This document shows positions 1 through 64,000 of a DNA stretch of 64,000 bases, piece by piece; positions within the stretch are counted from its first letter, which is position 1; each line of letters opens with the position of its first letter. The translations under genes and the position numbers were made by a program. Where the stretch lies: NCBI GenBank assembly GCA_963707385.1, contig CAVPPK010000002.1, forward strand, positions 354,673 to 418,672. Direction: 5' to 3'. The stretch is from an uncultured bacterium. Lineage in GTDB: Bacteria > Actinomycetota > Actinomycetes > S36-B12. The notes beneath the pieces were generated by a model that saw only the letters and a list, made by a program, of their open reading frames with translations, did no database searches and was not told the origin of the DNA.

Positions 1-571
1 GGCATCCTCGGTGAACACCTGGCGAGCAGGTCGAGGTCGGGAGTGTCGACGGCGGTCGCGTAGCGCCACGACGCCTCGCGCGCCCGCTCGGCGGTCTCGA
101 GCTGCTCGAGCCGGTCCGCCGACGCGCGGCCACGCTGCCCGGCAGGTGCTGCGCAGGAGTGAAGACCTTGCGCACGATGACGCCGACTCCGTCCGTCACG
201 ACGACATCGTCGACGTAGTCGCCCCAGCCCGTCGCCTCGTAGCCGCTGCCCTCGTGGAGGTAGTAGACCGTCGCCCGCACGGTCGCGCGCCCCGGGCCGT
301 CGATCGCCACCTGCGGGTTGACGAGGAGGTGCCGCGTGACGAACGGGTCCGGGAGCATGTCGCGCAGGGACGTGACGATCGCCTCGCGACCGTGCACCTG
401 CGTTCCGGGCATCTCGAGGACGGCGTCGTCGGCGAACGCCGAGCCCAGCAGCGCCCAGTCGCGGGTGTCGGCGCCCTCGGCGTAGCGGTAGAGAGCTGCG
501 CGGGCGGCCTCGCTGGTCTCCAGGCGCTCGAGTCGCACCGCCAGTGCGTGGACGTCCGTCGGTTCGGTCAT
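1..571 (-). CDS. NTF2/SnoaL-like protein; a second tandem NTF2 repeat continues past the window edge; frame interrupted
   Basis: ATG at 571, 4 nt after the ferredoxin stop. Reads MTEPTDVHALAVRLERLETSEAARAALYRYAEGADTRDWALLGSAFADDAVLEMPG. Below ~150 a second copy of the same helix (ADRLEQLETAERAREASWRYATAVDTPDLDLL) is readable only after a frame change. No stop before position 1. Confidence 0.6.
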   Translation of the reverse strand, partial: MTEPTDVHALAVRLERLETSEAARAALYRYAEGADTRDWALLGSAFADDAVLEMPGTQVHGREAIVTSLRDMLPDPFVTRHLLVNPQVAIDGPGRATVRATVYYLHEGSGYEATGWGDYVDDVVVTDGVGVIVRKVFTPAQHLPGSVAARRRTGSSSSRPPSGRARRRGATRPPSTLPTSTCSPGVHRGC

Positions 572-574
572 CGG

Positions 575-886
575 TCAGGCCTCCTCGCGGGGGTGCACCC
601 CGCGCTTGGTGAGGGTCACCGGCCCGGTGACGGTGAGGCGGCAGGCCAGGCGCCGGGACGGATCGACCATCCCCATGGTGCGCTCGAGCGTCTCCCGCTC
701 CTCGTCGGGCATGGGGCCGCAGTGCTCGGCCCCCTCGCGGACGATGCTCACGCACAGGCCGCAGGAGGCGGCCATCTCGCACTCGGTGGGCCACACGTAG
801 CCCGCGTCGTGGGCGGCCGACATGACCGTCTGCCCTTCGGTCACCTCGAGCTCGAGGCCCAGGGGGAGCACGGTGACCTGGCTCAT
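575..886 (-). CDS. [2Fe-2S] ferredoxin (adrenodoxin/putidaredoxin-like), intact
   Basis: 103-aa ORF. Ligand pattern C-x5-C-x2-C (CEMAASCGLC) plus a distal Cys in RLACRL. Typical electron carrier for Rieske or P450 systems. Confidence 0.9.
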   Translation of the reverse strand: MSQVTVLPLGLELEVTEGQTVMSAAHDAGYVWPTECEMAASCGLCVSIVREGAEHCGPMPDEERETLERTMGMVDPSRRLACRLTVTGPVTLTKRGVHPREEA

Positions 887-1001
887 GCACGCCTCCGTGA
901 AGAGTTTGGGAAGGGGCTACTTACCGTAGTCCGAATGCAGTAACATGCCAACCCTGACTTCGGCACGAGTCGTGCCCGACACCTCACGAGATGGGAACAC
1001 C
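887..1001. promoter_or_regulatory. Divergent promoter region (ferredoxin operon / SDR) carrying the island-wide AT-rich box
   Basis: AT-enriched spacer in a ~70% GC context. ttaccgtagtcc (921-932) is the reverse complement of GGACTACGGTAA. cagtaac lies at 938-944. Confidence 0.45.
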
Positions 1002-1766
1002 ATGGATCTTGGTCTCTCGGGCAAGCGCGCCCTCGTTACCGGCGGCACCCGCGGCATCGGCCGCGCGACCGTCGAGCTGCTGGCCGCCGAGGGGGCGTCC
1101 GTCGCCTTCTGCGCCCGCAACGCCGAGGCCGTCGAGGCCTTCGCCGAGGAGCTGCGCGGCCAGGGCGTCACGGTGTTCGCCCGCGCCATCGACGTGAGCA
1201 AGGAGGACGAGCTCAAGGGCTTCATCCGCGACGCGGCCGAGGCGCTCGGTGGCCTGGACATCCTCGTGAACAACGTCACGGGCGGCTCGCTCAAGGGCCC
1301 GGAGCAGTGGCAGCAGAGCCTGGAGCTCGACCTGCTGCCGCTCGTGCACCTCATCGACGAGGGCACCCCGATCCTCGAGGCGGCCGGCGGCGGATCGATC
1401 ATCGCGCTGTCGTCGACCTTCGGCTTCGACAACGTGTGGCCGAGCTCGCCCAACTCCTACGGCGCCTTCAAGGCGGCCATCGTCCGGCACGCGTCCGCGG
1501 CCGCCCAGGCGCTCGCGCCGAAGGGCATCCGCGTCAACACCGTCTCGCCCGGTCCCGTCTACTTCGAGGACGGCGACTGGGGCAAGATCAAGGCCGGTCG
1601 CCCCGAGGTCTACGAGAAGGTCCTCGGCTCGATCAAGCTGGGCCGCATGGGCAAGCCGGAGGAGGTGGCCGCGGTCATCGTCAGCCTCGCCAGCCCCGCG
1701 TTCGGCTACTGCGTCGGCACCAACGTGGTGTGCGACGGCGGCATGACGGTCCGCACCCAGTACTGA
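1002..1766 (+). CDS. SDR family oxidoreductase, intact
   Basis: MDLGLSGKRALVTGGTRGIGRA (TGxxxGIG Rossmann motif), NNV, SSxxxx..YxxxK (YGAFKAA). Single frame. The upstream part of ORF 945-1766 is unlikely to be coding. Confidence 0.9.
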   Translation: MDLGLSGKRALVTGGTRGIGRATVELLAAEGASVAFCARNAEAVEAFAEELRGQGVTVFARAIDVSKEDELKGFIRDAAEALGGLDILVNNVTGGSLKGPEQWQQSLELDLLPLVHLIDEGTPILEAAGGGSIIALSSTFGFDNVWPSSPNSYGAFKAAIVRHASAAAQALAPKGIRVNTVSPGPVYFEDGDWGKIKAGRPEVYEKVLGSIKLGRMGKPEEVAAVIVSLASPAFGYCVGTNVVCDGGMTVRTQY

Positions 1767-1784
1767 TCCGCACCCGATCCTGCC

Positions 1785-2619
1785 GTGACCGAGGAGGCGC
1801 AGCGCATGCCACGTCCGGCGCGCTGCGCCTCCTCGCGCATCGACGTCGCCCTCGTCGTCGGAGGGCGCTGGCACGACGTGGACTTCGCCCGGCTCGAGCT
1901 GCTCGACCTGCTCGCCGAGCACGACGCCGTGCGGTGCACGGTGCACTCGGACTTCTCCGAGATCGACGTGCTGGCCGCCGCCGACGCCGTCATCGCGTAC
2001 ACGTGCGACGTCCGACCGTCCGCCGAGGAGGCGGTCGTCGCTCGCCGAACGCCGTCCGCAGCGGCACGCGACTGCTGGCGCTGCACGCGACCAACTCGGC
2101 GATCGACCCGCCCGCCGACGGGCGGACCGCGACTCTTCCGCACCCCGGACGCGATGCCGGAGTTCACCGCGCTGCTCGGCAATCGCTTCCTCGCGCACCC
2201 GAAGATCGCGCCGGCGCGCATCGACGTCGTGCGTCCCAAGCATCCGCTCGTCGCCGGCGTGCCGCCGTTCGTCACGACGGACGAGGTGTACGTCCTGGCG
2301 CTTCGCGACGATCTCGACGTCCTCCTCGACACCGAGTTCGCCGGGGAGTGCCCCGGGTTCGAGGTCTCCCACAGCGGGCCCCGCACCCGGCATCCCGTCC
2401 TCTACACGCGCGACGAGGGCGCCGGGCGGGTCGTGTACTTCACGCTCGGCCACTGCCGGGGACGGTTCGACGTCGTCCGACCTCGGGGTCGCGGACCTCG
2501 GTGTCGTGGACCGCGTGGCGTGGGAGTCGCCGGAGTACCGCGAGGTCCTGCGGCGGTGCATGGCGTGGGCAGTGCACGGTGAGAGGTGGCAGGAATGCCC
2601 GGTGGAGGAGAGCGCATGA
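1785..2619 (+). CDS. ThuA-domain (trehalose-utilisation-like) protein; frame interrupted about 3 times
   Basis: IDVALVVGGRWHDVDFARLELLDLLAEHD..., LLALHATNSAIDPP (other frame), FLAHPKIAPARIDVV...VYFTLGHCRG, then DLGVADLGVVDRVAWESPEYREVLRRCMAWAVHG (third frame). The stop overlaps the next ATG (ATGA at 2616-2619). Confidence 0.7.
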
Positions 2620-3376
2620 GCAGCAGGGGAACCGCAGTCGTCACGGGAGCGGGGCAGGGCATCGGTCGGGCGATCGCGGAACGGCTGGTGGCGGACGGGT
2701 ACGACGTGCTCGCCCTCGACGTCGACGCCGGGACCCTCGCCGACGTGGGTGCGGCCCTCGGCTGCCGGACGGCCGTCGTCGACGTCACCGACGATGCGCG
2801 CCGTGGCGGCAGTGGCCGGCCAGGCACCGGAGTGCCGCGTGCTGGTCAACAATGCCGCGATCCAGCGCTACCAGGACCTCCTGCACACCACGCACGACGA
2901 GATGCGCACCGTGCTCGACGTCAACGTCATCGGCCCCGTGCTGATGGCGCAGGCGCTGGTGCCCGTGATGGCGGCCAACGGTGGCGGCGTCGTCGATCAA
3001 CCTGTCGTCCATCACGTCACGCGCGCACGCGGCGGCGACCTCGCTGTACCCGGCATCGAAGGCGGCGGTGAACCAGCTCACCGAGGCGATGGCGGTGGAG
3101 TTCGCGCCGATGGGCGTGCGCTGCAACGCGGTCGGGCCGGGCACCGTCATCACGGAGGGCACGGCCGGGCACTACGGCGACGAGGGCACGCGCGCCGCCA
3201 TCGCCGGTGTCCTGCCCGTCAACCGCATGGGCCAGCCCGAGGACATCGCGAACGCCGTCAGCTTCCTGTGCTCCGACGAGGCGTCGTGGATCACCGGTCA
3301 GACGCTCTTCGTCGACGGCGGCTACACCGCCGCGCACGGCTCGTTCTTCCGCTCGGCACGAAAGGCACCTCGATGA
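2616..3376 (+). CDS. SDR family oxidoreductase; frame interrupted near 2800 and 2990
   Basis: MSSRGTAVVTGAGQGIGRAIA, LVNNAAI, INLSSITS...YPASKAAV, RCNAVGPG, WITGQTLFVDGG. Pieces lie in ORFs 2586-3071, 2749-4512 and 2981-3376. Confidence 0.8.
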
Positions 3377-4349
3377 CCCGTCCGTTCCGCTTCGCCATCC
3401 AGGCCTTCAGCGCCACGTCGCGGGCCGAGTGGGTCGACCTCGTCCGCAAGGTGGAGGACAGCGGGTTCTCGACCCTCTTCGTGGCCGACCATCTGCTGGG
3501 CCCGGGCAGCCGCATCGAGGGCACGGGGCACCGCGTGCAGACGCTCGCGCTCATCCCCGCCCTCACGTCGGCCGCGATGGCCACGTCGACGTTGCGCATC
3601 GGCTCGCGCATGGCGTGCGTCAGCTACCACCTGCCGACGGTGCTCACCAAGGAGATGGCCTCCATCGACGTGCTGTCCGAGGGCCGGCTCGAGATCGGGC
3701 TCGGCGCGGGCTGGCTCGTCAACGAGTACGAGGGCATGGGCATCCCCTTCGAGTCCGCGGGCCGGCGCATCCAGCTGCTGCGCGAGACGGCGGAGTTCAT
3801 GCGCATGGCCTACGCGGGCGAGGGCGAGGTCGACTACCAGGGCGAGTTCATCCAGTCCTCCGGCTACGTCGCTGTCCCGCAGCCGCTGCAGCGTCCGCGT
3901 CCCCCGCTCATGATCGGCGGCGGCGCGCCGAAGGTGCTGGGCCTGGCGGGCGAGCTCGCCGACATCGTCAGCGTCAACTTCAACAACAGCAGCGGCGTCG
4001 TCGGAGCGGGCAGCATCTCGTCGTCGACCGAGGACGAGACGCACAAGAAGATCGAGTGGATCAGGGCAGGCGCCGGCGACCGGTTCGATCGAGCTGGAGC
4101 TGGAGACCGCCACCTACTTCATCTCGATCGAGGGCCGGTCCGAGATCACGCCGGAGGCCGTCTCCGCACGCACGGGGATGGCGATCGCCGACCTCAAGCG
4201 CTTCCCGCACGCGGCGGTCGGCAGCGTCGACGAGGTCTGCGAGGAGCTGGTGAGGCGTCGCGAGGAGTACGGCTTCTCGTACATCACCGTCGGCGACGCG
4301 CACCTGGACGCGTACCTGCCCATCGTCGAGAGGCTGTCCGGGCACATGA
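3373..4349 (+). CDS. LLM-class (luciferase-like) flavin/F420-dependent oxidoreductase; frame interrupted near 4090 and near the 3' end
   Basis: MTRPFRFAIQAFSA...STLFVADHLLGP...EIGLGAGWLVNEYEGMGIPF...PPLMIGGGAPKVLGLAGELADIV. C-terminus IELELETATYF...VDEVCEELVRRREEYGFSYITV is in the frame of ORF 4178. ATGA overlaps at both ends. Confidence 0.75.
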
Positions 4350-5168
4350 CGCACGAGTACGAGCTCGCCCATCTGTCGATGATCGCCGTGCCACCGGCAC
4401 GCCTCGCGGGGGTCGCGCGCGACGCGGGCTACCAGTACACGGGGTTCCGGCTGACCCCGAGTCCGTCGACGGGCATCGACCACCGGGTGCTCGGCAACGA
4501 TCGCGCGCTTGAGGCGCTGCGTCGCGCCGTCGACGACGCCGGCATCGCCATCCTCGACGTCGAGGTGATCCGGATGAAGGACCCCTCCGCCGTCGAGGCG
4601 GCACGGCCCCTGCTCGAGGCCGCCCAGGCGCTGGGCGCGCGGTACGTGATCGCGACCGTCGAGGACGACGACCCGGTGCGCCGCGTCGAGACCCTGGCGC
4701 GCATGGCCGAGCTGGCCGCCGAGCACGGCACGGGCATCGCGGTGGAGTTCATGCTGTTCTCGGCCGCGCGTGACCTCGGCACCTGCGTCGGGATCGTGCA
4801 GGAGGCAGGCGCCGCCGAACGTGGTCGGTCCTGGCCGACTCCCTCCACCTCGAGCGGTCGGGCGGCCACCCCGACGACCTGCGCCGGTACCCGGCGACCC
4901 TGTTCCCCTACGCGCAGATCTGCGGTGCCACGGGCGCTGGCCCGGCCGCCGACCCCGACGCCGCTCGGGCCGAGGGGGTCAGGGCGCGGCTCATGCCGGA
5001 CGAGGGCGACCTGCCGGTGAGCGCAGTTCATCGCCGCCCTGCCGCCCGACGACGATCCTGAGCGTCGAGGCACCGCTGGCCGGCCAGGCGGATCCGGCCG
5101 ATCCGCTCGCGCTGGCCGTCGCGATGCTCGCCTCGGCGCGTCGCGCGGCCGGGGAGCCCGCGGCGTGA
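4346..5168 (+). CDS. Sugar phosphate isomerase/epimerase (xylose-isomerase-like TIM barrel); several frame interruptions between 4800 and 5050
   Basis: MTHEYELAHLSMIAVPPARLAGVARDAGYQYTGFRLTPS...GIAILDVEVIRM...ARYVIATVEDDD...GIAVEFMLFSA. C-terminal piece LSVEAPLAGQADPADPLALAVAMLASARRAA ends at 5168 (GTGA overlap with the next gene). Confidence 0.7.
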
Positions 5169-5918
5169 CCGATTCCCGCGCCGAGGAGTTGCAGATCGAC
5201 GGCCTGGTCAACGCCCGCGACCTCGGCGGCCTGCGCACCCGCGACGGTCGCACGATCCTGTCGCGCCAGGTGATCCGCAGCGACAACCCCAAGGGCATGA
5301 CGGACCAGGGCCAGGTCGACCTCTCCGAGGTCGGTGGCTCCCGCGCTCGATCGTCGACCTGCGCATGGTGTTGGAGGTCGCGCGCGAGGGCTACACGATC
5401 GGACACGACCCTGCGCGCGTCGTCAACCTCCCGATGCTCCCGCAGTCGGGCGTGAACCAGGAGCAGATCGACGCCGGCGCCGCCGACAACCTCGTCGAGG
5501 ACTACCTGCGGCAGATCGACGTCAACGCCGGATCGATCGTCGAGGCGCTCCGCCTCGTCGCGGACCCGGCGAACCGGCCGGTCGTCGTCCACTGCACGGC
5601 GGGCAAGGACCGCACCGGGATCGTGGTGGCGATGCTGCTCGACATCCTCGGGCGTCGATCACGAGGTGATCGTGGCCGACTATCACGTCACGTCGGGCAA
5701 CATGGCGCCGATCCTGGAACGCATCCGCAGCGCGCAGGTGTTCCAGGACAACGGTCTGGCGGCCGCACCGATGTGGATCTTCGAGTCGCACCCGGAGACG
5801 ATGCGCGACTTCCTCGCGCGTATGACCGAGCGCTACGGCAGCGCCGAGCAGTGGGCGCTCGCAGAATGGCCTGAGCCCCGACGACATCGCCCGCCTGCGC
5901 GACACCCTCCTCGCCTGA
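5165..5918 (+). CDS. Tyrosine/serine phosphatase-like protein (CX5R, Y_phosphatase3-type); frame interrupted about 3 times
   Basis: GLVNARDLGGLRTRDGRTI, catalytic loop VVVHCTAGKDRTGIVVAML, then VIVADYHVTSGNMAPILERI... and C-terminal LSPDDIARLRDTLLA with TGA at 5916-5918. Confidence 0.8.
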
Positions 5919-5940
5919 TCTCCCGCGCTGCCACCTTGGC

Positions 5941-5996
5941 GAGTGCGTAGTTGTGGCCCGTTTCGGGCCGGCCACAGCGGCCACAACTACGCACTC
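5941..5996. terminator. Bidirectional stem-loop between convergent genes
   Basis: Perfect 18-bp inverted repeat GAGTGCGTAGTTGTGGCC (5941-5958) / GGCCACAACTACGCACTC (5979-5996). It lies between the phosphatase (+) and SDR (-) stops. Confidence 0.7.
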
Positions 5997-6030
5997 GGAG
6001 CAGCATGCGGCTACGCCAGGGCGACTGCAG

Positions 6031-6784
6031 CTAGGAGATCGTCTCCCCGCCGTCGACGAGGAGGGTCTGGCCGGTGATGAACGAGGCGTCGTCGCTGAGG
6101 AAGAAGCAGATGGCGGCGGCGAGCTCCTCGAGCGGTGCCCATCCGCTTCATGGGGATGGCCTGCCCGAAGATCTCCTCCCCCTTCTCCATGTCGCCACCC
6201 CGGGCGAGCATGAGGGGGGTCGTCATACCCGTGATGGTGCGGCCCGGGGCGACGCAGTTGATCCGCACCTCCGGCAGGGCCTCGAGCGCGAACTGCCGGG
6301 TGATGCCGGTGATGGCCGCCTTCGCGGCGCCGTACGGCACGTTGTTGTTGTTCGCCATGAAGGCCGCGGTCGACGCGATCGTGACGATCGAGCCCTTGCC
6401 ACGAGCCTTCATCACGGGGGTGGCGTACTTGCAGACGTTGAACGTCCCGCCGACGTGGACCTCCATCATCTTGTTGAAGCGGGCCGAGTCCCACTCCGCC
6501 AGGGGGCCGAACTCCGCATGGCCCGCCGCAGCCAGCACGAGGTCGATGCCGCCGAGCTGCTCGACGGTGGCGTCGACGGCCGCCTTGACCTGCGCCTCGT
6601 CCGCGACGTTGGCGCCCAGGCCGATGCAGCCGCCACCGATCTCCGCCGCGACGTCCTGTGCCTTGGACAGGTCCAGGTCGACGAGCGCAGCGCGCCCACC
6701 CTCAGCGACGACCCTCTCGGCGGTGGCACGACCGATGCCGCTGGCGCCGCCGGTGACGAACAGGACGGTGTTGTCGAAGCGCAT
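6031..6784 (-). CDS. SDR family oxidoreductase; one frame interruption near 6140
   Basis: MRFDNTVLFVTGGASGIGRATA, IASTAAF...YGAAKAAI, INCVAPG. The C-terminus reads ...ICFFLSDDASFITGQTLLVDGGETIS after a frame change, with a stop at 6031-6033. Confidence 0.8.
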
Positions 6785-6832
6785 GGGTTTCCTATCGATG
6801 GTGGGGACGGAGTGGGGAGAGTCCAGGCCGGG

Positions 6833-7358
6833 TCAGTGGCCCGCGGAGGGGGAGTCGCTCGGGCGTGCGCCCTCCGACGCCTTCCACATCTTGGCGCTGT
6901 CGAAGCCGATGCGGGTGACGGGGACCAGCTCCAGGACGACCCGGTCCGGGGAGTCGAGCATCGTGCGGAACGCCTCGGCCTTCTCGGGCTCGCCGGGGCG
7001 CATGGCGTTGGCGAACTCCGGGAGCACCCAGTCGAGCGTCTCCCGATCACGGTGGACGACCGCGGTGCACTTGTAGGTGATGGAGCGGCGCTCCTTCACG
7101 GACGAGCCCTTCGACGTGACCGCGATGCTCACGCGCGGGTCCTTGCGGATCGACGCGATCCGGGGGCGCTCCTCGCTGGCGGTCAGCCAGAAGCGACCGT
7201 CGCGGTAGATGAAGTTGACGATCACGCCCATCGGCCAGCCCTCCTTGCCGGCCCAGATGAGGGTGCACTCGGTCTGGGCGTCCAGGAGCTCCAGCTCGTC
7301 CTGCGGAATCGAGGGTGTAGGACGTCACGTCCTCCCAGTTCTTCGCCTGATCGGCCAT
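6833..7358 (-). CDS. Pyridoxamine 5'-phosphate oxidase-family (FMN/F420-binding split barrel) protein; one frame interruption near 7300
   Basis: N-terminus MADQAKNWEDVTSYTLDS (AAGGAG RBS upstream of ATG 7358) joins MGVIVNFIYRDGRFWLTASEERPRIASIRKDPRVSIAVTS... (ORF 6833-7231). Confidence 0.7.
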
Positions 7359-7442
7359 GGGGCTCCTTCGGGAGGTGGATCGTGGGCATCGGATTGTAGG
7401 AAATCCTTGCAATAACTGTAGTGACTGTCTAGTTTCTCTGTC
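7359..7442. promoter_or_regulatory. Divergent promoter region with composite box; candidate leaderless start for 7443
   Basis: TAGGAAATCCTTGCAA (7397-7412), CTGTAGTGAC (7416-7425), TGTCTAG (7426-7432). The -10-like TAGTTT (7430-7435) ends 7 nt before ATG 7443 and there is no SD sequence. Confidence 0.5.
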
Positions 7443-7895
7443 ATGCCTTTGACACTCGAGCAGATCACGGACCGGATCGAGATCGACGAGCTCCTCGCCC
7501 GCTACTCGCGGGCCCTGGACTTCCGGCACTTCGACGAGCTGGAAGGGATCTTCACTCCCGACGCCGAGTTCGACGCAGGAGGTCTCGGCCATCCGCACGG
7601 TCCGGCCGCCATCCGGGCGATGATCGAGGGGACGATCGGCGGCCTCGACGCCACCCAGCACCTCGTGGGCAAGAGCATCATCGAGTTCGGCGAGGACGGG
7701 AACTCGGCCGAGGTGCGCACCTACCTGATCTCCCAGCACATCCGGGAGTCGGCGCCCGGGCCCGTCAAGCACTACTTCCTCGGCGGGGAGTACTTCGATC
7801 GCGTCGTCCGGACCGCCGACGGCTGGCGGATCGCCTTCCGTCGCCTCGACCGGATGTGGAAGCAGGGCGACCGGGCCGTCATCTCGGCCACCTAG
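7443..7895 (+). CDS. NTF2/SnoaL-like (SnoaL_4) protein, intact
   Basis: 150-aa single-frame ORF. ITDRIEIDELLARYSRALDFRHFDELEGIFTPDAEFD...HLVGKSIIEF... is typical of the NTF2-like family. Confidence 0.85.
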   Translation: MPLTLEQITDRIEIDELLARYSRALDFRHFDELEGIFTPDAEFDAGGLGHPHGPAAIRAMIEGTIGGLDATQHLVGKSIIEFGEDGNSAEVRTYLISQHIRESAPGPVKHYFLGGEYFDRVVRTADGWRIAFRRLDRMWKQGDRAVISAT

Positions 7896-7942
7896 GCGCT
7901 ACCGTCCTCCCGCACCCCACCGAACTACTGCAGCACGCCCAG

Positions 7943-9711
7943 ATGAGGAGCACCATGGACACCTGGATCGCCGACACCGAGCCGAGCGAGCGCTTCCCGA
8001 TCTACACCCGCGCCAACGCCGACGAGGTCGGCCCCGACCCGTTCACGCCGCTGAACTGGACCCTCACCTGGGAGCAGGGGATCGTGCCCGGGAACGGCCG
8101 ACGCGTGGATCGCGCTCGGGACGTTCGAGCCGGACGAGTTCCTCTGGACCAAGCCGGAGACCTACGGCTCCTGGGGCGGCTACTTCTACAACCAGGTGTC
8201 CCTCGGCCGGGTGTTCGGCTACCGCATGCCGGGGGCGACGCCCGACGCCATCGACATCTCGTTCTTCGGCCAGAACCCCACGGTGCCCGCCGTACGTCCA
8301 CGATCCGCGCGACGACAACGAGGCGTGCTCGGCGAAGCTGGGCGAGTCCTTCGGCGCGATCCTCGGCGGGCGCTCAGGAGGCGCTCTCCGCCGACTACCT
8401 GGCGCAGGCAGCCGCAGTGGCGGGCCAGCCGGCCGGACCTCGCGGCCGATCACCGACGCCGAGCTCGTCGAGTACGGCCGCACCTCGGCGCGGTGGCAGC
8501 GCCCGGGCTGGGACGCCTACGCCCAGGTCGTCATCGGCGCCACCGTCGGTCCGCAGATCGTGCAGGGGATCGCCGAGGCCGTCGGCAAGCCGGAGCTGGC
8601 CATCCAGATCTTCGGGGCACTCGGCGACGTCGCCTCGGCGGGCATGTCCGGAGCGGGTCTGGGACCTGTCGCGCCTGGTCCGCGACTCGCGCGGAGCTGA
8701 CCGCGGCCTTCGATGCCGGCGTCGAGGGTCTCGGCCGACCGGCTCGCGCGCCGAGCCCGGCAGCGGCGGAGTTCAACGCCGCGTTCGCCGACCTGCTCGA
8801 GACGTTCGGGCATCGCGGCGTCAACGAGTGGGAGATCAGCGCCGACACCTGGCTGATCAACCCCACGCTGGCGTACCAGATGATCGACCGCGTGCGCCGG
8901 CAGGACGACGCGAACGTCGCCGACGCTGCGTGCCGCCGAGTCGGCCACAGCGCCGGGAGGCCGCCGTGGCGGAGCTCACCGCCGCGGTCGCGGGCGACGA
9001 GGCCACCGCCGGCCTGCTGGCCGCCGGCATCGCCGTCCGGCCAGTCGTCCTACCGGCTGCGCGAGGCGGGCAAGAACGCCACGGTCATGCTCATGCAGGA
9101 GCCCAAGCTCGCGTTCCGCGAGCTCGGCCGCCGGATGCACGAGCGCGGCCACCTCGTCGACCCGATGCACGTGTTCCAGCTGCTCGAGAGCGAGCTGGAC
9201 GGCGTTCCTCGCGGATCCGGCGTCCTTCACCGACACCCTCGCCTCGCGGCACGCCGCAGTGGCTCACCCTCGCCGAGCTCGAGCCGCCGTACCTCGTCAT
9301 CCGCGACCGGCCGATCCCGCCGATCAGCGAGTGGCCGAAGCGCCGCCGGTACGTCCGAGGGCGAGGCGGCCGCCGTCGGGCACCGAGATGAAGGGCATCC
9401 CCGGCTCGCAGGGCACCGTCACCGCTCGCACCCGGGTCATCCTCGACCTGGCCGACGCCGACTCCCTCGAGCCCGGCGAGATCCTCGTCTGCACCACGAC
9501 GGACCCGTCGTGGGTGCCGCTGTTCATGATCGCCAGCGCGGTCATCTGCGAGATCGGCGCGCAGGCAAGCCACGCGGTGATCGTCAGCCGCGAGCTCGGC
9601 GTCCCGTGCGTCGTCTCGCTGGCCGGCGCGAGCAGCATCGCTGCCCGACCGGGCACCCTGGTCGAGCTCGACGGATCGACGGGCGCCGTCACGGGTCGTC
9701 GAGACGGCGTG
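7943..9711 (+). CDS. PEP-utilizer 'mobile domain' (swivelling phospho-His) protein, paralogue 1, no ATP-grasp; at least 8 frame interruptions
   Basis: N-terminus MDTWIADTEPSERFPIYTRANADEVGPDPFTPLNW matches paralogues 2 and 3. C-terminus GIPGSQGTVTARTRVILD...EPGEILVCTTTDPSWVPLFMIASAVICEIGAQASHAVIVSRELGVPCVV. Probable end ...VVETA with TGA at 9709-9711. Confidence 0.75.
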
Positions 9712-10427
9712 ACGGTCAAGCCACCGCCCACGCCGCCCGAGCCGCCCTTCTCCGTCCGGTACCCCTTCCTCCTCCTCGAGGAGGAAGGGGTCACCCGGCT
9801 GACGATCGTGCGGCACGCGCAGCAGGACTATCCGACGGACGACGAGTTCGACCACGCGGCCTGGGCCGACCCGCCGCTGAGCGGCCTGGGTCGCACCCAG
9901 GCGATGGCGCTGTCGGCCGTGCTCGGCGAGCAGGACGTCGACGTCGTCGCCTGCAGCACGATGCGCCGCGCCATCGAGACGGCGGAGATCGTCGCCTCGC
10001 CGCATGGCGCTGACGCCCGTCGTCCGGCCCGAGCTGGTGGAGATCCAGTCCTACCGCGACCTCGAGGAGGGCGTCGATCCGCAGACCCTCGTCGACCCGG
10101 CGGAGTGGGCCGCGCGCGAGCAGGCGTTCTACCGGCAGGCTGATGTGGGACCACATGTTCTTCAGCGAGGGCTCTGCCGAGTTCCGTGCGCGTGCCGTCG
10201 GCGCTGTCGACCGCCTCGTGGCCGACTACTCCGGGCAGCACATCGTGCTGGTGAGCCACGGTGGCGTGATCAACGCGGTCATCGGCGCCATCCTCGGGAT
10301 CGAGGAGGACATGTTCTTCCTGCCGAACCACTGCTCGATCAGCTCGGTGTGGATCAAGGGCGACGTGCGCCGGGTGCACTCCGTCAACGAGCGCCAGCAC
10401 CTGCACGTCGGCATCCTCACGAACTGA
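9708..10427 (+). CDS. Histidine phosphatase family protein (1 of 3); frame interrupted near 10000 and 10140
   Basis: GTG overlaps the upstream stop (GTGA). RLTIVRHAQQDYP (RHA variant of the RHG motif), PPLSGLGRTQA, LVSHGGVINAVIG. Pieces lie in ORFs 9259-10143, 10004-10495 and 10143-10427. Confidence 0.7.
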
Positions 10428-10433
10428 CCACGA

Positions 10434-11213
10434 TCAGGGGAGCAGGCCGATCTCGCGGGCGCGAACGACCGCCGCCTCGCGGTCGCGCACGTTGAGGAAG
10501 CTCATCAGGCGCATGAGGTCCTTCTTGACGGTGGACTCGGAGTACTGCAGCGCCTCCCCGATCTCGCGCGCCGAGCGGCCCTGGGCCACCAGCTCGAGGA
10601 TGCGGACCTGACGATCGGTGATGCGCACGTGCGGGCTCGGCTCGGGCAGCGGATGCCGGGCGCGGGAGTGCTCCGAGACCTGATGCATGTAGAGCCAGAG
10701 CGCAAGCGCCGCCGCGGTGCCCCGCAGCTGCCGGTCCTCGGCAGTCGTCAGCTCGGCGCGGGGAGGGGTGTGCACGCACAGCACCCCGATGGGCAGCCCC
10801 TTGACCGCCAGCGGCACGGTGATGATGAACGGCGGCTCGCCGGCCGGGGTGCGGATGGCCTCCTGGAGGATGCGACGCTCCTCGTCGGCGAACCAGCCGC
10901 CGGAGGTCGCGCCGGACCGCATGATGATCCGGTTCTCCCGGAAGGTGCGGCACGTGGTGAGCGGCGCCGCGACGGAGATCGAGCTGTACTTCTGCCACGT
11001 GACGTCGGGCATGCCGAAGGCGCCGATCAGGGCCAGCTCCTCCGGAACGGGTGCCTGGTAGACGGCGGATGCGGTGGCCGCCAGCGCGCGTAGCGGCCCG
11101 TGCACGACGGCCAGCGCGACGTCGTCGCCGCTCGGGTTGGCGCACAGGAACGACAGGAACGCGGCGGCGCCGTCGGAGAACTGGCCCTCGACCCCTGGCT
11201 GCTCGTCCGGCAC
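10434..11213 (-). CDS. LuxR-family transcriptional regulator with an N-terminal GAF-like sensor domain, intact
   Basis: 259-aa ORF. C-terminal HTH ITDRQVRILELVAQGRSAREIGEALQYSESTVKKDLMRLMSFLNVRDREAAV. Confidence 0.85.
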   Translation of the reverse strand: MPDEQPGVEGQFSDGAAAFLSFLCANPSGDDVALAVVHGPLRALAATASAVYQAPVPEELALIGAFGMPDVTWQKYSSISVAAPLTTCRTFRENRIIMRSGATSGGWFADEERRILQEAIRTPAGEPPFIITVPLAVKGLPIGVLCVHTPPRAELTTAEDRQLRGTAAALALWLYMHQVSEHSRARHPLPEPSPHVRITDRQVRILELVAQGRSAREIGEALQYSESTVKKDLMRLMSFLNVRDREAAVVRAREIGLLP

Positions 11214-11302
11214 GCCACGAACCTAGCCGAACGCCGGGTATGACCGTTCATGAACTGCGCGGGCCGTGGCGACGGACCGTCCAACCTCCCTACCGTTGGG
11301 GC
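11214..11302. promoter_or_regulatory. Divergent LuxR / Rieske-1 control region
   Basis: Perfect 10-bp palindrome GTTCATGAAC (11246-11255) and GGACCGTCC (11274-11282), the latter related to the island-wide GGACGTCC core. Confidence 0.4.
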
Positions 11303-12511
11303 ATGACCGACACCGTTCCCCAGTACCGCGCCGGCGCGCACACCGCGATGAGCCGCGAGGAGGCCCTCTCGATCCTCGACCGACTGGTGGGCCATCTGCG
11401 CAACGGCACGACCGACATGGCGCCCGAGCAGATGGAGATCCCGATCTCCTACTACCTCGACCAGGAGCTGTGGGAGCGCGAGATCAAGGAGATCTTCCAC
11501 GCCATCCCGCTGCCGGTCGGCACGTCGGCGGAGCTCGCCGGCGTCGGCGACTACAAGACGATGCGGGTGGTGGGCAAGGAGATCATCCTCGTGCGCGGCA
11601 AGGACGGGCGCATGAACGCGATGCTCAACGTCTGTCGTCACCGGGCGATGAAGCTGCTTCCCGACGGCTGCGGGAGCTCGCGCCGCTTCACCTGCTCGTA
11701 CCACGCCTGGACGTACGACACCGATGGCAGGCTGACCGGCGTCCCCGGCGAGGACACCTTCGGCGACGTCGACAAGGACGACTACAGCCTCGTTCGGCTG
11801 CCGTGCGAGGAGCGCGCCGGCTTCATCTTCGTCGGACTGACCCCCGGGATGGACCTCGGGATCGACGCCTGGCTCGGCGACGTGGCGCCGTACCTCGAGG
11901 CCCTCGAGCTCGACAAGTGCACGCACTTCACGACGAAGACGCTGCCCGGGCCCAACTGGAAGGTCACGCTCGACGGCTACCTCGAGGGCTACCACTTCAG
12001 CGCGCTGCACCCGAACACGGTGGCGCTGACCAACCACACCAACCGCATGACCTTCGACCGCTTCGGCCCGCACGTCCGCAACGTGTTCGCCCTGAAGACC
12101 CTCGACGCGATGATGGAGACGCCCCGCGAGGAGTGGGATCCGGCTGCGGCCATGGGGCTCGTGTACTGGATCTTCCCGGGCATGTCGATCGCCGGCGGCT
12201 GGCGCGAGCGCACGGTCGTCTCGATCATCCTGCCGGGCGACTCGTGGGGGGAGTCGATGACGTGGCAGACGACGCTTCTGCGCACGCCGCCGCAGACCCC
12301 GGAGGAGCTGCTCGAGGCGGAGAAGACGGCCGAGTGGTTCTTCGCGGCCTTCCGCGACGAGGACTACACGGCCCAGGCCGACGTCCAGAACGGGCTCGCC
12401 TCGCTGGCGGACAAGCACATGATCATCGGACGCAACGAGATCGCCGTCCAGCACGCCCACGAGACGGCGCGGCGGCTGCTGGCGGGGGAGCCCGTCCACG
12501 GCCCTCGGTAG
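11303..12511 (+). CDS. Rieske [2Fe-2S] non-heme-iron oxygenase alpha subunit (alpha-only type), paralogue 1, intact
   Basis: CRHRAMKLLPDGCGSSRRFTCSYHAW (CxH...CxxH), iron site NWKVTLDGYLEGYHFSALHPNT. 402 aa in one frame from ATG 11303. No beta-subunit gene follows. Confidence 0.9.
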   Translation: MTDTVPQYRAGAHTAMSREEALSILDRLVGHLRNGTTDMAPEQMEIPISYYLDQELWEREIKEIFHAIPLPVGTSAELAGVGDYKTMRVVGKEIILVRGKDGRMNAMLNVCRHRAMKLLPDGCGSSRRFTCSYHAWTYDTDGRLTGVPGEDTFGDVDKDDYSLVRLPCEERAGFIFVGLTPGMDLGIDAWLGDVAPYLEALELDKCTHFTTKTLPGPNWKVTLDGYLEGYHFSALHPNTVALTNHTNRMTFDRFGPHVRNVFALKTLDAMMETPREEWDPAAAMGLVYWIFPGMSIAGGWRERTVVSIILPGDSWGESMTWQTTLLRTPPQTPEELLEAEKTAEWFFAAFRDEDYTAQADVQNGLASLADKHMIIGRNEIAVQHAHETARRLLAGEPVHGPR

Positions 12512-12611
12512 GCGTTAGTGGTGGCCATCTCCACAAACTGAGTGGTCATCCCCCCGACGGGGATGGCAGACTCTCGGGCGTCCTGCCCCCCATCACTGAA
12601 TGGACGTCCAC

Positions 12612-14329
12612 ATGTCAGAGAAGGCCTGGCTCACCGACACCGAGCCCAGCGCGAAGTTCCCCGTCTTCACCCGGCTCAACGCCGCAGACGTCATGGCCGA
12701 CCCGATCACGCCGCTGGGCGCATCCATGTGCTGGATCCCCAACGTGCTGCCCGGCTGGGCCTCCGGCTACGTCGAGGACGTCTGCTTCACGGCCGACGAG
12801 CTCACCGACGAGTCCGCGGTGGCCGGGTTCTTCTACGGCTACCTGTACGTCAACCAGAGCTCGGTGCGCGTCCTGGGCATCCGCAAGGGCATGACCGCGG
12901 AGATCATCGACTCCATCTTCTTCAACTCCCCGGGTGCGCCGCCGCACGTCGCGTCCCCGAGCGACCAGAACGAGGCGCTGTCGGCGCTCGGCGCCGCGCG
13001 CGCCGGCTGGGTGCTGAGCACCTCGAAGTTCGAGGGCGCCGACGAGGACGCGGCCATCGCGGACGACCTGCGCCGCAACCGTCCCAACCTGAGGGCCATG
13101 AGCAACCGCGCCCTCGTCGCGCGCGCTCGCTCCGTGATGCCCTACGAGCGGCTCGCCTGGCGCTCGGAGCAGATCGGCTCCTCGAACGCCGCCGTCGGCC
13201 CGGCCGTCGCCGGCCAGATGCTCGGCGCCGAGAAGGCGCACCTGCTCGTGACGATCCTCGGCTACGCGGGCGACGTCGAGTCCGCCGCACCGACCTATGC
13301 GCTGTGGTCGCTGTCCCGCACGGTCAAGGGCAGCCCGGAGATGACGGCGCTGTTCGACAGCGGCGTCGACAACGTCGTCGCGCAGCTGCCCACCGCGACC
13401 GGCGGCTTCTGGAGCGAGTTCGCCGCGTTCATCGCGGAGTTCGGCTACCGCGGCCCGTCGGAGTGGGACCTCGGCACCGAGTCCTGGGAGTCCAAGCCGT
13501 CGCTCGCGCTGGCGCTCATCGACAAGATGCGCCAGCTCGACGACTCCGAGTCGCCGTCGGCCAAGCAGGCCTCGCACGCGGCGGCCACCGACAAGGCGAT
13601 GCTCGAGGCGACCGAGGGCATGGACGCGGCCACCGAGGCCATGTTCCGTGGCGCCATCGGCTCGGCCCGTCGCTTCGCCGGCTGGCGCGAGAGCGGCAAG
13701 TCGTCGTGCATCAAGGTCATGAACGAGGCCCGCATGGCGCTGATCGAGCTGGGCAGCCGGCTCGAGGCCCAGGGCGTGCTGGACCACTCGCGACAGATCT
13801 TCATCGCGCTCGACAGCGAGCTGGACGCCCTCGCCCTCGGCGAGACCACGCTGCTGCCGACGATCCGCCAGCGCGAGACGGACTGGAACGCCCTGAAGGA
13901 CCTCGAGGTCCCGACCTTCCTCGACGGCTCCAAGCCGATCCCGCCGATCTCCGACGTGCCCCGCAAGGGCGCGTCCAGCGCGGAGCGGGCGACGGTGGGT
14001 GCCGTGTTCAACGGTGCCGCTGCCTCGCAGGGCGTCGTCGAGGGTCGCGCGCGCGTCGTGCTCGGCACCGACGCGATCGGCGAGTTCGAGCCGGGCGAGA
14101 TCCTCGTCGCCCCGCAGACCGACCCGTCCTGGACGCCGCTGTTCATGGTCGCCGTCGGCGGTCGTCGTCAACACCGGCTCGATGGGCTCGCACGCGATGA
14201 TCGTCGCCCGCGAGCTCGGCATCCCGTGCGTCGCCGGCCTGCCCGGCGCGACGCACGATGTTCAAGTCCGGCGACCTGCTCCGGGTCGACGGCGCCAAGG
14301 GCACCATCGAGGTGCTCGAGACCGTCTAG
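12612..14329 (+). CDS. PEP-utilizer mobile-domain (swivelling phospho-His) protein, paralogue 2, no ATP-grasp; frame interrupted near 14160 and 14260
   Basis: MSEKAWLTDTEPSAKFPVFTRLNAADV... runs in one frame for ~1550 nt. C-terminus EPGEILVAPQTDPSWTPLFMVA..GSMGSHAMIVARELGIPCVAG...LLRVDGAKGTIEVLETV with TAG at 14327-14329. Confidence 0.85.
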
Positions 14330-14340
14330 CGCACAGCAAC

Positions 14341-14397
14341 GGCCCCGGTCCGTCGATGCGGATGCTCTCGAGCACTCGCATCGATCGGTCCGGGGCC
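14341..14397 (+). terminator. Long imperfect hairpin followed by TTT
   Basis: ggccccggtccgtcgatgcg (14341-14360) pairs with cgcatcgatcggtccggggcc (14377-14397), followed by tttgc. It starts 12 nt after the paralogue-2 stop. Confidence 0.65.
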
Positions 14398-14469
14398 TTT
14401 GCACGCCTGCCGTCCCGTGGAAGGCTCGCGTCATGATCGACACAGGCGGACGAGCGGGAGTGGTGCGGC

Positions 14470-14643
14470 GTGCGGATCGGGGCTCCGGCCGTCCGGGCGC
14501 TGGCGCAGGCGGGCATCGGCTCCCTGCCCGAGCTCGCCGCGCGGCCGCGTGCCGAGGTCGCCACGCTGCACGGCATGGGACCGAAGGGCCTGCGCATGCT
14601 GGACGAGGCCCTGGAGATCGCGGGCCTGAGCTGGACGGCGTGA
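14470..14643 (+). CDS. Small helix-hairpin-helix-type DNA-binding protein (tentative)
   Basis: VRIGAPAVRALAQAGIGSLPELAARPRAEVATLHGMGPKGLRMLDEALEIAGLSWTA. The GIGxxxA...LHGxGPK pattern is HhH-like. The start is uncertain (GTG 14470, or ATG 14433 with a frame change). Confidence 0.4.
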   Translation: MRIGAPAVRALAQAGIGSLPELAARPRAEVATLHGMGPKGLRMLDEALEIAGLSWTA

Positions 14644-14659
14644 CGCCCCGGCGCTGTCG

Positions 14660-16638
14660 CTAGAGCAGCTGCGCCAGTTCGAACGCCTGCTTCGTCGCGA
14701 AGGTCATGCGCCGTGGCGCCCAGGCGTCGCCCAGCAGGTGCGTGCGCGGATGGTGGAACGACACGGCCCGGTAGAGGGCGTCGTTGCCGATGCCCCCGGT
14801 GACGAGCACGACGGAGTCGATGCCGCCGACCGTGAAGCGACGGCGACTGTAGGCGTGGGCGAACTCCACCTCGGTCGGGCGGATCTCCGTCGCGACGGCC
14901 ATCTGCATGATCTCGACGCCGGCCTCGTCGAGGCTCTCGAACATCGCGCCCGGCCGAGTACTTGCCCACCAGCGGCGACGGCCCCGGCGTCTCGAACGCG
15001 AGCACGACCTCGTGGCCCAGGTGGGCGAGGTGGTCGGAGACGGTCAGCGGGGCCGGTCCGTCGTCGGCCGCGATGACGAGCACCCGGCGGCCCAGCGGGC
15101 GCGCGGTGCCGAGGATCACGGCGTCGGCCCCGGTGACGTGGGGCAGGTACTCGCCGGGGATGCCGGGACGGCGACCTCGCGCCCCGGTCGCGAAGGCGAC
15201 CACGTCGAAGCCGCCGTCGAGCACGGCACGTACCTCGGCCCGCCGGCCCAGGTAGGTGTCGACGCCCAGCCTCGGCAGGCGTGCCGCCGACCAGTCGATC
15301 CAGTCGCGGTACGTGGGGTTGGCGCGCAGCTGGGCGGCGATGGCGAAGCGTCCGCCGAGCTCCGGCTTCGCCTCCCACAGCTCGACCTGGTGGCCGCGCT
15401 CGGCGGCGTTGGCGGCCAGCTCCATCCCGGCCGGGCCGCCGCCGACGACCAGGAGCCGCACGGGCCGGTCGGCCGTCGCCACGGGCGGGAGGGACTCGCG
15501 CCCGGCGTGCGGGTTGACGCCGCACCCGAACGACAGGCCCTCGAGCGTGTAGCGGTGGATGCAGTCGTTGAGGGCGATGCACGGGCCGCACCTCGTCGGG
15601 GCGGCCGTCGAGGGTCTTGCGCAGCCACTCGCGGTCGGCGATGAGGGCGCGCACCATCCCCACCATGTCGGCGTTCGCCGTCGGCGATGACCTTCTCGGC
15701 GGTCTCGGCGTGCACGACGCGGCCCACGTAGAGGACGGGCAGGCTCGTGGCGGCCTTGGCCTCGCCGCACATCTGCGCCCAGGCGGCCTCCGGGTACATG
15801 CCGTGCTGCAGGTAGGTGATGGCGCCCCAGTTGCCGCCCATGTCGAGGTTGAAGTAGTCGACGGTGCCGTCGGCCTCGAAGCTCTGCATGAATCGCATGC
15901 ACTCGTCGAGGCCGTAGCCGCCGTCCATGTCCTGGTCGAGGGCCAGCCGAAGGCCGAAGGTGATCGGCCGGTCGACGCGGGCGCGGATGCCGTCGGTGAT
16001 CTCCCGCAGGAAGCGTCGACGGTTCTCGTACGAGCCGCCGTACTCGTCCGTCCGCGTGTTCGTGAGCGGGGACAGGAACCACTCGATGATGTCGTCGTGG
16101 TTGGAGTGCAGCTCGATCGAGTCGAGGCCCGTGCGGGCGGCGATCACCGCCGACTCGATGTACTCGTTGATGACCCACTGCACCTCGTCGTGGCTCATGA
16201 CGTGGACGCCGCGATGGTCGAGGAAGCCGGAGAAGGTGGGGGAGGGCGCGCTGGGCATGCCGCCCTGCTGCAGCAGCTGGATCCCCATGTAGCCGCCGGC
16301 GTCGTGCACGCGCTCGACGAAGTGCGACATGCGGTCGTGGAAGAGCGGGTGCCGGAAGTTGCCGTCGCCCTTGCCCATGGCGCCGATGCCGGTGGGCTCG
16401 AAGCCGGGGACGTGCGAGGTGCCTGCACGTGGCAGGGCGGTCCGCCGATCCACTGGAAGCCGTCCTCGACGCGCGACAGCCAGTAGTCGACCATCGCCTC
16501 GAACCGGGCGTCGTCGCCCGACAGCGAGCCCGCCCCGCCGCCGTGCGTCGGCACGAACAGCCGGTGGTCCAGGCTCATGGTGCCGACGGTGATCGGCTCG
16601 AGGGCGGCGCGTAGCGGGGTGGCGGGGGCGATGGTCAC
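14660..16638 (-). CDS. NADH:flavin oxidoreductase, OYE-like TIM barrel fused to an FAD/NAD(P) domain (2,4-dienoyl-CoA-reductase architecture); about 5 frame interruptions
   Basis: MTIAPATPLRAALEPITVGTMSLDHRLFVPTHGG, GGYMGIQLLQQG, IELHSNHDDIIEWFLSPLTNTRTDEYGGS, RLLVVGGGPAGMELAANAAERGHQVELWE, C-terminus ...AWAPRRMTFATKQAFELAQLL. Confidence 0.75.
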
Positions 16639-16678
16639 GGGAAACTATGGCACGGGGTTACTGGAGCGGGACAAAAGA

Positions 16679-16710
16679 AACGGGGAATTCGTCTAGACGA
16701 ATTCCCCGTT
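16679..16710 (-). terminator. Intrinsic terminator: perfect 32-bp palindrome with a T-tract on the minus strand
   Basis: AACGGGGAATTCGTCTAGACGAATTCCCCGTT equals its own reverse complement. On the minus strand it is followed by tttcttttgt. It sits 22 nt after the ADH stop. Confidence 0.8.
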
Positions 16711-16731
16711 CCTGCGTGCTGCCGATGCGCG

Positions 16732-17783
16732 CTACGGGGTGATGACGGCGCGGCCGGTGAGGCGCCCGGCGTCCATGTCGGCGTAGGCGTCGAGTGCCTG
16801 GTCGAGCGCGTACGTCGTGTACTCCGGCGTGATCAGTCCCCTGGCGGCGAGGGCCAGCACCTCGCCCAGCTCGGACCGGGTGCCCCAGTAGATGGAGCGC
16901 ATCGCCGTCTCGTACGGCGGGGCGTAGAGGTTGAACGCGAAGCTGCCGCCGGCGACGCCCACGAGGGTGAGGTCGCTCTGGTACTTGCAGGAGCCGACGG
17001 CCGTGGCGAGCGTGGCGTCGGTGCCGACGAAGTCGATCACCACCTCGGCGCCGCCCTGAGTGGCCTCCTTGATCTGGGCGACGATGTCCTCGGCGCTGCC
17101 GTCGAGGACCACGTCGGCACCGGACTTGGCGGCGAGCTCGCGCGCCGCGGGCTTCACGTCGACGGCCACCACGTCGGCGGCCGTCATCGCCTTGATGATC
17201 TGGATGCCCATGTGGCCGAGGCCGCCCGCGCCGATGACGACGACGCGGGAGCCCGGGCACCATCTTCGCGACGGACAGCTTCACCGCGTGGTACGGCGTC
17301 AGGCCCGCGTCGGTGAGCGGAGCCGCGGCGACGGGGTCGAGCGCGTCGGGGATGGGCACGAGGAAGCGTGCGTCCGGGACGAGCATGTACTCGGCCTGGC
17401 CGCCGTTCGGTGCCGAGGCCGCCGCCGAACGCGCTGTCGTAGCCGTCGAGCGGGGCGACGCAGTAGGTGTCCTGGCCGCGCCCGCAGGCGGCGCACCTGC
17501 CGCAGCCCCAGGGGCCGAAGACCGCCACGGCCTGGCCCGAGGGCGACGGTGTCGACGCCCGTCGCCGACCGCGTGCACGTGAGCCGGAGTTCTCGTGGCC
17601 GAGGATGAACGGCACCTTCCAGGGCAGCATGCCCTCCTCGAAGTCGTGGAGCAGGTGCAGGTCGCTGTGGCACAGGCCCGCGCCCGCGATCTTCAGGACG
17701 ACCTGGCCGGGGCCGGGCGTCGGGACGTCGACCTCGACGAGCTGCGGATCGGACTTCCAGCTGGGCAGCAGTACGGCCTTCAT
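16732..17783 (-). CDS. Zinc-dependent alcohol dehydrogenase (MDR family); about 4 frame interruptions
   Basis: MKAVLLPSW..VVLKIAGAGLCHSDLHLLH..ILGHENSG, structural Zn site GPWGCGRCAACGRGQDTYC, VVVIGAGGLGHMGIQI, C-terminus RLTGRAVITP. Confidence 0.8.
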
Positions 17784-17991
17784 GCGGTCCCCTCGAGCGG
17801 ACGGGCGCCTCGGCGCCGGGTGTCGGATCGCCGCAGGAAGGCGGCGATTCCGGATGCTAGCGGCGGAGATGGGGCCGGGGGTCGGGTTTCTTTAGCCTTC
17901 CTCTATAAATAGGTCCCGAGTTCTGCGATAGTAGGACTTCCTAGTGACTGGCCTGCCGCTCCGGCGGCGGCCCCGGGGTGCGGAGGATCGG
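17784..17991. promoter_or_regulatory. Divergent AT-rich control region (ADH operon / PPDK-like operon)
   Basis: TATAAAT (17904-17910). Box TAGTAGGACTTCCTAGTGAC (17929-17948) has inverted arms TAGGA..TCCTA. GGAGGA RBS precedes ATG 17992. Confidence 0.5.
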
Positions 17992-18607
17992 ATGACGGAC
18001 GTGGTCTTGGCGGACGGGGAGCGCGACGCCCTCGTGACCATGGTGGTGCGCGGCATGGCCCGCGGCGAGGTCTCGCCCGAGCAGCAGGCTCTTGCCGACG
18101 CCGGCCTGATCCTGATCAAGGGCCCGATGATGATGCCCACGCCGGCCGGCACCGCGCTGGTGGCCGAGCAGCTGCGACTGCCCGACGACGCGCCGGAGCG
18201 CGAGCGCATCATGGCCACGTTCCACCGCTTCCTCCCGGTCAACCGTCAGCTGCGCGACCTGTGCACCGCGTGGCAGGTGCGCCCCGACGGCAGCGTGAAC
18301 GATCACGCGGACGAGAACTACGACGCCGACATCCGCGACCGGCTCGACGACATCGACGACTCGGTCGCGCCGCTGCTCAAGCGGTTCGCGGAGGACATCC
18401 CGCGGATGGCCGGCTATCGCGCGAAGCTCACCGAGGCGCTGGCGAAGCTCGACGACGGTGACGACGCGTGGCTGGCGTCGCCCGCTGATCGACTCGTACC
18501 ACACGGTGTGGATGCACCTGCACCAGGAACTGCTCCTCACCATCGGCATGTCCCGCAAGGAGGACGAGGAGCTCGAGGAGCGCCTCGTGTCGGGTGGGGC
18601 CGCGTGA
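17992..18607 (+). CDS. Hypothetical protein (about 200 aa) immediately upstream of the PPDK-like gene; one frame interruption near 18480
   Basis: MTDVVLADGERDALVTMVVRGMARGEVSPEQQALADAGLILIKG...RFLPVNRQLRDLCTAWQVRPDG..., then LIDSYHTVWMHLHQELLLTIGMSRKEDEELEERLVSGGAA with TGA at 18605-18607. I recognise no family. Confidence 0.5.
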
Positions 18608-18659
18608 GGACGCGAGGAGTGAGCGGAGCGAGCCCCGGAGCGGCCCAGCAGGTGAACGC

Positions 18660-21238
18660 GTGAGCCCTGCGTCCTGGACGCAGCCGGTCGACGACGTCGG
18701 CCTCGTCCCGTTCGGCAGCGGCATCGAGCGAGGGCTCGACGAGCGGTCGCTGTGCACGCGCGGCATCCAGCTGGAGACCCTCGCGGGCCTCGGGCTGCCG
18801 GTCGGTGCCGGCCTGACGATCCCGGTGCCCAACGTGCCCGGGCTTCACCTCGCCCGACCGGGCCAAGGCCGCGATGAACCTGCTGGAGAGCATCTCCGGG
18901 CGGCAGATCAGCGGCACCACCGAGAACGGCGGCCTGGTCCTGCTGCGGCTGAGCGCGAGCGCACCCGTCGATGCCGCCGGGCCTCCCGCCGGACCTCGTC
19001 TGCCTCGGCCTCAAGCGCAGCGTCATCCCGGAGGGCCTGGGCGCCAAGGCGCGCGGCGACCTGGGCAACGCGTGGTGGAAGACGGCGGCCTTCATCGCCG
19101 AGCATGCCCTGGGCGTGCCGGTCGAGGACCTCGGCTCCCTCGACATCGACTACCCGGATCCGGTCGAGCGGGTCGAGCCCTTCAAGCTGCTGTGCGCGGA
19201 GAAGGGCACCGCGCCGTTCCCCACCAAGCGGTCGGAGCAGGTCGCAGCCGGCGCCAAGGCCATGATCGAGCGCTGGAACTCGCCCCGTGCCGCTCGGGCC
19301 CGCCGGAAGCAGAACCTGCCGCCCGACCTCCCGCTGGCCCTGCACCTCGAGACGGTCGTCGTCACCGAGCACGACGACGAGGGTCACGGCTTCGCGGTGT
19401 CGCGCGACATGGAGTCGGGCCAGTTCGCGCCCAACGGCGCGTTCCGGCACGGCTTCCGCTGGAGCGGTGAACGCCAGCAGACCGGCCATCCGCTCGGCGA
19501 GCTGCCGGACGGCGTCGAGATGCTCACCGGTGTCCTCGCCGAGCTCGAGGGCCGGCTGCGCAGCGCGGTGATCGTCGACTTCGAGTACGGCCCGGACGGC
19601 CTCGCGCTGGTGGGGCTCGAGCAGATGCGCCGGCCCAACGCCCGCGTCGCCACCAGCCTGGCCGTCGACCTCGCCATCCGCGGCATCACCGACGAGGCCG
19701 AGGCCGTGCGCCGCACGGCCCCCACTCATGTGCTCGAGCTGCTGCACCCGCAGCCGAAGCTGACCGGCGCCGAGGTGCCGCTGGTCGCCGGGCCTCGGCG
19801 CGTCGCCCGGCGCCGCCGTCGGCCGCATCGCGCTGACCAGCGAGACCGCCGTCGAGATGACCGAGGCGGGCGAGTCGGTCCTGCTCGTCATGAGCGAGAC
19901 GACCCCCGGCGACCTGCCCGGCATGATGGCCGCGACGGGCATCCTCACGGTCAACGGCGGCTCCGCGTCGCACGCCGCGGTGGTGGCGCGCGGCATGGGA
20001 CGGCCGGCGATCTGCGGAGCCGGCGGCCTGCGCATCGACCACGAGGCCGGCACGATCACCGCGGGGGAGCACGTCCTGCACGGCGGGGACGTCATCTCGA
20101 TCGACGGGGCCACCGGGATCGCCTACGTGGGCGAGCTCGACGATCGAGCGTCCCAGCCCCTCGCCGAGCCTGACGACGCTGCTCGGCTGGGCGGACGACT
20201 CCCGTCGCCTGGGCGTGCGCGCGAACGCCGACAACGGTGCCGACGCGGCCGCCGCGATGGACAACGGCGCCGAGGGAATCGGCCTGTGCCGCACCGAGCA
20301 CCAGTTCATGGGCGACCGGCTGCCGCTGGTGCGCCGGGTGATCCTGTCGCACGACTTCGACGCGGAGGAGGCGGCGCTCGCCGCGCTCGCCGACGCCCAG
20401 CGCGAGGACTTCCGCGACCTGCTGCGTGCGGTCGGCGACCGGCCCGTGACGGTGCGGCTGCTCGATGCGCCGATGCACGAGTTCCTGCCGGCGAGCGAGG
20501 CCGATGCCGAGGACGAGCACCAGGCGCGGATGCTCGAGCACCTGCACGAGGAGAACCCCATGCTCGGCGTGCGCGGAGTGCGCCTCGCGCTCATGCACGA
20601 GGGCCTCTACCCCGCTCAGGTCGAGGGACTGTTCAACGCGTGGGTCGACGTCGTCTCGGCCGACGAGGCCCGGCCCGAGCTCGAGGTGATGGTCCCGCTG
20701 GTGTCCATCCCCGAGGAGCTCGTGATGATGCTCCGGCTCATCCGCCGCGTGAACCAGGAGGTCTCGTCGCGGACCGGGATGATCATCCCCTTCAAGATCG
20801 GCACGATGGTCGAGACGCCGCGCGCGGCTCTGCTCGCTGACCGGCTGGCGCAGTGGGCGGAGTTCCTGTCGTTCGGCACGAACGACCTCACCCAGCTGAC
20901 CTACGGCTTCTCCCGCGACGACGTCGAGCGCCGCATGCTGGGCACCTACCTGGAGAAGGGGCTCATGACGGCGAGCCCGTTCGCCGAGCTCGACGACGAC
21001 GGCGTCGCGACGCTGATGGCGTACGCGGTGGACAAGGCGCGCGAGGTGCGGCCGGACATCAAGCTCGGCATCTGCGGCGAGCACGGCGGGGATCCGTCGT
21101 CCATCGCCATCTGCGAGCGGCTCGGCCTCGACTACGTGTCCTGCTCGCCGACCCGCGATCCCGGTCGCCCGACTGGCGGCCGCGCACGCCGTCGTCGGCT
21201 CGCCTGCGTCACCGGCCTTGGCTGGTACCGGATCGTGA
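18660..21238 (+). CDS. Pyruvate,phosphate dikinase-like enzyme (ATP-grasp-like N-domain, swivel His domain, PEP/pyruvate TIM barrel); about 5 frame interruptions; start uncertain (18594 or 18660)
   Basis: GLGASPGAAVGRIALTSE...TPGDLPGMMAATGILTVNGGSASHAAVVARGMGRPAICG; NADNGADAAAAMDNGAEGIGLCRTEHQF; MVETPRAAL...FLSFGTNDLTQLTYGFSRDD; KLGICGEHGGDPSSI. The N-terminal region is divergent (see findings). Confidence 0.8.
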
Positions 21239-21311
21239 CCGGAAAATACTTGGAAGACCTTGCATCTCGGGTTTTCGCCTGTAGTGTTCGAGCGATCGTG
21301 AGGGAGGCCCG
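21239..21311. promoter_or_regulatory. Internal promoter/operator upstream of the ABC transporter genes
   Basis: ACTTGGAAGACCTTGCAT (21248-21265) and CTGTAGTG (21279-21286). Both sub-motifs recur at 7397-7425. GGGAGG RBS precedes ATG 21312. Confidence 0.45.
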
Positions 21312-22849
21312 ATGACGACCGCGCTGAGTGTGCGCAATGCCACGAAGATCTTCGGGGCGCAGGTCGCGCTCGACAACGTCAGCATCGACGTCGAGCCGGG
21401 CGAGGTCCGTGCGCTCGTGGGCCAGAACGGCTGCGGCAAGTCCACCCTGATCAAGATCCTCGCAGGATTCCACGAGCCGGAGCCCGGCACCGAGGCCATC
21501 GGTCGGCGGCGAGACCCTGCCGTTCGCGAATCCGGTCGCCAGCGAGGCCGTCGGCCTGCGCTTCGTGCACCAGGACCTCGGCCTGGTCGGCAACCTCGAC
21601 GCCGTCGACAACCTGGCCATGGGCCAGGGCTACATCACCAACGCCGACCAAGACGATCCGTGGCGCAAGGAGCGCGCGCACGGCCCGCGAGGCGCTGGCG
21701 GCACTCGGCTACGACATCGACGTGAAGGTGCCGGTCGCTGGCCTGCAGATGTCGGAGCGCACGGCTGTCGCCATCGCTCGCGCGATGTCCGAGCGCGGCA
21801 GCCGCCGCAAGATGCTGATCCTCGACGAGCCGACGGCCAACCTCCCCGGCGCCGAGGCGCAGCGCCTCTACCAGCTCGTCCGTCGCGTGGCCGACTCCGG
21901 CGTCGCCGTGCTGTTCGTCTCGCATCACTTCGACGAGGTCTTCGAGATGGCCGAGTCCGTGACGGTGCTGCGCGACGGCAAGCTGATCACCGACGCGGCC
22001 CGGTCGCGGGACTCACCGAGGAGGAGCTGATCGAGCTCGTCGTCGGCCGCAAGCTCGAGGAGCACGACAAGCGCGACGCCGAGGCCCGCGAGCACGGGTG
22101 GAGATCCTCACGCTCAGCGAACGTGTGGGGCTCGCAACGTGCGGGCATGGACCTCACCGTGCATCGCGGCGAGGTCGTCGGGCGTGGCCGGCATCACCGG
22201 CTCCGGACGCGAGGAGGTGGCATCGCTGGTCTTCGGCGGCCACGAGCGCGGTCCGGCGAGATCACCGTCGACGGCAAGGTCCTGCCGCAGAACCGGCCCG
22301 ACATCTCCATCGAGCGGGGCGTCGCCCTGGTGCCGGCCGAGCGCCACGCGAACGCGTCGCTGCTCGACCAGACCCTGCGCGAGAACATCACCCTCGTCGA
22401 TCCGGGTCGGCACATGACGATGGGGATCCTGCGCCGCCGCCCGGAGACGCGCCGACGTGCGCGTGTGGCTCGACCGGCTGACGGTCAAGCCCGGTGGGCA
22501 GACCGAGTACACGATGACGCAGCTGTCCGGCGGCAACCAGCAGAAGGTCATCCTCGCCCGCTGGCTGCGTCAGGAGCCGGAGGTGCTCATCCTCGACGAG
22601 CCGACGCAGGGCGTCGACGTCGGCGCCAAGGCGGACATCCACACGCTCGTCGACGAGGCCGCCGCCCAGGGCGCCGCGGTGCTCGTCTGCTCGACCGACC
22701 ACGAGGAGCTGGTCCGCGTCTGCGACCGCGTGGTGATCATGCGACGAGGTCGCGCGGTCGAGATCCTGCGCGGCGACGAGATCACCGCCGACAACATCAC
22801 CGCCGCCACGATCGGCCGCGAGCACGGGTCGGCCGAACCCGCGGCCTGA
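21312..22849 (+). CDS. Sugar-type ABC transporter ATP-binding protein with two NBDs (RbsA/XylG-like); about 6 frame interruptions
   Basis: Walker [10 protein letters not shown], Walker [12 protein letters not shown], second [12 protein letters not shown], signature [24 protein letters not shown]. Ends at 22849. Confidence 0.85.
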
Positions 22850-22902
22850 CCGCCCACTGACCACCACTGCCCAGCGCCTCGACGAGAACCGGAGCACACC
22901 CG

Positions 22903-23959
22903 ATGACCCGGAGCCGAACCCTGTCTGAAGTGCAAGCAGCGACGCCCACGCGCCGGATCAACCTCGGCTTCGACAAGTACAGCGGCCTGTACGTCTGGGC
23001 GCTGCTCGTCATCGTCTTCTCGCTGTGGATTCCGGACCTGTTCCTGCAGGTGAGCAACTTCAAGCACGATGCTGCTCCTTCCAGGCCATCAGCACGATCG
23101 TGGCCCTCGGCCTGATCCTCCCCGTGGCCGCCGGCGCCTTCGACCTGACGATCGCCGGCACCCTCACGGTGTCGGCGTGCTTCACGGCGTGGGCGCTGAC
23201 CAACCACAACGGCGTGATCGTCGCGGCCGGTGCGCTCCTGCTGATCGGCGTCGTCATCGGCCTGGCGAACTCGATGGTCGTGGTCAAGTTCAAGGTCGAC
23301 TCGTTCATCGGCACCCTGGGCATGAGCTCGCATCCTCGTCGCGGTGGCCTACATGATCACCGACAGCGCGCAGATCGTGCTCAGCACGGAGGCGGGCTAC
23401 GCACCCGTTCTTCGAGTTCGCACGCGAGGAGTCGTTCGGCACTGCCGCGGTCCGTGTACTACGCGGCGGTGATCGCGGCCATCGTGATCTGGTGGATCCT
23501 CGAGTACACCCCGGGTGGCCGCTACCTCTACGCCGTCGGCGGCAACCCGGTGGCCTCGCGCCTCGCGGGCGTGCAGGTCGGGCGCGATCATCACGCTCGT
23601 CCTTCATCTCCTCGGCGGTGACGTCGGCCTTCGCCGGCATCGTGTACCTGTCCACGATCGCCAACGGCGACCCCCGACATCGGCAGCGGACTACCTGCTG
23701 CCGGCCTTCTCGGCGGTGTTCCTCGGCGCCACGCAGATCCGGCCGGGTCGCGTCAACGTCCTCGGCACGCTCGTCGCGATCTTCCTGCTCGCCACCGGCG
23801 TCACGGGCCTGCAGCTGGCCGGTGCGCCCTCGTACGTGACCGAGCTGTTCAACGGCGTCGGCGCTGATCGTCGCGGTGGCGCTGGCCGCGCGCACGGCAC
23901 GCGCCGCGCCGCCGCGGCTGACGCGCAGCGCACCGCGCGCACTCGGCGTCGGTGTCTAG
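22903..23959 (+). CDS. Sugar-type ABC transporter permease (ribose/xylose family); about 6 frame interruptions
   Basis: Hydrophobic segments YVWALLVIVFSLWIP, STIVALGLILPVAAGAFDLTIAGTLTVSA, LLPAFSAVFLGATQIRPGRVNVLGTLVAIFLLATGVTGLQLAG. The end is approximate. Confidence 0.7.
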
Positions 23960-24809
23960 GGCAGCGGGATCGGGAACGGGTCCGCCTGCGCGGCCGCGTG
24001 CGCCTCATCGCTGCTCGCCCACTCGAGGGCGTTGCCGAGCAGCCGCCGGAACATCGGGTTCGCGAAGGTCGCCGGCCCGTCGCCCATGAGGAGCGTGGCG
24101 ACGGGACTGCTGCCCGCCGTCGTCGTCCAGCCCATGAGCCTGCTGCCGCCGTGCAGGCCGCCGTCCTGCCCGCGTCCGGCGCACGTCACCCCGGTCGACG
24201 TGCCGTTGCTGACCTCGTCGAACGTGTCCTGGAAGAGCGCGCCGTCCATGTCCGCGTCGTTGTCGAGGAACGGGCGTGAGCCGGTCGGTGAGGAAGGGCG
24301 CGAAGTAGAGCTCGTCGTCGACCGCGAAGTCGCTGACTCCCTGCGCGATCGGGTGGCCCGGGTCGGTGACCCGGACCGTGTAGCGGGCCGACGCGGTAGC
24401 CGGAGGACGGGAGGTCCTCGCCGCGCAGGCGTCCGGGACGGTAGAGGAAGCGCGCACCGGTGACCTCGGCCCAGCCCTCCCAGCCCGGCCACGCCGAGAT
24501 GGCGTGGTGGAGGACCACGAGCCCCTGGCCCGGCGTCGAGGAGGTTGACGACGTCCTGGGCCGTCTGGGCGTCCGGGCCCACGACCTCCGGCTCGCTGCC
24601 GCGCTTGAGCCGTCAGTCCGGGGATGTCGTGCAGCAGGATCGCGTCCCACTGGCCGGCGAGCTCGTCGGTCAGCCAGCGCTGGGCGCTGGGCTGCGTGGC
24701 AGTGCGCCCACACCCAGCCGCGCTCGGTGCAGATGTCGGCGATCGCGCCGAGGAACTCGTCCATCGCGACCCGGTGGCCACCGGTCACGACGAGGATGCG
24801 ACGGATCAT
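23956..24809 (-). CDS. ThuA-domain protein (second copy); about 5 frame interruptions
   Basis: MIRRILVVTGGHRVAMDEFLGAIADI, WDAILLHDIPG, GLVVLHHAISAWPGWEGWAEVTGARFLY, VRVTDPGHPIAQGVSDFAVDDELY, C-terminus MFRRLLGNALEWAS. Confidence 0.7.
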
Positions 24810-24901
24810 GGAGTCTCCCGATGCGATTTACTTGGACGTCCTAGTTACTATAGTCTGCGTTCGATAAGTGCAGGTGCATTCCACCGATCCGGGAGACCCT
24901 G
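24810..24901. promoter_or_regulatory. Divergent control region (ThuA-2 / E1alpha operon) with the best copy of the island box
   Basis: TTTACTTGGACGTCCTAGTTACTATAGT (24827-24854). It contains the perfect palindromes GGACGTCC and ACTATAGT. The region is bracketed by gtctcccgat / atccgggagac. Confidence 0.55.
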
Positions 24902-25908
24902 ATGGCCACACCCACGGAAGCCCTCGACGAGGTCATGCCCGTCACGCGCGAGCTGGTCCTCGACCTGCATCGCCGCATGGTGCGCATCCGGCGCTTCGAG
25001 GAGCGGGCCGGCAAGCTCGTCGAGTCGGGGGACATGCCCGGCTTCCTGCACCTGTACGTCGGCCAGGAGGCGGTCGCCGCCGGCGTCGTGCTCGGCGCTG
25101 ACCGATGCCGACCAGATCACGTCGACGCACCGCGGGCCACGGCCACGCGATCGCCAAGGGCGCCGAGTTCCGGCCGATGTTCGCCGAGCTGTACGGCAAG
25201 ACCACCGGCTACTGCAAGGGCCGCGGCGGCTCGATGCACATCGTCGACATGAACCGCGGGATGCTCGGCGCCAACGCCATCGTCGGCGGCGGCATCCCGA
25301 TCGCCGTCGGCGCGGCCTTCGCCTCGCAGTACCGCAACGACGGCACGGTCGCCGTGTCCTTCTTCGGCGACGGCGCCACCAACATCGGCGCCTTCCACGA
25401 GGCGGTGAACATGGCCGCGGTCTGGGACCTGCCCGTCGTCTTCGTCTGCGAGAACAACGGCTACGCCGAGTTCACCTCGCAGTCGAACGCACATGCGCTG
25501 ACCGACATCGCCGAGCGGGCCGCCTCCTACGGCATGCCCGGCGTCATCGTCGACGGCATGGACGCGCTCGCCGTGCGCGAGGCGACGCATCGAGGCCGTC
25601 GACCGCGCCAAGCGCGGCGAGGGCCCGACCTTCATCGAGGCCAAGACCTACCGCTACTTCGACCACCAGGGCATCAAGGGCATGCGCATCCCCTACCGCG
25701 ATCCCGCCGAGGTCGAGGCGTGGAAGACGCGTGACGCCATCACGCTCGATCGAGGCCATCGGCGTCGAGCGCGGCCTGGCCACGGCCGAGGAGTTCGCCG
25801 CCATCTGGGCGGAGACGGAGGCCGAGATCGAGGACGGCATCGAGTTCGCCCGGAACGAGCCCCGATCCCGACCCGGCCGACATCCTCGACGACGTCTACA
25901 CCGTCTGA
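24902..25908 (+). CDS. Thiamine-diphosphate-dependent 2-oxoacid (acetoin/pyruvate-type) dehydrogenase E1 alpha; about 3 frame interruptions
   Basis: FLHLYVGQEAVAAG, ITSTHRGHGHAIAKG, GRGGSMH, TPP motif GDGATNIGAFHEAVNMAAVWDLPVVFVCENNGYA. Confidence 0.85.
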
Positions 25909-25926
25909 CCCCGAAGGGACTCCCTG

Positions 25927-26931
25927 ATGACCACTCCTGCGACGTCCACGCGCGAGCTGACCTACGTCAAGGCCTTCAACGAGGGCATGCACCAGATCAT
26001 GGCCGAGGATCCCGACGTCTTCCTCATCGGCGAGGACGTCGCCGGCTACGGCGGCGTCTTCCACATGTTCGACGGGCTCCTCACCGAGTTCGGCGACCGC
26101 GCGCGTGAAGGACACGCCCGATCGCCGAGCAGGCCATCATCGGCCTCGGCGTGGGCGCCGCGGCTCGCGGCCTGCGCCCCGTGTGCGACCTCATGTTCAT
26201 GGACTTCATCGGCGTCGCGATGGACCAGATCTTCAACCAGGCCGCGAAGATGAAGTACATGTTCGGCGGCAACGTGTCCGTCCCGCTGACGATCACCACC
26301 GCCGGCGGCGCGGGGATGTCCGCCGCCGCGCAGCACAGCCAGAGCCTGGAGGCGTGGCTGGCGCACGTGCCCGGCCTGAAGGTCGCGATGCCCGCGAGCG
26401 CCTACGACGCCAAGGGCCTGATCGTCGGAGCCATCCGCGACGACAACCCGACCATCGTGGTGCTGAACAAGCGCATGCTCGGCGTCAAGGGCCAGGTGCC
26501 CGAGGAGCTGTACGCGATCCCGTTCGGCGTGGCCAACGTCGTCCGCGAGGGCACGCGACGTCACGATCGTCGCGATCGGCCGCATGGTCCCGGAGGCCAG
26601 CAAGGCGGCCGCCAAGCTCGAGGAGTCGGGCATCTCGGTGGAGATCATCGATCCGCGCACCGTGCAGCCGCTCGACACCGCGACCATCGTCGCGTCCGTC
26701 AAGAAGACCAACCGCGTCCTGATCGTGCACGAGGCGGTCGAGTTCGGCGGCATCGGCGCGGAGATCTCCTCGCAGATCCAGGAGGCCGCATTCGACTACC
26801 TCGATGCACCCGTCGCGCGGCTCGCCGCCCCGTTCGCGCCGGTGCCCTACGCTCCGATCCTGGAGAACGCGTACGTTCCGGACGCCCCGCGCATCGAGGC
26901 CGCCGTCCGCCGACTGCTCGAGCGGAGGTAG
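25927..26931 (+). CDS. 2-oxoacid dehydrogenase E1 beta; 2 frame interruptions
   Basis: LTYVKAFNEGMHQIMAEDPDVFLIGEDVAGYGGVF, DTPIAEQAIIGLGVGAAARGLRPV, AAQHSQSLEAWLAHVPGLKV, RVLIVHEAVEFGGIGAEI. Confidence 0.85.
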
Positions 26932-26934
26932 TTC

Positions 26935-28330
26935 GTGGCCATCGAGATCCTGCTGCCCAAGCTCGGCCTCACCATGGAGGAGGGCACGGTCGACGAGTGG
27001 CTCGTCGCCGACGGCTCGGCCGTCACCATGGGCATGCCGCTGCTGCGCCTGGCCACGGACAAGATCGATGTCGATGTCGAGGCGGAGGGCGAGGGCATCC
27101 TGGCCCGCGCCGTGCCGGACGGCACCACCCTCGCACCGGGCTCCGTGCTCGGCTGGCTGCTCGTCGCCGGCGAGGCGGCTCCCGCGGGTGCGTCACCGGC
27201 GGCGGCTCCGACTGCCGCGGCCGCCGACGAGGTCGTCGTCATCACGACGATGCAGGGGACCGACGATCTCGAGGTCGCGTCAGCCGGCGGACGGGTGTTC
27301 ATCAGCCCCAATGCCCGCCGGGTGGCGCACGAGCTGAATGTGGACCTGGCCTCGGTCACGGGCACCGGCCCGGGTGGCCGGATCGTCTCCGAGGACGTCG
27401 AGGAGGCGGCGGCGCGAGGCGCGCAGGCAGCCGGCCCGGGCCAGCCCGGCGAGGGTCGTCTCGCCGCTCGCCCGTCGTGACGCCCGCGATGCCGGCATCG
27501 ACCCGTCCACCATCACCACCGGCGACGGTGTCGTCCGGCGTAGTGACGTGCGGGCAGCGGCGGCATCGACGCCGCAGACGAGCGCCGCAGCAGCGGTCGC
27601 GCCCACCGCAGCGCCGGTCGTCCTGCCTGTCGGCCAGGAGACGGCATCGATCATCGCGATGAAGGGCATGCGCGGCACGATCGCCGCCCGCATGCAGCAG
27701 AGCCTCACCGAGATGGCCCAGCTGACGCACGGGTTCGAGGTGTGCATGGACGCCGTCGTCGCCCTGCGCGCGGAGATGAAGGAGCAGTACGCCGCCCTCG
27801 GCGTCGCCGTCCCGAGCCTCAACGACTTCATCGTCCGCGCCGCTTCGCTGGCCCTGCGCCAGCACCCGATCCTCAACGCGACCATCATCGACAAGGAGAT
27901 CCACCTCCTCAGCCGCATCCACATGGGCCTGGCAGTCGCCGTGCCGGGCGGGCTCATGGTGCCCGTCATCCGCGACGCCGACCGGCTCTCGCTCCCCGAG
28001 CTCGCCCGCACCACGCGCGACCTGGCCGAGCGGTGCCGCGACGGGGCGATCGGGCTCGACGAGCTCGAGGGAGCCTCGTTCGCCGTCACCTCGCTGGGCA
28101 CGTACGGCGTCGACTTCTTCACGCCCGTGATCAACCCCGGCAACGTCGGCATCCTCGGCGTCGGGCGGCTGCGCGACTCGGGTCGGTGGGAGGGCGACGC
28201 CTTCGTCCGCACTCAGGTGCTGACGCTCAGCCTGACGTTCGACCATCGCGCGGTCGACGGTGCTCCCGCGGCGGAGTACCTCCAGACGATCGCTGAGCTG
28301 CTCGCGCGGCCCCTCGTCCTGGTCTCGTAG
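26935..28330 (+). CDS. Dihydrolipoamide acyltransferase E2 (lipoyl domain, two peripheral-subunit-binding motifs, catalytic domain); one frame interruption near 27450
   Basis: GTG start. Lipoyl-Lys context LATDKIDVDVEAE. PSBD-like ISPNARRVAHELNVDLASVTGTGPGGRIV and VSPLARRDARDAGIDPSTI. Catalytic SLTFDHRAVDGAPAAEYL. Confidence 0.85.
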
Positions 28331-28335
28331 CGCCG

Positions 28336-28981
28336 ATGCCGGCCATCTACCTGCTGAGGCATGGCCAGGCGAGCTTCGGTACGGACGACTACGACGTCCT
28401 GTCCGACCTCGGCCGGCGCCAGGCAGCGGTCGCGGGCGCGGCGCTCGCACGACGTGGCCTGCGGCGGCCCGTGGTTGTCAGCGGAGGGCTGAGGCGGCAG
28501 CGGGACACGGCCGCGATAGCGGCTGAAGCGCTGGGCGTGCAGCCCTCCGGTGTGGACGCGCGTTTCGACGAGTTCGACGCACATGCCGCGGTCGACGCCC
28601 ACCTTGGTGGTCCTGGCGCCACGGACGGGATGTCGTCGACCGACTTCCAGCGTGCACCTCGACGTCGTGATGGCGACGTGGATGGACTCGGGCGAGGAGC
28701 GGTGGCGGGCCTTCACTGACGGCGCCGTGGCCGCCCTGGCCGATCTCGCCGCGTCGCTGCCGTCAGGGTCGGATGCGGTGGTGGCCACATCGGCGGGCGT
28801 CACGGCGGTGATCGCCGGACGGCTGCTGGGAGCCGACTCCGCGGGCGTCATCGCGATGAACCGGGTGAGCGTCAATGCGTCGATCACGACGGTGGTGGCC
28901 GGGGCACGGGGGCTGTCGCTGGTGTCCTTCAACGACCACGCCCACCTGCTGGACGACCGGTCGCTGCTCACCAACCGCTGA
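28336..28981 (+). CDS. Histidine phosphatase family protein (2 of 3); one frame interruption near 28650
   Basis: MPAIYLLRHGQASFGTDDYDVLSDLGRRQA (RHG motif). The C-terminal half VVATSAGVTAVIAGRLLG...SFNDHAHL lies in ORF 28550-28981. Confidence 0.8.
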
Positions 28982-29085
28982 CCCGCGCCTGTTGGTGCCG
29001 GTCGTGCGGCGCCGAGCGGGCTGCGCCGAGGTCTTGACGATCGCCCCAGGCGGTATCACCATGGGCTCGAGCGAGGAGGTTAGGC

Positions 29086-29460
29086 ATGCCTAAGTCATCT
29101 AAGGCCACCGCGAGCGAAGCCGTCGTCGTGGAGGGCTACGAGGGGCATCTGGAGAACCTGGACGGTGGCTACACCGTCGCATTCGAGGAGTACACCGCGG
29201 ACGTCGACCTGGCGCCGCTCCTGGTGGGCCTGCCCGACGACCGGTGCCAGGCCGCGCACTGGGGGTACGTCATCCGTGGCAGGGTGACGTTCCGCACGGC
29301 ATCCGGCGAGGAGACCTTCGAGCAGGGCGACGCGTACTACGTCGGCCCGGGGCACACGCCATTCCTCTACGCCGGCTCCGAGATCGTCGAGTTCAGTCCG
29401 ACCGACGACTTGGCGCGCACCATGGAGGTCGCCCAGCGCAACATGGCCGCGGCGGGCTGA
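29086..29460 (+). CDS. Cupin-domain protein, intact
   Basis: 124-aa ORF with a strong SD (gaggagg). HWGYVIRGRVTFRTASGEETFEQGDAYYVGPGHTP is a cupin-like beta-barrel pattern. Confidence 0.75.
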   Translation: MPKSSKATASEAVVVEGYEGHLENLDGGYTVAFEEYTADVDLAPLLVGLPDDRCQAAHWGYVIRGRVTFRTASGEETFEQGDAYYVGPGHTPFLYAGSEIVEFSPTDDLARTMEVAQRNMAAAG

Positions 29461-30475
29461 GCCACGCCCAACGCCTGGCGGCTACCACCCGAAGTGACCT
29501 CCGTCGACCGTCAAGGGTCCGCTCGGTCGTCTCCACCCACCAGTCGAAGGTGGCGCTGTAGTCCGAGGGATCCGACGCGTCCGGAGCCTTCCAGCAGGCG
29601 TACTCGGCGAAGGCGGCCAGGAGGGCGAGCCGGACCGTGCGGTCGTCGGCCGTACGGCCGGCCAGTTCCGCCCAGTCGCTGACGATCTCGTCGTTCGTCG
29701 CCCCGATGAGCCAGTCGTTCTGGATCAGGTAGATGGCGAAGTCGAAGTCACCGGGCGCTTCGCAAGCCATGGCGAAGTCGAGCATGATGACGCGACCGTC
29801 GGCGAGTCCGAGGTTGGCGAGGGACAGATCGGCGTGCGTCATGGTGCGCTCGCGTTGCGTGAGATCCGCGGCGAGGTGTGCGGGCGCGGTGTGGATGGAC
29901 TGCACGGCCTCGCGAACCCGGGGCGGTGCGGCCTCGTCGAAACGTGGCCACGCCTCGACGGCGTAGGACGGAAGCGGGTTCGCGCCGCCGATGAAGGGTT
30001 CCATCGAGGCAGTCGAGAACAGCGCCAGGTGCGTCTCCAGCGGGCACAGCTCGCCTGGCAGGGAGTCGACGAAAGCCGAGTGCAGATCGCGCATCGCCGC
30101 GAGCACGCGGCGGCTGTCGTCCCTCGAGATCCGTTGCCCCTCCGGGACCAGGTGACCGGCGACGTCGGCCATGACCATGCGCCAGGCGGCCCCGTCCCTG
30201 TCCACGGCGATGACAGTGGGATCGATGCTCGCCGGAAGACGGTCGTAGACGCCGTCGAGGGCGAAGAGGAAGGCGCGTCCCGGGTCCGCCGTCGCGGCCA
30301 TGGCCAGGTCGTTGGCAGGGGTGCTCGACTTGAGGATGACGGTGCTGCCGTCGGCGAGCTGAAGTCGCTCCAGCACCGCACCCGAGTAGCCGGGGGCTAC
30401 CGGGTCAGTGAGCGGCTCGCGCCGGACGGCCGAGTCGATGATGTCGGCGACCGATGGCCCTGCATTCCCCGCCAT
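29393..30475 (-). CDS. Aminoglycoside-phosphotransferase-fold (APH/ChoK-like) kinase 1; 3' end uncertain
   Basis: Brenner motif HADLSLANLG and DFAMACEAPGDFD. The ORF end overlaps the cupin gene by 68 nt, so the true stop may be earlier (cta at 29482-29484 after a frame change). Confidence 0.75.
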   Translation of the reverse strand: MAGNAGPSVADIIDSAVRREPLTDPVAPGYSGAVLERLQLADGSTVILKSSTPANDLAMAATADPGRAFLFALDGVYDRLPASIDPTVIAVDRDGAAWRMVMADVAGHLVPEGQRISRDDSRRVLAAMRDLHSAFVDSLPGELCPLETHLALFSTASMEPFIGGANPLPSYAVEAWPRFDEAAPPRVREAVQSIHTAPAHLAADLTQRERTMTHADLSLANLGLADGRVIMLDFAMACEAPGDFDFAIYLIQNDWLIGATNDEIVSDWAELAGRTADDRTVRLALLAAFAEYACWKAPDASDPSDYSATFDWWVETTERTLDGRRRSLRVVAARRWAWLSPPRPCCAGRPPWCAPSRRSD

Positions 30476-30526
30476 GGCAGCAGGATCGACCGGATGACCG
30501 GCCCGGTCAAGGCCTCGGGGTCGTCG

Positions 30527-31081
30527 TCAGGACTGGTCGATGTAGCGGACGACGTCGGATCCGTCCCAGCCGTCGGCCAGGGCGGCCACCTTGTCGTAGA
30601 ACCCGCGCAGGTGCTCGCTGCCGACGTAGAGCTCGAGGATCCCACCGACGACGTGGCGGGCGTCGTGGAAGTGCACCTCCATGCCCGAGGACGACGTGAG
30701 CGACATCGTCAGCGGCATGCCCTGCTCGACGAGCGCGGCGCTGGCGGCCTCGAGGTCGTCGACGAAGCACGCGAAGTGGTTGACCTGGCCAGGCTGCTCG
30801 TGCTCGAGCACCTCCCGCATGCTGGCCGGCTCGCACTCGTGCAGCTGGATGATCTCGAGCATCACCGGGCCCCACTGGCCGAAGGCGGCGCTGTGGTCGT
30901 AGATCGCAGGCTCGCCGTTGTGGGTGGCGACCACCGCAAGGTGACGACGGACGAGGAAGGGACCGGCCCCGACGCGCTGGGCCCACTCGTGGCAGGCAGC
31001 CTCGAGATCGTCGACGCGATAGGCGATCTGGACGAGCCGCGCGGGCAGCGCGGACTGCCCAGGGTTGGCCGGATTCGGCAT
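30527..31081 (-). CDS. VOC (glyoxalase/bleomycin-resistance/extradiol dioxygenase) family protein, intact
   Basis: MPNPANPGQSALPARLVQIAYRVDDLEAACHEWAQRVGAGPF...VNHFACFVDDLEAASAALVEQG...HFHD. I prefer ATG 31081 over the ORF start at 31132. Confidence 0.8.
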   Translation of the reverse strand: MPNPANPGQSALPARLVQIAYRVDDLEAACHEWAQRVGAGPFLVRRHLAVVATHNGEPAIYDHSAAFGQWGPVMLEIIQLHECEPASMREVLEHEQPGQVNHFACFVDDLEAASAALVEQGMPLTMSLTSSSGMEVHFHDARHVVGGILELYVGSEHLRGFYDKVAALADGWDGSDVVRYIDQS

Positions 31082-31185
31082 GCGATCTCCCTCAGACGAG
31101 GTGGGCGGGAAAGTTACTGTACTCCGATGCAAGTTGTGTAGTCTTTGGTTCTCACCCGATGTGTGCGCGTGTCCAAGGAGTCGTC
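31082..31185. promoter_or_regulatory. Divergent control region (VOC operon / 31186 operon)
   Basis: GTTACTGTACTCC (31113-31125) is the reverse complement of GGAGTACAGTAAC, a variant of the island box. AAGGAG RBS precedes ATG 31186. Confidence 0.45.
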
Positions 31186-31401
31186 ATGGCCAAGGTGTAC
31201 AAGCACCCCATCTCCGGGTTCACCTACTCGGTCAACGAGGTCGGCCTCGTCCGGGTGGACGATCCCGCCACCGGTCGCTACGGGATCTTCGACGACAACG
31301 GCATCTGGTCCGAGGGCGAGATCGTCGACGTCGACCTGCAGGCGGCGGGCTGGGTCGGACGCACGCCCGAGGCCCGCGCCCTGCGCGAGGCCAACTCGTG
31401 A
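31186..31401 (+). CDS. Small hypothetical protein (71 aa)
   Basis: MAKVYKHPISGFTYSVNEVGLVRVDDPATGRYGIFDDNGIWSEGEIVDVDLQAAGW. Good RBS. The stop overlaps the next GTG (GTGA at 31398-31401). Confidence 0.45.
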   Translation: MAKVYKHPISGFTYSVNEVGLVRVDDPATGRYGIFDDNGIWSEGEIVDVDLQAAGWVGRTPEARALREANS

Positions 31402-32405
31402 CGCAGACGACCGCCGTCCTCCTCGACCGCCGACCCGTGGGCACCGCGGTCGCGGCGGCGCTGACGCTCGGGACGATCGACCTGCCCGCGCTCGCGCCGG
31501 GGCAGGCCCTCGTCCGCAACCAGTACATGAGCGTGGACCCGTCAACGCGCGGCCGCATGGATCCGGGTGAGAAGCAGTACACGACCAACTTCGAGATCGG
31601 CGGCCCCCTCGACGGGTCCGCGATCGGCGTCGTCGTCGAGTCCGCCTCCGACAGGCTTCCGGTCGGTGCGACGGTGCGGCACCGACTCGGCTGGCGCGAG
31701 CTCGCCGTCGTCGACGACGCGACCGCCACCGTCTGCGACCTCGCGAAGGCGCCGGCCGTCTCCTGGCTGAGCTCGATGGGCCAGACGGGTTTCACTGCCT
31801 ACGCAGGCCTGCTGCCCGTGGGACGGATCGCGAAGGGCGAGACCGTGTTCGTCACCGGCGCGGGCGGTGCCGTGGGCAGCATGGCCGGCCAGTTCGCGCG
31901 CCTGCTCGGTGCGGGTCGCGTCATCGGCAGCGCGGGCGGTGCGGAGAAGTGCGCGTGGCTGCTGGACGAGTGCGGCTTCGACCACGTCATCGACTACCGC
32001 AACGGCGACGTTCGCGCGGAGCTCCCGGTCGCGGCGCCCGACGGCATCGACCTGTTCTTCGACAACGTGGGCGGCTGGCAGATGGTGGCCGCGTTCCACA
32101 ACATGAAGATCCACGGACGCATCAGCATGTGCGGCGCTGTGTCGAACTTCGGCACCGCCGATCAGCCCTCGCTCAATGAGCTGATCGAGGTCGTGCTGCG
32201 GCGCATCACCATCCAGGGCTTCATCGTGCGCGACTACGAGGCGTTGCGCCCGGAGTTCGAGGAGCGCGTGAGCGGCTGGCTGGCGAGTGGTGAGCTGGTC
32301 GACCGCGCGACGATCTACGAGGGCATCGAGAACGCGGGGGCGGGGCTCGAGGGCCTGCTGAACGGCGCGAACCTCGGCAAGGCCCTGATCCGGCTGTCGG
32401 ACTGA
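31398..32405 (+). CDS. NADP-dependent oxidoreductase (MDR superfamily, leukotriene-B4-dehydrogenase/YncB-like), intact
   Basis: ALVRNQYMSVDPSTRGRM, TVFVTGAGGAVGSMAGQFARLLGA, GIDLFFDNVGG, C-terminus LNGANLGKALIRLS. Confidence 0.85.
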   Translation: MTQTTAVLLDRRPVGTAVAAALTLGTIDLPALAPGQALVRNQYMSVDPSTRGRMDPGEKQYTTNFEIGGPLDGSAIGVVVESASDRLPVGATVRHRLGWRELAVVDDATATVCDLAKAPAVSWLSSMGQTGFTAYAGLLPVGRIAKGETVFVTGAGGAVGSMAGQFARLLGAGRVIGSAGGAEKCAWLLDECGFDHVIDYRNGDVRAELPVAAPDGIDLFFDNVGGWQMVAAFHNMKIHGRISMCGAVSNFGTADQPSLNELIEVVLRRITIQGFIVRDYEALRPEFEERVSGWLASGELVDRATIYEGIENAGAGLEGLLNGANLGKALIRLSD

Positions 32406-32415
32406 GGGAGACCGC

Positions 32416-32809
32416 ATGGCCATCGACGTCGTCGACGCGACACTGTTCGCATCGCTGGAACCCGTCGCGCTGCGCGGGTCCTCATGCGGCAGATGCGGCG
32501 CGCACGTGTTCCCGGCGATGGGCTCATGCCCGATGTGCTCCGGGACCGATGTGACTGACGTGGCCCTGCCCACCGCGGGCACGGTCTGGTCATGGACGAC
32601 GCAGCACTTCGCGCCCAAGCCGCCCTTCCGCACCGACGAGTTCGCGCCGTTCAGCATCGGCTACGTCGATCTGGGTCCGGTGATCGTCGAGGGCTGGCTG
32701 GTGGGCCGCACCCACTGGACCATCGGCGAGCCGGTCCGTCTGGTGCTCACCAAGGCGTGGACCGACGGTGACACAGGTCGTGCACACCTTCGGCTTCGAG
32801 GCGGCGTCA
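32416..32809 (+). CDS. DUF35 OB-fold/zinc-ribbon protein (thiolase partner); one frame interruption near 32775
   Basis: Zn ribbon CGRCGAHVFPAMGSCPMCSG, then GTVWSWTTQHF...SIGYVDLGPVIVEGWL. The restored C-terminus VVHTFGFEAAS stops at 32807-32809, overlapping the next ATG. Confidence 0.75.
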
Positions 32810-33980
32810 TGAGCGCGGGCACGGACGCGATCTACATCGTGGGCGCAGCCCGCACCGAGTTCGGGCGGTACGACGGCGAGGACAACGAGCTCGCCGAGCA
32901 GGCAGTGCGAGGCGCCCTTGCCGACTGCGGCCTGTCGTGGACCGACGTCCAGTTCGCCGTGGGCGGCACCAACGGCGAGACCAAGCCCGACAATCTGGTC
33001 TCGCGGCTGGGCCTCACCGGGCTGCCCTTCGTCACCGTGAAGAACGGCTGCGCGACGGGTGGGGTGGCCCTCATGACCGCGCGCAACGGCCTCATCGCGG
33101 AGGATCTCGACGTCGCCTGCGTCGTCGGGTACGACAACCACGCGCGCGGCGCGTTCAACGCCTCGCCGGCCCGCTACGGGATCGGCGAGTGGTACGGCGC
33201 CACGGGCATGATGGTGACGACGTCGTACTTCGCGCTGAAGATCCAGCGGTACCTGCACGAGCACGGGATCAGCGAGCGCACCCTCGGGTATGCGTCCGAG
33301 AAGGCCTTCGACTACGCCACCGCGCACCCGTACGCCTGGCGCCGCAAGCCGGTGTCGGTGGACGACGCGATGGACGCCGACATGATCAACGACCCGCTGA
33401 CGCGCTTCATGTTCTGCTCGCCCGACGCCGGTGCGGTCTCGCTCGTCCTCGCCCGCGGGCGCTCGCGCCTTCGACCTGTGCGACACACCGATCCGGCTGG
33501 CCTCGGTGGCGCTGCGCGGCCGCCGACCCGGCTCCTTCGAGGTCTTCTCGCCCTGGCTGGCGCCCGGCGAGCGCACCAGCCCGTCCATCGACGCGGCGGC
33601 GGCGGCCTTCGCGGCGGCGGGCATCGCGCCCGCGCGACGTCCAGGTGGCGCAGCTGCAGGACACCGACAGCGGCGCGGAGGTGATCCACCTCGGCGAGAC
33701 CGGCCTGGTCGCGCACGGCGAGCAGGAGGCCGCGTACCGCAACGGCGACTTCGCGATCGACGGCCGGCTTCCGGTCAACACCGACGGCGGGCTGCTCGCC
33801 AACGGCGAGCCGGTCGGCGCCTCGGGGCTGCGCCAGGTGCACGAGGTCGTCCGCCAGCTCCAGGGGCGTGCCGACGGCAAGCAGGTGCCGGGCGGCCCGC
33901 GCATCGGATTCACCCATGTCTACGGAGCCCCGGGCATCAGCGCCTGCACGGTTCTCATGAACGAAGGAGCGACCCCGTGA
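32806..33980 (+). CDS. Thiolase-fold lipid-transfer (SCP-x/Ltp-type) protein; 2 frame interruptions
   Basis: MSAGTDAIYIVGAARTEFGRY, FVTVKNGCATGGVAL, INDPLTRFMFCSPDAGAVSLVL, LPVNTDGGLLANGEPVGASGLRQVHEVVRQLQGRA. Confidence 0.8.
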
Positions 33981-35232
33981 GCGATCTCGATCACGAGCAC
34001 CTCGAGGCGTGGCGCGGCGAGGTCCGCGCGTGGCTGGCCTCGATCGCGCCCGCCGCGCGCGGAGGAGGTCTTCGTCTGGGGCGAGGGCGATCCGCGGCTG
34101 CAGATCTTCCTGTCGATGAGCCACGACGAGGAGGTCGCCTACCTCGACCGGGTGCGCGAGTACCGCCGCCAGCGCTTCGACGCGGGCTACGGCGCGATCT
34201 CGCTGCCCGAGGAGTTCGGCGGAGCCGGGCTGCCGAGCGTCTACTCGGTGGCGTTCGCCGACGAGGAGCGCGAGTTCGCCGTCCCGCCGTCGTCCGAGAT
34301 CATCTCGGTCACGACCGGCCTCGTCGGCGCGGCGGTGAGCGTGTTCGGCACCGACGAGCAGCGCGAGAAGTACGCCAAGGCGTTCCTGCGCACGGACCTG
34401 CTGTGCTGCCAGCTCTTCAGCGAGCCGGGTGCCGGCTCGGACCTCGCGGGCCTGTCGACCAAGGCCGTCCGCGACGGCGACGACTGGCTGCTCACCGGCC
34501 AGAAGATCTGGAGCTCGAACGCCCAGTTCTCCGAGTACGGCTTCGTGCTGGCCCGCACCAACCCCGACGTCGTCAAGCAGGCGGGCATCACCGCCTTCCT
34601 CGTGCCGATGGACGCCCCGGGCGTCGAGATCCGTCCGATCCGCCAGATGAGCGGCCCGGCCTCGTTCAACGAGGTGTGGTTCGACGGCGCCCGCGATCCC
34701 GGACTCCATGCGGATCGGTGACGTCGACGCCGGCTGGAAGGTCGCGCAGGCGACGCTCGGCTTCGAGCGGACGTCGTCCGGCTCCGGTCACCGGCGCAAG
34801 GGCGGCACCGCCGCCGACCTCGTCGCGCTCGCCCAGCACCTCGGCCTGAGCTCGGACCCGGTGACCCGTCAGGAGCTGGCCGACGTCTACATCCGCACCC
34901 GCCTGCACGCGGCGATGGTCGCCAAGGTCGCGCGCGCCACCGCGTCCGGCGACAAGCCCGGACCGGCGGGCTCGCTCGGCAAGCTGCTCGCGTCCGACAA
35001 CCTCGTGCGCATCGGCAACGCGGCGTCGCACATGCTCGGGTCGGCGCTGGTGGCGGACACGGGGGAGTGGGGTCAGTTCGCCTGGGGCGAGCACGTGCTC
35101 GGCGCCCCCGGCTACCGGCTCGCGGGTGGCACCGACGAGATCCAGCGCAACATCATCGCCGAGCGGGTGCTCGGCCTGCCGGCGGAGCATCGCGCCGACA
35201 AGGCGCCGTTCTCGCAGCTCGCCAAGTCCTAG
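33977..35232 (+). CDS. Acyl-CoA dehydrogenase; 2 frame interruptions
   Basis: GTGA overlap start. CCQLFSEPGAGSDLAGLSTKAVRDGDDWLLTGQKIWSSNAQ, ITAFLVPMDAPGVEIRPI, GYRLAGGTDEIQRNIIAERVLGLP. Confidence 0.8.
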
Positions 35233-35239
35233 CCGTGCC

Positions 35240-35328
35240 GAGTTGACCCAGATGCTGGGCCAAATCGCCGGAATTCCGGGGGTTCTGGGTCAGTTCGGCG
35301 GAACTCGCCCAGATGCTGGGTCAAATCG
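35240..35328. repeat. Intergenic inverted-repeat element, GAGTTGACCC family, copy 1
   Basis: gagttgacccagatgctgggcc...ccggaattccgg...gcccagatgctgggtcaaatcgg. It fills the gap between two convergent ACAD genes. Related copies are at 60967-61168 and 63664-63772. Confidence 0.7.
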
Positions 35329-35335
35329 GTGGGGG

Positions 35336-36432
35336 CTACCAGGCGAGGAGGGTGGCGATGCGCTCGCGATGGAAGGCGCTGTCGCCGAGGAAGGCCGCGT
35401 CGTAGCGCGCTCGCCGGAAGTACAGGTGCGCGTCGTGCTCCCACGTGAAGCCGATGCCGCCGTGCAGCTGGATCGCCTCGGCCGTCATCGCGATGTAGGA
35501 GTCGGACCCCCAGGCCTTGAGGAGGGCAGCCTCGGCTGCGAGGTTCTCCGTCTCGCCCCAGGTCACCTTCTCGAGCCCTGAACGCGCCATCTCGACGAGC
35601 ATGAGGGCGTCGGCCATGCGGTGCTTGATGGCCTGGAAGCTGCCGATCTCGCGGTTGAACTGACGGCGCACCTTCACGTAGTCGAGGGTCATGTCGAAGC
35701 AGGCCTGGGTGCCGCCGAGCTGCTCAGCCGCGACCGCGAGCAGTGCGACATCGACTCCCCGGTCGATGGCCGACGCTCCTCCGCCTCCGGCAGTGAGCCG
35801 CACGGCCGGGGCATTGTCGAAGGTCACGGTGGCCGATGGGCGGGAGAAGTCCAGCGAGACGAGCGACGTCACCTGGGCATCAGCCGCCTCGACGACGAAG
35901 ACATCGATCCCGTCATCGGTGCGGGCCGCGACGACGAAGAGGGCCGCAGAGGCACCGAAGGGCACGAACCGCACGGTGCCCGTGACCGACGAGCCGTCGC
36001 TCGTGCACGCGACGCGCCTCGGCCGACCACAGGCCCCGGGCCTCGGTGATGGCTGGCGCGGCGATCTCACCGGCAGCGATCCGCTCGAGCACGGGCGCGG
36101 CCGCGTCGTCACAGCCCGCGAGCACCTGACCGCAGAGCACCGTGCTCGACACGAAGGGCACCGGGGCGAGCGTCGCTCCGAGCTCCTCCGCCACGGCCAG
36201 CAGCTCGGCCAGGCCGCCGAGGCCGCCCACGTCCTCGGGCAGGCCGACCGCGGCGAGGCCGATGTCCTGGGAGAGCAGGGTCCACAGGCCGGGGTCGATG
36301 CCGGTGTCGGAGCCCTCGAGCTCGCGGACCGCCAGCCGGGTAGCCGGCCGCCGAGGCCGCCTCACGAACCGTCTGCCGCAGCTCGAGCTGCTCGTCGCGG
36401 TCGAGCGTGCTCAACGGCAACTCGTGGCTCAT
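35336..36432 (-). CDS. Acyl-CoA dehydrogenase (second, convergent); 2-3 frame interruptions
   Basis: MSHELPLSTLDRDEQLELRQTVRE, LPEDVGGLGGLAELLAVAEELG, LDYVKVRRQFNREIGSFQAIKHRMADA, QLHGGIGFTWEHDAHLYFRRA. Confidence 0.75.
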
Positions 36433-36594
36433 GGCGCTCCGGGGGTGGTTTCCTTAGTGGACGAACAGTAAGTGTAGTCCGTGGGGGCGGCTTCGGCGGA
36501 AGAGTCGTGACCGAAGAGAGATCTTCCAACGAAGCAATAAAGTTGGACGTTCATGTAGATTGCGGGCATTGACCCCTGCTCGGAAGGCGGATCC
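36433..36594. promoter_or_regulatory. Divergent control region (ACAD / SBP-1) with two box copies
   Basis: GGACGAACAGTAAGTGTAGTCC (36459-36480) and TTGGACGTTCATGTAG (36543-36558). The segment gaccgaagagagatc is shared with the SBP-2 leader. Confidence 0.5.
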
Positions 36595-37902
36595 ATGCGC
36601 AAGTCCCTTGTCGCCGCGGTGCTCACGGCTTCGACCCTCCTGCTCGCGTCCTGCGCCATGCCGGCGGACGACCCGAACTTCGACCCCAACGCGGGTGTCA
36701 ACAACGAGGAGAACGCCGCCCTGGCATCGGCAGCGGCCGCCGACGTGGTCGCCATGGAGGACGGCCATGCTCGCGCCCGACCACGCTCGGCGTGGACTCC
36801 CCGTTGCCGGCCGCTCCCGCCGAGGGCGCGCGTCATCGTGAGCCTGACCGACGGCACCGAGTACGAGGCCGTCTTCGAGACGGCGCTCGCCGAGGCGGCG
36901 GGCGTCCTCGGCTGGACGGTCGAGAGCGTGGTCGTCGATTCAGCCGATCCGACCGCTGCCGCCACCGCGTTCGACGCGGCCCTCGCGGCTGGAGCCGGCC
37001 GGCATCCACTTCACGGGCGGCTTCTACGACGTCGCTGTCGGCGAGCCTGCCCGCTGCCGAGACGGCCGGCATCCCGGTCATCTGCACCGGCTGCTCGGGC
37101 GAGCCCGGCGGCGGCATCTCCGACACCAGCATCAACGGCACCGAGCAGAACATCGCCTGGGGGGCCGTCCTCGGGTCCTACGTGCTCGCCAACCAGTACG
37201 AGGGCGAGGACGCAGGCGCCCAGGTGTTCGCGCTTCCCGGCGGCGCCATGACCGACTTCAACCTGCAGTTGAGCACGACGATCATCGACCAGTGCCGGAA
37301 CTGCTCGGCCACCGAGTCCTTCGTCGACCCGACGTTCCTCGACCTGACCGATCCGGCGTCGGTGTCGTCCTTCGTCGTGGGCGAGATGTCCACGGCGCTG
37401 GGCTCATGGGCCGTCCTCGACAGCGGTGCGCTCTCCAGCGGGGTGGCCGACGCGCTGGCGACTGACCCCACGCTGCTGGCGCCGGTCGTCCTCACCGGTC
37501 GCGGGGCCTCCGCTGCCGACATCGCTGTCGCTCCAGTCGCTCGGGGGCGCCGCAGCCCCGGCGGGGGAGACGTCCGCCGAGGCGTCTGCCGAGGCGTCCC
37601 CGAGCCGTCGGCCGAGGGCGACGTCGCTGCCGAGGGTGAGGAGGCCGCCCCGGTCGGACGCACCGCCGAGGAGGCGGCCGCCCTGCAGGCCTGGATCGCG
37701 ATCCCGCAGCCAGTCATGGCCTGGCGGGTCGTCGACCAGTTCGCCCGGCATCATCGGCGGTGGCGAGCCGGTGGTGGCCCCGCTGCCCAGCCAGCTGCTG
37801 ACGGGGGCCAATGCGGCGGATGCCGTCGTGGACGAGAACGGCAACTTCATCGGCATCGCCGACTACAAGGAGCAGTTCACGGCGCTGTGGGGCGTCCAGT
37901 AG
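36595..37902 (+). CDS. ABC transporter solute-binding lipoprotein (sugar/PBP1-type), paralogue 1; about 5 frame interruptions
   Basis: Signal peptide with lipobox MRKSLVAAVLTASTLLLASC. GIPVICTGCSGEPGGG, NIAWGAVLGSYVLANQYEGEDAGAQVFALPG, and C-terminus GIADYKEQFTALWGVQ parallels the SBP-2 ending GVKDFQAQFKRVWGIK. Confidence 0.7.
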
Positions 37903-37914
37903 TCCGAGCGCATC

Positions 37915-37952
37915 GACGAGGGGTCCCGGCCAGACGGCCGGGACCCCTCGTC
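37915..37952 (+). terminator. Intrinsic terminator after SBP-1
   Basis: Perfect 17-bp stem GACGAGGGGTCCCGGCC / GGCCGGGACCCCTCGTC with a 4-nt loop, followed by catttgg. Confidence 0.8.
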
Positions 37953-37959
37953 CATTTGG

Positions 37960-38141
37960 CGCCGAACTAAAGCCGGACTCCAGTTTCTCCGTGAGGGGAC
38001 ATCCGCCTGTCCCCCGACCTACCCCGGCATTCGTGACAGGAAAGTGACCAGAAAGTGACCAGAAACCCTTCCCATTCCTAGGACGTGCATGTACTTTCAG
38101 GGGGCTCGGGTTCAACTGACCCTCGACCGGAAGAGAGATCC
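37960..38141. promoter_or_regulatory. Structured control region upstream of SBP-2
   Basis: GGACTCCAGTTTC (37975-37987). Hairpin GGGGACA/TGTCCCC (37995-38014). Tandem 11-mer aaagtgaccag x2 (38041-38062). TAGGACGTGCATGTAC (38079-38094). Confidence 0.5.
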
Positions 38142-39236
38142 ATGCGCAAGTCCATCTCCGCTGTCGCCCTTGTGGCGGCCGCCTCCATGACCGTGGTCGG
38201 CCTGGCGCCGGCAGCTTCGGCCGCCGACGGCGTCGAGGTCGCCAAGGCGGTCGTCGCCAAGTACTCGAAGGCCCCCACCTCGATCGGCAACCTCCCGATC
38301 ATCACGAACACGATCCCCAAGGGCAAGTACGTCATCACCATCACGAACGCGACTGACGCGGCCGTGACGCTGAACAAGTACACCGTCGAGGGCGGCAAGC
38401 TGCTCGGCTGGAAGATGGAGGCCCTTCAGGCCGAGAGCACCCTCGAGGGCCAGCGCAAGACGCTGCAGCAGGCAATCGCGAAGAAGCCGGACGGCATCGC
38501 CGTCTCGGGCATGGAGACCGATTCCTACGGCGACCTGTACAAGCAGGCTGCGTCCAAGGGCATCGCCATCATCTGCTCCGCGTGCATGAGCCGTCCGGGC
38601 AGTGGCCTCCTCGACTCGCACATCGCGGGCCCGAAGATGCTGGACCTGTGGGGCCAGATGATCGCCGCCTACGCGGTGGCCAACGTCAAGGGCACCCCGA
38701 ACGTGCAGATGTTCGGCATCTCGGTCTACCCGATCCTCCGTCGCTTCGACACCGCATTCGCGGCGTACATCAAGAAGCTGAACCCCGCCTCGAAGACCAA
38801 GTTCAACGAGCTTGACTTCGCCACGGGCGTGCCGCAGCAGGTCGGCAACGTCTACAAGGCCAACCCGGGCACGAACTTCGTGACCTCGGACCTCGGTGAC
38901 TTCTTCATCGGCGTTCCGCAGGGCCTGTTCAACGTCGGCGCCAAGCCCGGCTCGGCTCCGCAGATCGGCGGCCTCACGGCCGGCAAGGACGCCATCCAGA
39001 CGCTGAAGAACAAGACCACCAACGCCTGGACTGCGTACTCGCTGCCGATCGTCGGCTACAGCGTGATCGACAGCTTCGCCCGCTACTTCTCGAAGACCCC
39101 CTTCGCGAAGGCGGACCTGCCCACGCAGATCCTGACCCAGAAGAACATCGGCACCGCGGTGCTCACCTCCAAGGGTGACTACCTGGGCGTCAAGGACTTC
39201 CAGGCTCAGTTCAAGCGCGTGTGGGGCATCAAGTAG
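38142..39236 (+). CDS. ABC transporter solute-binding protein (sugar/PBP1-type), paralogue 2, intact; Sec signal without lipobox
   Basis: MRKSISAVALVAAASMTVVGLAPAASA-ADGV (AxA cleavage site, no Cys). 364 aa in a single frame and Lys-rich. Alignable with SBP-1 along its length. Confidence 0.85.
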   Translation: MRKSISAVALVAAASMTVVGLAPAASAADGVEVAKAVVAKYSKAPTSIGNLPIITNTIPKGKYVITITNATDAAVTLNKYTVEGGKLLGWKMEALQAESTLEGQRKTLQQAIAKKPDGIAVSGMETDSYGDLYKQAASKGIAIICSACMSRPGSGLLDSHIAGPKMLDLWGQMIAAYAVANVKGTPNVQMFGISVYPILRRFDTAFAAYIKKLNPASKTKFNELDFATGVPQQVGNVYKANPGTNFVTSDLGDFFIGVPQGLFNVGAKPGSAPQIGGLTAGKDAIQTLKNKTTNAWTAYSLPIVGYSVIDSFARYFSKTPFAKADLPTQILTQKNIGTAVLTSKGDYLGVKDFQAQFKRVWGIK

Positions 39237-39256
39237 GTCCCGAGCAGCACTGACGA

Positions 39257-39288
39257 CGAGGGCCCGGTCCACACGGACCGGGCCCTCG
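39257..39288 (+). terminator. Intrinsic terminator after SBP-2
   Basis: Stem cgagggcccggtcc / ggaccgggccctcg (14 bp), loop acac, followed by cgtttgcc. Confidence 0.8.
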
Positions 39289-39294
39289 CGTTTG

Positions 39295-39370
39295 CCTTAG
39301 TATCTTTACTTGACGTTCAGTAACATCCGGGGCAGAATCATCGCACCCCGTCAAGAGGAGTACGTCACCC
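39295..39370 (+). promoter_or_regulatory. Promoter/operator of Rieske-2
   Basis: Box TTTACTTGACGTTCAGTAAC (39305-39324). It embeds the -35-like TTGACG (39310-39315), then 17 nt, then the -10-like CAGAAT (39333-39338). GAGGAG RBS precedes ATG 39371. Confidence 0.5.
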
Positions 39371-40798
39371 ATGACCGAGCTCGCCTCCCCCCAGCGCCCG
39401 TCCACCGAGCCGCCGTCGCCGCGCTCGCCCGGGACGAGCGTCCAGGAGTACCTCGACAACGACGCCCGGCCGGTGCCCGCGGTGCTGCGCTACGACATCA
39501 ACGAGAGCCTCGGCACCGCAGCCGCTCGACGTGGAGCGGTACATCTCCCGGGAGTTCCACGACCGCGAGGTCGAGAAGGTCTGGCGCAAGGTCTGGCAGT
39601 TCGCCTGCCGCGAGGACCACATCCCCAACCCCGGCGACCACGTCACCTACGACATCGCCGACGACAAGCTGATCATCATGCGCCAGCCCGACGGCAGCAT
39701 CAAGGCGCTCTACAACGTCTGCCTGCACCGCGGCCGCGCCCTTCGCCAGGAGGGCGGCCGGGTGAGCGAGCTGCGCTGCCCGTTCCACGGCTTCTCCTGG
39801 AACATCGACGGCACCTCGAAGAACCGTTCCCTGCGCCTGGGACTTCCCGGAGATCGACCCTGACAACTTCCCGCTCCCCGAGGCCAAGGTCGCCACCTGG
39901 AACGGGTTCGTCTTCATCAACCAGGATCCCGACGCGGGGCCGCTCGAGGACTTCCTCGGCTCGATGCTCAACGACTGGGAGCGCTGGAACTACGACGACC
40001 GGGTCGTGTACTCGCACTTCGGCGGCGTCGTGAACTGCAACTGGAAGGTGGCCGGAGAGGCCTTCATCGAGGGGTTCCACTCGCTGGCGACCCATCCGCA
40101 GATGATGGAGTGGCTCGGCGACGAGAACACCCAGTACGACGTGATCAAGGGCGAGAACTGGAGCCGCCAGATCGTGCCGCAGGGCGTGCCCAGCCCGACG
40201 ATCGCCAACCACATCAGCGAGCAGGAGGTGCTCGACTCGTACTACGAGACGCGCGCCTTCTACACGCAGGGCAAGGGCCGCGACCTGGCCGTGGGCGACG
40301 ACGGCACGCCGCGCGTCCCGTCGGACTCGACGGCGCGACGCGAGCTCGCCGCTGCCATGCGGTCGGCGCTCGCGGAGCAGTTCGGCAACGACCAGGACCA
40401 CTGGACGGACTCCGAGCTCCTCGACGGCATCCAGTACTTCGTGTTCCCGAACTTCTACGTGTTCGCCGGGCCGCGCACGAACGCCATCTACCGCTTCCGT
40501 CCGCTGGGCAACGATCCGGACAAGTGCATCGCCGAGGTGTTCCTCCTCGCGCAGCAGCCCGCCGACGGCACGCCACCCGAAGCCGCCGGCGCCGCGCTGG
40601 CTGCAGCCGGGGGAGACGTTCTCCGACATCAAGGAGATCGGCCTCCTCGGCCCGGTCTTCGACCAGGACATGGCGAACATGCCGTTCATCCAGGAGGGGC
40701 TGAAGTCGATGCGGACCCCGGGCGTGCAGCTGGCCCGGTACCAGGAGAACCGGATCCGGCACTACCACCAGATCCTGGACGAGTGGCTGGCGAGGTAG
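39371..40798 (+). CDS. Rieske [2Fe-2S] oxygenase alpha subunit, paralogue 2 (distinct subfamily); about 3 frame interruptions
   Basis: CLHRGRALRQEGGRVSELRCPFHGFSW, NWKVAGEAFIEGFHSLATHPQ, C-terminus RYQENRIRHYHQILDEWLAR with TAG at 40796-40798. Confidence 0.8.
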
Positions 40799-40807
40799 AG
40801 CTGGACC

Positions 40808-41536
40808 TCAGTCCTGGTCGTAGCGCAGGACGTAGCTGACGCGGTCCATCCGGGCGCGCCGGCACACCCGCAGCACCGGCTCGCCGGTGGCACCGGCGGT
40901 CAGTCCGTCGCGGACCAGGATGGGCGATCCGGCCCGGATGCCGAGGATCTCGGCATCGTCGAGGGTGGCCGCGTCGGCCGAGATGGTGCGCCAGACGGGC
41001 CGCGGCTCACCGAGCACCACGTTCAGCTGGCCGTACAGGCCGGTCACGTTGTCCCAGTCGCCGGCCGGGTCCGCCAGCAGCGTGCGCGGGAACCAGGAGC
41101 TCGACCACATCCACGCGGCCCCGTTGACCATGAGGGCGTTGTCGATCCGCCACAGTGGGCCCGGGGGCAGCTCGAGCGTGTCGTTGAGTCCGTTCGAGCT
41201 CACCTTGGCCGCCCGGAGCAGGACGTCCTCGTAGGTGAGGCCGTGCTCGGCGATCTGCCCGGTCAGCCCCGCGACGAGAGAGTCGGTGGACAGCCGCTGC
41301 GAGAGCGGCAGCCGGACGATGGGGGCGCTCACGTAGGTGCCGGAGCCCTGCCGCGACTCGACCGCACCGGCGCGCGCGAGCTCCTCGATCGCCCGCCGCA
41401 CGGTCAGGCGGTTGACGCCGAGGTCCTCGGCGAGCCGGGACTCGCTGGGCAGCTTGTCCCCGGCCGCGTAGGTGCCGTCCGTGATCGACGCCGCGATCGC
41501 CAGACGCACGCGCTCGTACAGCGGCACTCCACCCAT
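40808..41536 (-). CDS. GntR-family transcriptional regulator, HutC subfamily (wHTH plus UTRA effector domain), intact
   Basis: PLYERVRLAIAASITDGTYAAGDKLPSESRLAEDLGVNRLTVRRAIEELARAGAVESRQGSGTYV. The C-terminal ~150 aa are UTRA-like. I prefer ATG 41536. Confidence 0.85.
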   Translation of the reverse strand: MGGVPLYERVRLAIAASITDGTYAAGDKLPSESRLAEDLGVNRLTVRRAIEELARAGAVESRQGSGTYVSAPIVRLPLSQRLSTDSLVAGLTGQIAEHGLTYEDVLLRAAKVSSNGLNDTLELPPGPLWRIDNALMVNGAAWMWSSSWFPRTLLADPAGDWDNVTGLYGQLNVVLGEPRPVWRTISADAATLDDAEILGIRAGSPILVRDGLTAGATGEPVLRVCRRARMDRVSYVLRYDQD

Positions 41537-41671
41537 GGCGGGACCGTATCGGGGCGCCGTGGCCGATGCATGCACAGGGAGCACTACGGCTCGGCGCGCC
41601 GCGGGCGCCCGGTCGCGCGCCGGGAGGCCAGCGCGATAGTTTCTTTAGACGGACTACAGTACGATCCCCCG
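41537..41671. promoter_or_regulatory. Divergent control region (GntR / NTF2-phosphatase-ALDH operon); candidate leaderless start
   Basis: TTTAGACGGACTACAGTACGAT (41644-41665). The -10-like TACGAT (41660-41665) ends 6 nt before GTG 41672 and there is no SD. Confidence 0.5.
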
Positions 41672-42212
41672 GTGACCGAATCCCTCGAACGACGTGTCCG
41701 CCGGCTGGAGGACCGCTTCGCCATCAACGACCTGGTGGTCGCCTACGCCACCCTCCTCGACGACGCCCAGTGGGACGCGCTGGGGGAGCTGTTCACGACC
41801 GACGGCGTCTTCGCGTCGCCGAACAGCACGACGAGCGGCCGCGCCGCGATCATCGAGAACTTCAAGGTCAAGCACGCGCCCTTCCCTGCCACGTGGCACG
41901 ACCCGCACGGCATCGCGGTGGAGTTCGACGATGACGACCACGCCCGTGGCACGGTGATCGGCTACGCCGAGCTGGGTCAGCCGGGGGTGACCATCACCAC
42001 GTCGATCCGGTACCAGGACGACTATCGCCGCGAGGACGGTCGCATGGCGATTCGCCAAGCGCCACGTCCTCAGCCTCTACGGCATGCCGTCGTCGGTGCT
42101 GGCTGCCGGCGGCCTGGGCGTGCGGGACCGCAAGCGCTGGCCCGGCCGCCCCGCCGGGCCGGCCGAGCTGCCGGACTTCGACGCGTCGCTACCCGGGGTA
42201 CCCCGGATGAGC
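41672..42212 (+). CDS. NTF2/SnoaL-like protein; frame interrupted near 42045; 3' end uncertain
   Basis: VTESLERRVRRLEDRFAINDLVVAYATLLDDAQWDALGELFTTDGVFASP...TTSIRYQDDYRREDGRW, then ...RHVLSLYGMPSSVLAAGG...RKRWPGRPAGPAELPDF in the next frame. Confidence 0.65.
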
Positions 42213-42953
42213 GGTGCAACTCTCGACCGCTCCGTCGAGCTCGGCGGTGTCTACAACGTCCGTGACCTCGGCGGCGTGCGCACGCAGGACGGGCACGTCG
42301 TCCGGCCGGGCATGCTCTTCCGTGCCTCGAGCCTGCATCGCCTGACGGACGAGGAGGCGTGGCGTGAGTTCGGCGCGGCCACGGTCATCGACCTGCGCTA
42401 CCAGAAGGAGATCGACGCCTTCCCGCTGCCCGACTTCATCGAGGATCCGACGCACGCGCCGGTGCTGCTGGAGGGCTGGCAGCGCGGACGCGAGGACCTG
42501 CGCCGCGATGACGACGCCGCGGAGCACCTGGCCTGGGTGTACGAGGTCATGCTCGAGCTCGGTCAGGACACCATCCGCCGCATCCTCGGCCAGCTCGCCG
42601 AGACCGAGTCGACGCCGGCGATCTTCTTCTGCATGGCCGGCAAGGACCGCACCGGCTTCGTCGCGGCCGTGCTGCTCTCGCTCCTGGGCGTCAGCGACGA
42701 GGACATCGCCGACGACTTCGCGCTCAGCGGCGACGAGGTGGTCGCCCTCGTGCGCTGGCTGAAGACCCGCGAGGACTTCGAGCAGCACCCGATGATGAAC
42801 CAGTCCGAGGACCTGCTGCGGGCGCCGCGTGGCGCGATGGAGCTGTTCCTCGCCCGCGTCACGGCGGAGCACGGCAGCCTGCGTGACTGGGTACTCACCC
42901 TCGACGTCCCGGCCGAGACCATCGACACACTGCGGGCCCGGCTCCTCGCCTAG
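42207..42953 (+). CDS. Tyrosine/serine phosphatase-like protein (CX5R), second copy, intact
   Basis: MSGATLDRSVELGGVYNVRDLGGVRTQDGHVV..., catalytic loop IFFCMAGKDRTGFVAAVLL, DIADDFALSGDEV. Single frame. Confidence 0.85.
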   Translation: MSGATLDRSVELGGVYNVRDLGGVRTQDGHVVRPGMLFRASSLHRLTDEEAWREFGAATVIDLRYQKEIDAFPLPDFIEDPTHAPVLLEGWQRGREDLRRDDDAAEHLAWVYEVMLELGQDTIRRILGQLAETESTPAIFFCMAGKDRTGFVAAVLLSLLGVSDEDIADDFALSGDEVVALVRWLKTREDFEQHPMMNQSEDLLRAPRGAMELFLARVTAEHGSLRDWVLTLDVPAETIDTLRARLLA

Positions 42954-42983
42954 CCCGCGTCACCACCCCGCCCTGGAGGAATC

Positions 42984-44444
42984 GTGATCGAGCGCAACGA
43001 CCTGTACATCGACGGCCAGTGGGTGACGCCCGCCGGCGGTGACGTCATCACCGTCGACGAGGCCGCCACCGGCGAGATCATCGGGACGGTGCCGGCAGGC
43101 GATGTCGTCGACGGCGAGCGCGCCATCGTCGCGGCCCGGCGTTCCTTCGACGAGTGGGCGCAGGTGCCGATCGCCGAGCGCGCCGACGTCGTGACGGCGA
43201 TCGCGACGGGCCTGCGCGAGCGCGAGGACGAGCTGGCGCGGATCATGGCGCAGGAGGTCGGCACGCCGCTGGCGACGTCGGTGCGCGTGCAGGTGGGTCT
43301 GGCCGCCTCGGTGTTCGAGACGATCGCGGAGGCCGCGCGCGAGCTGCCCGCGGAGGAGCGCATCGGCAACTCGATGGTCCTCCGCGTGCCGGCGGGCGTG
43401 GTCGGCGCCATCACGCCGTGGAACTACCCGCTGTACCAGCTCGCCGCCAAGGTCGGCCCGGCGCTGGCGGCCGGCTGCACCGTCGTCGTGAAGCCGAGCA
43501 GCGTCGCGCCGCTCGCGACGTTCGTGCTGGCGGACATCGTGGACGGGCTCGGCCTGCCGGCCGGCGCGTTCAACCTCGTCTCCGGGCGCGGCGCACTCGT
43601 CGGCGACCTGCTGTCGTCGCATCCCGAGGTCGACATGGTCAGCCTCACCGGCTCCACGGGGGCGGGCGTGCAGGTGGCCCGCTCCGCGGCGGGCACCATC
43701 AAGAAGGTGGCCCTCGAGCTCGGCGGCAAGTCCGCCTTCCTGCTCGCCGAGGGCGCCGACATGGACGCGGCGATGTCCGCCGCGGTGCGCGGCTGCTTCG
43801 TCAACAACGGCCAGACCTGCTCGGCGACCACGCGCCTCATCGTGCCGCGCTCGCTGCTGGCCGAGGTCGAGGAGCGCGTGGCCGCGGCGGTGAACGCCTA
43901 CGTCGTCGGCGATCCGCTCGACGCCGGCCACGGAGATCGGACCGGTGGCGTCGGCGGGCCAGTTCCGCACGGTGTCCAAGTACATCGAGATCGGCATGAG
44001 CGAGGGCACCCTCATCGCCGGCGGGCCCGGGCCGGTGGACGGCCTCGATCGCGGCTACTTCGTCAAGCCGACGGTGTTCAGCCGACTCGACCCCGGCGGC
44101 GAAGGTCGTGCAGGAGGAGATCTTCGGGCCGGTGCTCGCGATCGTCGCCTACGACGAGGGCATCGAGCAGGGCATCGCGATCGCCAACGACAGCGAGTTC
44201 GGGCTGTCGGGCGCCGTGTTCGCCGCCGACATCCCCGAGGCCGTCGCCATCGCCCGGCGCCTGCGCACCGGGCCAGGTGGCCGTCAACGGCGGTCGGTTC
44301 AATGCCAAGGCGCCGTTCGGCGGCTTCAAGACGTCGGGCGTCGGGCGCGAGCTCGGTCACCACGGCCTGATGGAGTACTTCGAGCTGCTGAGCCTGCAGT
44401 TCCCGTCGGCCGACGACCTGGGCTCGTTCGGGCAGACCGTCTAG
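42984..44444 (+). CDS. NAD(P)-dependent aldehyde dehydrogenase; about 3 frame interruptions
   Basis: [24 protein letters not shown], catalytic Glu ALELGGKSA, catalytic Cys [42 protein letters not shown]. Confidence 0.85.
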
Positions 44445-45089
44445 ATGGCGACGGCAGAGGAGCTCGGCATCGCGGAGCCGTGCGAGATCCTGCTCGTCCG
44501 GCACGCCGTGCCCGCAGCCGGACGGCACGCTGGATCCGGGTCTGGGCGACGAGGGCCTCGCCCAGTCGGCGTCGCTCGTCGACTACCTGGGCCCCGAGCG
44601 CATCGACGCCCTCTACTCCAGCCACCTGAAGCGCGCCGTGCAGACAGTCGAGCCGCTGGCGCGCCGAGCGCGGGCTGGACATCGTCGTCGACGAGGGCCT
44701 GCGCGAGTGGGTCTCCAACGCCAAGGCCTACATGGGCACCGAGGGCATGGTCGACACCGCTCGGACGAAGGCCTTCCTCGAGGGCCGGTACGAGGACGAG
44801 TTCATGCCGCCGCACAACGCCGACGAGCTGCGGGCCACGCATGCTGGCGACCATGCGTCGCATCGGACTCGCCCACCAGGGGCAGAAGGTCGTCGCGGCG
44901 AGCCACGGCGGCGCCTCGAACACCTTCCTGGCCGCCGTCCTCGACAGCCCGCGACGGTTCTTCTTCAACCCCGGCTACGCGTCGATCTCGCGGGTGCAGG
45001 TCTGGCCGGACGGCCGGTTCGTCCTGCTCTGCATCAACGAGCTGACCCATCCGCGCGACCGGGGCACCGACCTGCTGCCGATCGGCTGA
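44445..45089 (+). CDS. Histidine phosphatase family protein (3 of 3); about 3 frame interruptions
   Basis: ATG abuts the ALDH stop. [10 protein letters not shown] (RHA variant), [35 protein letters not shown]. Ends at 45089. Confidence 0.7.
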
Positions 45090-45170
45090 CGCCCCGCGCC
45101 CTTCCGCTCGGCAAGGGCAGATCGGGACCAAAGGCCCCACCGCGCGGCGACCGCGACGTCGTAGCCTCCT

Positions 45171-45206
45171 CTCAAGTCATCTACACAACTTGAGCGGAGT
45201 GCGTCC
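45171..45206 (+). promoter_or_regulatory. Operator-like inverted repeat upstream of Rieske-3
   Basis: CTCAAGT-N10-ACTTGAG (45171-45194) encloses AGTCATCTACACAACT (45175-45190), a degenerate copy of the dre-like palindrome. GGAG RBS precedes ATG 45207. Confidence 0.45.
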
Positions 45207-46476
45207 ATGACCGAGCTGATCGCCGAGGAGCAGAACCTCCAGCTCGAGGAGGAGGTCCCGCAGTGGCTGCGCAGCGACGTCCTCGACGGCGAGGCACGCG
45301 AGCAGGCCATGGCCATGATGCGCCGCCTGACGGTGCACCTGCGCGACAGGACGACCGACAGGCCGACTCCACGATGGAGGAGCCCATCGACAACTACCTC
45401 GACCCCGAGGTGTTCAAGGCCGAGGTCGACCTCATCTTCAAGCGCATCCCGCTGCCGCTCGCGCTCTCGGCCGAGCTGCCGCACAAGAACTCGTACAAGG
45501 CGATCGAGGCGGTCGGCGTACCCGGTGGTCATGACACGCGACGCCAAGGGCGAGGTGCACGCCATGCTCAACGTGTGCCGCCACCGCGGCGCGCTGCTGT
45601 GCGAGGGCCGCGGGCAGGCGCGGGCGCTGACCTGCCCGTACCACGCCTGGTCGTTCAGCATGGACGGCGGCGAGCTCAAGGGCGTGTACGGGGAGTCGAC
45701 GTTCGGCGAGTTCGACAAGAAGGACCGCGGCCTGATCGAGCTGCCGTGCGTGGAGCGGCACGGCGTCGTGTTCGTGTGCCTGACGCCCGGCCTGGAGATG
45801 GACATCGACTCGTGGCTGGGCGAGTGGGGTCCGCAGCTCGCCTCGCTCAAGCTCGACGAGTGCCACGTGTTCTCGTCGCGGATGATGCCCGGGCCCGAAC
45901 TGGAAGGCCACGATCGAGGGATACCTCGAGGCGTACCACTTCGCGGCCACGCATCCGAACACCGTGTTCAAGGTCAACCACGGCAACACGATGGTGTTCG
46001 ACGGGTTCGGCCCGCACGAGCGGCTGGGCTTCGCGCTCCGCACGATCGACGACGTGGTCGACGGGCCCGAGGAGGCGTGGGACCCGTCGCACCACGTGGG
46101 CCCGATCTTCTGGACGTTCCCGGGCTTCTCGATCGCCGGCGGCTGGCGGCAGCGGATGACGGTGGCCCTGTGCCTGCCGACGACGAAGGTGGACGAGTCG
46201 ATGACCGAGCATCGCATCGTGGTGCGGCACGCCATCGACGACACCGTCCAGCACGACCTCGAGGTCATGCGCGACTGGTTCTACGACGTCGTCTACAACG
46301 AGGACTACCTGACCCAGTACGGCGTGCAGACGGGCGTGCGGCGCCACCGGCGGGCACACGCAGGTCTTCGGCCGCAACGAGATCGGCGTGCAGTACCTCC
46401 ACCGGACGATCAACCGGCTCATCGACGAGAACCACGAGGAGGGCTACGCCCGGCCCCGGACGATCGACGCGGGCTA
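45207..46476 (+). CDS. Rieske [2Fe-2S] oxygenase alpha subunit, paralogue 3; about 4 frame interruptions
   Basis: CRHRGALLCEGRGQARALTCPYHAW, NWKATIEGYLEAYHFAATHPNT, C-terminus NEIGVQYLHRTINRLIDENHEEGYARPRTIDAG with TAG at 46474-46476. Confidence 0.8.
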
Positions 46477-46490
46477 GTCCCAGAGGTGCA

Positions 46491-46532
46491 TTGACATCCG
46501 ATAGTCGGCGCTCCATAGTTATCTAGACAACT
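46491..46532 (+). promoter_or_regulatory. Promoter with overlapping dre-like palindrome upstream of Rieske-4
   Basis: TTGACA (46491-46496), then 17 nt, then CATAGT (46514-46519). AGTTATCTAGACAACT (46517-46532) is palindromic in 14 of 16 positions. Confidence 0.55.
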
Positions 46533-46580
46533 TGGGTCGCCGGCTATCGGCGTGCCCTGCCTAGCGTGAGGAGTGCCCCC

Positions 46581-47841
46581 GTGGCCGACGTCGCCGAGAA
46601 GCTCGATCCCGAGGTCCTGCCGGAGTACGTCCCGAGCGACGGTGCTCGTCGGCGAGGCCCGCGAGGAGGCCGTCCGCATGATGCTGCGGCTCGCCGACCA
46701 CGTGCGGAACAAGACGACCGACCAGGCCGAGGGCAACTGGCAGGAGCCGGTCGAGAACTACGCCGACGAGGAGCTCTTCCGGGCCGAGGTCGAGACGATG
46801 TTCAAGCGGATCCCGCTGCCGCTGGCGCTGTCCTGCGAGCTCCCGGAGAAGAACTCCTACAAGGCCATCGAGGCCGTCGGGCTGCCCGTCGTCATCACGC
46901 GCGACGCCAAGGGCGAGGTGCACGCGATGCTGAACGTGTGCCGCCACCGCGGTGCGCTGATCTGCGCCGAGGGCACCGGCACCTCGCGGGCGCTGACCTG
47001 CCCGTACCACGCGTGGTCGTACGGCATGGACGGCGAGCTGCGCGGCATCTACGGCGAGTCGACCTTCGGCGACTTCGACAAGTCCGAGCGCAACCTGGTC
47101 CAGCTGCCCGTCGTCGAGGTCGCCGGGCTCATCTTCGTCTGCCTCACCCCGGGCCTGGAGATGGACATCGACGGCTGGCTCGGCGACTTCAAGCCGGTCC
47201 TCGAGGGCCTCAAGCTCGACGAGCTGCACCTGTTCTCGTCGCGGATGATGCCCGGCCCGAACTGGAAGGTCGTGATCGAGGGCTACCTCGAGGGCTACCA
47301 CTTCGCCTCGCTGCACCCGAACACCGTCTTCAAGACGAACCTGTCGCAACACCGGCGATCTTCGACGGCTACGGCGCCGCACGAGCGCGTCGGCTTCGCC
47401 CTGCGCAACCTCGAGAACAACATCAACGCCGGGGCGGACGTCGAGTCCCTGGACCCGTCGGCCAACGTCGGCGCGATCATCTGGCTGTTCCCGGGCATGT
47501 CCTTCGCCGGCGCGTTCCGCGAGCGCATGACCTGCTCGCTCGTCCTGCCGACCACCAGCGTCGACGCGTCCATGACCGAGCAGCGGGTGTTCACCCGCAC
47601 GCCCGTCACCGACGAGAACCGCGCACGACCTCGAGGTCTTCCGGGACTTCTTCTACGACGTCACCTACGGCGAGGACTACATCACCGGCTACGGCGTGCA
47701 GAAGGGCGTCAAGGCCGTGCCGGGCACCACCCAGCTCTACGGCCGCAACGAGCCGGGCGTGCAGTACGTCCACCAGACGATCAACCGGATCATGAAGGAG
47801 AACCACGCAGGACGGGCTACGCCCTGCCGCGCGAGGCCTGA
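46581..47841 (+). CDS. Rieske [2Fe-2S] oxygenase alpha subunit, paralogue 4 (tandem duplicate of 3); about 4 frame interruptions
   Basis: GTG start VADVAEKLDPEVLPEYVPSD. CRHRGALICAEGTGTSRALTCPYHAW. NWKVVIEGYLEGYHFASLHPNT. C-terminus ...GYALPREA ends at 47841. Confidence 0.8.
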
Positions 47842-47890
47842 CCGTCACCGCTCGACAGCGTCGCAGAAGCATGGACGACCAATTTTCTGG

Positions 47891-47930
47891 TTTCCATTGA
47901 CGGACTCCAGTAACTGGTGTGAGATGACCC
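47891..47930 (+). promoter_or_regulatory. Box upstream of the SDR / paralogue-3 / reductase operon
   Basis: TTGACGGACTCCAGTAAC (47897-47914). It combines a -35-like TTGACG with the GGAC..CAGTAAC box. Confidence 0.45.
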
Positions 47931-47978
47931 CACGGCGGTGACCGCTCTCGGGTCGCCCATGAGTCGCAGGAGTCCTTC

Positions 47979-48764
47979 ATGGCAGGTTCGCTCGACGGCA
48001 AGGTCGCCGTCATCACCGCAGGCAGCACCGGCATCGGCTTCGGCATCGCCCAGGCGTTCGTCGCCGAGGGTGCCTCCGTGGTGCTGGGCAACCGCTCCGA
48101 GGAGAAGGGCGCCCACGCCCTCGAGCGCCTCAACGTCGGCGACCGCGCCGTCTTCAAGAAGACCGACGCGCTGGTCCGCGCCGAGGTCGACGCGCTCATC
48201 GACTACGCCGTGGAGCACTACGGCACCATCGACATCCTCGTGAACTGCGCCGGTGGCTCCGACGGCTGGGCGATGATCGACTCGCTCAGTGACGAGGCCT
48301 GGCAGAAGGCCTTCGACTGGAACTGCAGCTCGGCGTTCTGGGCCACCCGTCGCGCGCTCGCGACCATGCTGCCCAAGGGCTACGGCCGCATCATCAACAT
48401 CTCCTCCATCGAGGGCAAGCACGCCTCGAAGATGGCCGTCAGCCACTACATCATGGGCAAGCACGCCATGAACGGCCTCACGAAGGCGACGGCCGCCGAG
48501 TACGCCACCCAGGGCATCCGCTGCAACGCGATCTGCCCCGGCCCCATCGAGACCGAGCTGATGCAGGAGGCCGGCGCCCAGGTCGCGCAGGCCGCCGGCA
48601 TCACCTACGAGCAGTTCCTCGACGAGTTCGCGCAGGACACCATGACCAAGGAGCTCAACACCGTCGAGCAGGTCGCCGGCATGGCCCTCCTGCTCGCCGG
48701 CCCGCTGGGCAACGGCATGACGGGCACGCTGTACAACGTCGACGCGGGCACCGTCCCCTACTAG
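47979..48764 (+). CDS. SDR family oxidoreductase, intact
   Basis: GKVAVITAGSTGIGFGIA, NCAG, ISSIEG...YIMGKHAM, RCNAICPGPIET. 261 aa in a single frame. Confidence 0.9.
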   Translation: MAGSLDGKVAVITAGSTGIGFGIAQAFVAEGASVVLGNRSEEKGAHALERLNVGDRAVFKKTDALVRAEVDALIDYAVEHYGTIDILVNCAGGSDGWAMIDSLSDEAWQKAFDWNCSSAFWATRRALATMLPKGYGRIINISSIEGKHASKMAVSHYIMGKHAMNGLTKATAAEYATQGIRCNAICPGPIETELMQEAGAQVAQAAGITYEQFLDEFAQDTMTKELNTVEQVAGMALLLAGPLGNGMTGTLYNVDAGTVPY

Positions 48765-48847
48765 GCCGAACCCTCCTGCGCCGCCGGTCACCCTCGGGTG
48801 CCGGCGGCGCACGGATGTCCGCACCCGAATCGAGAGAGGACCGAACC

Positions 48848-50601
48848 ATGGTGGACTCCTGGATCGTCGACTGGACCCGCAACGAGCGGCTGCCGTACTA
48901 CACGCGCGCCAACGCGGGCGAGGTGCTGCCCGATCCGGCCAGCCCGCTCGGGTGGAGCCTGGTGTTCGAGGAGGGCCTGCTGCCGGGCTGGTACCGCGGC
49001 TTCGTCGAGTTCGGCATCTACGGGCCGGACGAGTTCAACACCCCGCCGAAGATCCCGATGGTCGGCATCTTCGGCGGCTACTTCTACCTCAACCTCTCGC
49101 ACATGCGCCTGCTCGGCCTCCGGCTCGGAGCCGACCTCGACGAGTTCGACGCGGGCCTGCTCGGCTCGCACCCCGACACCCCGCCCTACGAGCCGCATCC
49201 GGACGACGTCAACCCGGAGCTGTCGGCCAAGGCGGCGGCGACGATCGGGGAGATCCTCGGATCGACGTCGTACCCGCTGATCGACGAGGACCGCCGTCGC
49301 ACCGCACGGTTCGCCGCCGAGCGACCCGACCTCACGACCCTGACGGACGCCGAGCTCGTCGCCCGCGCTCGCTGGTTCGCGCCCGAGCTCGACAACGGGT
49401 TCGCGCGCCACGACTACTCGAGCCTCGCCTCGACCATCGGCCCGAGCATCCTCGCGGGGCTGTGCGCGTCGATCGGCGAGCCCGACCTCCAGCTCGAGCT
49501 GATCTCCGGGCTCGGCGACGTCGACTCGGCCTCGCCGTCGTGGGGCCTGTGGGCGCTGTCGCGGGAGGCGAACGCGTCGCCGGAGATCACGGCGCTCTTC
49601 GACGAGGGCCCCGACGCGGTGCTCGCGGCGATCACCGACCCGCAGACGGACGCCACCCGGCGCTATGCCGAGTCGTTCGCCGCGTTCATGCGCGAGTCCG
49701 GCTCGCGCGGTCCCAACGAGTGGGACATCCACGCACTGTCGTGGGAGGCCGACCCGCTGGCCCCGCTCAAGCTCGTGAACGGGATCCGCAAGGCGTCCGA
49801 CGCCGACTCCCCGCAGGCGCGGCACGAGCGACTCGCGGCCCGTCGGGCCGCTGCTGCCGACCGCCTGCGTGCCGGCCTCGCAGGCAACGAGGAGGCGCTC
49901 GGCACCCTCGAGATGGCGCTCGCGTCGACGTCGCTGTCGGTGCCGGCGCGCGAGCGCACCAAGGCGACCTGCGTGGCCGTGGTCAACGAGGTGCGCATGG
50001 CCGATCCGCGAGCTCGGCCGCCGCGGCGTCGAGCAGGGCCTGTTCGCCAGGCCCGAGGACGTCATGATGCTGATGAACGACGAGCTCGACGCGTACGTGG
50101 CCGATCCGGCGCTCGTTCCGCGACGTCATCGCCGCGCGGCTCGCCGACTACGAGGAGCTGTTCGAGCTCGATCCGCCGTTCATCATCGCCGCGGATCCGG
50201 CACCGCTGTCGCAGTGGCCGCGCCGCACCGAGCGCCGCATGCCGCTGCTCAAGGACGGCGACGTCCTCACCGGACTCGGCGGCGGCGCGGGCCGCGTCAC
50301 CGGCCGGGTCTGCGTCCTCACCGATCCGTCCGACATGGCCCGGCTCGAGCCCGGCGACGTCCTCGTGGCGCCGTTCACGGATGCCGCCTGGACGCCCCTG
50401 TTCCTCATCGCCGGGGCGGTCGTCGTCGACGTCGGGGCCATGAACAGCCACGCCGTCGTGGTCAGCCGGGAGCTGGGCATCCCGAGCGTCCTGTCGGTGC
50501 AGACCGCCACCAGCCAGCTGGCCGACGGCATGGAGGTCACGGTCGACGGCACCGCGGGGACGGTCACTGTCGAGTCCACGGTCGCTGCGACTACCGTCTA
50601 G
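48848..50601 (+). CDS. PEP-utilizer mobile-domain (swivelling phospho-His) protein, paralogue 3, no ATP-grasp; 2 frame interruptions (near 50000 and 50115)
   Basis: MVDSWIVDWTRNERLPYYTRANAGEVLPDPASPLGW. C-terminus EPGDVLVAPFTDAAWTPLFLIAGAVVVDVGAMNSHAVVVSRELGIPSVL...MEVTVDGTAGTVTVE. TAG at 50599-50601. Confidence 0.8.
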
Positions 50602-50603
50602 CC

Positions 50604-51563
50604 ATGTCGTACGTCTACGAGGAGTACCGGGACCTGGTCGTCATCGAGCGCGTCGAGGAGGCCGAGGGCGTCGTCACGATCCGGCTCGGCGCCCCGACGG
50701 GGGAGAAGCTGCCCGGCTGGGAGCCGGGCGCCCACATCGACGTCGAGCTGGGCAACGGCATCGAGCGCCAGTACTCGCTGTGCAGCCACTTCCACGCCGA
50801 CACCTGGCGCATCGCCGTCCTCCGCGAGCCCGAACAGCCGTGGCGGGCTCGTCGTACATCCACGAGAACATCCAGGTCGGCGACGCCGTGCGCACGCGCG
50901 GGCCGCGCAACCACTTCCCGCTCGTGGACGCACCGTCGTACCTGTTCATCGGCGGCGGCATCGGCGTGACGCCCATGGTGCCGATGCTCGGCGAGGTCAT
51001 CTTCGACAAGAACGTGCCGTGGACGTTCTACTACGGCGGGCGCACCCGCGCGTCGATGGCGTTCCGCGACCGGCTCGAGGCCCTCGGCGTCGTGCTGTGG
51101 CCGCAGGACGAGAAGGGCCTGCTGCCCCTCGACGAGATCCTGGGCAACGCCGACCCCGACACGGCGGTCTACTGCTGCGGTCCCGAGCCGCTGATCGCGG
51201 CGGTGGAGGAGACCTGCGAGCGGCTGGGCCGGTCCGGCCCCGCATGTCGAGCGCTTCGCCGCGAAGGCCGTGGACACCACGGGCGATCCCGGCGACCACG
51301 AGTTCACCGTCGTCCTCAACAGCTCGGGCGCAGAGTACGTCGTGCCCCGTGACAAGAGCATCGTCCAGGTCCTGCTCGACAACGACGTGCGCGTCATGAC
51401 CTCGTGCGCCGAGGGCGTCTGCGGCACCTGCGAGACCAAGGTGATCTCCGGCGAGATCGTCCACCGCGACTCGCTCCTGTCCGAGGAGGACCGCGAGGAG
51501 GGCGTCTACATGATGCCCTGCGTCTCGCGCTGCAAGGGCGATCGGCTCGTGCTGGACATGTAG
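50604..51563 (+). CDS. Oxygenase reductase, phthalate-dioxygenase-reductase type (flavin/NAD domain plus C-terminal plant-type 2Fe-2S); 2 frame interruptions
   Basis: RQYSLCS (RxYS flavin motif), YLFIGGGIGVTPMVPML, C-terminal CAEGVCGTCETKV...MMPCVSR (C-x4-C-x2-C...C). Confidence 0.8.
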
Positions 51564-51606
51564 GGCTTCCCTCGAGACCCCGAGCGGGGGAGGATGACGG
51601 AAACTG

Positions 51607-51646
51607 CTGGGAAGTCCTTGCAAAAGTCGTCTAGACAACTGTACGG
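51607..51646 (+). promoter_or_regulatory. Composite box upstream of Rieske-5
   Basis: CTGGGAAGTCCTTGCAA (51607-51623), followed immediately by AGTCGTCTAGACAACT (51625-51640), which is palindromic in 14 of 16 positions. Confidence 0.55.
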
Positions 51647-51673
51647 TTGCGTCACCCCGCCGAGAGGATCCCC

Positions 51674-52819
51674 ATGACCACCACGCCCTTCGTGCCGCCC
51701 ACCCGCGGTGACGGCCCGCTGCGCTTCTCACCGGAGATCCCGAACACGCCCGGGCCAGTCCGAGACGATCCCGTCGAGCTGGTACACCGATCCCGAGCGC
51801 TTCGAGCTCGAGCGCAAGTACGTGCTCAACCCCAGCTGGCAGATCATGTGCCGCTCGGAGCAGCTGGAGAACGTCGGCGACCACGTCGTCTGGGAGGGCC
51901 ATGGCGAGACCATCGTCATCACCCGCAAGAAGGACGGCTCCCTCGGCGGCTTCCACAACGTGTGCCTGCACCGCGGCGCCCGCATCGTGCGCGACTCCGG
52001 CGAGTGCGCCCGGCGCTTCAAGTGCCCCTGGCACGACTGGGTCTACGACTTCGACGGCCAGGTCGTCGGCGTGCCGGACCGCGAGGACTTCGACCAGGAC
52101 ATCCTCAAGGGCCTCAAGGCGCACCAGGTCGAGCTCGACGAGTGGGGCGGCTGGGTGTGGGGAGTGCTCGACGGCCCCGGCGTCGCCCCGTCGCTGCAGG
52201 ACTGGCTCGGCGACGACATCCTCAAGGACCTCGGCGCCTACCGCATGGAGGACATGTTCCTCAAGGAGAAGCTGACCTGGTACGTCGACGTCAACTGGAA
52301 GGTCGTCGTCGACGCGTTCAACGAGTTCTACCACGCGCCGGCGCTGCACCACATCCCGCCGCAGGACGTCAAGGACGGCCGCGAGATGCGCATCTTCGAG
52401 TTCGACCGCCACTCGATGATGGTCGTCCCGCTCAAGGGCGCGCTGCCCAAGCTGCAGGAGAACCCCGACCACCAGTCGGTGGCGATCTGCCACTACACGA
52501 TCTTCCCGACGAGCGTGTTCAACAACAACCCCGAGCACCTGCAGCTGTTCCGGTCGGTGCCGGTCGCGCACAACAAGACGCGGTTCGAGACCTGGGAACT
52601 CTGGTACAAGACCGACGATCCCGACTACATCGCGCGCACGCAGCGGCACTGGGACCACCTGAAGATCGTCGTGGGCGAGGACGTGTGGACCTGGGAGGAC
52701 GTGGCTGCGGCATCGCGGTCGTCGTACTACAAGGAGAACTTCTTCAACGACCGGGAGTGCAAGATCCCGTTCTTCCACAACCAGGTCAACCGCATCATCG
52801 AGGAGGGTGTCGCGCGTGA
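51674..52819 (+). CDS. Rieske [2Fe-2S] oxygenase alpha subunit, paralogue 5 (third subfamily); leaves frame near 51750 and returns near 52790
   Basis: CLHRGARIVRDSGECARRFKCPWHDW, NWKVVVDAFNEFYHAPALH. The N-terminus and the stop are in the frame of ORF 51647-52819, and the body is in the frame of ORF 51708-53651. Confidence 0.8.
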   Translation: MTTTPFVPPTRGDGPLRFSPEIPNTPGPVRDDPVELVHRSRALRARAQVRAQPQLADHVPLGAAGERRRPRRLGGPWRDHRHHPQEGRLPRRLPQRVPAPRRPHRARLRRVRPALQVPLARLGLRLRRPGRRRAGPRGLRPGHPQGPQGAPGRARRVGRLGVGSARRPRRRPVAAGLARRRHPQGPRRLPHGGHVPQGEADLVRRRQLEGRRRRVQRVLPRAGAAPHPAAGRQGRPRDAHLRVRPPLDDGRPAQGRAAQAAGEPRPPVGGDLPLHDLPDERVQQQPRAPAAVPVGAGRAQQDAVRDLGTLVQDRRSRLHRAHAAALGPPEDRRGRGRVDLGGRGCGIAVVVLQGELLQRPGVQDPVLPQPGQPHHRGGCRA

Positions 52820-53651
52820 CCAGCCGGCAACTGACGTGGCGCCCGACGGTCTCCGACTTCACCTTCTCGTTCAACTGCATCGGCGAGGTCCCCCTCGCCG
52901 AGCGGTTCGCCGCGGCACGTGCCGCCGGGTTCACCGACGTCGGCATCAGCGTGCGCTGGACGAAGGCATGGCTGGAGGAGGGGCACACCCTCGACGAGCT
53001 CGACTCGCTCATCGCGGACGCGGGCATCCGAATCACCGAGCTCGAGGCGATCCGCGTGATGCGCGAGGACCAGGATCCGCTCGAGGACCTGGCCGCGGCA
53101 TTGGCCGAACGTCTGCGGCCCGCGCGACTGCAGGCGATCGGCCCGTACGACGGCACGCTCGACGACGCGGCGGCTCGCGCGGGCCGGGTCGCCGACCGCT
53201 TCGCCCCCTGGGGCGTCGACGTCGTGCTCGAGCCGCTGCCGTTCACCAACATGCAGACCCCGGCCGACGCAGCGGCCATCATCATGCGCGCCGATCGGCC
53301 GAACCTGTCGATGTGCATGGACGTGTGGCACCTGTACCGCATGGGGCTGCCGCTGTCGCACCTGGACGGCCTGTGGCCGTACATCTCGACCGTGCAGTTC
53401 AACGACGGTGCCGTCGAGAGCGAGTTCCCCGACGACCTACGCGAGGACTGCCTGCTGAACCGGCGGGTCCCCGGCGAGGGGCGAGTTCGACCTCGTCGGA
53501 CTCGTGCGAGCTCGCAACGCCCACCGCCCCGACTCGACGTTCTCGATCGAGGTCATCAACCCCACGCTGCGTGCAGCAGGACGCCGGACTCTCCGCGCGC
53601 CAGATCGCCACCGGGCTGGACGCGGTGCTCGCGGCCAGTCGGGCCGCCTAG
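52816..53651 (+). CDS. Sugar phosphate isomerase/epimerase (xylose-isomerase-like TIM barrel), second copy; 2 frame interruptions
   Basis: GTGA overlap start. FTFSFNCIGEVPLAERFAAARAAGFTDVGIS, VDVVLEPLPFTN, MCMDVWHLYRMG, STVQFNDG, C-terminus ATGLDAVLAASRAA. Confidence 0.7.
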
Positions 53652-53683
53652 ACCCCGACGGACCACACAGGAGAGAAGGAACC

Positions 53684-54160
53684 ATGACCAGCTACCGCGT
53701 CGACGGGCTTCGCTTCCCGGATCGCTTCGACATCGAGCAGTTGATGTACCGGTACGCCAAGGCCGCCGACATGGCCGACATCGAGACCCAGCTGACGGTC
53801 TTCCACGACGACTGCCGCGTGAACTTCAGCGGCGACACCTGGCTGGAGGGCCACGACGACCTCCGCGCCGCCTGGCAGAGCGCCTACACCCGCTACCTGC
53901 AGACCTCGCACGCGGTCACGAACATCTCCATCACCTTCACGGGCACCGACGACGCCGAGGCGGAGAGCCTCATCACGGCGTGGCATCGCGATGCCCAGGG
54001 CAAGGAGTGGACGCTGCACGGCCGCTACGTCGACACCTGGTACAAGGGCGTCGAGGGCTGGAAGATGAAGACCCGTCAGATCGTCGCGGCGGGTGCCGTG
54101 GGCCGTGACGAGTCGACGCTCACGATGATGCAGCGCCTGACCATGAGCGACGGACACTGA
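53684..54160 (+). CDS. NTF2/SnoaL-like protein, intact
   Basis: MTSYRVDGLRFPDRFDIEQLMYRYAKAADMADIETQLTVFHDDCRVNFSG...HAVTNISITF...WKMKTRQIV. The stop overlaps the next ATG (TGATG). Confidence 0.85.
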   Translation: MTSYRVDGLRFPDRFDIEQLMYRYAKAADMADIETQLTVFHDDCRVNFSGDTWLEGHDDLRAAWQSAYTRYLQTSHAVTNISITFTGTDDAEAESLITAWHRDAQGKEWTLHGRYVDTWYKGVEGWKMKTRQIVAAGAVGRDESTLTMMQRLTMSDGH

Positions 54161-54957
54161 TGGAGCGGATGCTCGGCCTGGCTGCCGTCGTCACCGGCGG
54201 CGCGCGCGGCATCGGCGAGGGCATCGTCCGTCGGTACGTGTCGGAGGGCGCGCGCTGCGTGATCGCCGACATCGACGTCGAGGCCGGTGAGAGCCTGGCC
54301 GCCGAGCTCGGCGACGACGTCGCCTTCATCCGCTGCGATGTGACGAGCGAGGACGACATCGTCGCCGCGATCGACCTGTGCGTCGAGCGGTTCGGCGCGC
54401 TCGACATCATGATCAACAACGCCGGCGTCTCGGGCGTCACAGGGCCGATCCAGGACACCGAGCTCGCGGACTTCGATCGCACCATGGCGATCCTGACGAC
54501 CAGCGTCTTCCTCGGCACCAAGCACGCGATGCGCGTCATGAAGGAGCAGGGGCACGGCTCGATCATCAACACGTCCAGCACGGCCGGCGTCCAGGGCGGC
54601 CTCGGCCCGCACGTCTACACGATGGCCAAGCACGCAGTGGTCGGGCTGTCGAAGTCGGTGGCGGTGGAGGCCGCTCCGCGGGGCATCCGCGTCAACGTCC
54701 TGTGCCCGGGAGCGACCCTGTCGTCGCTCACGGCCGCTGTGGTCACGGGCGACAAGGACAACCTCGACGCCGCCTACGAGCGGCTGTCGTCGAAGTACCC
54801 GGGCGGCAAGGCGCCGCGCCCGGAGGACATGGCCAATGCGGCCGTCTGGCTGGGCAGCGACGAGGGCAAGTTCATGAACGGCGCCGTGATCATCATGGAC
54901 GCCGGCAAGGAGGTCCTGTCCGACCGGGCCGCCAAGTTCTACCCGATCGAGTCCTGA
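54160..54957 (+). CDS. SDR family oxidoreductase, intact
   Basis: LAAVVTGGARGIGEGIV, INNAG, NTSSTAG...YTMAKHAV, RVNVLCPG. 265 aa in a single frame. Confidence 0.9.
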   Translation: MERMLGLAAVVTGGARGIGEGIVRRYVSEGARCVIADIDVEAGESLAAELGDDVAFIRCDVTSEDDIVAAIDLCVERFGALDIMINNAGVSGVTGPIQDTELADFDRTMAILTTSVFLGTKHAMRVMKEQGHGSIINTSSTAGVQGGLGPHVYTMAKHAVVGLSKSVAVEAAPRGIRVNVLCPGATLSSLTAAVVTGDKDNLDAAYERLSSKYPGGKAPRPEDMANAAVWLGSDEGKFMNGAVIIMDAGKEVLSDRAAKFYPIES

Positions 54958-54967
54958 CTCGGATTTC

Positions 54968-55029
54968 GTTGAGTGTGCAGTTGTTGGGGGCTCGACATCG
55001 TCGACGACCCCAACAACTGCACACTCAAC
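54968..55029. terminator. Bidirectional stem-loop between convergent operons
   Basis: Perfect 22-bp inverted repeat GTTGAGTGTGCAGTTGTTGGGG (54968-54989) / CCCCAACAACTGCACACTCAAC (55008-55029). The arm sequence resembles the 5941 hairpin. Confidence 0.75.
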
Positions 55030-55495
55030 GGGTCAACTTGCGGAGCGGCCGATCGTCGAGCTGCCGCTGAGGATCAGCCGCTCGTTGGCCAGCCGCACGC
55101 TGCAGCAGCGCCTCGCCCTTCTCGATGAGGGCGGCGTTCCGCTGGTCCATGACCAGGTCCATGGCGGCCGTGAAGGCGTAGCCCGCGCGGGCGTACTCGG
55201 CTGCCACGTCGGCCAGCAGGAGCGACTCGGTCGGCTGCAGGGCGTCGAGCCTCGCCTGCACGGTGGCGTCGCCGGTCGCCGTCGCGACCTCCTGCGCGAA
55301 CTCCCCGTAGAGCGCGATCTCCTGCTTCATCAGGGAGATCTCCGCCGCGCTGGCGTTCGCGGCGCTGTTGAGCGTCGCGATGAGCATGTGCAGGCGGATC
55401 TGGGCGGCGGGGTCGGTGATCCCGGGCATGACGTCGCGCATGAGCTGCTCGCAGACGTCCTCGAGGATGCGCGGGGTCGACGGTCGCGTGATCAC
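55025..55495 (-). CDS. Hypothetical helical protein translationally coupled to APH-type kinase 2
   Basis: GTG 55495 overlaps the kinase stop (GTGA). VITRPSTPRILEDVCEQLMRDVMPGITDPAAQIRLHMLIATLNSAANASAAEISLMKQEIALYGEF. Single frame. I recognise no family. Confidence 0.5.
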   Translation of the reverse strand: MITRPSTPRILEDVCEQLMRDVMPGITDPAAQIRLHMLIATLNSAANASAAEISLMKQEIALYGEFAQEVATATGDATVQARLDALQPTESLLLADVAAEYARAGYAFTAAMDLVMDQRNAALIEKGEALLQRAAGQRAADPQRQLDDRPLRKLTR

Positions 55496-56500
55496 TGGGA
55501 CGCCTCCGGTGCGTAGGGGAGCTTCAGGGCGATGTTCAGGTACAGGTCGTGGAAGTGCGCGGCGGCCGGGAGCAGGAACGGGCCCATCACGCCGCGGTGC
55601 TGGCCCTCGGCGACGTCCTCGAAGCCGCGCAGGATGTCCTCCACGAGGTGGATCGTGCCCAGTAGGAGGAAGTACTCGGTGATGGCGGGATTGACCTGCT
55701 CCTCGGTGAGGCCCGGTCTTCTCCCGGTAGAGGGCCAGGAAGGCCTCCGGATCCGGGTAGTACAGGTGAGGCGGCATGGGGATCTGCAGGTAGTAGCCGA
55801 GGTCGAGGCGAGGATCGCCGATCTTGGCGAACTCCCAGTCGATGATGTGCGGTTCGACACCCTCGGACAGCAGGAAGTTGCCCGGCTGGAGGTCCCCGTG
55901 GACGAGGGCAAGCGGTACCTCGGGCGGGATGTTCATGCGGATCTTCTTGACCGTGTAGGCGAGGATCGGATCCGGCTCGCCGAGGTTCTCCAGGATCCGG
56001 TCGTAGATCGCGATCACGCTGTCGATGTGCGCCCGCCAGCTCGCCGGCCGCTCGATCCCAGGATCGATCTTGTCGAGGGGAGTCGTGTGGGCCGACGCGA
56101 TGATGCTGACGAAGTCCTCGCGGGACTGGTCGAAGTCCGGGCCGCCGTCCAGGTACTTCTGCATCGACGTCGACTCGATGGCCTCCGACACGATGCACTT
56201 GCTGCCGAGGTACTCGCCCGTGGCGTCGTACCACCGCGGCCGGGGGATGCGGAAGTCGTCGAGGTCCTTGATCGCCTGCAGCAGCGCCCACTCCTGATCG
56301 CGATCGCTCCGGAAGACGCTCATGTCCTCGGGCGGGTCGCCACGCAGGACGAAGGCCTCCCGCGTCCCGTCGGCCCACTGGACCTCGGCGCGCACGGTGT
56401 CACGGCTGTAGCCGCCGGGGATCGGATCGGCGCTGAGGACGGTGGCGCCACGCTCGGGCTCGACGACGTCGAGGAACGACTGGAAGCGATCGATGTCCAC
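55492..56500 (-). CDS. APH/ChoK-fold kinase 2; one frame interruption near 55700
   Basis: GTG start with GGGAGA RBS. Brenner motif LVHGDLQPGNFLL, IIDWEFAKIGDPRLDLG. The C-terminus (LTEEQVNPAITEYFLLLGTIHLVEDILRG...) lies in ORF 55492-55911. Confidence 0.8.
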
Positions 56501-56536
56501 GGATCTCCCTATGCCTCGTGCGGGCGGTAGCTCAGG

Positions 56537-57013
56537 TCAGTAATGGTCGCGCGTGCCGCGCACGGTGTGCGGGCGCTTGGCGAAGTACTCCTCGGCGGTC
56601 GGCTCGGTGCGCGTCCAGTCGACGACCTCGGTCCGATGCGTGATGAGCCAGCGACCACCGCGGCGAGCGTAGCGATCGATGTACCGCCCGCAGATGAAGC
56701 GGTCGAATCCCTCGGTGGCGTGCTGGTGGAAGGCCTGGAAGTACACCTCGCCGGTGGCGGTGTCGCCGTCGATGGCGAGGTTGATCTGGCCGAGGAAGTG
56801 CTGGGTCGCCTGGTATGCGCCGAGCGCCCGCATGGCCATGTCCGGCATCTCGTCGGCGCCGCCGCGGAACGAGCCGTAGTGCGTCGTGGCGTCCTCGGAG
56901 AAGACGGAGCGGACGAGGGCGGGATCCAGCCGGTCGAGTCCGCGCATGTAGGTCGCCGCGAGGCCACGCAGCTCGTTCTCGTCGAGGAGGAGTCGCAGCG
57001 CAGGATCGGTCAT
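56537..57013 (-). CDS. NTF2/SnoaL-like protein, intact
   Basis: MTDPALRLLLDENELRGLAATYMRGLDRLDPALVRSVFSEDATTHYGSF...HFLGQINLAI...RWLITHRTEVVDW. The ATG overlaps the upstream stop (ATGA). Confidence 0.85.
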   Translation of the reverse strand: MTDPALRLLLDENELRGLAATYMRGLDRLDPALVRSVFSEDATTHYGSFRGGADEMPDMAMRALGAYQATQHFLGQINLAIDGDTATGEVYFQAFHQHATEGFDRFICGRYIDRYARRGGRWLITHRTEVVDWTRTEPTAEEYFAKRPHTVRGTRDHY

Positions 57014-58138
57014 GGTGCCAGCACGCATTCGAGGTGGCCGAAGCCGCGGTCCGACGGATCGTCGAGGTTCACGCAGATGGCGAAGTTCTCGGCCCAGGCG
57101 TCGGGCCGCTGCTGGAACCAGCCGGCCGGATCGCCGACGTCGACCGGATGGGACACGTCCCACACCTCTCCTTCGTGGTGGTCGTCGCCGCGGTAGACCC
57201 CGCGGCCCTGCCGGTCGGTGAACCCGTCGTGGTAGCCGCCGCCCTGGAGGTAGACGGGGGAGCCGACGGGCGTCAGCTCGTACCGGTCGACGGTGCCGTC
57301 CGGGCGGGTGAAGGTGACGCGGGTGCTGGTGGCGCGGGGGAGGCCGTCGACCCGGGTGGCGTCAGCGCTGACATCGACGTACGACCAACGCGGCTGTGTC
57401 GGGTCGAGCGGGATGACGATCGACTCGGGGGCGTCGAACGAGCCGTCCCCCTGCTGGTGGAACTGCCAGAACATCACGCGATCGGGCATCCGGATCATCG
57501 TCCACTGGCGCATGGCGAATCCCCGGCGCGGGTCGCGCGTCGTGTCCGGGGCGATCGCAGCCGAGGGCCCGCCTCCGGTGCGACCCATGCCCCACGAGTG
57601 ATCGCGCACGCCGACCCACGAGTCGGGAGTGACGGTGAGCGTGCGGCCGTCCACCGTGATCGACCCGGTGACGGCGCAGCACTGGTCGAAGTTGGTCCTG
57701 TCGTAGACCTTCCGGCCAGCGGAGAACCGGACGATGCGGTCCTCGAGGTAGGGCTCGTGCAGCCCGACCCAGTCGAGGTCGAAGCTGATGCCGTAGGGGT
57801 TGTCGCCGCAGGTCAGGCGCAGTCGGGTGAGCGGCTCGACGATGTCCAGGCGCAGCGGCCCGACCTCGATGTCGTCGATGCGCGGACGCAGCCGCCGGGA
57901 CCAGCCGCAGGTTGTGCTGCCGGCCGTCGACCGTGACGCACGCGAAGCCGTCGATGACGTCGGTGTTGGGGTACAGCCGGATGGCGGCGAAGAGGGTGGC
58001 CCCGGTGGCCTCGTCTCCGAGAGTGAAGTAGAAGCCGTCGTTCCAGTGCACCGAATCGCTGACGACGGAGTCGAAGGTGCCCCCGACCTGGTGCCGCGGG
58101 TACTCGTCCATGCGCGTCAGGCGTCCGGGGTCGGTCAT
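57010..58138 (-). CDS. Conserved hypothetical protein (about 375 aa, beta-rich); about 2 frame interruptions
   Basis: MTDPGRLTRMDEYPRHQVGGTFDSVVSDSVHWNDGFYFTLGDE..., DDIEVGPLRLDIVEPLTRLRLTCGDNPYGISFDLDW, C-terminal ORF 57010-57654. No family assignment from memory. Confidence 0.5.
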
Positions 58139-58199
58139 GGCAGGAGCCTACCGCCATTGCGGCTAGTTATGAGACAAAATGTCCTATAGAGTTCGGCTC
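58139..58199. promoter_or_regulatory. Divergent control region (57010 operon / epimerase-kinase-TetR operon)
   Basis: AT-rich. AGTTATGAGACAAAAT (58165-58180) is related to AGTTATCTAGACAACT at 46517. Confidence 0.4.
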
Positions 58200-59202
58200 A
58201 TGAAGACCCTCATCCTCGGTGGCAGCACGTTCGTCGGTCGGCGCATGGTCGACCTCCTCGCCCGGGAGGGCCACGACGTCAGCGTGCTCAACCGCGGGAA
58301 GACGGCGTCCAGCCTGCCGCCGGGCGTGAGCCGCATCGTGGGCGACCGCACCAGCACGGAGTCGATGCGGGCCGCCCTCGCCGGCACGGAGTGGGACGCG
58401 GTCATCGACGTCTCCGGGTTCGTGATGGCGGCCGGCGGCGGCGAGTTCGAGGAGCTGCTCGGGCTGCTCGACGGCCGGGTCGGCGCCTACGTCTTCGTCT
58501 CGTCGATCATGGCCTTCGAGCCCAGCGGCATCATGCCCTGGCGGGAGGACGCGCCGACGACGTCGGACCCGGTCACCACCTACGGCGGCTTCAAGGCCCA
58601 TGCCGAGCGGGCGATCCTCGACCTGCACGCTGCCACCGGATTCCCCGGCTCGGTGGCTCGCCCGGCGGCCATCTACGGGCCCGAGAACAACATCCACGAC
58701 ATGGAGACGGCGATGTTCCTGCGGCTGCGCCGCGGGCTGCCGATCCTGCTCCCGCACGAGGGCCTCGTGACCACCAGCTACGGCCACGTCGACGACCTGT
58801 GCCGCAACCTCCTCGAGATGGCGTCGCTGTCCGGCGGCCGCGGGCGAGGTCGTCAACGTCACGGGCGAGGGTGCGTCGTCCCGGGCCTTCACCGAGCTGC
58901 TCGCCGACATCGCCGGTGTCGAGCCCGACATCCGCGTGCTGCCGACCGGCTTCACGGACGCCAAGCCGGTCTACGGCCATCTGTTCGGAGTGAAGCACCA
59001 CGGCATCCTGTCCGTCGCCAAGGCCGCGGACCTGGGCCTGACGGTCGAGCGCGGCATCCGTCGCGGCTACGAGGAGACCTACGCGTGGTTCTGCGAGAGC
59101 CCGCTCGTCGACGCCCCTGACGCGATGTCGGATCCGATGTGGGGAGCCGGCTACGACTTCGCCCTCGAGGCCGAGGTGGCCGCCGCCCTGCGGGCCGGGT
59201 GA
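58200..59202 (+). CDS. NAD-dependent epimerase/dehydratase family protein; one frame interruption near 58845
   Basis: MKTLILGGSTFVGRRMVDLL (GxxGxxG), VFVSSIMAF, YGGFKAHAE (YxxxK), C-terminus YEETYAWFCESP... Confidence 0.8.
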
Positions 59203-60395
59203 TGGAGGCCCGCGTCCCCGAGACGGTGATCCGCGAGGCGATCGCTGCCGGGCTGGCCGACCCGTCGCTCGGCTCGGCTGAGCAGTGGGCGGCGGTCGAG
59301 GCGTACCTGCGACGGGCGCGGCCCGGATCCCTGGCCCGCTCGGCGGTCCCGCCTCGGCGCGGGGAGCGTGCCCGTGGCCGAGCTGCTCGGCTGGCTCTCC
59401 GACGACGTCGCCACCGCGGCGCCGCTGATGGGAGCGTTCACCAGCCATGACACGAGCATCGACCACGCCGTGGTCCTCGTCCCGGCCGCCGAGCAGGAGG
59501 TGCTCGCTCGGTGGCTCAGCGAGCGGGCGGGGGAGCCGGTCGAGGTCGTCAGCGCCAGCGTGATCGGTGGCGGGTTCTCACGACGGATGTGGCGGGCCAC
59601 TCTCCGCGAGGCCGGGGTCGAGCGCCGGGTGATCGTCCGCATCGAGCAGGGCGGCATGTTCGGGACGGACACGATCACGGAGGTGCGCACGATGCGCGCC
59701 CTGCACGCGGCCGGCTTCTCCGTGCCGGCGGTCGAGTCGGTGGAGGAGTCCGGGTCGGTGCTGGGCGAGCCCTTCTTCGTCATGGAGGAGGTGCCCGGCG
59801 TCGTGCGCCTGGACGACCAGGGACTCGACGACATCATCCGGTCCGTCGCCGACCTGCATCGGGTGCCGGTCACGGTGCTGGACGCCAGCGGGCGCACGTC
59901 GGAGCAGGTGGTGTCGGACAACATCGAGGGCTGGCGACGGATGTACCGCGCTCACTCGCCCGAGCAGCCACTGATCGAGCAGGGCGCGGACTGGCTGCAG
60001 GAGCACCTCGTGCCGACCGGCGCCGTCGGTGATCGTGCACGGCGACGCCGGACCGGGCAACGCGCTGTTCGATCCGGAGCGCGGCCTGACGACGATCGAC
60101 TGGGAGTTCGCGCACGTCGGCGATGCCGCCGAGGACTGGGCCTACCTCGCGCTCATCCGGGGACGGCGGATCATGGACGGCGACGCCTGGAAGGCCCGGC
60201 TGACGGCCGTCGCGGGCATCGACTACGCGCCGGAGCAGTGGCGCACGTGGCTGGCGTTCATGCACCTGCGCGGTGCGTGCGTGAACCTCAGCGCGCGCTC
60301 GGTCTTCGAGCGCGGACCCGCGCCGCACGGCGGACCAGCTCGCGATCGGTGTGGCCGTGCACCTGCGGTCCCTGTCGCAGCTGTCGGAGATCACC
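59202..60395 (+). CDS. APH/ChoK-fold kinase 3; about 3 frame interruptions
   Basis: The ATG overlaps the epimerase stop. GGGFSRRMWRATL, FFVMEEVPG, Brenner motif VIVHGDAGPGNALF, TIDWEFAHVGDAAEDWAY. The stop overlaps the TetR ATG (ATGA at 60392-60395). Confidence 0.7.
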
Positions 60396-60973
60396 TGCGC
60401 ATGACGGACGCACGGTACGAGCGCTCCCGTGCGGCGGTGCACGAGGCGGTCCGGTCCGTGCTCGTCGCCGACGGCATCGGCGGCCTGGCGCGTCGACCGG
60501 CTCGCAGCCGAGTCCGGAGTGTCACGCAGCACCATCTACCGCAACTGGCCGGACATGGCGGCCCTGGCCTGCGAGGTGTTCGAGGAGCTGATCGACCGCG
60601 ACGGCGATCGACCTCGGGCGGCGAGCCTCGCGCTGCCCTGCACCGACTACCTCGCGGACTACGCGAGGCGGTTGAACGACCCGACCTACACGGCGGTCCT
60701 CGTGGCGCTGATCGAGGGCTCGGCCCGCGACGAGGCGTTCGCGCGAGGTGCATCGGCCGCGCGTTCTCGCAGACCCGGTCGCGGGCCGGCGCGATCGTCC
60801 GCCGGGCGCAGGCGGACGGCGTGATCGACGAGGCGCTCGACGTGCAGCAGTGCGTCGAGGACCTGGTGGCGCCGTTCCTCTACCGCCGGCTCGTCACGCA
60901 GTCGCGCATCACGTCGCGCCAGGTCGACGACCTGCACGCCGCCCTCCTCCACCGCTGGTCCCCGACGAGTTGA
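60392..60973 (+). CDS. TetR-family transcriptional regulator; leaves frame near 60485 and returns near 60755
   Basis: HTH VDRLAAESGVSRSTIYRNWPDMAALA (frame of ORF 60429-60824). N- and C-termini lie in the frame of ORF 60029-60973. The stop TGA (60971-60973) lies inside the first GAGTTGACCC repeat. Confidence 0.7.
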   Translation, partial: HLRMTDARYERSRAAVHEAVRSVLVADGIGGLARRPARSRVRSVTQHHLPQLAGHGGPGLRGVRGADRPRRRSTSGGEPRAALHRLPRGLREAVERPDLHGGPRGADRGLGPRRGVRARCIGRAFSQTRSRAGAIVRRAQADGVIDEALDVQQCVEDLVAPFLYRRLVTQSRITSRQVDDLHAALLHRWSPTS

Positions 60974-61168
60974 CCCAGCATCTGGGCGAACTCTGCAGAA
61001 GTGGCCCAGCATCGCCCGGATTCTGTTGAGTTGACCCAGCCCCGTCGGGCGCAGGATCGTCGGCGGGGTCCGTGCGACCCGAGCGGGGTGGAATCCGCAG
61101 ATGGGCGGGGATGCTGGGCCACATCTGCAGATCTCGCCCAGCATCTGGGTCAACTCTGCGAAGCGGGG
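60967..61168. repeat. About 200-bp non-coding element with ~47-bp terminal inverted repeats (GAGTTGACCC family, largest copy); MITE/REP-like
   Basis: Left end gagttgacccagcatctgggcgaactctgcagaagtggcccagcatc. The reverse complement of the right end is gagttgacccagatgctgggcgagatctgcagatgtggcccagcatc. An internal third GAGTTGACCC lies at 61028. Confidence 0.7.
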
Positions 61169-61592
61169 CTAGGGCTCGAGGGAGCGCTGGCGGGCACCCT
61201 TGTCGTGGTAGTCGTACTCGGCCGCGACCTTGAGGCCGTCGAAGACCAGGAACGACAGGCCCGGCACGCTCCACTTCCTCCCCAGGTGGCCCGCGACCCA
61301 TGGAGTCGTCGATGACGGTGGCGCTCATCTCCCACTGCAGGGCCAGGCCGTCCGGGCGCGCCCAGAACTCGCCGGTCGGGGCCAGGACGAGGTCGGGGTA
61401 GCGCTCGAGCCCGTGGCCGAAGTACTCGCGGATCGCCGGCCAGCCCTCCTTGAGGCCGCCGACGCTGTCCCACAGCACCGGCTCGTCGGTCAGGTGCTGA
61501 CGCGGTGCGTCGACGTCGCCGCTCGACCAGGCGGCGAACAGCGCCGTGGCCACCTCGATGCGGGCCAGGTCGGTCTCGTCGAACGTGCTCAT
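61169..61592 (-). CDS. NTF2/SnoaL-like protein; one frame interruption near 61300
   Basis: MSTFDETDLARIEVATALFAAWSSGDVDAPRQHLTDEPVLWDSVGG...LALQWEMSATVIDDS, then ...GLSFLVFDGLKVAAEYDYHDKGARQRSLEP with the stop at 61169-61171. Confidence 0.65.
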
Positions 61593-61627
61593 GGGACTCC
61601 TCGGGTCGGTGGGTCGGGCGACGGGGA

Positions 61628-62384
61628 TCAGCCGGACAGGTAGGTGCCGCCGTTGGCCGTGACGACCTGGCCGTTGACGAAGCCCGCGGCCGGCGACGCG
61701 AGGTAGGCGACCAGGCTCGCGATCTCGTCCGGGGTGCCGGGCCGTCGGGCGGAGATGCCGGCCAGCAGCCGCTCGCGCCGCTCGGGCGTGATGCGACCGG
61801 CCGAGCAGCTCGGTGCCGTCGGTGAATCCCGGAGAGACGACGTTGCTGGTGATGCCGTCGGCGCCGAGCTCGCGCATCAGGGTGATCGCGTAGGTCTCGA
61901 GCGCGCCCTTGGCGGCGGCGTAGGCGGGGCTGCCGGTGCCGAGCTGCGCGGCGAACGAGCCGATCATGATGACGCGGCCACCGGGGCGCGCGAGCAGGTC
62001 CTTCAGGCCCTCGGTGACGAGGACGGCGCTGAGGGTGTTCGCCCGCCAGGTGCTCTCCCACGCCGACGCCACCGACGCCAGCCCGCCCTCGATGCGCGGC
62101 TGCGGCGAGCCGGCGTTGTTCACGATCACGTCGACCTGGGGGAGCGCCTCGTGCGCCCACCCGACGAACTCGCTCACGGCCGTCACGTCGGTGAGGTCGA
62201 CCGATCGGCAGTCGACGACAGCGCCGGGGTGGGAGAGCGCCAGCGAGGCGGCCACCGCCTCGAGGCGGTCGGGGCGACGGCCCACCAGGACCAGTCGCGT
62301 GCAGGAGTCGGCCAGGGCCGCGGCCACCGCGGCGCCGATGCCCGTGCCGCCCCCCGAGACCACGGCGATGCGGGTAGCGGTCAC
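61628..62384 (-). CDS. SDR family oxidoreductase; one frame interruption near 61800
   Basis: RIAVVSGGGTGIGAAVA, VNNAG, IGSFAA...YAAAKGAL, C-terminus IASLVAYLASPAAGFVNGQVVTANGGTYLSG. Confidence 0.8.
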
Positions 62385-62477
62385 GCGGGCCTCCGTGCGC
62401 TCGATTTACTAGGACGTCCGTATACATGACGACCAACGACACGTTACTCTGACACCACCCACTTCGGAGGAGTTCTC
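62385..62477. promoter_or_regulatory. Divergent control region (SDR operon / thiolase)
   Basis: TTTACTAGGACGTCCGTATACATGAC (62405-62430), nearly identical in its first 15 nt to the box at 24827. GGAGG RBS precedes GTG 62478. Confidence 0.5.
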
Positions 62478-63666
62478 GTGACCACATCTGTCGTCATCGA
62501 CGGTGCCCGCACGCCCATCGGCAAGCTGCTCGGCGCATTCGCCTCGCTGTCGGCCGTCGATCTCGGCGCCGTGGCGATCCGCGCGGCCCTCGAGCGCTCG
62601 GGCGTCTCGCCGGACCAGGTCGATGCCGTCGTCTTCGGCCAGGTGCTGCAGGCGGGTGCCGGTCCCGAACCCGGCGCGCCAGGCGGCCGCGGCGGCGGGA
62701 CTGCCGATGTCGGTGCCCGCGGTGACGATCAACAAGCTCTGCCTGTCCGGCCTGGTGTCCGTCGCGATGGCCGACCAGATGATCCGCAGCGGCCAGCATC
62801 AGGTGGTCGTCGCCGGCGGCATGGAGTCGATGACCTCGGCTCCGCACGTGCTGATGGGTGCGCGTCAGGGCTACAAGTACGGACACGTGCAGGCGGCCGA
62901 CATCCTCGACCAGGACGCGCTCGTCTGCGCGTTCGACGAGATGTCGATGGGTGAGGCGACCGAGAAGTACGGCGCGCCCATGGGACTGACCCGCGAGGAC
63001 CAGGACGCCTTCGCCGCGCGGTCGCACCGGCTCGCCGCCGAGGCCACCGCGTCGGGCCGGTTCGCCGAGGAGATCGTCCCGGTCGAGGTCAAGGGCCGCA
63101 AGGGCTCCGTCACGGTCACGGAGGACGAGGGCATCCGACCGCAGACCACCGCAGAGTCGCTCGGTGCGCTCCGCGCGGCGTTCGCCAAGGACGGCATGAT
63201 CACGGCGGGCAACGCGTCGCAGCTCTCCGACGGCGCCGCCGCGCTCGTCATCACCAGCAAGGAGTGGGCGCAGGAGCACGGACTGACCTGGATCGCGGAG
63301 ATCCGCGCGCATGGCGAGGTCGCCGGCCCCGACCCGTCGCTGCTGCTCCAGCCGGCCAACGCCATCAAGGACGCCCTGCGCCGCGACGGCGAGGCCACGG
63401 TCGCCGACCTCGACATCGTCGAGATCAACGAGGCCTTCGCCAGCGTCGGGCTCGCGTCGATGCGCGACCTCGGCGTCGACCCGGAGATCGTCAACGTCCA
63501 CGGCGGCGCCATCGCGCTCGGTCATCCGGTCGGGATGAGCGGCGCGCGCGTGCTGCTCACCGCGGCCTACGAGCTGAAGAACCGCGGTGGCGGGCTCGGT
63601 GCGGTCGCCCTGTGCGGCGGCGGCGGCCAGGGCGAGGCGATCCTGTTCAGCACGCCTGCTCCCTGA
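62478..63666 (+). CDS. Acetyl-CoA C-acetyltransferase (degradative thiolase II-type); one frame interruption near 62660
   Basis: VVIDGARTPIGKLLGAF, active-site Cys INKLCLSGL, NVHGGAIALGHPVGMSGAR, ALCGGGGQGEAILF. Confidence 0.85.
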
Positions 63667-63772
63667 GCGCCGACACGCGCGAGGCCCCCGGCGGGGATCA
63701 ACTCTGCGATGCGTAAACGGAGAGCACGCAGAGTTGACCCCGTCGGGGGCCTCGCGCGTGTCTGAGCGGCGC
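63664..63772. repeat. Long imperfect inverted repeat (about 40-bp arms) of the GAGTTGACCC family; bidirectional terminator
   Basis: gcgccgacacgcgcgaggcccccggcggggatcaactctgcg pairs with cgcagagttgaccccgtcgggggcctcgcgcgtgtctgagcggc. It lies between the thiolase (+) and hydratase (-) stops. Confidence 0.7.
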
Positions 63773-63773
63773 T

Positions 63774-64000
63774 CTACCAGGGGTAGAAGGGCGGCATGTC
63801 GGTCGATGCGTGGGCGCCGAACTCGGCCGGCCGCTTCTCCAGGAAGGCGGCGACGCCCTCCTTGCCGTCGCCGATGCTCGCGTAGAACATCGCCAGCGAC
63901 TCGATCTGGTGCGCGACGACGGGATCGGGCTGCGCGGCGTTGCGGTACATCATCTGGCGCATGAGGGCGGTCGCCACCTGCGACCGGCCCTCGACGAATC
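63774..64000 (-). CDS. Enoyl-CoA hydratase/isomerase (crotonase) family protein, C-terminal part only (gene continues beyond the window)
   Basis: ...VATALMRQMMYRNAAQPDPVVAHQIESLAMFYASIGDGKEGVAAFLEKRPAEF... has the typical crotonase C-terminal EGxxAFxEKR motif. The stop is at 63774-63776. Confidence 0.7.
   Translation of the reverse strand, partial: FVEGRSQVATALMRQMMYRNAAQPDPVVAHQIESLAMFYASIGDGKEGVAAFLEKRPAEFGAHASTDMPPFYPW

Follow-up and report, generated by a model that had tools for sequence, protein, structure and literature searches.

Two-component phosphotransferases of the HpeHI, CreHI and PpsAB type convert ATP to AMP and Pi and pass the beta-phosphate, via a histidine, to a phenolic hydroxyl; HpeH, CreH and PpsA show about 45% mutual identity. 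The 4-cresol pathway comprises CreHI-CreJEF-CreG-CreC-CreD and the hydroxyphenylethanone pathway HpeHI-HpeCBA-HpeD. HpeHI with HpeD, and CreHI, provide precedents for oxidation coupled to phosphorylation (PMC9618137; PMC12167813), and the role of phosphorylation by CreHI has been confirmed (PMC9618137; bioRxiv 10.1101/2020.01.08.898148). For the hydroxylation of 3-hydroxypyridine in vivo, Ensifer needs a PEP-utilizing protein as well as a dikinase (bioRxiv 10.1101/2020.01.08.898148).

The window considered here, the whole 64-kb stretch of DNA that was analysed, encodes three proteins related to the phosphohistidine half of such enzymes. One of them lies in a 7.6-kb segment that an earlier note termed cassette B, and the best explanation of this segment is that it forms the centre of a catabolic operon conserved in actinobacteria, with about 13 genes (41.7-54.96 kb) and itself within an island of about 60 kb.

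Frameshifts in the assembled sequence

A GC3 frame plot and an HMM frame decoder gave 95 frame switches in the window, of which about 75-80 are true frameshifts, roughly one per 600-750 coding bases, the remainder being real gene boundaries. About 15 frameshifts fall within the 7.6 kb of cassette B: four in Rieske-3 (five frame segments), at least four in Rieske-4 together with three compensating 1-nt insertions at 47347-47376, two in swivel paralogue 3 (1-nt insertions at ~50001 and ~50111), two or three in the reductase gene and two in Rieske-5. Such a load could be taken to mean that cassette B is a decaying set of pseudogenes with real frameshifts, and we regard that as very improbable: the density is uniform over all 64 kb whatever the gene, GC3 is 0.9-1.0 in every segment with stops arising only from the shifts, swivel orthologues at 96-97% identity are intact (582-584 aa), and truncated calls come likewise from other long (at least 0.28 Mb) Microflora Danica (‘MFD’) MAG contigs (P0087, P0089, P0207). 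The public record carries the same frameshifts, its protein P0081 (531 aa, 100% identical) corresponding exactly to the truncated ORF 48848-50443. The frameshifts are probably errors of long-read MAG assembly, and because of them several single-frame ORFs and couplings of the earlier note are wrong in detail. That note was silent on the frameshift load of the window, and also on the missing ATP-grasp domain of the swivel protein.

Organization of the operon

Gene identities were taken from a Pfam scan of frameshift-joined translations. A GntR/UTRA-family regulator gene (40810..41502, minus strand; Pfam GntR and UTRA) is divergent from the operon and keeps its position in two related loci, L001 and L003. 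The co-directional unit, on the plus strand, starts with genes for a SnoaL_4 protein and then a Y_phosphatase3 phosphatase (41706..42927), whose counterparts in L003 are two overlapping genes. There follow genes for an aldehyde dehydrogenase (42981..44443; Pfam Aldedh, 474 bits; three frameshifts), a His_Phos_1 histidine phosphatase (44543..45084), directly downstream of it the alpha subunit of Rieske-3 oxygenase (45207..46479) and that of its tandem paralogue Rieske-4 (46581..47841), a short-chain dehydrogenase, SDR 1 (47979..48764; an intact ORF of 261 aa, 96% identical to the L002 orthologue), swivel-His paralogue 3 (48848..50601), a PDR/VanB-type reductase (50604..51563), the Rieske-5 alpha subunit (51674..52834), a xylose-isomerase-like TIM barrel (AP_endonuc_2; 52816 to ~53646, its end approximate, with a frameshift at ~53478), an NTF2-like SnoaL_4 protein (53684..54160) and SDR 2 (54160..54957). 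A terminator-like hairpin on the plus strand (54947..54962) marks the end of the unit and is the only one in the scanned 44.4-55.2 kb, with no such site internally. The transcription unit probably extends from about 41.7 to 54.96 kb. Pfam matches on the joined translations bear out the content and order given earlier for cassette B, from Rieske-3 through SDR 2; the co-directional block proposed there exists but is larger, beginning at ~41.7 kb after the divergent GntR gene. Downstream on the minus strand are conserved neighbours, an APH-family kinase gene and then a 153-aa ORF (55100..56501), and further on the gene for a conserved protein of 364-375 aa (57029..58121) that has no Pfam match and regularly accompanies APH kinases and swivel genes.

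Five oxygenases and one reductase

Sequence comparison agrees with the claim of five Rieske alpha genes in three subfamilies: besides those in the operon there is one at 11302-12500, directly 5′ of swivel paralogue 2, and a fifth, of the third subfamily, at 39370..40797 (plus strand). All five products have Rieske and Ring_hydroxyl_A domains by Pfam, with motifs visible in the translations. Rieske-4 is 64-68% identical to Rieske-3, and in L003, L085 and L086 there is one copy where the window has this tandem. Likeness of the Rieske proteins to Stc2, CntA, GbcA and 3N0Q is confined to the N-terminal ~200 residues (E ~1e-24 to 1e-27). Assignment to the GbcA equivalog (NF058607) is rejected at 88-137 bits, over the N-terminal half only, against a cut-off of 670.

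The Rieske-5 ORF as first called (51674-52819, frame 2) is mostly a stop-free shadow frame. The real gene has its ATG at 51674, a +1 insertion at ~51748, a 1-nt deletion at ~52822 and its TGA stop at 52832-52834, and since it ends there the supposed GTGA coupling to the TIM-barrel gene is artefactual; the two genes in fact overlap by 19-20 nt, the same in relatives. The reductase start was correctly placed three nucleotides after the end of the swivel gene (stop 50599-50601, ATG 50604). The reductase has the domain order of the PDR/VanB type (class IA) on one polypeptide, an FNR-like flavin domain, an NAD-binding domain (NAD_binding_1, residues 115-161) and a C-terminal plant-type 2Fe-2S domain (Fer2, residues 239-311), with an RxYS flavin motif (RQYS) and CxxxxCxxC visible in the translation, and its Rhodococcus homologue is annotated as ‘PDR/VanB family oxidoreductase’. 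Among all proteins of the window that reach 100 aa, Pfam recognized no other PDR-type reductase and just one small Fer2 protein, a lone plant-type 2Fe-2S ferredoxin (577..903, minus strand), as had been proposed. That one reductase may serve five oxygenases is consistent with the gene content of the 64-kb window.

A swivel protein without an ATP-grasp domain

In swivel paralogue 3 (583 aa) PF00391 is only C-terminal, at residues 500-570 of the 578-aa joined translation, and intact orthologues have Pfam Rph_4th plus PEP-utilizers. In PDB and NCBIfam searches, residues ~220-578 found their counterpart in RPH, PigC and RedH, over the C-terminal two thirds of those proteins. For an AF2 model (pTM 0.79), RPH-Lm is the sole full-length match (513 columns, TMq 0.61), and the same structural result, with RPH as the full-length match, has been reported for HpeH (PMC12167813). 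The predicted catalytic histidine is His534 (codon 50449-50451). It lies in an NSH motif that 20 orthologues share without exception and that each of the three paralogues of the window also has, and a serine likewise precedes the catalytic histidine of PpsA and CreH (PMC12167813). With a RIF-binding-like domain followed by a C-terminal swivel carrying the catalytic histidine, the protein has the architecture of an H component and is the substrate-binding and phosphohistidine swivel half of the RPH/PigC/HpeH family, lacking the ATP-grasp. Rifampin phosphotransferase itself is rejected, at 125.7 bits against 999 (NF041857) and 84 against 1700 (NF000283) with only model positions 559-862 matched, and the ‘rifampicin phosphotransferase’ labels of JGI on orthologues are probably misnomers.

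Pfam detected no ATP-grasp domain (PF01326) in those proteins of the window that are 100 aa or longer, and it lists none for 11 related loci (L001-L004, L076-L079, L160-L162). A phmmer search with a canonical Rhodococcus ATP-grasp seed, reaching 8-10 kb in ~160 related loci, matched only the N-domains of PPDK-like proteins. The adjacent, separate ATP-grasp (PPDK_N) I component that characterizes two-component dikinases is thus not encoded at this locus.

A candidate phosphoryl donor

A PPDK-like ‘PEP-binding protein’ is encoded at 18600..21210 (plus strand; approximate owing to frameshifts). Its gene is always preceded by one for a conserved partner of 200 aa (17991..18590, plus strand), which has no Pfam match and consists of a small N-terminal subdomain of helices and a β-hairpin followed by a helical bundle. 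The PPDK-like protein combines an intact swivel histidine and PEP/pyruvate site with a degenerate ATP site: the swivel GGxASH of PPDK and PTS Enzyme I is invariant, as are R561, R617, E745, N768/D769 and C831 of the PPDK PEP/pyruvate site (C. symbiosum numbering), whereas other residues stand in place of K22, D321, Q335, R337 and the QGEDVV motif. Its alignment with C. symbiosum PPDK begins at residue 173, with D321, Q335 and R337 substituted, and PF01326 is absent from the N-terminal domain among the 120 homologues listed. Identity as pyruvate phosphate dikinase is rejected, both at 612 bits against the 843 cut-off of TIGR01828, the copy scored being frameshifted, and for want of a functional nucleotide-binding domain (PF01326; K22, R92, D321, E323, Q335, R337). 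In Lentzea the 200-aa protein is fused to a paralogue-3-type protein and the PPDK-like protein is entirely without the N-terminal domain. The PPDK-like protein with its 200-aa partner, encoded in the same island as cassette B, is the best candidate for the donor.

Conservation of the link and its interpretation

Of the loci with swivel orthologues at least 55% identical and at least 5 kb of flank (n=33), every one has a Rieske gene no more than 5 kb away, 31 have an SDR and 26 have His_Phos_1; they span freshwater MAGs, Geodermatophilus, Trujillonella, Blastococcus, Frankiales, Pseudonocardiaceae, Trebonia and Streptomyces. In relatives the SDR gene runs 1-4 nt into the swivel gene. The earlier contention that the link between swivel protein and oxygenase is functional is supported insofar as the association is not accidental. 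As for orthologous clusters always devoid of the PF00391 protein, a case raised in the earlier note, the view from Rieske-5 is mixed: the swivel gene is present in 15 of 18 syntenic clusters. L085 and L086 keep full synteny and lack precisely the swivel gene, their reductase gene starting 93-105 nt after the SDR; L105 also lacks it, and all three retain both phosphatases. From these absences it follows that the swivel gene provides an accessory step, which can be dispensed with or replaced, and does not encode a subunit of the oxygenase. The placement between SDR and reductase was said to repeat that in cassette A, which is so only loosely. Paralogue 2 (12600..14328, plus strand; 34% identical to paralogue 3) directly follows a Rieske gene and faces an OYE-type flavoprotein gene, and paralogue 1 (7955..9693, plus strand; ~27%) is between SnoaL_4 (7456-7894) and His_Phos_1 (~9790-10425), but neither stands between an SDR and a reductase.

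The domain identities, the fold, the conserved synteny, the absence of ATP-grasp genes and the residues kept and lost in the PPDK-like protein are read here as a Cre/Hpe-like pathway with a transient phosphate tag, its phosphotransferase half being charged in trans; we put the probability of this reading at about 0.5. Three alpha-only Rieske mono- or dioxygenases would take electrons from the one PDR/VanB-type reductase and oxygenate the substrate, with further oxidation by the two SDRs and the aldehyde dehydrogenase. The swivel protein, via His534, would transiently phosphorylate the substrate or the SDR product at a hydroxyl or enol oxygen, and the phosphate would be removed later by the two phosphatases, His_Phos_1 and Y_phosphatase3, whose genes lie upstream. 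With no gene for an ATP-grasp partner close by, the swivel histidine would have to be charged in trans, and the PPDK-like protein together with its 200-aa partner would act as donor; as neither the window nor the ~160 loci provided an ATP-grasp, the phosphoryl source is a candidate only. We infer, in this scheme, the phosphorylation of a pathway intermediate as well as the phosphatase role and the donor.

The trans-charging step is where a more conventional arrangement competes. Possibly, though with clearly lower odds, the three swivel paralogues are of the HpeH/CreH/PpsA type and are served by a single HpeI-like ATP-grasp encoded elsewhere, the PPDK-like protein being uninvolved. Characterized relatives all use an ATP-grasp partner (PMC12167813), the view of this genome is of 64 kb only, and one ATP-grasp for several swivels would parallel one reductase for several oxygenases. 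On R. pyridinivorans pA, moreover, a canonical ATP-grasp (PPDK_N) plus swivel protein is encoded ~7 kb from the swivel homologue, in an adjacent P450-ALDH-SDR operon. Yet the genes of HpeHI, CreHI, PpsAB and Ensifer orf9/10 are adjacent (PMC9618137; bioRxiv 10.1101/2020.01.08.898148), and the ATP-grasp searches in the related loci were negative, both of which count against this arrangement. Less likely again, indeed doubtful, is that synteny has been inherited without a common pathway and that the swivel protein is an accessory or regulatory passenger of an island that is itself mobile or conserved, with no phosphorylated intermediate in the oxygenase chemistry. The swivel-less clusters, otherwise unchanged, fit this, as does the scarcity of Rieske genes near homologues below 55% identity (2 of 12 loci). 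Against it, the association outlasts extensive rearrangement: in a group at 58-63% identity the order is Rieske-5, Rieske-3/4, SDR, swivel, whereas in the window the reductase and Rieske-5 genes lie downstream. It also outlasts exchange of Rieske for P450 on Rhodococcus megaplasmids, where swivel homologues 37-40% identical occur with a PDR/VanB reductase, P450, SDR and ALDH, as well as an APH kinase and a phosphatase of the histidine or SurE type; this gene set also favours the proposed pathway. The overlap with the SDR gene and the recurrence of phosphatases and APH kinases beside the swivel gene likewise count against it.

Comparison with known systems

RPH (PDB 5FBS/5FBT/5HV1; NF041857) shares the fold of its RIF-binding and His domains with the swivel protein (Foldseek E=4e-17, 19% identity), and ~300 residues align by sequence (E=3.5e-27); the swivel protein lacks its N-terminal ATP-grasp domain of ~320 aa, and the context of RPH is resistance whereas that of the swivel protein is catabolic. 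The H component of HpeHI, CreHI, PpsAB and AcvAB has the same rifampin-binding-like helical domain, C-terminal swivel and serine before the histidine, also has RPH as its sole full-length structural neighbour, and is likewise found in catabolic clusters that encode a phosphatase. The window differs from these in having three paralogues per island, Rieske oxygenases as neighbours in place of biotin carboxylase or P450, and no adjoining ATP-grasp (I) gene, and its swivel protein scores higher with RPH, PigC and RedH models than with PRK08296-type models. With the alpha-only Rieske systems that use an FNR/2Fe-2S reductase (Stc2, CntAB, GbcAB; PDR, VanAB, KshAB) the window has in common the CxH...CxxH and (E/D)xxxHxxxxH iron motifs, the lack of a canonical beta-subunit gene and a single-polypeptide reductase with a C-terminal plant-type ferredoxin domain; unlike in those systems, several oxygenases would share one reductase. 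The 4-cresol pathway of Corynebacterium glutamicum has CreI, without equivalent in the window, and its oxygenase is a P450 where those of the window are of Rieske type, but the two assemble the same activities: a phosphotransferase, an oxygenase with its reductase, an SDR-type dehydrogenase, an aldehyde dehydrogenase and a phosphohydrolase.

Gene content and state of the sequence

Cassette B is best read as part of a system of phosphorylation-assisted catabolism in which a phosphotransferase resembling rifampin phosphotransferase (RPH) and HpeH, but lacking the ATP-grasp domain, is encoded within multi-Rieske operons. A literature search pairing PEP-utilizing or phosphohistidine terms with Rieske returned nothing relevant, and no description of such a system was found.

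The cassette is a real co-directional block, as the earlier note proposed, though assembly errors leave its exact coordinates uncertain. The window has a G+C content of 70%, and both a GC3 frame plot and a seven-state frame decoder show the coding frame switching repeatedly within genes on both strands. The decoder counts 95 switches in the 56.8 kb of coding sequence; some of these are real gene junctions, which leaves about 75-80 true frameshifts, or about one for every 600-750 coding bases, on either strand and over the whole window (1-64000). Since third-position G+C is 0.9-1.0 in each frame segment, orthologues 96-97% identical to the swivel-His protein are intact at 582-584 aa, and other megabase contigs of the Microflora Danica MAGs have similarly truncated gene calls, the frameshifts are treated as probable long-read assembly errors and not as biology. 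The same errors are in the public record, where a 531-aa protein (P0081, 100% identical, on a 539,181-bp contig) is the truncated ORF 48848-50443. Set against a relative that is 96% identical, the indels prove to be mostly single-base insertions, and as many 1-nt insertions lie outside homopolymer runs, an origin in homopolymers only is excluded. A pseudogene reading of the cassette was also rejected. With third-position G+C near 1, hardly any stops occur in the -1 shadow frame, so the long single-frame ORFs originally described are partly wrong, and single-frame ORF calls anywhere in the window are unreliable. Three 1-nt insertions within 30 nt of Rieske-4 (47347-47376) restore the frame and garble about 10 residues (SQHRRSSTATA). 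Two contigs of sample ERZ25039459 (L001 and L002) carry an identical 583-aa swivel protein with different flanks and frameshifts of their own, and may represent co-existing strains or assembly haplotypes.

Read from frameshift-joined translations, with coordinates refined by tblastn with intact orthologues and by reading of junctions, gene content and order are as first stated: Rieske-3 (45207-46479), Rieske-4 (46581-47841), an intact SDR gene (47979-48764), the PF00391 swivel protein (48848-50601), the reductase (50604-51563), Rieske-5 (51674-52834), an AP_endonuc_2 TIM barrel (52816 to ~53646), SnoaL_4 (53684-54160) and a second SDR (54160-54957). The reductase ATG does lie 3 nt past the swivel-protein stop, the five Rieske alpha genes do fall into three subfamilies, and the window does have a single PDR-type reductase and a single small ferredoxin. 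The GTGA coupling described for Rieske-5 and the TIM barrel, on the other hand, was produced by the shadow frame and is not real; the true stop is the TGA at 52832-52834, giving a 19-nt overlap (20 nt in relatives). The co-directional unit starts at ~41.7 kb, past a divergent GntR/UTRA regulator, with genes for SnoaL_4, Y_phosphatase3, aldehyde dehydrogenase and His_Phos_1, and its end is marked by a hairpin at 54947-54962, the only plus-strand terminator-like one in the scanned 44.4-55.2 kb. Rieske-3 and Rieske-4 (45207-47841) are 64-68% identical, with a single copy in three related loci (L003, L085 and L086), and are interpreted as a lineage-specific tandem duplication; the spacer between them has a sigma-70-like site at 46491-46519.

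A phosphohistidine protein with no ATP-grasp domain

In the local copy of Pfam the match to the swivel protein is confined to its last ~70 residues. In PDB and NCBIfam searches, however, residues ~220-578 find their counterpart in the C-terminal two thirds of rifampin phosphotransferase, PigC and RedH, intact orthologues have the newer Pfam family Rph_4th together with PEP-utilizers, and an AlphaFold model from 20 orthologues (pLDDT 73, pTM 0.79) has RPH-Lm as its sole full-length structural match (513 columns, TMq 0.61, 19% identity). The protein is on these grounds predicted to consist of a substrate-binding domain and a phospho-His swivel domain, without an ATP-grasp domain. The catalytic His, in N-S-H (codon 50449-51), is invariant. 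None of the cassette-B proteins attains a curated NCBIfam equivalog cut-off, and the aromatic kinase MarK was discarded as a relative, its fold family (UPF0261) being unrelated.

More than 2,300 database proteins of the swivel type, labelled 'pyruvate, water dikinase', 'PEP-utilizing enzyme' or 'rifampicin phosphotransferase', form an ATP-grasp-less clade tied to oxygenase clusters. JGI gives many such ATP-grasp-less proteins the first or the last of these names. Both are probably misannotations, the resistance label especially, and resistance-gene counts could be inflated by them.

Conservation of the link to oxygenases

A scan at one genome per species gave 71 loci; those counted have a flank of at least 5 kb and an orthologue at least 55% identical. 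A Rieske gene lies within 5 kb of the swivel orthologue in all 33, an SDR gene in 31 and a His_Phos_1 gene in 26; for swivel homologues less than 55% identical, a Rieske gene is as close in 2 of 12 loci. The carriers are freshwater MAGs, Geodermatophilus, Trujillonella, Blastococcus, Frankiales, Pseudonocardiaceae, Trebonia and Streptomyces. Gene order varies by group, that of Geodermatophilus being reductase, Rieske (VanA_C), Rieske-5 type, ABM, Rieske-3/4 type, SDR, swivel, luciferase-like and SnoaL_4. In related loci the SDR gene shares 1-4 nt with the swivel gene.

The reverse check started from a Rieske-5 profile. Of the 18 syntenic clusters with sufficient flank that it picked out of metagenomes, 15 have the swivel gene, and L085, L086 and L105 do not. 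L085 (VFQT010001262.1) and L086 (FLOH01000049.1) are collinear all the way from GntR to APH, epimerase and neighbours downstream, but at 6844-6949 the SDR gene is followed after 93-105 nt by that of the reductase, the swivel gene being precisely absent; both phosphatases are kept. The earlier note saw a functional tie between swivel gene and oxygenases, and this is largely right, but because of the three clusters without it the tie, though strongly conserved, is not obligatory, and the swivel protein is an accessory of the pathway rather than an oxygenase-system subunit.

A candidate phosphoryl donor

At 17991-21210 the window has a PPDK-like gene preceded by a gene for a 200-aa Pfam-negative protein. 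All 120 of the ~850-aa PPDK-like homologues listed, many of them named 'putative PEP-binding protein' by NCBI, have PEP-utilizers and PEP-utilizers_C without PPDK_N, and the family aligns to Clostridium symbiosum PPDK from residue 173 on only. The swivel GGxASH and all PEP/pyruvate-site residues (R561, R617, E745, N768/D769, C831) are invariant, and K22, D321, Q335, R337 and the QGEDVV motif, which serve nucleotide and phosphate binding, are replaced. Judged from its residues, the PPDK-like protein thus has an intact PEP site and swivel His with a degenerate ATP site. Among the matches listed for the 200-aa protein there are close, Pfam-negative orthologues of 195-217 aa (nearly all 201-205) and no fusions; its AF2 model, which is helical, has a pLDDT of 90.7, and Foldseek gave no significant PDB match (best E=0.09). 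The pair is kept and overlapping in actinomycete MAGs and Streptomyces, and in one MAG (L160) an AMP-binding gene stands in for the helical-protein gene.

The evidence for a PEP-dependent donor is one of association. In 6 of 8 informative loci the nearest swivel-type gene is no more than 10 kb from the PPDK-like gene, at 4.3 kb in the window, 5.8 kb in L076, 5.3 kb in L160, 6.5 kb in L161, 5.4 kb in L162 and adjacent in Lentzea (L046); in S. cavernae (L078) the distance is 18.5 kb, and in Streptomyces sp. CA-288835 (L077) there is none within 10 kb. In Lentzea sp. NPDC051838 (L046, 9228-13326) an SDR gene is followed by that for a 671-aa fusion, in which a paralogue-3-type protein (52% identical) is joined to the helical protein's last 120 residues, and the stop of the fusion overlaps (GTGA) the start of a 437-aa swivel and PEP-domain protein whose N-terminal domain is wholly missing. 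This proximity, and the Lentzea arrangement, make such a donor plausible: the PPDK-like protein would take up a phosphoryl group from PEP, the helical protein would act as an adaptor through which the three RPH-like proteins without ATP-grasp receive that group on their swivel His, and these, once charged, would phosphorylate the catabolic intermediates handled by the Rieske oxygenases. A PEP-driven small-molecule phosphorelay of this kind, outside the PTS, is nevertheless unlikely, at about one chance in five. The swivel His may instead be charged by a remote canonical ATP-grasp partner: the Rhodococcus pA cluster has a canonical PPDK_N and swivel gene nearby, and only 64 kb of the present genome is in view. 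An ATP-grasp gene was found neither in the window nor in eleven related loci, going by the Pfam lists of the latter, and a search of ~160 fetched loci seeded with the canonical Rhodococcus-plasmid protein matched PPDK-like proteins only.

Other phospho-enzymes and neighbours

The window is unusually rich in small-molecule phospho-enzymes, with three His_Phos_1 and two Y_phosphatase3 proteins (5179-5861, ~9790-10425, ~28330-28975, 41706-42927 and 44543-45084), three swivel proteins and one PPDK-like protein. Two APH-family kinases are confirmed by Pfam (55100-56501, minus strand, and 59352-60310, plus strand), and a minus-strand ORF at 29522-30452 is Pfam-negative and merely APH-like in look. 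A Pfam-negative protein of 364-378 aa (57029-58121, minus strand, in the window; 9324-10460 in the related locus L164; 31-38% identity) is conserved as a companion of APH kinase and swivel genes, in lineages ranging from freshwater MAGs to the megaplasmids of Rhodococcus. On R. pyridinivorans plasmid pA (L163, 3445-13746) P450, ALDH, SDR and a 495-aa canonical PPDK_N and swivel protein share one operon of a Cre-like cluster; encoded close by are a PDR-type reductase, an EcKL/APH kinase, a SurE phosphatase and a swivel-type 'PEP-utilizing enzyme'.

The window encodes five or six NTF2-like proteins, namely SnoaL_4 at 53684-54160, those at 1-492 (minus strand), 7456-7894, 41706-42200 and 56544-56991 (minus strand), and a SnoaL_2 domain at ~61198-61600 (minus strand). 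The SnoaL_4 protein at 53684 and its L003 orthologue have a weak Ring_hydroxyl_B match, and the NTF2-like proteins might be beta-subunit-like partners of the alpha-only Rieske proteins. The island also has a sugar-type ABC transporter, ThuA-like proteins and, at 24900-36450, genes for a 2-oxoacid dehydrogenase complex (E1alpha/E1beta/E2), ADH_N_2, a ChsH2-type OB-fold, an SCP-x-type thiolase and acyl-CoA dehydrogenases; as Streptomyces (L077, L078) keeps this set together with the PPDK-like pair, it suggests a CoA-dependent branch for side-chain degradation.

A proposed transient phosphate tag and its precedents

By analogy, the gene set most likely follows the logic of pathways known to begin with a phosphorylation: it comprises a phosphotransferase, oxygenases with a reductase, SDRs, an aldehyde dehydrogenase and two kinds of phosphatase, with APH-family kinases nearby. 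In the proposed scheme paralogue 3 would transiently phosphorylate either the substrate or the SDR product at a hydroxyl or enol oxygen. Oxygenases and dehydrogenases would work on this phosphorylated form, and the tag would be cleaved off by the phosphatases encoded upstream. The Rieske proteins resemble 3N0Q, Stc2, CntA and GbcA over ~200 N-terminal residues only, and PDB searches with them gave no hint of the substrate, nor did that with the TIM barrel (best Lmo2234 and AsbF, E at least 7e-5).

The proposal is drawn from parallels with characterized cases and with Rhodococcus clusters. In the Hpe pathway HpeHI phosphorylates a phenolic hydroxyl, the next enzyme takes the phospho-form only and HpeD then dephosphorylates (PMC9618137); CreHI has the same role on 4-cresol (PMC9618137; bioRxiv 10.1101/2020.01.08.898148), and in Ensifer the conversion of 3-hydroxypyridine by a hydroxylase in vivo needs a PEP-utilizing protein and a dikinase (bioRxiv 10.1101/2020.01.08.898148). 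On Rhodococcus megaplasmids swivel homologues 37-40% identical are beside a PDR/VanB reductase, P450, SDR ('coniferyl-alcohol dehydrogenase') and aldehyde dehydrogenase, with a histidine or SurE phosphatase, an APH/EcKL kinase and, at 375 aa, the Pfam-negative protein already described for the window at the same loci, gene sets that lend support to the analogy.

HpeH, CreH and PpsA are the H components of two-component small-molecule dikinases with adjacent ATP-grasp I genes (PMC12167813, PMC9618137). The swivel protein has the same architecture, but where an I gene adjoins theirs, none was found beside it, which raises the testable question of what charges a swivel His when the nucleotide-binding partner is absent. 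Cultured carriers are Geodermatophilus, Lentzea, Streptomyces cavernae, Trujillonella and strains with the Rhodococcus megaplasmids. If the phosphate-tag reading is true, phosphorylation-initiated catabolism of the Cre, Hpe and Pps kind reaches the Rieske pathways common in freshwater and soil Actinobacteria.
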